Shown here piece by piece: positions 1 to 29,693 of a DNA stretch of 29,693 bases. The notes beneath the pieces were generated by a model, which saw only the letters and a list, made by a program, of their open reading frames with translations, had not been told where the DNA came from and searched no databases. Source of the stretch: a bacterium (GTDB taxonomy: Bacteria > J088 > JAWLBW01); NCBI GenBank assembly GCA_041690355.1, contig JAWLHK010000005.1, forward strand, positions 248,001-277,693. The letters run 5' to 3'. Position 1 is the first letter of the stretch. Every line of letters starts with the position of its first letter. The translations under genes and the position numbers were made by a program.

Positions 1-1
1 G

Positions 2-691
2 GCCCGCGGCATCGGCGAGATCACCGCGCGCCGACTCGCCGAAGAGGGCGCCCAGGTCATCGTCCTCGACATTCCCCAGGCAGCCGAAGACGTGAAGCGG
101 CTCGCCGCAGAAATCAACGGCGTTCCGCTGACGCTCGACATCACGGCCGCCGAGGCGGTCAAGACGATTCTCGACACGGCCGCGCAGCACGGCGGCCTGC
201 AGATCGTCGTCAACAACGCCGGCGTCACGCGCGACAAGACGCTCGCCAACATGGACGCCGACCGCTGGCGTCTCGCCATCGGCGTGAACCTGCAGGCGGC
301 GCTCGCCATCACCGAAGGGGCCCTCGCGGGGCTGAACGAAGATGGGCGCGTCATCTGCCTGTCGTCCATCGCGGGAATCGCGGGCAACTTCGGACAGACC
401 AACTACGGCGCCGCCAAGGCCGGCCTGATCGGGGCCGTGCGCCATCTGGCGCCGCGCTTCGCCGCCAAGGGGGCGACCATCAACGCCGTCGCGCCCGGCT
501 TCATCGAGACCCAGATGACGGCCGCCATTCCTCTCATCACGCGCGAAGCGGGACGCCGTCTGTCCAACCTGGGACAAGGGGGACTGCCGGTCGATGTGGC
601 CGAGCTGATCACCTTTCTCGTCTCGCCCGGCGCCACCGGCGTGAACGGGCAGGTGATCCGGGTATGCGGGGGGAACTACCTCGGCGCGTGA
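2..691 (+). CDS. fabG: 3-oxoacyl-ACP/CoA reductase (SDR, FabG4-like), 5'-truncated by window edge
   Basis: Frame is open from base 2 (ARGIGEITARRLAEEGAQVIVLD, end of the GxxxGxG motif). Also NNAGVTRD, catalytic YGAAK, NAVAPGFIET, and a C-terminus (REAGRRLSNLGQGGLPVDVAE...RVCGGNYLGA) typical of FabG4-like enzymes. Confidence 0.9.
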   Translation, partial: ARGIGEITARRLAEEGAQVIVLDIPQAAEDVKRLAAEINGVPLTLDITAAEAVKTILDTAAQHGGLQIVVNNAGVTRDKTLANMDADRWRLAIGVNLQAALAITEGALAGLNEDGRVICLSSIAGIAGNFGQTNYGAAKAGLIGAVRHLAPRFAAKGATINAVAPGFIETQMTAAIPLITREAGRRLSNLGQGGLPVDVAELITFLVSPGATGVNGQVIRVCGGNYLGA

Positions 692-701
692 GCCGCACGG
701 A

Positions 702-729
702 AGTTTCCAGTTTCCAGTTTCCAGTTTCA
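702..729. repeat. Heptamer tandem repeat (AGTTTCC)x3 + AGTTTCA
   Basis: Read directly in the fabG-thiolase intergenic region. Confidence 0.9.
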
Positions 730-756
730 GTGCCGAAAGGACCAAGGGAAAGAATC

Positions 757-2052
757 ATGGCAAAGACAAAGAGCCGGGCAGTTGTAGTGGCGGGCGTGCG
801 CACACCGTTCGTGAAGGCGTTCGGGCCCTACACGAAGCTCGATACCATCGCGCTCGCCGACATCGCCGTCAAGGGACTTCTGGAAAAGACCGGGCTCGAC
901 ACGTCGACGCTGAACGCGGTCGTGTGGGGCGGCGTCATTCTGCCGACCACCGCGCCGAACATCGGCCGCGAGGTCGTACTCGACCTGGGCCTGCCCCCGT
1001 CGGTCGAAGCGATGACCGTGACGCGAGCCTGCGCGTCGGGACTGCAGGCGATCACCGATGCCGTCGCGCTCATCGATCGCGGCGAGGCCGACGTCGTCAT
1101 CGCCGGCGGCAGCGACTCGACCAGCAACGTCGGGGTCGAGCTGCCCAACGACCTCGTGCACGCCTTCGCGCCGCTGGCGCTCGGCGGCAAGGCGGGACCG
1201 CTCGATTACCTGGGCGCCGTGAAGGATCTGTTCCCCTTTAAGAACGTCCTGCCGCGCCGTCCGCAGATCGCCGAGCGCACCACGGGCGAGCTCATGGGCG
1301 AGTCGGCGGAGAAGATGGCCGGCATCAACCAGATCGGCCGCGAAGCCCAGGACGAGCTGACCCTGCGCTCGCACCAGCGCGCCGCCGCCGGCTACGAGCA
1401 GGGGATTCTGACGGAAGAGATCGTGCCGGTGACGAACCCCGACGGTGAGACCATCGCGCGCGACGGACTTCTTCGCGGCGACACGACACTCGAGAAGCTC
1501 GCGAAACTGCGCCCGGTCTTCAAGGAAGGGGGCACGTTGACCGCCGGCAACTCAACCGCGCTCACCGACGGCGCCGCCGCCGTGCTGCTCATGAGCGAAG
1601 AAAAGGCCCGCGAGCTGGGCTACACGCCGCTGGCCCGCTTCTCGAGCTGGGCCTACGTCGGCGTCGACCCGCGCGATCAGCTGCTCATTGGACCCGCGCT
1701 CGCCATGCCGCTGGCCCTGCAGCGCGCCGGTCTCGAACTGGACGATGTGGATCTGGTGGACATGCATGAGGCCTTCGCCGCCCAGGTGCTCAGCAACCTC
1801 AAGATGCTCGAGAGCGACGAGTGGGCCCGCACGCGTCTCGGCCGCGACAAGGCGGTGGGCAAGGTCGACCCCGAGAAGCTCAACGTGCTCGGCAGCTCGC
1901 TCGCGCTGGGGCATCCGTTCGGGGCGACCGGCGCGCGCATGGTCACGACCATGAGCCGCGAACTGCACCGCAGCGGCAAGCGTTATGCCGTGCTGGGAAT
2001 CTGCGCCGCGGGGGGCCTCGGTGCCGGCGCGGTGCTCGAGCGCGTCGACTGA
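757..2052 (+). CDS. fadI: Acetyl-CoA C-acyltransferase (FadI-like thiolase)
   Basis: GVRTPF, catalytic RACASG, GNSTALTDGAAA, HEAFAAQ, GHPFGATGAR and CAAGGLG. ATG at 757 follows purine-rich AAGGGAAAG. Confidence 0.92.
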   Translation: MAKTKSRAVVVAGVRTPFVKAFGPYTKLDTIALADIAVKGLLEKTGLDTSTLNAVVWGGVILPTTAPNIGREVVLDLGLPPSVEAMTVTRACASGLQAITDAVALIDRGEADVVIAGGSDSTSNVGVELPNDLVHAFAPLALGGKAGPLDYLGAVKDLFPFKNVLPRRPQIAERTTGELMGESAEKMAGINQIGREAQDELTLRSHQRAAAGYEQGILTEEIVPVTNPDGETIARDGLLRGDTTLEKLAKLRPVFKEGGTLTAGNSTALTDGAAAVLLMSEEKARELGYTPLARFSSWAYVGVDPRDQLLIGPALAMPLALQRAGLELDDVDLVDMHEAFAAQVLSNLKMLESDEWARTRLGRDKAVGKVDPEKLNVLGSSLALGHPFGATGARMVTTMSRELHRSGKRYAVLGICAAGGLGAGAVLERVD

Positions 2053-2072
2053 CTTCTCTCCCGTGACTGGGG

Positions 2073-2115
2073 AACCGCGGAATTCCGGGCACACCCGGCG
2101 TTCCGCGGTTTTTTT
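2073..2115 (+). terminator. Intrinsic terminator after the thiolase
   Basis: AACCGCGGAA-tt-CCGGG-caca-CCCGG-cg-TTCCGCGGTT hairpin followed by a T run, between convergent genes. Confidence 0.88.
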
Positions 2116-2126
2116 ATTGCGCGGGC

Positions 2127-3104
2127 TCAGGCGCCGGGCGGGAGGATGCGGATGGGCGGCAGATCGACCAGTTCATGCGTCGACGATGCGATGGAGATGC
2201 CCGCCTGTTCGAACTCGTCCAGGATGTCGCGGCTCAACCGGTCCTTCAGCTCGCGGATTCCGTGCTCCCGGGCGATGAAGCGTACCGTGAGCTCGACGCC
2301 GTCCTGCGTCAGCCGGTAATAAACGCGTGCGGCGACACTCGCGCGCTCGACGAAATACCGCCGCTGAAGCTCCTGCAGCGCGTCTTCACTGAGTTCCGCA
2401 TGCGAAACCGTATGCCGCTCGGCGGCGGCCAGCATGATCGCCTCGGCACGCCGGCGGTCTGATCGGTAGGCGACGTTGATGCGCAGTTCTTCCCACAGGA
2501 ACGGAAAATCCGCCGTGTAGTTGTACACCGGTTCGTCGAAGATACGGCCGTTCGAGATGGTCACGATGCGCCCGGTGTACTGGCGCGAGGCGACCCACAT
2601 GGCCGGATCGGGCATGCGCACGTCAGGGGGCTGGCCCATCTCCATGATGGTCGTGCGGGTGTAGCCGAGCGCAATGACGTCACCACGCACGCCCCCCATG
2701 AGAATCCGGTCGCCGACGTTGAAGATGTTCCCCCGCAGGATGACGAAGTAGCCGGCGATCGCGGTCACGACCTTCTGCAGTGCGAACACAAGGCCTGCCG
2801 AAACGAGCCCCAGCCCGGTGGTCAGCCGGGAGGGGTCGTCGAACCAGATGGAGAGAAACCCGAGGAGGAACAGGAGGCCGACAAGGAGCTTCGAGAACTG
2901 GCTCGCCCACAGCGAAGGGCGCGCTCCCGGCTTACGCAGGCGGCGCGTGAGCCCCCGCAGAAGCCGCCCGAGCCCCCAGACCAGGAGAACGAGGGCAATC
3001 GTGAAGAGCAGCTTCGTGAGATTTTCGCCGGTCACCCCGACGAGACGGACGCCGAAAATCTGTACGGCCTGATTGGGCCCGACGAGCTCGACCACTCCAT
3101 CCAT
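2127..3104 (-). CDS. mscS: Small-conductance mechanosensitive channel family protein
   Basis: Three N-terminal TM segments, GLVSAGLVFALQ pore helix, FNVGDRI..GGVRGDV, and ISNGRIFDEPVYNYT. Confidence 0.92.
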   Translation of the reverse strand: MDGVVELVGPNQAVQIFGVRLVGVTGENLTKLLFTIALVLLVWGLGRLLRGLTRRLRKPGARPSLWASQFSKLLVGLLFLLGFLSIWFDDPSRLTTGLGLVSAGLVFALQKVVTAIAGYFVILRGNIFNVGDRILMGGVRGDVIALGYTRTTIMEMGQPPDVRMPDPAMWVASRQYTGRIVTISNGRIFDEPVYNYTADFPFLWEELRINVAYRSDRRRAEAIMLAAAERHTVSHAELSEDALQELQRRYFVERASVAARVYYRLTQDGVELTVRFIAREHGIRELKDRLSRDILDEFEQAGISIASSTHELVDLPPIRILPPGA

Positions 3105-3154
3105 CCACCCATTTTTTCGCGGATCGCCGGGAGGCGTAAGGGGGCAACCTGCAA

Positions 3155-3244
3155 ATTGACGATTGACAATTTACGATTGACGATTTGCCGGCAAGAACCT
3201 TGAGACACGTTGCCTTTGCCTCATTGGCGCCCGGCGCTCAGCGC
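3155..3244. repeat. Bipartite heptamer array: ATTGACG/ATTGACA/ATTTACG/ATTGACG/ATTTGCC (3155-3189), then TTGGCGC/CCGGCGC/TCAGCGC (3224-3244)
   Basis: Read directly; 7-bp period. Confidence 0.8.
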
Positions 3245-3286
3245 TTCACCCGGTGACGACGGGAACGACCCTGGTTCGACGGGGGA

Positions 3287-3673
3287 CTACTCTTCGCGGC
3301 GGGAACCCGCTTCGCGGGCAAAGCGCACGAACTCCTCGATCGTCGGCTCGGGGTCACGGTCTTCGACTTCGACGGGGGGCGCCGCGGTTACCTGGGCCAG
3401 AACGAAGGGCGCCACGATGATCATCTGGAACATCGTGCCGGGCACGTCATGCCAGGCGCGCATCTCGTCGGGGAGCGGGCGACGCAGCAGCCCGCCGGCC
3501 AGCCAGTCCTGCACGCGCGGCGCATCGTTCTCGGCCATGGCCGCCGCCACTTCTACCAGATCGAGCGTCTCGGCGGCCAGAAAGACGTGATCGCGGCGCG
3601 CGTGCGGCTCGAGGTCGCGCCAGAGGGCGGGTATCCGTTCGCCGCGGAGGCGGCTGCGTAAATCGTCGGTCAT
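3287..3673 (-). CDS. DUF2288 family protein
   Basis: WRDLEPHARRD..LDLVEVAAAMAENDAPRVQDWL..G...FQMIIVAPFVLAQ matches the DUF2288 pattern. ATG at 3673 is preferred over the ORF-track start, which overlaps the AAA gene. Confidence 0.8.
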   Translation of the reverse strand: MTDDLRSRLRGERIPALWRDLEPHARRDHVFLAAETLDLVEVAAAMAENDAPRVQDWLAGGLLRRPLPDEMRAWHDVPGTMFQMIIVAPFVLAQVTAAPPVEVEDRDPEPTIEEFVRFAREAGSRREE

Positions 3674-3681
3674 AGACTTCC

Positions 3682-3760
3682 ATTGTAGCTCCCCGGCAGA
3701 ATGCCCCGCACCCCGGTCGGCCGGGCTGATTTGCGGTCGGCGCGGCCGGCGCGGTATGCT
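3682..3760. promoter_or_regulatory. Putative divergent sigma70-type promoters
   Basis: Minus-strand -10 TACAAT (3682-3687) lies 8 nt before the DUF2288 ATG. Plus-strand TTGCGG(3731)-N18-TATGCT(3755-3760) lies 7 nt before ATG 3768. Confidence 0.45.
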
Positions 3761-3767
3761 TGCTCCC

Positions 3768-5342
3768 ATGACGCAGAGCGATTCCGGCCCCACCCAGCAG
3801 GCCTTGCGCGAAATCGACACCCTCGTCCGCGCCCGGTACCCGATTCTGTATCTGCTGACGCACGAAGAAACGCGGCTCGAGTCGCTGCTCTTTCATCTGG
3901 CCCGCAAGCAGAACAAGGAGCTGTTCACCTGGACGGCGACGCAGGGGCTCAACCACTTCGACAATACGCCGGCCGCGCGGCGCCCGAGCGGCAAGTTCAA
4001 CGATCCGGCCGAAGTGCTGCAGCATATCGGTGAGAGTTCGGTGTCGGCGCTCTTCCTCCTCAAGGACTTCCATCCCTTTCTCGACGATCCGCACATCGTC
4101 CGCCGGCTGCGCGATCTGGCCCATGATCTCAAAGGCTCCTACAAGAACATCCTGATCTCTTCGCCGCGGCTGAACCTGCCCGTCGAACTCGACAAGGAAA
4201 TCACGCTCATCGATTTCCCGTTTCCGGATACGACAGAGCTGATGGAGCTGCTGAAGAGCGTCTCGCGAAGCGTCAAGGCGACGAACCGGGCCGTCGTCGA
4301 GCTCACGAACGAACAGGCGGCCGAACTCGTGCGGGCGGCGCAGGGACTTACGCTGACCGAGGCCGAGAATGCCTTCTCGAAAGCCGTCGTCAGCGACGGC
4401 CGCCTGAGCCAGGACGACATCGAACTCGTTCTGCGCGAGAAGCAGCAGGTCATCCGCAAGAGCGGCATGCTCGAATTCTACGCCACCGACGCCGGCATGA
4501 CCGACGTGGGGGGGCTCGGTAATCTCAAGTACTGGCTGAGCGTCCGCGGCAAAGGATTCTCTGCCGAAGCCGCCCATTTCGGCCTCCCGGTGCCCAAGGG
4601 GGTGCTCCTGCTGGGCGCGCCCGGATGCGGCAAGAGCCTCACCGCGAAGGCGGTCGCGTCGGCCTGGCGCCTGCCGCTGGTGAAACTCGACTTCGGCCAC
4701 GTCTTCTCGGGGCTCGTCGGCAGCTCCGAAGAAAACATGCGCCGCGCGCTCAAGGTCGCCGAGGGGGTCGCGCCCTGCGTTCTCTGGATTGATGAAATCG
4801 AGAAGGGCCTGTCGGGCAACCAGAGCGGGGGCTCCGACGGCGGCACGGCGGCGCGCGTCTTCGGTACGTTTCTCACCTGGATGCAGGAGAAGACGGCGCG
4901 CGTCTTCGTGATTGCGACGGCGAACCGCATCGACGCCCTCCCCCCAGAGCTGCTGCGCCGCGGCCGGTTCGACGAAATCTTCTTCATGGATTTGCCCGAC
5001 GAACGCGCCCGCCGCGAGATCCTCACCATCCACCTCAAGAAACGCAGCCGGATTCCCGAGGAGTTCGAGCTCGATCGGATTGCGTCGGCGCTCGAAGGGT
5101 TCTCAGGGGCCGAAATCGAGCATTGCGTGGTCGAAGGTATGTTTGCCGCCTTCCACCACCGTCAGGAACTGAAGTCCGACGATATCCTCGCGGCCGCGCG
5201 CGAAACGGTTCCGCTCAGCGTCACCTATAAAGAAGAGCTCGCCCGGTCGCGCGAGTGGGCCCGCAACCGCGCCCGCCCGGCCGATCATCCCCCTGAAAAC
5301 GCGGGGGCGAAGGACCGGACTTCGCACCTGGAGCTGTCATGA
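3768..5342 (+). CDS. Ycf46-family AAA+ ATPase (degenerate N-terminal AAA domain plus active AAA domain)
   Basis: RARYPILYL.THEE.R, LLKDFHPFL, EKQQVIRKSGMLEF, DVGGLGNLK.WL, Walker A GAPGCGKS, Walker B LWIDEIEK, arginine finger RRGRFDE, and WARNRARPA. Alternative ATG at 3756. Confidence 0.92.
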   Translation: MTQSDSGPTQQALREIDTLVRARYPILYLLTHEETRLESLLFHLARKQNKELFTWTATQGLNHFDNTPAARRPSGKFNDPAEVLQHIGESSVSALFLLKDFHPFLDDPHIVRRLRDLAHDLKGSYKNILISSPRLNLPVELDKEITLIDFPFPDTTELMELLKSVSRSVKATNRAVVELTNEQAAELVRAAQGLTLTEAENAFSKAVVSDGRLSQDDIELVLREKQQVIRKSGMLEFYATDAGMTDVGGLGNLKYWLSVRGKGFSAEAAHFGLPVPKGVLLLGAPGCGKSLTAKAVASAWRLPLVKLDFGHVFSGLVGSSEENMRRALKVAEGVAPCVLWIDEIEKGLSGNQSGGSDGGTAARVFGTFLTWMQEKTARVFVIATANRIDALPPELLRRGRFDEIFFMDLPDERARREILTIHLKKRSRIPEEFELDRIASALEGFSGAEIEHCVVEGMFAAFHHRQELKSDDILAAARETVPLSVTYKEELARSREWARNRARPADHPPENAGAKDRTSHLELS

Positions 5343-5701
5343 AAGGCGAACGCTTTTCGCGGCTCGAGACCCAGACGCCGGCGCCCATCGAGCCGGCGCA
5401 CACGCCTTTCCGGCGCAAACTCGAGACGACGCCGACGCAACTCCCTTCTGCCGACCAGGCCGTGGGCTCGACGCGCGATGCCAGGATTCTCGCCGGCATC
5501 GATGAAGCAGAGCGGCAACAAAAGATGGAGGGAGCGCGGCGGCGGATCAGCGAGGCCCGCTCGCGCCTCGTCGTACCCGGCCTGCTGCTGGCTTTCGCGC
5601 TGCTGCCGCTGATTACGGGAACGGCGCTGGGTCGGCGCGGCCTTCTTCTTTCCCTTCTCGCAGGTCTGGCCGTCTACTGGATCCGCCGGAGAACACCATG
5701 A
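5339..5701 (+). CDS. Small membrane protein with two C-terminal TM helices, function unknown
   Basis: ATGA overlaps with both neighbours. Begins ERFSRLE, then a Pro/Thr linker, a helical segment, two hydrophobic helices and a basic tail. Confidence 0.75.
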   Translation: MKGERFSRLETQTPAPIEPAHTPFRRKLETTPTQLPSADQAVGSTRDARILAGIDEAERQQKMEGARRRISEARSRLVVPGLLLAFALLPLITGTALGRRGLLLSLLAGLAVYWIRRRTP

Positions 5702-6063
5702 GCAACAGCGTGGGCGTCGACGTCATCATCACCTCTCTGGACACCCTTCGTGAGGCGCTGTCCGACCTGAAGCTGGCCCGCGAAGACCTGCGGGAGCTCG
5801 AGTGCCAAGGGCAGAAGACGCGCGTCGATTTCACCATCCGCACCGAGCAGGGCGAGCGCATCGGCGTGCGCCAGAACCGCGAGGGGGTCGAGTTCGTTCT
5901 CCAGAAAGATACGCAGACGGCCCGCGAGGCGCTTAACCGCATCCGGCAGTCCTATGCGCGGCTCAAGGTACTCGATGAAGTAAAACGCATGGGTTACCAG
6001 CAGGTTAAAGAAGAAAAACTTTCCGACGGCTCGGTCCGTCTCGTGGTGCAGCGATGGCGGTAA
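5698..6063 (+). CDS. DUF1257 (Ycf35-like) protein
   Basis: ITSLDTLREALSDL, IGVRQ, LNRIRQSYA..KV, and GYQQVKEEKLSDGSVRLVVQRW; located next to the Ycf46 ATPase. Confidence 0.85.
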   Translation: MSNSVGVDVIITSLDTLREALSDLKLAREDLRELECQGQKTRVDFTIRTEQGERIGVRQNREGVEFVLQKDTQTAREALNRIRQSYARLKVLDEVKRMGYQQVKEEKLSDGSVRLVVQRWR

Positions 6064-6257
6064 AACAGGAACTGCTGATTACGATCGAACCCGACGGCTC
6101 GCTGCGCATCAAGACGCAGGGTTTCAAAGGGGCTGCGTGCGAAGAAGAAATCAAGCCGCTCGAGAAAGCCCTGGGCAAGGTCACCGAACGGCAACGGACG
6201 TCGGAGTACTACCAGAAGGCGGATGTGAAAGTTGGCGTCGGCACCCGCGCAAAGTGA
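6054..6257 (+). CDS. DUF2997 protein
   Basis: ITIEPDGS....QGFKG..CEE..KPLEKALGKV..RQRTSEYYQ pattern; 67 aa. Confidence 0.88.
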   Translation: MAVKQELLITIEPDGSLRIKTQGFKGAACEEEIKPLEKALGKVTERQRTSEYYQKADVKVGVGTRAK

Positions 6258-7149
6258 CATCGTCATCACGCCTGACGGCCGCGTCCACATCAGCTTTTTC
6301 TGGAGCGAGCTCGAACCGCTGCGCGCCGCCCTGCGGGGAACCGCACCAAACCCATCTGCGCAACCGCCGGCGGTACCGGCCGTAAGCGCGCCGGCTGGGA
6401 CAACCGCGGCCTTGGACGTGCCGATCGACGAATACCGCGCGTGTACGCTCTGCCCCAGAGCCTGCGGGTTCGACCGCACCGCCCGTGTTCATCCGCTGTG
6501 CGGCGACGCGACTCTGCGCGTTTCGACGTGGGGTCTGACCCTCGGCGATGAGGAACCGATTCGCGGAACGCGCGGATCGGGCGCCGTCATGCTCGGCGGT
6601 TGCCCGCTTACGTGCCCCTCGTGCCATAACCCCGAAATGGTCCGCGGCGGCCGCCCGACAAGCCCCGCCGAGCTTGCAGACATCGCCTGGGAGCTCGCGC
6701 GGCAGGGCGCGCACAACCTCCAGATACTTTCTCCCACGGTGCACCTGCCGGCCCTGCGCGTCGTTCTGGGAGAACTGAAGCGGGCACGCTATCCGCTGCC
6801 GGTCGTGTGGAAGAGCAGCGGCTACGAATCGGTCGAGGAGCTGCGGAAGCTCGCCGGTCTGGTCGACATCTATCTGCCCGATCTCAAGTACGGCCCCCGG
6901 TCGGCCTGGGCGCGCCAGGCCGGCGCCCCGGATTACTTCGAGGTTGCAAGGGCGGCGCTATCGGAAATGTCGTCGCAGGCAGGTCCGCTCCGACTGGACA
7001 ACGATGGCGTCGCCGTCCGGGGGGTTCTCGTCCGGCACGTGCAGGCGCCGCTTCCGGATGAAGAACGCGACCGGGTGCGCGCCCTGCTGCGCAGCCTCCC
7101 CCCTGGCGTCGTGGCCTCGGAGATGGACACGTTCGTCCGGCTTGAGTAG
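6232..7149 (+). CDS. Radical SAM protein, PflX-like, with an extra N-terminal segment
   Basis: CTLCPRACG, EEPIRGTRGSGAV, CPLTCPSCHN (CxxxCxxC), GAHNLQILSPT, SSGYES, VDIYLPDLKY and GVLVRH. The TTG start is uncertain. Confidence 0.88.
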   Translation: MASAPAQSDIVITPDGRVHISFFWSELEPLRAALRGTAPNPSAQPPAVPAVSAPAGTTAALDVPIDEYRACTLCPRACGFDRTARVHPLCGDATLRVSTWGLTLGDEEPIRGTRGSGAVMLGGCPLTCPSCHNPEMVRGGRPTSPAELADIAWELARQGAHNLQILSPTVHLPALRVVLGELKRARYPLPVVWKSSGYESVEELRKLAGLVDIYLPDLKYGPRSAWARQAGAPDYFEVARAALSEMSSQAGPLRLDNDGVAVRGVLVRHVQAPLPDEERDRVRALLRSLPPGVVASEMDTFVRLE

Positions 7150-7212
7150 CCCTCCATTTCCCTTTCCGCATCGGGTGTGGAACAATCTTGGTTCCCCGAA
7201 CTCGAGGTTCAC

Positions 7213-7788
7213 ATGCCGTTGTGGATGGCCCGCCTCTTTCTGCGCATCACCGGTTGGAAAGCCGACGGCGTGCGCCCCGACGTTCCCAAGTACGTCCTCA
7301 TCGCCGCGCCGCACACGACCAACTGGGATTTTCCGTTCACGCTCGCCTTCGCGGCCGTCTTCGGCATCCGCATCCGGTGGATGGGCAAGCACACCCTTTT
7401 TCGCTGGCCCTTCGGCTGGTTCATGCGCGCCGTCGGCGGAATTCCCATCCGCCGCGAACGCAACAACGACCTGGTGCGCACGATGGCCGACGACTTCGGC
7501 AATCATGAGCAGCTCGCCCTGACCGTTCCCGTCGAAGGAACGCGCTCGAGGGTCGAGTACTGGAAGTCGGGCTTCTATCACATCGCGCGCCAGGCGGGCG
7601 TGCCCATCGTGCCCGGCTACCTGGACTACGCGCGCAAACGGGGCGGATTCGGGCCCGCGCTCATGCCCAGCGGCGACCTCAAGGCCGACATGGACAAACT
7701 GCGCGCCTTCTACGCCGACAAGATCGGCAAGTTCCCCGAGCTCTTCGGTCCCGTGCGCCTGCGCGAAGAGGCCGACCTGCGCGCTTGA
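7213..7788 (+). CDS. Lysophospholipid (1-acyl-glycerol-3-phosphate) acyltransferase, PlsC family
   Basis: PHTTNWD (HxxxxD), GGIPIRR, EGTRS and KSGFYHIA. RBS GAGG at 7204. Confidence 0.9.
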   Translation: MPLWMARLFLRITGWKADGVRPDVPKYVLIAAPHTTNWDFPFTLAFAAVFGIRIRWMGKHTLFRWPFGWFMRAVGGIPIRRERNNDLVRTMADDFGNHEQLALTVPVEGTRSRVEYWKSGFYHIARQAGVPIVPGYLDYARKRGGFGPALMPSGDLKADMDKLRAFYADKIGKFPELFGPVRLREEADLRA

Positions 7789-7833
7789 AAAAGAAGCCGC
7801 AGCGAAGCTTTCACCCGCTTCCGCTGCGGCTTC
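7788..7833 (-). terminator. Intrinsic terminator hairpin between convergent genes
   Basis: GAAGCCGCAGCG (7793-7804) pairs with CGCTGCGGCTTC (7822-7833). The A5 run at 7788-7792 gives a U tail on the minus strand. Confidence 0.8.
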
Positions 7834-7873
7834 GTAGCCGCGCAAGAACCGGCCTGCATCCGCCTACATCAGC

Positions 7874-8392
7874 TTACATCCGAGTGATGCGCGTAGCGCG
7901 CCAGTTCTCAGCCTGCTCCGGGGCCGAAGAGAGTGCGAAGTAGTACTCCTGCCCCTGCTGAAGAAGCTGCGCCTGATCGGACTTCAGTTTGACGTGACGC
8001 TCGCCCGATTGCGTTTCGATCGTGGCGATGTCCTTCTGGACGGAGCGCACATTGCCGACGAACGACTTGTCTTCGAGCATCGCCTCCTGTCGTTCCGTGC
8101 GCGTCGCCTGCTGCATCGTCTTCACGGACTCGACTTCGGGCAGGGGTACGGCCGTGACCTGCACGACGTCGCCACGCTCGATCCCCTGCAGCTGGCGCTG
8201 ATCCGCCTGAAACTCGACGGTCGACCCCGCGACCGCCAGGGTCAACGCGTCCTGCCCGACGTCCTGAACCATTCCTTCAATCCGTGTTTCTTCGATGGGC
8301 TGTGACGCCTGTACCTGTGGCCCGGTCTGCGAAGCGCACCCGCTCGACAGGCCGAGCGCCGCGGCAAAAGCCAGTGTTGCTACACCTTTCAT
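7874..8392 (-). CDS. Lipoprotein with two OB-fold-like beta repeats
   Basis: RBS AAGGAGA; signal peptide MKGVATLAFAAALGLSSG-C; repeats IEGMVQDV..LTL..IERGDVVQV and FVGNVRSV..ATI..LQQGQEYYF. Confidence 0.75.
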   Translation of the reverse strand: MKGVATLAFAAALGLSSGCASQTGPQVQASQPIEETRIEGMVQDVGQDALTLAVAGSTVEFQADQRQLQGIERGDVVQVTAVPLPEVESVKTMQQATRTERQEAMLEDKSFVGNVRSVQKDIATIETQSGERHVKLKSDQAQLLQQGQEYYFALSSAPEQAENWRATRITRM

Positions 8393-8583
8393 GGCTTGTC
8401 TCTCCTTTGGTTGAATGCAACGCCAGAGTCTCCATACAGATACAACGGCGCAGGCCGTCGCAAAAGTCCGGGGGCTCGGCTCGCAGGGGTCTGTGCATCG
8501 CGCCGAGCCTTCACGAGCGGCGGGCATCGACACACGTCCGTCTCTGGTGAGCGGCGCAGCGGCGTGATACCGTACTGGGACCC

Positions 8584-9531
8584 ATGCAGAAATCCGCACC
8601 TCCCGCCGATGCGACGTTGGAGCAGCAGCTTCTCGAAGCCGTGCAGAGCGATATCGAGAGCGTGCGTGCGGCCGCTGAACACCTGATCGCCGCCGGCGGA
8701 AAACGCGCTCGGCCCCGCTTCGCCTTCCTGATCGGCGAGCTGCTGGGGGTCGACCCCGCCGTGGCCGCCGCCGTCGGTGCGGCGGCCGAGCTGGTGCACA
8801 CCGCCACCCTGCTCCATGACGACGTCCTCGACGGCAGCGATCGCCGCCGCGGGCGACCGGCCGTGCACGCGACGTTCGGTATCCGCAACGCCATTCTGAC
8901 GGGCGATTTCCTGCTCGCCCGCGCCATCGAGCACCTGACGGCGCGCGGACTTTTTCAGGCCACGCATGAGCTGACGCGCGCCGTGCGCGAACTGGTCGAG
9001 GCCGAGCTGCTCCAGCAGGAGCTGGCGTGGAACGCTGCCATCACGCAGGCGCAGGCGCGTCGCGTCGCCGAGGGAAAAACCGGCGCCCTGTTCGCGTGGT
9101 GCGCGCGCGGCCTCGCGGTCGAAGGGAAGCTCGATGCCGCCGGGATTGCATCGGCCGACGCGCTCGGCAGAGACGTGGGATTCGCCTTTCAGATTGCCGA
9201 CGACCTGCTCGACATTCACGCCGGAGGCGGCGACAAGCCGACCCGCGCCGATCTGCGCGCCGGACACGTAACCTTTCCGGTACGGCTGGCCTGCGATCGG
9301 GATGCGGAGCTGGAGGCCGCCATCCGCACGGCCTTCGCCTCACGCCGGGAGGCTGACTTCGAAGCCGCCTGCGCGGCCGTCGAACGCTCGCCCGCCGTCG
9401 CGCTGGCCAGAACCGAACTGGAGCAGGCGCGGAAACGGTTTTCGGATGCAGTCCGGGCGGCGGGCGCCAGCTCGGAGCTTGCCGGCCGCATGGAAGGGTT
9501 CTTCGACGCCGAGATCAGCCGCCAGCGCTGA
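8584..9531 (+). CDS. Polyprenyl diphosphate synthase (trans-prenyltransferase)
   Basis: GGKRARP, first aspartate-rich motif LLHDDVLD..RRRG, GDFLL, KTGALF, and second motif FQIADDLLD. Confidence 0.92.
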   Translation: MQKSAPPADATLEQQLLEAVQSDIESVRAAAEHLIAAGGKRARPRFAFLIGELLGVDPAVAAAVGAAAELVHTATLLHDDVLDGSDRRRGRPAVHATFGIRNAILTGDFLLARAIEHLTARGLFQATHELTRAVRELVEAELLQQELAWNAAITQAQARRVAEGKTGALFAWCARGLAVEGKLDAAGIASADALGRDVGFAFQIADDLLDIHAGGGDKPTRADLRAGHVTFPVRLACDRDAELEAAIRTAFASRREADFEAACAAVERSPAVALARTELEQARKRFSDAVRAAGASSELAGRMEGFFDAEISRQR

Positions 9532-9975
9532 TCAGCGGACGCAACGCACGAGCGCCGCTTCGGTCTTCGGGTTGGTGTATACGTACCCGCTGCTGAACAG
9601 GATGTACCAGGCAAAGTTCGGGCTGCCGTGGCGGGTCGTCGACGACCAGTAGCCCACCACGTTCGTCCCCGGAAAAGCCGCCTCGTCAATGGCCGGCGAC
9701 TGCCGATCGTCGGCCACGAGGGAGCGCAGCTCCTTGATCCCGGGCAGGCGCCAGTCGGTGCGCCCACCGAGCGTGAGGCCTTCGCAATAGGCGAGCGCAT
9801 CGCGCCAGCGACGCGAGACGTTGTCGTCTTCGCGCTGCCAATGCAGACCCGTCGCGGAATCGAGCACCGTGCCGTCGCCCTGATCGGTCAGCGTCGACGA
9901 GGCCGCCGCGGGCCGGGCCAGGACGGCCGCCGTCAGCAAGGTCAGGAACAGGCAGAAGCGGAGTCGGATGCGCAT
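9532..9975 (-). CDS. Secreted DUF1566 (Lcl C-terminal domain) protein
   Basis: Signal peptide; GDGTVLDSATGLHWQ, W.DA..YC, DWRLPGIKEL, YWSSTT, AW...F..G, and terminal VRCVR. Confidence 0.9.
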   Translation of the reverse strand: MRIRLRFCLFLTLLTAAVLARPAAASSTLTDQGDGTVLDSATGLHWQREDDNVSRRWRDALAYCEGLTLGGRTDWRLPGIKELRSLVADDRQSPAIDEAAFPGTNVVGYWSSTTRHGSPNFAWYILFSSGYVYTNPKTEAALVRCVR

Positions 9976-9978
9976 GCT

Positions 9979-11088
9979 TTACCGTACGCAGCGCACGTAA
10001 GCGCTGTCCCCTTCGGCCTTCTTCAGCGGGCCGACGTATCCATAGCTGAACAGGACCACCCAGGCCGACTCGGCGTCTCCCGCGTGGCTCGTGGCGGTCC
10101 AGTAATAGGCCGATTCCGTTCCGGGAAAGACACTCAGGTCGATGCTCGGGCCCGCGCGGCCGTAATCGAGAATCGACTGCAGCTCGCGGCTCGTCGGCAG
10201 CCGCCAGCCGCCGCCGGCGAGCGGCAGCCCGCTGCAGTAGAGCACGGCGTCGCCCCAGGTGCGCGCCGTGTCGTCGTCTTCGCGCTGCCAGACCAAGCCG
10301 GTGATCGCGTCGATCGCCGTGCCGTCGCCGGCGTCTGTGAAGCTCATCGGATAGGCGGCGTGCTGTGCGTCCTGGCCCGCAAAGGGTTCCCCTTCGGCTG
10401 GACAGGCGATCACGGCCGCGTTTCCATAGCACGTCTGCTGTCCGGAATCGGGCACCGGCCAGGATGGACTGCCTCCCGGACCGCCGGCCGAAAGTATCGT
10501 CCAGGTCCAGAAGGCCGGAGTCGCATCGACGTTTCCGGCGGCGTCGATGGCGCGAACCTCGAACGTGTTCTCTCCGCTGCTCAGCCTGTCGAGGGTGCCG
10601 GGCGAGTAGCAGCCGAACCAGAAGCCCGCGTTCAGCCGGCATTCGAACGTGCAGGCCGTCTCGTTGCACGAAAAGGTAAACGTGGCCGACGTCAGGTCGA
10701 TCGGCGATGGCGGCCCGTCGGCGATCACGGTTTCGGGCGGGGTAAGGTCGTCTTCGGGCTCGGGAACCGTGCCGCACGCGCCGAGGCAGACACTCGCGCA
10801 CGCCGCGTCTCCTTCGCAGACGAGACCGCACTCGCGTACGCAGGCGGTAACCGGATCGGTCTCGCAGACCGCGCACTCCTCACAGACTTCGCACTGCACG
10901 GGAGGCGGCGGTTTCGTATCCGTGTCCTTCTTCGCGGGGGGCGGTTCGTCGGACGTGCAGGCAGCCAAAAGGAGGACCGCGAGCAACGGCGCCGCGCAGC
11001 GCACCGCCCATGCACCGGCCCGTTCACGCAACCGCCGGAAGAATTCCCGAGAACCCGCAGGCATGCGCATCAACGATACCACAGACAC
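9979..11088 (-). CDS. Lipoprotein with Cys-rich region, Ig-like domain and DUF1566 domain
   Basis: Lipobox LLAA-C; Cys-rich segment; PPETVI..ATFTF..FECRL..TFEVRAIDAAGNVDATPA Ig-like domain; PDSGQQTCY; DUF1566 ending VRCVR. Start may be 11070 or 11064. Confidence 0.88.
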   Translation of the reverse strand: MSVVSLMRMPAGSREFFRRLRERAGAWAVRCAAPLLAVLLLAACTSDEPPPAKKDTDTKPPPPVQCEVCEECAVCETDPVTACVRECGLVCEGDAACASVCLGACGTVPEPEDDLTPPETVIADGPPSPIDLTSATFTFSCNETACTFECRLNAGFWFGCYSPGTLDRLSSGENTFEVRAIDAAGNVDATPAFWTWTILSAGGPGGSPSWPVPDSGQQTCYGNAAVIACPAEGEPFAGQDAQHAAYPMSFTDAGDGTAIDAITGLVWQREDDDTARTWGDAVLYCSGLPLAGGGWRLPTSRELQSILDYGRAGPSIDLSVFPGTESAYYWTATSHAGDAESAWVVLFSYGYVGPLKKAEGDSAYVRCVR

Positions 11089-11109
11089 ACCCCTTCGGCC
11101 CGTACCGGC

Positions 11110-13863
11110 TCATCCCGCATGCAGCGCCCCGATGAGAAACAGAAAGAACAGCGAGAGCGTTACCAGCGCGGCGCGGAACCGAGAAGCCGACGGCGGACCC
11201 GCCATCAGGGCGGCGACCAGGGCGCCCGCCGCAACGCCCGATGGAGAAGCGATCCACGTGATGCGCCCCTCGACCGCGAGCAGCAGCGGTGCCGCCGCCA
11301 GCGCCGCCGCCGTCGTCACCAGGATGCCCGCGTGAAGCTTCTGCAGCGGCCAGCCCCGCCGCGCAGCGAGCGTATACGGCGTCTGCACGCCGGCGTCGCG
11401 ATCCGCCGGCCAGTCCTTGTAATCCTTGAGCACGGCCACGAGCGAGAAGCCGCCGAAGGCGAGAAACATGGCCACCAGGGTGGGCGCCTCGAACGGGCCC
11501 GTGAAGGCGGGGTCGGCGAGCGCGGGCGAATGGGTCGTCCACCAGCGCGGCGCACCGTAGGCCAGCTGTTCATGCGCGGCGACGACGCCGAACCCGAAAG
11601 CGCAGAACCCCCAGATCCCCTCGATCTTCAGATTGGAGGGAAAGTAGCGCTTCGCCCGGTAGAAGGGGAAGTTGTAGAGCATGAACGTCGCGAAGGCGAT
11701 CAGGGCGAGAAAGGTGTTCCCGCTGTGCGCCGCGGCGAGAATGAGCAGGCCCAGCACGGCGGTCAGCGTGAGAAAGCGTACGTCATCGGCATCCAGGTAC
11801 CGGCGCCGGCCCTGGAGATCGTCTTCGGCACGATCGAAGAAATCGTTCTGCCCGAGCGCCACCCAGCCCGCGAGAAACATGAGAAAGGCATAGACCGCCG
11901 TCGTCGCCGAAACCGAACCAGCATAAGCCGAGCCGAGAAAGCAGAAGAGCAGAAACGGGAGCGCGTGCGGGATGCGGCCGGCCAGTCCGGCGAGCAGGCG
12001 CGGACGGACGGCCAGATACAGCGCCATGGCGAGCACGACCCGCATCAGATTCTCGGTCGTGATCCGGTGCCCCGGAGGCCACCCGGCGGCTTCGACGGCG
12101 AGCGCCGCAGCGGTGCCGGGGAGGGCGAGAACGGCCACGCCCCCGAGCCACCCCGCGCCCAACGTTGCGAGCCCCCGCAGAGCCCCCGCGCGCAGGCCTA
12201 CCCAGATCGCGCAGGACAGTGCGGCGACCCACCACACGAGCCCCCACCCTTCCATCCCCACCGGCGTCCACGGGACGGCGTCCGACCTGGCGGTCAGCAC
12301 GGCAATGGCGGGCGGAAAAAGGCCGAGGCCGATCCAGGGGAGCGCGCCGGCCAGGGCGCGCGGAGCCGAAAAGCGTCCGAAAACCCGCGCCACGGATGCG
12401 AACCAGAACAGGCCCAGCCAGAGCGTCGCGGCGGCCGACAGCCATGCGGCAAGCATCTGCTCGGGCGGTTCGCCGCCGGCCATCCAGGCCGCGAGCAGGC
12501 CGCCGCCGGCGACCACGAGCGATCCGAGAAAGGCGTGCAGGACTGCGGGCCTCCCTTCTCGCGGCGGAGAGATGCGCTCCCTGCGCGCGGCGGGGGGAAG
12601 CAGACGGGGAACGATGGCCGAGGCTGCGGCGAAGATGACCGCAAGGGCGGCGAGTGTACCGGAGTCCCACGGATACAGCGCGCCGGGCTCTGCCGGCTGC
12701 GGAAGAAAGGCGATCCACCAGCGCGGCGCCCCGTAGGCGGCCTGCTCCGCCGCGGCCGTGATGCCGAGGAGAAAGGCACACACGGCGAGGAGCCCGCCGA
12801 AAAGAAGGGCGCGGGAAAACTTCTGCACCCCCAACCCGAACCCCGCCAGAAAAAGGAGACCGAGCGCAGCCAGCGCCAGCGGGATCAGGCCGAGCGCATT
12901 CGCGGCCGCGAGCGCCAGGAGCAGCATTCCCCCCATGACGGCGAGCATCTGTGCGTCTTCCCGCTCCATCTCGCCCCCGCCCCCCTCGGATCTCTGTGAC
13001 AGAACGGCGAGAGCGATCCCGACGACGATGACAAACAGCGCGGCATAGGCAAAGGCGCCGGGCCCAAGGCCACCGACCCAGAGCGAACCGGCGAGTACGA
13101 AGGCCCCCATGACCGCCAGATAGGCTGTGCGCCGGACGAACCACCGGCGCACCGCCGGCTGCAGGGCGACGAAAAGCACGAACGAGGCGGCAATCTGCAG
13201 CAGATTCACGAGCGCGATGTAGTGGGTCGGCTGCCAGCCCGCGAGCGACCCGAACAGCATGGCGAGACCCGCGGGAAGGCCGCCGATGACGATCACCCCG
13301 CCGTAGGAGAGCGACAGTGCCGCCAGGGTCCGGGGCATGCTGCGCGTCTTGTGCGCAACGTAGAGTGTCGTGAAGAAAATCACGGTCCACAGCACGATGG
13401 CTTCGCCGATCGGGATGTTCAGCTTCGGGTTGTAGAGATACCAGTTGAACTCCGAAGGGACCCCCCAGACGTAAGCGTACTGAAAGCCGGTGCCGCTGAA
13501 GAGCGTGTCGAGCAGCGGCGGGAAGATGCCGAGAAAGATACCCACCAGGATGACGTTCATCGAGGTGCGCCAGGGCTGCGGCACGAGCAGGCGCAGCACG
13601 GTCGTGAACACGAAAAAGGTGAACCAGTAGAACCCGGTCAGGGTCACCACGAAGGAGAGCGGAAACGGATCCGGCACGCCGCCGAGAATCCACTCGAGAA
13701 AGCGCCGCATCGATCCGACAAAGAGACAGAAGAAGAAGATCGCAAGCGGACTGAACGTCCGCTTCTCGAGCAGGGCCGAGACGTTGCGGAACCAGATCCA
13801 GGGATAGTTGCGCACGGCGCCACGCGACGTATCGGGGGGCCGCGAGGCCGTAAGACTGCTCAT
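11110..13863 (-). CDS. 917-aa polytopic membrane protein, internally duplicated, with a C-terminal UbiA-family prenyltransferase domain
   Basis: UbiA Asp-rich motifs QNDFFDRAEDD and LKDYKDWPADRDAGVQT, plus LYNFPFYRAKR. ATG at 13863 forms an ATGA overlap with the upstream stop. Confidence 0.82.
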   Translation of the reverse strand: MSSLTASRPPDTSRGAVRNYPWIWFRNVSALLEKRTFSPLAIFFFCLFVGSMRRFLEWILGGVPDPFPLSFVVTLTGFYWFTFFVFTTVLRLLVPQPWRTSMNVILVGIFLGIFPPLLDTLFSGTGFQYAYVWGVPSEFNWYLYNPKLNIPIGEAIVLWTVIFFTTLYVAHKTRSMPRTLAALSLSYGGVIVIGGLPAGLAMLFGSLAGWQPTHYIALVNLLQIAASFVLFVALQPAVRRWFVRRTAYLAVMGAFVLAGSLWVGGLGPGAFAYAALFVIVVGIALAVLSQRSEGGGGEMEREDAQMLAVMGGMLLLALAAANALGLIPLALAALGLLFLAGFGLGVQKFSRALLFGGLLAVCAFLLGITAAAEQAAYGAPRWWIAFLPQPAEPGALYPWDSGTLAALAVIFAAASAIVPRLLPPAARRERISPPREGRPAVLHAFLGSLVVAGGGLLAAWMAGGEPPEQMLAAWLSAAATLWLGLFWFASVARVFGRFSAPRALAGALPWIGLGLFPPAIAVLTARSDAVPWTPVGMEGWGLVWWVAALSCAIWVGLRAGALRGLATLGAGWLGGVAVLALPGTAAALAVEAAGWPPGHRITTENLMRVVLAMALYLAVRPRLLAGLAGRIPHALPFLLFCFLGSAYAGSVSATTAVYAFLMFLAGWVALGQNDFFDRAEDDLQGRRRYLDADDVRFLTLTAVLGLLILAAAHSGNTFLALIAFATFMLYNFPFYRAKRYFPSNLKIEGIWGFCAFGFGVVAAHEQLAYGAPRWWTTHSPALADPAFTGPFEAPTLVAMFLAFGGFSLVAVLKDYKDWPADRDAGVQTPYTLAARRGWPLQKLHAGILVTTAAALAAAPLLLAVEGRITWIASPSGVAAGALVAALMAGPPSASRFRAALVTLSLFFLFLIGALHAG

Positions 13864-16800
13864 GGCAGGTGAACCTCGGCGACGGCTGCAGCAAGGTGAT
13901 GGATGGCCACGAATACCGGCACTCCCTTCGCATCGCGAAGCGGCAGGCCGGCGTCGTCTTCGATCGCGAAGTACCCGTGCGGCAACAGCACCTCGAGCGC
14001 GCCCCCCGCGCCGCTCAGCCCTTCGATCGTGCGTCCGAAGAGGAGATCGCGAAAGCGCACCGGCGCCCCCGCGGCATAGGTCCCGTTCTTCAGGACCGTC
14101 GTGCGGAACCTGCGGATGCCGGCCGCGGGAAAGCCGGCCTCCGGTTCCGGACGACCGAGAAACCAGGCGGTTCCGTTCCACTCGCCCCACCACTCCCAGC
14201 AGAGAGAATCGATGCGGGCGCGCGCGCCGAACGGAATGCCCTGCACGCGCCCCCCGCAGCGGACGGACAGCGCGGCGTCGCGCAGCTCGGACGACCATGA
14301 GAAATCGTGTTCGCGACCGCCGGCGAAGCCGAGACCCGGGATAGCGCCCGGCAACGTGAATGCGCGCCTGTGTGTGCCGGACTCGATCATCCAGGCGCCT
14401 TCCGCACGCGGTCCCCACACGTAACCGGCGCCCGAGAACAACGCGGCCGGCGCCGGCCCGGTGACCGAAAGGGAACCCGCCACGGTCTGCAGGCCCAGCG
14501 GCCAGCGGGGCCCCTTCGCGGGAAGGGTGACGTGAACGGTTTTCTCATCGCCGGCCGTGAGGTGAAGCGACTGCGTGAGGCTCGCCCCCGAGGCCGGCGA
14601 GCGCACCATGAGCCGCCCGGCGCCGAGCGCCCGCAGCGAGAAGGTTCCGTCGGCGCAGGCCTGCGTGCGCGAGGTCCATGGCTCGGACTCCCACTCGATC
14701 AGGGCCCCGGAGATCGGCGTCCCGTCTTCATCCCGGACGGAACCGAGGGCGCGGCCTGTCATGGCGACAGAAAGCAGCGGAAGGGTCACTGCGGGTTCAT
14801 CCAGGTAGACCCACTCGCCGACATAGCCTTCGCGCAGGGCCCGGGCGCGCGAGCGCAGGCCGGGAGCGACCTGTACGGTGACCGACGGCGTTGCGGCGTC
14901 GTAGATCCGGAAATCGGCGAGGACGTCGGAGCGCACCTCGACCGCGGCGCTCAAGGCCTGGCCCTGATCATCCTGCACGGCGATCTGCACCGTCGCCGTC
15001 GACGCCGCGGGGGTGCCCGGGAGCGGCGCGGTCGCCGTCTCGCCCCCCGAACTCCAGAGGCGGATCTGCGCCGGCCACGAAGCCGCAAACGGGAGCGGCG
15101 CGACGCGCCGTCCGGTTCCGTCCCGATCCGCCAGCGTATCGAGAGGCGCGCGCACGAGAAGTTCCGCGGCGCCGTCGCGCACCTCCACGAACCCGGTGAC
15201 GGCGCCGCCGAACGGAATGCCCGCGACGGCGAGACTCGAGGAGTCTGCACTCGCGGTCAGGCCGCCGCCCCGGTGCAGGGCCACGGCGGCTGCGGAACAG
15301 CCGACGAGGGCCCGGGGTTCATCCGCGGACGCGACTCCGTTACCGTCCTCATCCCAGAACCAGCGGCATGCGTCTGCCGCCTCGGCCGGATAGGTGACCG
15401 AAACCGGAGACGCGGCCGAAAGGTCGATGCCGCCCAGGCTCGTGCGCTCGAGCGGAAGCCCCGTTGGAGTCGTCGCGCGAAACACGCGCAGGATACCCCC
15501 GGCCCCGCAGTCGCCACAGGCGACCTCGCTGGCCGCCGTCGTCACGGCCGGCATCCCGGGAACCGCTTCGAGCGCGGCCGTCACGGGAACGGCACGGCGC
15601 AGAAATGCGCCGCCGAAGTCCTCGACGGCGGGGCGATAGATCGGTTCAGCATCGCCCCACACCCCGTCGCCGTTGACGTCTTCGACGAAGAACAGGCGGG
15701 GGACGTCGAACCAGGGACGGCTCCAAACCGGAACGGTAACCGGGTGCGTCGCGACCGGCGCGGCCTGCCAGACGGGTATCGTTGCCGACGAGGCGTAGAG
15801 GAGCCAGCGGTGCGCCGCGGCCGGCCGCGCCGGCAGCGTCAACGCGATTCCGGCCCTGTAAATGCCGACGGTGCGCCAGGCCGAGGCGCCGGCGGGCCGA
15901 TAAAGAAACTCGTTCCAGCCTGCCGCGAGGGGAACCGCGCCGGCCGCGAGCAGCGTGAAATCGAGTGCGCGGATCTCTTCGGGCGGGCCCTCGCCGGCCT
16001 GCGCCAGCCATGCGCCCAAGTCGAAGGGGGCACCGGTGACAGCCGTGATCGGCAGAACGGAGAGCGATGCGGGCGGGACCGCGGCAGCCGTGGAGGAGAC
16101 CGCCGCAAGATGCCGGACATTACCGGCGCGATCGGTCACCCGCGCCCGCGCCGTGAAGGCGCCGCCCCCCGTCTGCCAGGCAGTCGAGAAGCGAAACCCG
16201 CCGGAGACCGCCTGCATGGGGACGCAATGGGAAAAGGCGGCGTCGCAGAGTTCGGCGGCGGCGAGGCCCGCACCGGTGTCAGAGGCGTCGATGCGGAAAT
16301 GGGTCGGCGGAGACCAGGGCGGGTCAAAGTTCCACACCGCGACAGGAGGCGTGGCGTCGACGTGAACGTCGACGGTGTTGCCCACGATGTCGTCTGCGCC
16401 CGGGGTCGCGACCCGGCACTCCACAGTCCAGGCCTTTTCAAGCGTCAGCGGCGGGAGGGTGAGCGTCGTGGTTCCCCGCGGATACGCCGCCGACACCAGC
16501 GAAACGCTTCGCGTGCCGCCGGCCCGCAGCTCGAGCGCCGACAAGGCGGCCGGCAGCGAGAACGAAACCTCCAGCGGTATCGGCTCGGCGGCGCCGTAGT
16601 GCGTGCGGGCAGGCGGCTGGATGACGCAGAACCCCTCGGGGTCGCGCATCGCCAGTTGATAACCGAAGCTGTACGGACCCCAGACACGGCCGCCGGCGTC
16701 CCGGGTGAAGACGACAAGGCTCGCGCTGTCGACGAGCCGGATGGCGACCGGATTGCCCTCCCAGGCTTCGACCTCGGGATCCGGGGCCCGGTTCAGGGCG

Positions 16801-17036
16801 AAGAGCAGTTCGACCTCGGGGTCGGCCGCCGCGAGGGTGACGTCAAGCGCGTAAGCGCCGTACGCACCCGGCGGCGGCTCCACCGAAAGAAGCGGCTCCA
16901 TCGGCCCCTCGTCGGGCGGTCCGGTGCGCGGCGGCTCGGGATCGCCGGAACAGGATGCCGTCAGCAGCAGCAGGAGCGCGACCCCCGGCCATCGGATGCG
17001 CCCTGCGGCAGGGAAACCGGATCTGCGTATCCCCAT
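13860..17036 (-). CDS. 1058-aa multidomain beta-sandwich lipoprotein
   Basis: Lipobox LTAS-C; PPPGAY (chitobiase/FN3-associated-like start); VDATPP..RARVTDRAGN Ig-like domain; DVNGDG and DEDGNG loops; GSVRDEDGTPISGA..ADGTFSL carboxypeptidase-regulatory-like domain. Confidence 0.8.
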   Translation of the reverse strand: MGIRRSGFPAAGRIRWPGVALLLLLTASCSGDPEPPRTGPPDEGPMEPLLSVEPPPGAYGAYALDVTLAAADPEVELLFALNRAPDPEVEAWEGNPVAIRLVDSASLVVFTRDAGGRVWGPYSFGYQLAMRDPEGFCVIQPPARTHYGAAEPIPLEVSFSLPAALSALELRAGGTRSVSLVSAAYPRGTTTLTLPPLTLEKAWTVECRVATPGADDIVGNTVDVHVDATPPVAVWNFDPPWSPPTHFRIDASDTGAGLAAAELCDAAFSHCVPMQAVSGGFRFSTAWQTGGGAFTARARVTDRAGNVRHLAAVSSTAAAVPPASLSVLPITAVTGAPFDLGAWLAQAGEGPPEEIRALDFTLLAAGAVPLAAGWNEFLYRPAGASAWRTVGIYRAGIALTLPARPAAAHRWLLYASSATIPVWQAAPVATHPVTVPVWSRPWFDVPRLFFVEDVNGDGVWGDAEPIYRPAVEDFGGAFLRRAVPVTAALEAVPGMPAVTTAASEVACGDCGAGGILRVFRATTPTGLPLERTSLGGIDLSAASPVSVTYPAEAADACRWFWDEDGNGVASADEPRALVGCSAAAVALHRGGGLTASADSSSLAVAGIPFGGAVTGFVEVRDGAAELLVRAPLDTLADRDGTGRRVAPLPFAASWPAQIRLWSSGGETATAPLPGTPAASTATVQIAVQDDQGQALSAAVEVRSDVLADFRIYDAATPSVTVQVAPGLRSRARALREGYVGEWVYLDEPAVTLPLLSVAMTGRALGSVRDEDGTPISGALIEWESEPWTSRTQACADGTFSLRALGAGRLMVRSPASGASLTQSLHLTAGDEKTVHVTLPAKGPRWPLGLQTVAGSLSVTGPAPAALFSGAGYVWGPRAEGAWMIESGTHRRAFTLPGAIPGLGFAGGREHDFSWSSELRDAALSVRCGGRVQGIPFGARARIDSLCWEWWGEWNGTAWFLGRPEPEAGFPAAGIRRFRTTVLKNGTYAAGAPVRFRDLLFGRTIEGLSGAGGALEVLLPHGYFAIEDDAGLPLRDAKGVPVFVAIHHLAAAVAEVHLP

Positions 17037-17045
17037 GCACGCCTT

Positions 17046-20000
17046 TCACAGCCGCCTGCGGCGCAGGGCTGCCCACACGAGGGTCGCGAGCAGCAGCCCG
17101 AGGGGAGCCTCGCTCGATCCGGCGCATCCGCCGCAGCCAGCGCCTTCGCCCACGACGATGTCGCGCGCCACGCTGGCCGTGTTCCCCGCGAGATCGGTGG
17201 CACGGACACGCAGCGTATGCCGCCCGGCAGCGACGCCGCGCAGCGGAACGGTCTCGGCCTCGAGCCGCGTCCACGGACCTCCATCGAAGGCGTACTCGGT
17301 GACCAGCTCGCCGGACGGCGTCTGCAGATCGGAACGCTCCACAGGAACCGAGCGCGTGTAGACTCCCTGCGGTGAGGGCGCAATCGCAATGCGCGGGGCC
17401 AACGTATCCACCGAGAACTCGATGCGTGTCGGGGCCACCTGTCCCGCAAATCCGCCCACGGTATCGGTCAGGGCCCGCACCTCGAGCGCATGCTCCCCTT
17501 CGGTCAGCGACTCGAGCGCGATATCGCCGCTGTTGCGCGGCGTGCGCCAGAACCCGCCGTCAAGGCGCCAGGTGAAGAGCGCGTCTACGTCGCCGCCCGG
17601 AGCTGCGGCCACGGCCGTGAAGCGCGGACTGCGTTCAGCGATCCAGCGCACGCCCTCCATGGCGGGAACCACCGCCTTCGGGGTGACGGCCGGCGGCGCG
17701 CCGAGTGCCGCCATGAGGGTCGGCAGGTCGAGCTGGCCAAACCGGCGGACGTAGACGCCGAGGTAATCGCCCCGCGATCCCTGCGTGCTCACACCGATAC
17801 CGTCATCATTCGGACCGTCGGGGCCGATGTAGAGAAAGTCGACGTCGAAGAAGCGGGCGGGCGTGCCCGTACCCGTCCCCGTCGGCTGCGGCGGCGTGAA
17901 GAATTCAGTCGAGGCGCGCGTATCCATGTACAGCTTCACGGTCGCGTCGAGCAGCGTAACGACCGCCTGCGCAACGCCCAGCAGGTCGCACCCTTCGCCG
18001 CAGTTGGCCTCGAGCACCTCGAACTTGGCCGCGCCGGGATTGTTCGTCACGAAGTCATGGTTCGTGAAGCGGCCCGCCGCGAACCCGTCGATGATGTTGA
18101 CCGGCGGCTCGAACTGGCTGGCCAGCGCGTCGTTTCCGTAATCGAGATAGGCCTGCCAGTACCCTGAAACCGTACGCACCAGCGGGTCAATCGACGTGCA
18201 CTCGGGCCTGTCGTGCAGCGGATCGAGCTCGTGGCACTGCCGCATGGCGCGCAGATAAATGCCGACCACGGCGTTCCAGTTCATCTTGAGGACTTCGATC
18301 TCGACATTGGATTCGGGATCGACGACGGCGACGTTGAGCTGAAGGTCAGGGAGCGCAATGCCCATCGTGTAGGGCTCGTTGGTAATCGGCGCAGAACCCT
18401 GAATCCCCGGCGCATGCGTATGGGTCAGCGTCCCGATGCCCATGCGCGCCCGCGGGCTGCTCTGCGGCGCGATGCGCACCTTGACGGGAGCATGCGGAAA
18501 CTGCGTCTGAAGCTCTGGCAGAAAGGCAGCAAACGCATCCGTATTCAGGAACGAGGCCCAGGGGGTCTCTTCGCCGGTCTCTTCGTCGGTGGGCGCAAAT
18601 TCGATACAGGCCGCGCCGGAGCTGACCACGGCCTGCAGCAGCTGATTGATGGCGCGCTGGTGGATGTGTATGCTGGCATCGTAATCGATGTTGCCCGACT
18701 CTTTGACCCCGTAGTCGTTCTGATGCGCAGCCACGATGGATCGGCCGCCGACCGCCGTCCCGGCAATGTAGTCCCAGTAGCCGACGGTATCGCGCTGTCC
18801 GGCCGGGGGCTGGACCATTGATGACGCGCCGGCCGGCTTGGTGTCGCTCGGATCGAAGGCCAGCCAGGTGCTCATGGGGAACCGGGCCGCGAGCGCGTCG
18901 GCTTCTTCTTTCGCGCGCTGCGGGGTCATGCACCAGTCGGGCGAACGCTTGTACGGCGCGACCCAGTACGGCTCGATCACCCGGCGACCCGAGTAGGACA
19001 GGTTGGTCTTGGGGTCGATCCAGTTGCCCTCGAGCATGTGGTCTTCGTAATCGTACTGCTGATCTTCGTCTTCGACGTCGAGGAGCGGATTATCGCGCGA
19101 GCAGCGGCGGCTCACGATGGACCAGGCCTGCGATCCGTTGAGCGTCGTGGCGTAGGTGCGGTAGGCCAGGCCCGTGTCGAAGTCGAGCTGAATCTGCCGG
19201 GCGCCGGCATTGACGGCCTTGATGTAATAGACGTTGTTCGGGTTCGCGGCGAACGTGAACTGGTCTCCGACGCGGATATCGGTCATGGTGCCCTGCGAGA
19301 ACGAAGCGGGCAGCGTCAGCCATCCCGCCGAAATTCCCCAGTTGCCCGCGTTGAAATCGCCCGCGCGGCCGCTGTCGATGAGATAGTGCGCCGTGGAGAT
19401 GCGCGAGACGTTGTGGATCTTACTCCACCGCCAAGTCGAAAGATCAAAGAAGAAGGAACCGTTGTACGTCGCATTGATCCCGGGGCCCGTGAGCACGCCG
19501 GTTCCGCTCGTGTACGTATAGGTCGCCGTTCCGGTGCCCGACGCCTGCCACACCGGCGTGACCCCCGTGCCCGAGAGGGGCACCTGACAGCTGCCGGTAT
19601 CCGGATAGACCATCGTAGGGACGGCGAAAAAGGAATCGTCTTCGATGCCGTTGTCGGCGTTGGCGGGAACCTCGTCGACCCCCGGCTGGTCGACGATCAT
19701 GATGCCGTTGCCGTTCGGCGGACGAAACGCAATGGGGCGAAAGCCGAGAGCGCCGTTCAGGTTGATGATGTCGGAGCGCCCCGCAATCGCCGGCTGGATG
19801 TCGACCGGCCAGATCTTACGTGTGGCATCCAGCGGGTCGTTGATACCGTCTGCGCCGGCGCCGGTCAGAAACAGACCGACGTCGACGAGCGACGTTCCGA
19901 AATTCCACGGATCGCCGAGCATCGTGTTCAGGTTCGGCAACCCCGTGTTGATTTCTTCGACCGTGTCGTTGATCAGCTTGGCAAACTCATCCTGAAACAC

Positions 20001-21920
20001 GTCGGCCACCGCGCCGGAGATCTGCTCCACGAGCAGCCCCCCTTCGGCCGTGCCCGAACCGAGCCGGAAAACGCACATGCCGTAGACACTGTGGTAGCAG
20101 GTGCTTCCGGCGGCAGACAAGTCCTGGAAAACGGCGCGAAAACGGTTGACGCCGGCATAGGTGTTGATGGCCGTGGTCGTCAGGTTCAAGCCGATGCGGA
20201 ACCGATCGGGACGCAGCAGGCCGTCATCGGCCCCGGTCCACGGGTCGTTGCAGTGCCCGCCCGCCACGCCGCACGAATAGTTGTCGTAGGACAGGATCTT
20301 CGCCGACCCGGCAAGCTGCACCGAATCGATCATGATCGCGCCGGTCGCCCATTTGCGCTTGACCTGCTGCCCCGGGCGGCTGCCGCAGGACGGGCTGAGA
20401 AAGCTCACGCCGATGGTGCACTCGGTGGCGAAATCGAAAAAGATGGCCATTTCGAGGCGCCACTCGTCGCCGACCAGGTTGAGGTCGATCTCCTCGTTCA
20501 CCGGGTCGAGGGCCAGCGTGTTGACGCGCAGGGCGCTCCAGCCGGTCGTGCCGCAGGTCTTGGTCGCATCGTTGCCGGGATAAATGATCCTGGCGTCGTC
20601 GCTCGAGTCCCATTCCTTGCAGGCGATCCACTTTTCCTTCGTGGAATCCCAATACGACTTGGGACGCAGGCACTGCGGCACGCGGTCGTAGAAGTAGATC
20701 GGCTCGCCGGCGCCGTCGAGCGTGCCGGTATAGACGGGGCCGTAGCCGCAGCCCGCGACCGCCTTCGGGCCGTGCGCCGCCGTCGAAAGGGCGTCCCGGT
20801 CGATGGAGTGAATCTGCATCTCGCGGACGTCCGGATAAAAGGCGATGTCGTCGCCGGGGCGGAAGTAGGAACCGAAGAGCTCGCTGTAGACGCGGGTCTC
20901 ATCGTGGTCGGAGGCGTCGGCCGGAAAGTTTCCCGCTTTCCACGTTAATCCTCCGCCGTCGGCGCCGGAGGTACGATACCCATGCGGATTATTGAAGGAA
21001 CCGGTATAGACGCCGTAGCGCTTGAGCGGCTGATAGCCGAAGTAATCACCGACGGCGCCGTAGTTGAGCGTGAGCGGTCGCATCCAGGCCGGATCGTCTG
21101 CGCCGAGGTTGGTCGAGCGCATCCCCCCGGCGTTCTCGACGAAGCCGTTGGGGAAGATGTAGACGCCGGCGTTCATGTAGATCTCGCCGGCCGGCGGCTC
21201 GACCAGCGGATCCATGTCGCAGCGCAGGCCGAGTTCGTTCACCTGGTGATGCGTGCAGACGTCTGCCCAGCACCAACCGGCGCGGTTCCACATGCACGCC
21301 GACTGCTGATTGAAACATTTACCCTCATCGGCGACGAAGAAGCCGTGCTCGCGCTGAAAGCTCTGCAGATAGGAAGGCAGCCCGCGCTGATTGCAGAGAA
21401 TTCCCTGCGCGATGTGCGCGCCGCAGGCGTTGACGTTGACCCGATCGTCGTTGTTGCAAGGCGATCCTGCGTCGCCGGGACGGCGCACCTGCAGCCAGTG
21501 AAAGCGGCGCGGAGTCGTCTGGTCCATGGCGAGACAGCCGGTATCGTCGCCGGCGCAGTTGTCGGAGCGCCAGGCCCACATGAGCTCAACGGGGGTCGTG
21601 CGCACGCCGCCGGCATTCTTGGCGACCGGATCGTAGCCCGGATCGAGGATCGTGTTGAAGCCGCCGGGTTCGGTGTAGAAGTTGGAGTCGCGCGTGCTCT
21701 GCGGCTCGGTCCACGACCCGAGCATCTTGTTGACTTCGACTTTGGCGGCGTCGAAGAGGCGCCCCGAGACCCGGGCGCGCACCCCGTAGTTCGTGACGTG
21801 CGGATCGTCGATGGCCATGGCCTTCTGCGCAGGCCCGCTCTCCTCGGCGGCGGCGGGTGCGGCCGGCAGGAGCGCGGCGAGGATGGCGGCAAGGATGAAC
21901 AGACGTGCGTGTTCGTTCAT
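17046..21920 (-). CDS. 1624-aa secreted surface protein with putative BPI/LBP (TULIP)-like region, two Ig-like domains and MYXO-CTERM-like anchor
   Basis: Signal peptide ending PAAA-EE; IHQRAINQLL...AFAAFLPELQTQFPHAPVKVRI..SSP; FTWRLDGGFW..GEHALEVRA and GRHTLRVRATDLAGN; C-terminus GCGGCAGSSEAPLGLLLATLVWAALRRRRL. Confidence 0.82.
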   Translation of the reverse strand: MNEHARLFILAAILAALLPAAPAAAEESGPAQKAMAIDDPHVTNYGVRARVSGRLFDAAKVEVNKMLGSWTEPQSTRDSNFYTEPGGFNTILDPGYDPVAKNAGGVRTTPVELMWAWRSDNCAGDDTGCLAMDQTTPRRFHWLQVRRPGDAGSPCNNDDRVNVNACGAHIAQGILCNQRGLPSYLQSFQREHGFFVADEGKCFNQQSACMWNRAGWCWADVCTHHQVNELGLRCDMDPLVEPPAGEIYMNAGVYIFPNGFVENAGGMRSTNLGADDPAWMRPLTLNYGAVGDYFGYQPLKRYGVYTGSFNNPHGYRTSGADGGGLTWKAGNFPADASDHDETRVYSELFGSYFRPGDDIAFYPDVREMQIHSIDRDALSTAAHGPKAVAGCGYGPVYTGTLDGAGEPIYFYDRVPQCLRPKSYWDSTKEKWIACKEWDSSDDARIIYPGNDATKTCGTTGWSALRVNTLALDPVNEEIDLNLVGDEWRLEMAIFFDFATECTIGVSFLSPSCGSRPGQQVKRKWATGAIMIDSVQLAGSAKILSYDNYSCGVAGGHCNDPWTGADDGLLRPDRFRIGLNLTTTAINTYAGVNRFRAVFQDLSAAGSTCYHSVYGMCVFRLGSGTAEGGLLVEQISGAVADVFQDEFAKLINDTVEEINTGLPNLNTMLGDPWNFGTSLVDVGLFLTGAGADGINDPLDATRKIWPVDIQPAIAGRSDIINLNGALGFRPIAFRPPNGNGIMIVDQPGVDEVPANADNGIEDDSFFAVPTMVYPDTGSCQVPLSGTGVTPVWQASGTGTATYTYTSGTGVLTGPGINATYNGSFFFDLSTWRWSKIHNVSRISTAHYLIDSGRAGDFNAGNWGISAGWLTLPASFSQGTMTDIRVGDQFTFAANPNNVYYIKAVNAGARQIQLDFDTGLAYRTYATTLNGSQAWSIVSRRCSRDNPLLDVEDEDQQYDYEDHMLEGNWIDPKTNLSYSGRRVIEPYWVAPYKRSPDWCMTPQRAKEEADALAARFPMSTWLAFDPSDTKPAGASSMVQPPAGQRDTVGYWDYIAGTAVGGRSIVAAHQNDYGVKESGNIDYDASIHIHQRAINQLLQAVVSSGAACIEFAPTDEETGEETPWASFLNTDAFAAFLPELQTQFPHAPVKVRIAPQSSPRARMGIGTLTHTHAPGIQGSAPITNEPYTMGIALPDLQLNVAVVDPESNVEIEVLKMNWNAVVGIYLRAMRQCHELDPLHDRPECTSIDPLVRTVSGYWQAYLDYGNDALASQFEPPVNIIDGFAAGRFTNHDFVTNNPGAAKFEVLEANCGEGCDLLGVAQAVVTLLDATVKLYMDTRASTEFFTPPQPTGTGTGTPARFFDVDFLYIGPDGPNDDGIGVSTQGSRGDYLGVYVRRFGQLDLPTLMAALGAPPAVTPKAVVPAMEGVRWIAERSPRFTAVAAAPGGDVDALFTWRLDGGFWRTPRNSGDIALESLTEGEHALEVRALTDTVGGFAGQVAPTRIEFSVDTLAPRIAIAPSPQGVYTRSVPVERSDLQTPSGELVTEYAFDGGPWTRLEAETVPLRGVAAGRHTLRVRATDLAGNTASVARDIVVGEGAGCGGCAGSSEAPLGLLLATLVWAALRRRRL

Positions 21921-22984
21921 GGCAGAACCTCCCCGGCGGCAGCCGGCGGAAGAACAGACGCCTGCGTGAGCGGACTCGTCAGGCGGAAGTCGGTTTGGGG
22001 CAGCGGGTATCCGCCGGCCTGGAGAAGCGTGGCAATCACGTAAGCGCCGAGCGGGGCCTGGTTCTCGGCCTGCTGCTCGATCGGCGAGCCGCCCCAGGAC
22101 CCATCGGGTCGCTGCGCGCGGATGAAGTCGATGATGATTTTCGTCGGCACGGCCGAAAGCCGTTCGCTGGCCGCCAGCGCGAAGAGAACGTAAGCCGTCT
22201 GGTCAACGGGCCGGTCGCGCTTGCCGAGCCAGCGCACCAGGCGCGGCACCAGCGGCGCGGACTGCTCGCGAAAAACTCGTTCGCCGATGCAGCCGTGCAT
22301 GAGGAAGCCGGCATAGAGCCCGTACTGCACCCACTCGGTATCCGCCGGCCAGGCCAGCGTGTCCATGCGCCGCAGGAAACGCGCATTGTAGTCGGCCTCG
22401 GCGGGCAGGCAATGCCCGACGGCCGAAAGCGAGAAGAGCATGGCCAGCGCCTGATCGGAGGGCCGCGCCGGGAGTCCGGGCTGCATGCGCTCGCGGATCC
22501 AGGCCCAATCGATTCCGCTTTCCAGCGGCCGGATTTCCGCAATTCCCCCCGGCTTCTCGCGAACCAGGCTGGGCAGCAGCGTTCCGCTCGCGAGCACCTT
22601 GGCGGTGATTTCAGCGGCATTGGCGCGTACGCCGAAATCCTTTTCGAGATAATAGAGACCGGTGAGTCCGCCTTCGCGCCAGGAGGCGGCCGGCGCGCTC
22701 TGTACGCGTTCGAGCGCGAGAAGGAAGCGCCGGTTCAGCTCGTCGCGGAAGCCTTCGCCCGCCGCTTCGCCGGCCGCATCAGAGGTTTTCTCAGCGGGTG
22801 CCTTCCCGACGGCTGCCGGTTCAGGCGTGGCGTTCGACGTGCAGGCGATGGGCAGAATCAAAAGACACGCGAGCGCTTGGCACAAGGTGCGATACACGTG
22901 CCGCGTCACAAACGGTCTTCGAGTAGTCGGATCCGGTCTCATAGGTCTCCGGCGAACAGCCGCAGAATTTGTATCGACTTGCAC
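21917..22984 (-). CDS. Putative lipoprotein with a QW-like (prenyltransferase/terpene cyclase toroid) motif
   Basis: LACLLILPIA-C lipobox; predicted helical body; IRAQRPDGSWG. Stop overlaps the next ATG (ATGA). True start is probably downstream of 22984, e.g. 22942. Confidence 0.7.
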   Translation of the reverse strand: MQVDTNSAAVRRRPMRPDPTTRRPFVTRHVYRTLCQALACLLILPIACTSNATPEPAAVGKAPAEKTSDAAGEAAGEGFRDELNRRFLLALERVQSAPAASWREGGLTGLYYLEKDFGVRANAAEITAKVLASGTLLPSLVREKPGGIAEIRPLESGIDWAWIRERMQPGLPARPSDQALAMLFSLSAVGHCLPAEADYNARFLRRMDTLAWPADTEWVQYGLYAGFLMHGCIGERVFREQSAPLVPRLVRWLGKRDRPVDQTAYVLFALAASERLSAVPTKIIIDFIRAQRPDGSWGGSPIEQQAENQAPLGAYVIATLLQAGGYPLPQTDFRLTSPLTQASVLPPAAAGEVLP

Positions 22985-23085
22985 CCACCTCTGCCGCAGA
23001 TCGGTACACTCCGAGCAGCCGGCGCATCGCCAGGCGCCGATGTCGGAATCCTAACAAAATATACATGTTCGTTTCAATTATTTCG

Positions 23086-23258
23086 TTGACACAGTGCATC
23101 ACCGCATTGACGCACTGCTTAATCCGAAAGCCGACCGATCGGTAAGCCCGAACTGTCCGAATGATCTCCTTCTCCAAGACTGCCATAACTTTCCATAAGT
23201 TAACGCGCGCATCACCCTCTTCGTGGCGCGCATGAGTGCGTCAGAATTTCATGACGCA
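23086..23258. promoter_or_regulatory. Lower-GC divergent control region with three inverted repeats
   Basis: CAGTGCATCA-N6-TGACGCACTG (23092-23117), TAACTT-N5-AAGTTA (23186-23202), TGCGTCA-N8-TGACGCA (23237-23258); TTGACA at 23086. Confidence 0.55.
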
Positions 23259-23362
23259 AGGCCACAGTTATCGTAAAACAATATTCGAGCGGCTTTGCGC
23301 CACGTCGGCCCAACATGATAGGATTCGCCGAACACGACTGAGCGTTGACGGAGGAGTTCGGG

Positions 23363-23917
23363 ATGGAGAACAGGCTGCACATCGCCGGAGCGGCGGCGTT
23401 CATGAGCGTACTGGGACTGGCGTCGGTCCTTGTTGACTGGCGGACGGGGCTGATGGCGGGGCTGCTTGCGGCGTTCTTCGTCTACGTACCCGTCCTGCTC
23501 GAAGGCCTTGTTCCCGAAGAGCTGCTGGCACGCTTCAGGCCGGCTTTGCGGCCGTTGGGTATCACGGCGCTTCTCGTCGTGACCCTTACCGTTCCCTATT
23601 TAATTACGCCGGCCTTTCTGGCGCCCGACATCCCGCTTGCCGAACTCGAAGAGAACCTTACCGAGTATGGCTATCGACGTGTCGCGACCGAAGGAGAGCT
23701 TACCGAAGCCGAGCCCTATCCCATGAGCATCGGGAGAGACCTCGTCTTCAGCCTGCGGATTCGCAGTGGCCAGAACCAGATCCGCGCGTTGTACGCCACC
23801 GGAGAGCCGGTGCGGCTGCCGCAAGTCGGGCAGCAGATTCGTCTGGTCGGGGTCGTCGAGCGGTATGGCGGCCCGAAGGCAGAGTTCGTTGCCCGCTCGC
23901 TGGAGTGGTCTGAATAG
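23363..23917 (+). CDS. Membrane protein with about 3 TM helices and a C-terminal OB-fold-like domain
   Basis: RBS GAGGAG; hydrophobic N-terminal half; RVATEGEL..FSLRI..PQVGQQIRLVGVVERYGG. Confidence 0.72.
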   Translation: MENRLHIAGAAAFMSVLGLASVLVDWRTGLMAGLLAAFFVYVPVLLEGLVPEELLARFRPALRPLGITALLVVTLTVPYLITPAFLAPDIPLAELEENLTEYGYRRVATEGELTEAEPYPMSIGRDLVFSLRIRSGQNQIRALYATGEPVRLPQVGQQIRLVGVVERYGGPKAEFVARSLEWSE

Positions 23918-23921
23918 GCGA

Positions 23922-25055
23922 TCAGCCTGCGCGCAGCAATGCGCCCAGCACGCGCTCGTACATGCGCGAGAGACGTTCGAGGTCGGCGACGGATACGCAC
24001 TCGTCGATCTGGTGAATTGTCGCGTTCAGGGGACCCAGTTCGATGACCTCGGCCCCGGTGGGCGCGATGAAGCGGCCATCCGAGGTTCCCCCGCCGGTCG
24101 AGAGGACGGGCTCGAAGCCCATCTCGTCGCGCACGGCCGCCTGCACGGCGGGAATCAGGCGCCCCGTCTGCGTGAGGAATGGAAGCCCGTGCACCTTCCA
24201 CTCGAGATCCACGGAAGTCACGTTATGGCGGGCTAGAATTTCGCGCACGCGCTCCTGAAGCGACTCCGGCGTCTGCTCGGTCGAGAAGCGGAAGTTGAAC
24301 ATGACGCGCAGCTCGCCGGGGATCACGTTGTTGGCGCCGGTGCCCGCCTGCACCTCGACGATCTGGAAGCCGGTCGGCGGGAAGTACTCGTTCCCCCGAT
24401 CCCACTCGGTCGCCGCCAGTTCCGCCAGCGCGGGCGCGACCTTGTGGATCGGATTTTCCGCAAGATGCGGATAGGCGACGTGCCCCTGTTTTCCACGTAC
24501 GGTGAGGTAGCCGGTCATCGACCCGCGCCGTCCATTGCGCGCAAGGTCGCCCAGGCGCTTCTCGCTCGACGGCTCGCCCACGACGCACCAAGTGATCTTT
24601 TCGTTCCGCGCCTCCAGCGCCTCGATCACGCGGCGCGTGCCGTCGATGGAAGGGCCCTCTTCGTCGGCCGTGAGCAGAAAGGCGATGGAGCCGGAATGAT
24701 CCGGGTGCGCGGCGACGAAGCGCTCCACAGCCGTGACCATGGCGGCCAGGCTCCCCTTCATGTCGGCGGCGCCGCGCCCGTAGAGCATGCCGTCGCGAAT
24801 CACGGGCTCGAATGGATTCGAGCTCCACTTGTCGAGCGGACCGGTGGGCACGACGTCGGTGTGCCCCGCAAAGCAGAAGAGCGGACCTTCCGCTCCGCGC
24901 CTTGCCCACAGGTTCTCGACCTCGCCGAAGCGCATGCGCTCGAGGCGGAACCCGATGGCTTCCAGACGGCGGCCAATCAGCTCCTGGCACCCCTCGTCGC
25001 GGGGGGTAACCGAGGCTTTCGCGATCAGGGCGCTGGCGAGTTCGACCGTGCTCAT
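23922..25055 (-). CDS. dapE: Succinyl-diaminopimelate desuccinylase
   Basis: [57 protein letters not shown] and NATIHQIDE. Confidence 0.97.
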
Positions 25056-25092
25056 ACCTTCCGCCCGATGACGGAAAAAGGGGAAATCCGAA

Positions 25093-25923
<831 letters not shown>

Positions 25924-25975
25924 GGCAACTCCTCTCCGGACAGATGTGGACAAACGAAAATTGTACCGGACCCGC

Positions 25976-27529
25976 TCAGTGCGCGCCCGCTTCGGTGCGG
26001 TGCGCTTCGAGGATTTCGGGGGTCAGGCGGCCGGCTTCGGCAATGCCGGAATAGACCTCGCCGACCTTTTTGAGCGTGCGCGCCTTGGTCGTGCGATCGT
26101 AGTCGAACAGACCGAACTCCATGCCGAACCCATGGTTCCACTCGTAGTTGTCGATGAACGACCAGAACATGTAGCCGCGCACGTCGGCGCCGTCGGCGAT
26201 GGCCTTGCGGATCCACGACAGGTGATCGACGAGAAAGGCCGGGGCCGTCTCGGTGTCGTCGTTGGTGCTCACGGTGCCGTTTTCTGTGATGTAAATCGGC
26301 AGCCCATAGCGCTCCTTCACGAACATGGCGACTTCATAGATCCCCTGCGGGAAAACGGCGAAAAGATTCGTCGTGTCGGGCATGAAGGTGAAGAGCGGGA
26401 TGTGCGGCACCAGCGGGCCCGACAGGCCGCTCACGGTCAGGCGCGTGTAGTAGTTGATGCCGACGAAGTCCATGCGTCCCTTCAGATCCTCGCGCACTTC
26501 GTCGGGGGTGCCGTCGAGATCGGTGTCGTAGTCGCCGAGGATGAGCGGATCGAGCATGTGCTCGTTGTACAACTTGTGGGCGTTCTCGGCGGCCTTCACG
26601 TCCCGTTCCTTCTCGGGATCCATCGGATAGGTGGGCGCCAGGTTGGGCACGAGGCCGACCATCGTGTTCACGCCGTCGCCATCGGCATCGACGGTATCGC
26701 CGGCGTGGATGGCGTCGTACATGCGGGCGTGGGCCTCGATCATGTTCCGGATGACGATGGGCGCCCACTTCACCTGCGCATCGCTGATCCCCGGCGGATT
26801 CGTGCGCTCCTTCGACGGCAGCGTGTAGCCGGGCACGACCACGGCGTACGGTTCGTTCAGCGTCGCCCACAGGTCGACCTTGTCGCCGAATTCCTTCGCC
26901 GCGAAGCCGGCGTACTTGGCCATCTCGGGGATCAGGCGGTCGCCGTCCATCCAGCCGCGGTTCTCGCAGCCTTCGGGATCGAAGTGGCAGGCGACGCCAT
27001 CGTGAATCCAGAGCGGCATCGAATAGTGGATGAGCGTGACGATGGGCGTGATCCCCTTTGCCTTGAGCGAATCGAACATCGCGTGGTACTTCGCGAGTCC
27101 TTCGGGGTCGGCCAGAGCGCGCAGGGCCGCGTGATCGGTCACGCCTTCGGTGCTCTGCGTGAACAGGCGGCTCCACTCGATCGACATGCGGAAGCCGTTG
27201 TTGTGCAGCGTGCCGGCCATCAGCTCGTGGTCGGATTCGTAGAGTTCCCAGTGGCCCGGGCCCTCGTGCACGTCGTCTCCGTTCACGAGCTCCTCATCGA
27301 TAATCCGCTGGTCGGTCGCCCACTGGTACCAGTCGCTCTGCAGGTCGGGACACGGCGCCGTGGGGCAGCCGAGGTCGACCTGGAAGCCGGCCGTGGCCGT
27401 CCCGAAGAGGAAGGTGGCGGGAAACGCGGCCGCGGCGTCGAAGCCGGCGGGCTCTTCGGGCGTGTCGGAACCGTTGCAGGCGGCGAGCGCACCGGCCAGC
27501 GCAAGCGCGGCAAAGCGAGCGGACATCAT
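25976..27529 (-). CDS. Glycoside hydrolase family 1 (beta-glucosidase-like) lipoprotein
   Basis: Lipobox [28 protein letters not shown] (acid/base), GINYY, ITENG (nucleophile) and WSFIDNYEW. Confidence 0.95.
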
Positions 27530-27559
27530 GCGGAAACCTCGTGGCAGGGAAGTCTCTTG

Positions 27560-27588
27560 ATGGTAGCCCGAGAAGGGGCGATTTACAA
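27560..27588 (-). promoter_or_regulatory. Putative sigma70 promoter for the GH1 gene
   Basis: TTGTAA-N17-TACCAT on the minus strand, 30 nt upstream of the ATG. Confidence 0.55.
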
Positions 27589-27713
27589 TTTACGATCCCG
27601 GTAAGTGACGAGTTACGAGTTACGAGTGACGAGTGACAAGTTTCCGGAACGTACCTGACCGCACGAGGTACCTGTTGGTCGGCGCTCAGCGCTTGGTGCT
27701 TGGCGCTCGGCCC
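27581..27713. repeat. Bipartite heptamer array: ATTTACA/ATTTACG, then AGTGACG/AGTTACG x2/AGTGACG/AGTGACA/AGTTTCC (27604-27645), then TCGGCGC/TCAGCGC/TTGGTGC/TTGGCGC/TCGGCCC (27679-27713)
   Basis: Read directly; 7-bp period. Confidence 0.85.
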
Positions 27714-27775
27714 GGTGCGCCCTCCCCTCGGAATCTGCTACGCTGACTCCGCATTACCCCTCACGCGGTACCCCC

Positions 27776-29227
27776 ATGTTCGAACAGACCTTCAGGAATA
27801 TCGACGACGTGCTCTGGAAAGAGTCCGGCTGCACGACGGAGCTCGATTACACGGAGCAGACTTCATGGATGCTCTTTCTCAAATACCTCGACGACCTCGA
27901 GAAGGAGCGGGCCCTGGAGGCCGAGCTTGTCGGCAAGCCCTACACGTATCTGATCGATGAAGACCATCGCTGGTCGACCTGGGCGGCGCCGAAAAAGCCG
28001 GACGGCACGTTTGATCACGACCGCGCCCTGACCGGCGCCGACCTGATCGACTTCGTCAACCGGAAGCTCTTCCCCTACCTGCAGGGGTTCAAGCAGCGGG
28101 CCAGCGGGCCCGACACCATCGAGTACAAAATCGGCGAGATCTTCGGCGAGATCAAGAACAAATTTTCGAGCGGGTACTCCCTGCGCGACGCCCTGGAGCT
28201 CATGGATACGCTGCGCTTTCGTTCGCAGCAGGAGAAGCACGAGCTCAGCCACCTGTACGAGGCCAAGATCCGCAACATGGGCAACGCCGGGCGCAACGGC
28301 GGCGAATACTACACGCCCCGCCCGCTCATTCGCGCCATGATCCAGGTGATCGACCCGAAGATCGGCGAGACGATCTACGACGGCGCCTGCGGCTCAGCCG
28401 GCTTTCTCTGCGAAGCCCATGACTACCTGCGCGCCGGAAAGCTTACGACGGCGCAGCTCAATACCCTGCAGAAGCGCACCTTCTATGGCAAGGAGAAGAA
28501 ACCGCTCGCCTACATCATCGGCACGATGAACATGATCCTCCATGGCATCGACGCCCCGAACATCGTGCACACGAACACGCTTGCCGAGAACCTGGCCGAC
28601 ATCCAGCCGAAGGATCAGTACGACGTCATCCTCGCCAACCCGCCTTTCGGGGGAAAAGAGCGCAAGGAGATCCAGCAGAACTTCCCCATCAAGACCGGCG
28701 AAACGGCCTTCCTGTTTTTGCAGCACTTCGTCAAGAGCCTCAAGCCGGGGGGACGGGCGGCGGTCGTCATCAAGAACACCTTTCTCTCCATCGCCGACAA
28801 CGCGGCGCGGGCATTGCGGAAACAACTGCTCGACGACTGCAACCTGCACACCGTGCTCGACTGCCCGCAGGGCACGTTCCAAGGCGCCGGCGTGAAGACG
28901 GTCGTGCTCTTCTTCGAGAAGGGGGCCCCGACACGGAAGATCTGGTACTACCAGCTCGACCCCGGCCGCAACCTTGGCAAGACCAACCCCCTCAACGACG
29001 ACGACCTCGCAGGGTTTGTAGCGCTGCAGAAGACGTTCGCCGACTCGGAGAAGTCCTGGTCGGTCAGCATCGGCGATATCGACCCCGAAGGCATCGACCT
29101 GTCGGTGAAGAACCCTCGGGAACCGGATGGGGATCCGATTCGAACGCCCGAGGAAATCCTGGCCGAAATCGAGAAGCTCGATGCCGAAGCGACCGCCGTG
29201 CTGGCGGGAATTCGGAGGCTGTTGTGA
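27776..29227 (+). CDS. hsdM: Type I restriction-modification methyltransferase subunit M
   Basis: EQTSWMLFLKYLDD, GEYYTPRPLI, YDGACGSAGFL (SAM binding), ILANPPFGG and GVKTVVLFF. Confidence 0.96.
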   Translation: MFEQTFRNIDDVLWKESGCTTELDYTEQTSWMLFLKYLDDLEKERALEAELVGKPYTYLIDEDHRWSTWAAPKKPDGTFDHDRALTGADLIDFVNRKLFPYLQGFKQRASGPDTIEYKIGEIFGEIKNKFSSGYSLRDALELMDTLRFRSQQEKHELSHLYEAKIRNMGNAGRNGGEYYTPRPLIRAMIQVIDPKIGETIYDGACGSAGFLCEAHDYLRAGKLTTAQLNTLQKRTFYGKEKKPLAYIIGTMNMILHGIDAPNIVHTNTLAENLADIQPKDQYDVILANPPFGGKERKEIQQNFPIKTGETAFLFLQHFVKSLKPGGRAAVVIKNTFLSIADNAARALRKQLLDDCNLHTVLDCPQGTFQGAGVKTVVLFFEKGAPTRKIWYYQLDPGRNLGKTNPLNDDDLAGFVALQKTFADSEKSWSVSIGDIDPEGIDLSVKNPREPDGDPIRTPEEILAEIEKLDAEATAVLAGIRRLL

Positions 29228-29693
29228 GAGCGGGGTGGAGCAGGCGAAGTATTGGTGACATCTGCCGAATTGTAAATGGCGGAACTCCAAAAACGGGCAT
29301 CAAGGAGTATTGGGACGGACCTCATGCATGGATAACGCCTGCGGAGATGGGTGGCCTGATTTCCCCCTATGTGTCTGAAACCCGGCGGACATTGACTAAC
29401 TTAGGCCTTGCTAAGTCCTCGGCATCTCTCTTGCCGCCAAATTCGATCATATTGTCGTCCCGCGCGCCAATTGGCCACCTGGTGATCAACGAAGTACCAA
29501 TGGCAACCAACCAGGGGTGCAAGGGATTGGTCCCAAACGACTCGGTAGATGTGAAGTTTCTCTTCTACTTTCTTTCATCTAGGGTTGAAGAACTCAATGA
29601 GCTCGGTGTTGGTGCGGTTTTCAAAGAACTTTCGGCATCGCGGCTTAGACAATTGCTTGTTCCCACCCCCCCCCTCCCCGAGCAGCGGCGGAT
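29224..29693 (+). CDS. hsdS: Type I R-M specificity subunit S, 3'-truncated by window edge (absent from the ORF track)
   Basis: GTG overlaps the hsdM stop (GTGA). Translates to MRAGWSRRSIGDICRIVNGGTPKT..EYWDG..WITPAEM..ILSSRAPIG..ATNQGCKGL..FKELS..VPTPPLPEQRR. Confidence 0.95.
   Translation, partial: MRAGWSRRSIGDICRIVNGGTPKTGIKEYWDGPHAWITPAEMGGLISPYVSETRRTLTNLGLAKSSASLLPPNSIILSSRAPIGHLVINEVPMATNQGCKGLVPNDSVDVKFLFYFLSSRVEELNELGVGAVFKELSASRLRQLLVPTPPLPEQRR

Follow-up and report, generated by a model that had tools for sequence, protein, structure and literature searches.

A six-gene surface block of composite appearance that includes a member of an undescribed UbiA-domain membrane protein family

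The DNA analysed here, a window of 29,693 nucleotides from a bacterial genome, carries a run of six minus-strand genes (G1 to G6) that is a real block and probably a co-transcribed one. The block looks composite, with two modules, namely G1-G2-G3 on the one hand and G4-G5-G6 with a polyprenyl synthase gene on the other. The first module is one instance of an envelope-protein cassette that is confined to this lineage and occurs in more than one copy per genome, and G4 belongs to an undescribed, unnamed family in which a UbiA domain always stands behind a membrane N-domain of ~190 residues.

The six open reading frames, G1 to G6 in that order, lie at positions 21917-22984, 17046-21920, 13860-17036, 11110-13863, 9979-11088 and 9532-9975, and these coordinates reproduce the gene number, the strand and the junctions of -4, 9, -4, 21 and 3 nt given by the first-pass annotation, whose sizes for G2 (1624 aa) and G3 (1058 aa) are likewise correct; the sizes of G5 (369 aa) and G6 (147 aa) are right as well. 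Synteny extends to the genome G004, where the order is G1-G2-G3, two extra G4 paralogs, then G4-G5-G6 with the convergent synthase, at protein identities of 43-63%; G004 is a family-level relative, the sole other genome with the whole block, and not an independent witness. Of the flanking genes tested, most were not found on the G004 contig, the thiolase gene, ~5.8 kb from the G1 homolog, being an exception. Synteny with mostly non-shared flanks is more than chance would give.

The G1-G2-G3 cassette occurs in two copies in the source genome (G000) and in four in G004, with only one copy per genome adjoining the UbiA gene. Homologs of the whole block co-occur in G004, but the trio is also found where UbiA, Lcl_C and synthase genes are all missing (one of the two copies in the source genome and three of the four in G004). 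The second trio of the source genome, G1'-G2'-G3' (G000:C5:115096-123565), has no G4, G5, G6 or synthase nearby. Because four of the six cassette copies lack G4, G4 is not needed in cis. Among 201 sampled genomes, G1 was found in two, both of the source GTDB family.

G1 (21917..22984, minus strand) encodes a lipoprotein, with the lipobox LPIAC read from its sequence, and is predicted to fold as an (alpha/alpha)6 toroid; its true start is probably the ATG at 22942, with GGAG upstream, which would give 341 aa. Its earlier description as a QW-motif lipoprotein agrees with the lipobox and a single QxxDGxW motif, but Pfam yielded no match for G1 even with the threshold relaxed to E<=1, prenyltransferase/cyclase families included, and reading of the sequence revealed no DxDD or DDxxD motif. 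The toroid matches are topped by glycoside hydrolases, squalene-hopene cyclase being a weak sequence match (E 0.2), and the fold is therefore uninformative on isoprenoids.

G2 (17046..21920, minus strand) reads as a giant exported protein, with a signal peptide by reading, a putative BPI/TULIP-like segment and Ig-like domains in tandem; its tail of Cys, membrane helix and Arg residues is of the kind that myxosortase cuts. The G2 family comprises 3 proteins among 5.8e9; across the 201 sampled genomes, residues 30-950 have relatives in the source GTDB family only, and the C-terminal Ig domains and tail have matches in 31. The TULIP-like segment (residues 1077-1173; 18402..18692, minus strand) was called from PF02886 at 15.4 bits (E 0.013) and, in a second search, 12.9 bits. 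The first-pass assignment of a TULIP fold finds some backing in this BPI sequence match and in the paralog C9p, whose residues 473-570 align with the region (30% identity, E 3e-8) and which exceeds the PF02886 cut-off of 23 with 31-34 bits, but G2 itself falls below that cut-off. PDB profile matches of the region are to BPI only (E 1.2), and no N-terminal BPI domain was detected in G2. The C-terminal tail (17052..17144, minus strand) consists, by reading, of a GCGGC motif, a hydrophobic helix and RRRRL; it thus has the three-part layout of the MYXO-CTERM proteins with which G2 had been classed, but scores 16.9 bits against the TIGR03901 cut-off of 20. Seven proteins of the source genome exceed this cut-off, and a myxosortase core gene (124 bits, cut-off 100) lies elsewhere in that genome. 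The source GTDB phylum consists of only five species genomes, too few, we infer, for it to be Myxococcota. The third cassette gene, G3 (13860..17036, minus strand), encodes the lipoprotein originally annotated, with a readable lipobox (LTASC), and contains a CarboxypepD_reg domain (residues 765-838; 14523-14744, minus strand; PF13620, 37.5 bits, cut-off 32.3). A G3 paralog with 32% identity is encoded at G000:C5:115096-118020.

These features bear on the reading first given to the block, a single dedicated system in which all six proteins and the synthase would cooperate: G4 would make a prenyl lipid, the G1 toroid would modify it outside the cytoplasm, the TULIP segment of G2 would carry it, and it would be displayed together with the lectin-like proteins. 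In favour of this, the genes are closely packed and kept together in G004, and four components come from folds or families that act on isoprenoids or lipids, i.e., the UbiA protein, the QW-like toroid with its weak cyclase match, the BPI-like segment and the synthase. However, the trio of toroid, TULIP protein and lipoprotein recurs four times without an adjoining prenyl enzyme, G1 has neither the motifs nor the Pfam match of a prenyltransferase or cyclase and has glycoside hydrolases at the head of its toroid matches, and the TULIP call is sub-threshold in G2. With the synthase maybe a housekeeping enzyme and the G4 family found in quite different neighbourhoods elsewhere, the claim of one dedicated system is not supported, and we regard it as distinctly unlikely.

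G4 (11110..13863, minus strand), present in one copy in the source genome, encodes an integral membrane protein of 917 aa if the ATG that overlaps the stop codon of G3 is the start. Residues 638-898 match the UbiA family (37 bits, cut-off 34.2), and the AF2 model is all-helical (mean pLDDT 87.7, pTM 0.90). The protein is a tandem duplication of a unit made of an N-domain and a UbiA domain, with homologous halves (residues 58-417 versus 460-809, 28% identity, E 1e-22 by self-BLAST). In unit A, the N-domain (residues 15-205; 13249..13821, minus strand) has the conserved residues R53, E57, P115-P116-x-x-D119, Y129, Y131 and G153-E154 and is followed by a degenerate UbiA-like half (residues ~236-430; 12574..13158, minus strand), which aligns with the active UbiA half and has no Asp-rich motifs. 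In unit B, conversely, a degenerate N-domain (residues ~440-595; 12079..12546, minus strand), alignable with that of unit A, precedes a UbiA domain (residues 621-917; 11113..12003, minus strand) with the motifs N673-D674-x-x-D677-x-x-x-D681 and K813-D814-x-x-D817-x-x-x-D821. The same pattern extends to the long forms of the family: unit A has neither N[DQ]xxDxxxD nor [KR]DxxDxxxD in 5/5, whereas the unit B N-domain has lost RxxxE in 5/5 and PPxxD in 3/5, G4 among them. The duplication noted in the first-pass annotation is genuine, but the Asp-rich motifs are kept in the second copy only. Judging from these motifs, G4 is a putative fused pseudo-dimer with complementary decay, in which the N-domain site survives in unit A and the UbiA site in unit B.

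The N-domain profile retrieved 344 clusters at E<=1e-3, and in none of the 13 members searched did the N-domain match Pfam at a meaningful E-value. Most of the further listed representatives (115 of 147) are 440-600 aa long with the N-domain at the N-terminus; among these 115, PPxxD and the second Asp motif are each found in 108 and N[DQ]xxDxxxD in 81. Across 116 family representatives, the N-domain residues are conserved at 87-100%, as strongly as the UbiA catalytic residues, with 90-100% for the R, E, PPxxD, YxY and GE positions listed above for unit A of G4. The UbiA Asp-rich site faces the cytoplasm, whereas our own reading of the AF2 helices with the positive-inside rule suggests a six-helix N-domain with its near-invariant polar cluster at the periplasmic face. 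Three further members carry C-terminal TPR fusions, which would be expected in the periplasm provided that, as the 9-helix topology suggests, the C-terminus of the UbiA domain is external. The UbiA domain of G4 reaches no NCBIfam subfamily cut-off, so that the acceptor is not inferable.

At 8 of the 17 loci with usable flanks, the family gene directly follows, on the same strand, a gene for a large exported protein. These 8 loci, which amount to only ~3 independent clades, are the window and G004, five PilY1/minor-pilin loci and one locus with a 1684-aa BNR/Big_13 lipoprotein. A polyprenyl synthase gene adjoins the family gene at 3 of the 17 loci (the window, G004 and L015). Distant neighbourhoods vary: the G162 member follows flhB-flhA-flhF, L013 has nothing suggestive nearby, and the ORFs around the G164 member are uninterpretable. 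We tentatively favour the possibility that the G4-family enzyme works on both faces of the membrane on behalf of envelope proteins, with a polyprenyl lipid made on the inner side and handled on the outer. The UbiA site would use a long prenyl diphosphate, plausibly from the adjoining synthase, and would yield a polyprenyl-linked lipid in the inner leaflet, which the N-domain could then bind, flip or hand on at the outer face. The exported surface proteins served would be the cassette and lectin-like proteins here, and PilY1/minor pilins or other giant lipoproteins elsewhere.

The trans-polyprenyl diphosphate synthase gene (8584..9531, plus strand; PF00348, 167 bits) does abut the 3' end of the block, as annotated, with the two stop codons side by side (TGATCA), but it lies on the opposite strand, convergent with G6, an adjacency kept in G004. 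Among NCBIfam models, those for solanesyl-, hepta-, hexa- and octaprenyl-PP synthases rank highest, none of their cut-offs being reached, and the enzyme is probably of medium or long chain type. It may be the housekeeping long-chain enzyme, because it is one of only two PF00348 genes in the source genome and the other passes the FPP-synthase model. The neighbours might then share no job, the cassette having been inserted upstream of an unrelated lipid pair, with G4 and the sole long-chain synthase serving housekeeping isoprenoid synthesis, for instance as the missing quinone prenyltransferase. Consistent with this, none of the four UbiA-family genes of the source genome (heme O synthase, decaprenyl-phosphate phosphoribosyltransferase, one unassigned gene on C27, and G4) passes the MenA, UbiA or MqnP model, a synthase gene adjoins a family member in L015 too, and most cassette copies do without G4. 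However, the N-domain+UbiA family is present in only 10 of the 201 sampled genomes, too sporadically for a core quinone enzyme, the -4 and 21 nt junctions tie G4 to G3 and G5, and the role in quinone synthesis could fall to the unassigned UbiA-family gene on C27. Moreover, known quinone prenyltransferases have, to our knowledge, neither TPR fusions nor the extra domain that is so strongly conserved here. We judge this housekeeping reading unlikely.

Two other activities of G4 can be envisaged. The enzyme might make or bind a polyprenyl-phosphate-linked sugar, with the N-domain acting as a small GT-C-type transferase that glycosylates pilins/PilY1 and the cassette proteins; the use of decaprenyl-phospho-arabinose in mycobacteria and the arabinosylation of pilin in Pseudomonas offer parallels, and we consider this reading highly unlikely. 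Slimmer still is the chance that G4 puts a prenyl-type lipid on the invariant Cys of Cys/helix/Arg tails, e.g., that of G2, before myxosortase cleavage. G2 and paralogs have such tails in a genome with a myxosortase core gene, and myxosortase is above the cut-off in 3 of the 8 N-domain-positive genomes outside the source family versus 17 of 191 others (p 0.035 by a one-sided Fisher test, although related genomes are not independent). Against this, 17 of the 22 sampled myxosortase genomes are without the N-domain, the tail is missing from the four PilY1 proteins read and from the 1684-aa lipoprotein encoded beside family members, and we know of no UbiA-family enzyme that acts on protein thiols. 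In the myxosortase study (PMC11980579), the enzyme lipidating the MYXO-CTERM Cys is not yet identified and myxosortase is a member of the CAAX prenyl-protease family, which would suit lipidation by G4, but Lgt is favoured for this step and cleavage was seen in E. coli, which has no G4-type enzyme.

Both DUF1566 proteins of the first-pass annotation were recovered. G5 (9979..11088, minus strand) is a lipoprotein (lipobox LLAAC as read) that contains a stretch rich in Cys, an Ig-like domain (residues 105-198) also seen in further surface proteins, and an Lcl_C/DUF1566 domain (residues 256-369; 9982-10323, minus strand; PF07603, E 3.5e-29). G6 (9532..9975, minus strand) is a secreted Lcl_C/DUF1566 protein (E 1.3e-35) with a signal peptide by reading. 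By tblastn, the Lcl_C domain in the source genome is confined to G5 and G6. The second module, in which these lectin-like proteins accompany G4 and the abutting synthase, is built around the G4-type enzyme.

Several known systems resemble parts of the block. PF07603 spans the G5 and G6 domains end to end, as in the Lcl C-terminal/DUF1566 adhesin domains of Legionella Lcl (PMC11162425) and Leptospira Lsa25, and both proteins are exported; they differ in being small stand-alone proteins or lipoproteins without a collagen-like stalk, encoded after a membrane prenyltransferase. The predicted (alpha/alpha)6 toroid of G1 is shared by GH105/GH88 hydrolases, class II terpene cyclases (MstE, squalene-hopene cyclase), transcobalamin and thioester domains. 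Like the MYXO-CTERM proteins, such as TraA of Myxococcus xanthus (PMC11980579), G2 has a C-terminus in which a Cys motif precedes a hydrophobic helix and clustered Arg residues, and its genome has a myxosortase core gene, but this putative sorting tail stays below the TIGR03901 cut-off. With the bacterial BPI-like TULIP proteins TipA/TipB of Bdellovibrio (bioRxiv 10.1101/2025.09.09.675085), G2 shares a BPI/LBP-type lipid-binding domain signal in an exported protein and partner proteins encoded alongside; in G2, however, this signal is sub-threshold and covers ~100 residues inside 1624 aa, no N-terminal BPI domain was detected, and its partners comprise a toroid and a large lipoprotein rather than a small beta-sandwich protein. 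Finally, G4 is kin to the intramembrane prenyltransferases of the UbiA superfamily, with solved structures for AfUbiA (4tq3), ApUbiA (4od4), archaeal DGGGP synthase (6m31/7bpu) and UBIAD1 (8djm). In contrast to these, every G4-family member has the extra conserved ~190-residue N-terminal membrane domain without a Pfam match, and G4 has in addition undergone tandem duplication, one of its two UbiA copies being dead.

Six minus-strand genes, here G1 (most 5') to G6 (most 3'), make up the block at 9532-22984, and their ORF coordinates give junctions of -4, 9, -4, 21 and 3 nt (21 nt at most), exactly as the first-pass annotation had read them. G1 spans 21917-22984, with its more likely start at the ATG at 22942 (341 aa), which has GGAG upstream and is also the start in the public gene call. 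Downstream lie G2 (17046-21920, 1624 aa), G3 (13860-17036, 1058 aa, with a CarboxypepD_reg domain by Pfam), G4 (11110-13863, 917 aa counted from the ATG overlapping the G3 stop), G5 (9979-11088, 369 aa) and G6 (9532-9975, 147 aa). The polyprenyl synthase recognized by Pfam at 8584-9531 does abut the 3' end of the block, as had been noted, but lies on the opposite (plus) strand, in convergent orientation to G6. Their stop codons meet in the palindrome TGATCA (9529-9534) with zero intergenic bases, so that the transcripts must overlap or terminate within the opposite gene. A promoter and terminator scan yielded no count above chance level (11 terminator-like sites versus 10.3 expected). The AT skew of up to +0.36 over G4 (11001-14000) fits a T-rich (Phe/Leu-rich) minus-strand membrane-protein gene and marks no separate feature. 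On the left flank (3756-6063), an AAA ATPase gene precedes a pair of small ORFs, of which one is DUF1257; at the right end (27776-29691), type I restriction-modification is represented by HsdM and the first part of HsdS. Between these flanks and the block are dapD, dapE and a gene for a GH1 glycosidase.

Only 5 species genomes represent the GTDB phylum of this 4.64-Mb genome (42 contigs), and a G4 homolog was found in one of the four others, the single family-mate (G004). There, the whole block is syntenic (43-63% protein identity), in the order G1, G2, G3, a pair of additional G4 paralogs of 528 and 420 aa, G4, G5, G6 and convergent synthase. Most of the tested flanking genes of the window are absent from the G004 block contig, the exception being a thiolase (664-2052 in the window), ~5.8 kb from the G1 homolog. 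All three of G1, G2 and G4 proved rare in a word-indexed search of 5.8 billion proteins, which retrieved 4, 3 and 11 members, respectively.

Using tblastn with the six proteins, we located a second G1'-G2'-G3' trio in the same genome (C5:115096-123565, corresponding to 9000-17565 of locus L026; 23-37% identity), at which the search detected no duplicate of G4, the Lcl_C domain or the synthase. In the family-mate there are four: the main trio, a tandem pair on contig C3 and one on C92 ordered G2-G1-G3. No UbiA gene adjoins four of the six trios of the two genomes, which speaks against the initial proposal that the six genes and the synthase form one dedicated system making a prenylated lipid for a surface adhesin complex; despite the synteny of the whole block, we consider such full integration quite unlikely. 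The evidence fits best with a composite locus, in which a self-contained, multi-copy surface cassette, G1-G3, stands ahead of a module comprising a two-site membrane enzyme (G4), a pair of lectin-like exported proteins and a source of prenyl diphosphate. Among 201 broadly sampled genomes, G1 was found only in the two family members and the first ~950 residues of G2 only in this GTDB family, while the C-terminal Ig domains and tail of G2 had matches in 31. The second trio neighbours a CHASE2 cyclase gene and a convergent gene for an HTTM-domain (vitamin-K-carboxylase-like) membrane protein (L026:7920-8930), preceded by that of an RnfD-like/FG-GAP/ASPIC protein of 953 aa; no HTTM neighbour was found beside the cassettes of G004.

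G2 consists of an N-terminal signal peptide, a trio-specific Cys-rich region, a BPI-like segment, two Ig-like domains (weak Big_13/OmpL47 matches) and a tail. The lipid-binding TULIP fold claimed at first is hinted at by sequence. PF02886 (LBP_BPI_CETP_C) aligned with residues 1125-1166 at 15.4 bits (E 0.013; 12.9 bits in a second search) and with the G004 ortholog at 19.7 bits, all under the cut-off of 23, but residues 1077-1173 are homologous (30% identity, E 3e-8) to the passing region of a paralog on contig C9. In the genome search, the model region was found in 4 proteins of the window's genome and 6 of G004, and the cut-off was passed by two, the C9 paralog (33.8 bits) and one on G004:C138 (35.5 bits). 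Against PDB profiles at E<=10, BPI gave the only matches (E 1.2), and a search for PF01273, the N-terminal domain of BPI, was negative. In sequence, the tail is ...GCGGC...LGLLLATLVWAALRRRRL, that is, a Cys motif, a hydrophobic helix and RRRRL at the extreme C-terminus, and C1599 is invariant in all five family members. Its assignment to MYXO-CTERM stands as regards the three-part architecture and the presence of a myxosortase core gene in the genome (C12:105311-105616; NF040914, 124.1 bits versus a cut-off of 100), but the TIGR03901 score of 16.9 bits (E 0.057) falls below the 20-bit cut-off, which seven other proteins of the genome exceed. The myxosortase model was passed by 22 of the 201 sampled genomes, so that this way of sorting seems to extend beyond the Myxococcota of the published descriptions. 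One of the two elements that we count as new here is the occurrence, in a nearly unsampled phylum, of a cassette in several copies that encodes BPI-like proteins with tails of the myxosortase type.

G1 plausibly is a toroid with one QW-like motif, judging from its AF2 model (4-sequence alignment; mean pLDDT 69.5, core ~80), for which the best VIA rows were (alpha/alpha)6 toroids. The rows comprised GH105 (11.4), GH88 (10.8), drimenol synthase (10.5), MstE (9.7), squalene-hopene cyclase (9.3), a LanC-like domain (9.0) and thioester domains (about 7.6); Foldseek rows were weak (E >= 0.039), and the family profile against PDB sequences gave the QW region of squalene-hopene cyclase as its best rows (E 0.2). 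The toroid of the first-pass annotation thus probably holds, without a profile match to the repeat families. At E<=1, G1 matched no Pfam family, PF00432, PF13243 and PF13249 included, and reading of the alignment revealed no DxDD motif of class II cyclases; hence, we do not assign G1 to isoprenoid handling. A Zn site as in protein prenyltransferases was likewise not recognized: with the paralog included in the alignment, only C178 and C218 stay invariant, and H216 does not. More generally, neither G1 nor most of G2 had a match in Pfam or NCBIfam, PDB sequence searches with G1, G2 and G3 returned nothing at E<0.1, and in the ESM Atlas G2 and G1 matched unnamed clusters only (scores 0.85 and 0.92). 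Complex prediction for G2 residues 30-760 with G1 residues 62-325 scored 0.00 and gave no verdict.

Both G5 and G6 are DUF1566 proteins, as had been recognized, matching PF07603 (Lcl_C/DUF1566) over the full profile (1-117 of 117) at 101.9 bits (E 3.5e-29) and 122.6 bits (E 1.3e-35), respectively, against a cut-off of 34.9. The G5 lipoprotein contains, at residues about 66-104 (10777-10890), a short segment very rich in Cys, CEVCEECAVCE...CVRECGLVCEGDAACASVCLGAC, which precedes the Ig-like and Lcl_C domains. The synthase scored 167.2 bits on PF00348 (cut-off 27) and, by reading, contains two DDxxD motifs (DDVLD and DDLLD), the first preceded by small residues, a pattern of long-chain polyprenyl synthases. 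Its best NCBIfam rows were solanesyl- to octaprenyl-diphosphate synthases, and no chain-length equivalog cut-off was reached. Since the other of the two PF00348 genes in the genome, on C31, passes the FPP-synthase model (330.7 bits versus 275), the window synthase may be the sole long-chain enzyme of the cell rather than one dedicated to the block. Besides G4, the UbiA-family genes of the genome encode a heme O synthase, a homolog of decaprenyl-phosphate phosphoribosyltransferase (C7:50870-51841; 273 bits versus a cut-off of 234) and a protein without assigned subfamily that has a first motif of the NxxNxxxDxD type (C27:48162-49262). No gene of the genome passed the MenA, UbiA or MqnP models.

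The duplicated UbiA-like protein proposed at first pass was recovered as such: residues 638-898 of G4 pass PF01040 (37.0 bits, and 37.5 bits in the genome search, versus a cut-off of 34.2), and the two halves are homologous (E 1e-22). Alignment with relatives, most of which are single units of ~500 aa, defined the repeating unit as a membrane domain of ~190 residues (N-domain) followed by a UbiA domain. The AF2 model (pLDDT 87.7, pTM 0.90) has the nine-helix UbiA fold, and residues 621-917 match solved UbiA enzymes by fold search, namely AfUbiA (4tq3, 17.7), ApUbiA (4od4, 17.2), DGGGP synthase (6m31, 16.2), UBIAD1 (8djm, 16.1) and a membrane phosphoribosyltransferase (8j8j, 14.6). Taken together, the initial observations on the block were largely right and their interpretation is supported in part: UbiA yes, a toroid probably, TULIP as a hint. 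The Asp-rich motifs, NDxxDxxxD (N673-D674-D677-D681) and KDxxDxxxD (D814-D817-D821), are present in the second unit and lost in the first, a distribution shared by all five long forms of the G4 clade. Conversely, the N-domain motifs RxxxE, PPxxD and GE are kept in the first unit, whereas the second lacks RxxxE in all five long forms and PPxxD in three, G4 included. Judging from these residues, G4 would be a fused pseudo-dimer with one live site per half, which offers a hypothesis for how single-unit enzymes may pair.

We compared G4 with named subfamilies including MenA, UbiA, MqnP, heme O synthase, DGGGP synthase, DPPR synthase and ChlG; no NCBIfam UbiA-type family matched the whole protein at E<=0.01 or residues 590-917 at E<=1, and its relatives gave weak rows only (<=30 bits versus cut-offs >=238). 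Public records name family members only 'UbiA family prenyltransferase' or 'hypothetical protein'. The genes of the block could be neighbours with no relation to one another, G4 serving to make a housekeeping isoprenoid, a reading with which a synthase serving the whole cell would agree; we regard it as unlikely. An N-domain profile searched against 1.84 billion representatives retrieved 344 clusters at E<=1e-3, of which 135 reach E<=1e-10, and 115 of 147 further listed N-domain proteins are 440-600 aa long. In an alignment of 116, the R, E, Y, PP, D, YxY and GE residues of the N-domain are conserved at 90-100% and W at 87%, on par with the UbiA catalytic residues. The N-domains of 13 members gave scattered Pfam rows at E<=10, with no family matched by more than two members; PDB sequence profiles returned EMC3 only (E 0.64), and in fold searches with whole G4 all rows were taken by the UbiA domain. 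A relationship to HTTM, suggested by the gene beside the second cassette, was rejected (hhalign probability 0.1%). The N-domain+UbiA family, with its pseudo-dimeric form in G4, is the other element that we count as new.

In solved UbiA enzymes, the Asp motifs face the cytoplasm, and those of G4 are expected to do likewise. From the AF2 helices and from where Lys and Arg lie in the loops, we infer that the N-domain has six helices with the N-terminus inside, its conserved polar cluster being predicted to face the periplasm. Accommodating both sites, G4 would make a polyprenyl-linked lipid at the inner face, perhaps from the product of the neighbouring synthase, and the N-domain would handle this lipid at the outer face for envelope proteins; we put this forward tentatively, as a possibility somewhat short of an even chance, and any link of G4 to the surface proteins is likewise putative.

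The metagenome scan for the G4 family yielded 10 loci, 9 of them distinct. At 5, the gene is the last of a same-strand series encoding ComEC, minor pilins (GspH-like and N_methyl), PilX, a ~1100-aa PilY1 and a 150-aa secreted protein, and these five pilus-linked members form one clade (53-87% mutual identity). In all five, the conserved ~150-aa protein separates the N-domain+UbiA gene from PilY1 (L009 9469-9942, L010 1956-2390, L011 9470-9949, L014 7710-8159 and L017 about 9490-9930); it has the motif ...VVLVD...GKHY.TN..D..G...F....G.W.F.RGG.LPD...GAR.I.LLP and no Pfam match. A conserved convergent gene of ~366 aa follows these family members, likewise with no Pfam match apart from a sub-threshold FlgT_N row for the L017 copy (one of the five), and kinship of G1 with it was rejected (hhalign probability 0.5%). 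Elsewhere, a divergent polyprenyl synthase lies near the family member of L015, the flanks in L013 contain nothing suggestive, and two further loci are too short to judge. Our literature search found no paper joining UbiA with PilY1, nor UbiA and prenyltransferase with 'type IV pili'.

Among the 201 sampled genomes, 10 contain the N-domain. In G175, the gene directly follows that of a 1684-aa BNR/Sortilin/Big_13 lipoprotein; G145 has a member with a TPR tail, and G162 a split gene after flhB-flhA-flhF. Contexts in G164, G028 and G099 were uninformative, and the ORFs around the G164 member resemble spurious high-GC frames. G088 has two members with C-terminal TPR arrays, one adjoining Wza/Wzz/Wzy_C genes and T9SS-tailed proteins. 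A polyprenyl-phosphate glycan route is a further reading, which we judge very unlikely. A large exported protein is encoded just upstream at 8 of the 17 loci with usable flanks, these eight representing only about three independent lineages. A second conserved domain, together with the TPR arms and the PilY1 or giant-surface-protein neighbours of some members, points to an unstudied step between isoprenoid lipids and the cell surface.

One such step would be the lipidation of protein cysteines ahead of myxosortase cleavage. As a two-faced transferase, the N-domain+UbiA enzyme would be loaded with polyprenyl on the cytoplasmic side and pass it on the periplasmic side to exported proteins, possibly to MYXO-CTERM-type cysteines. 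According to PMC11980579, the enzyme lipidating the cysteines of MYXO-CTERM tails is still unidentified. Furthermore, myxosortase co-occurs weakly with the domain, in 3 of 8 N-domain-positive genomes outside the family versus 17 of 191 negative ones (p 0.035, with related genomes not independent). However, neighbours of the family elsewhere, namely four PilY1 proteins and the 1684-aa lipoprotein, lack MYXO-CTERM-type tails, and we give this function only an outside chance. If true, this would give bacteria a first example of an extracytoplasmic protein prenyl/lipid transferase, with G2 and its paralogs as substrates in this genome and other giant surface proteins elsewhere.

Should the family lipidate proteins, it would bear on who modifies MYXO-CTERM cysteines; should it not, it would still be a new enzyme family. 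The products of known UbiA enzymes are quinones, hemes, chlorophylls, archaeal lipids and cell-wall carriers; beside these enzymes, a few hundred UbiA clusters bear a second domain, conserved as strongly as the catalytic one and probably facing outward.
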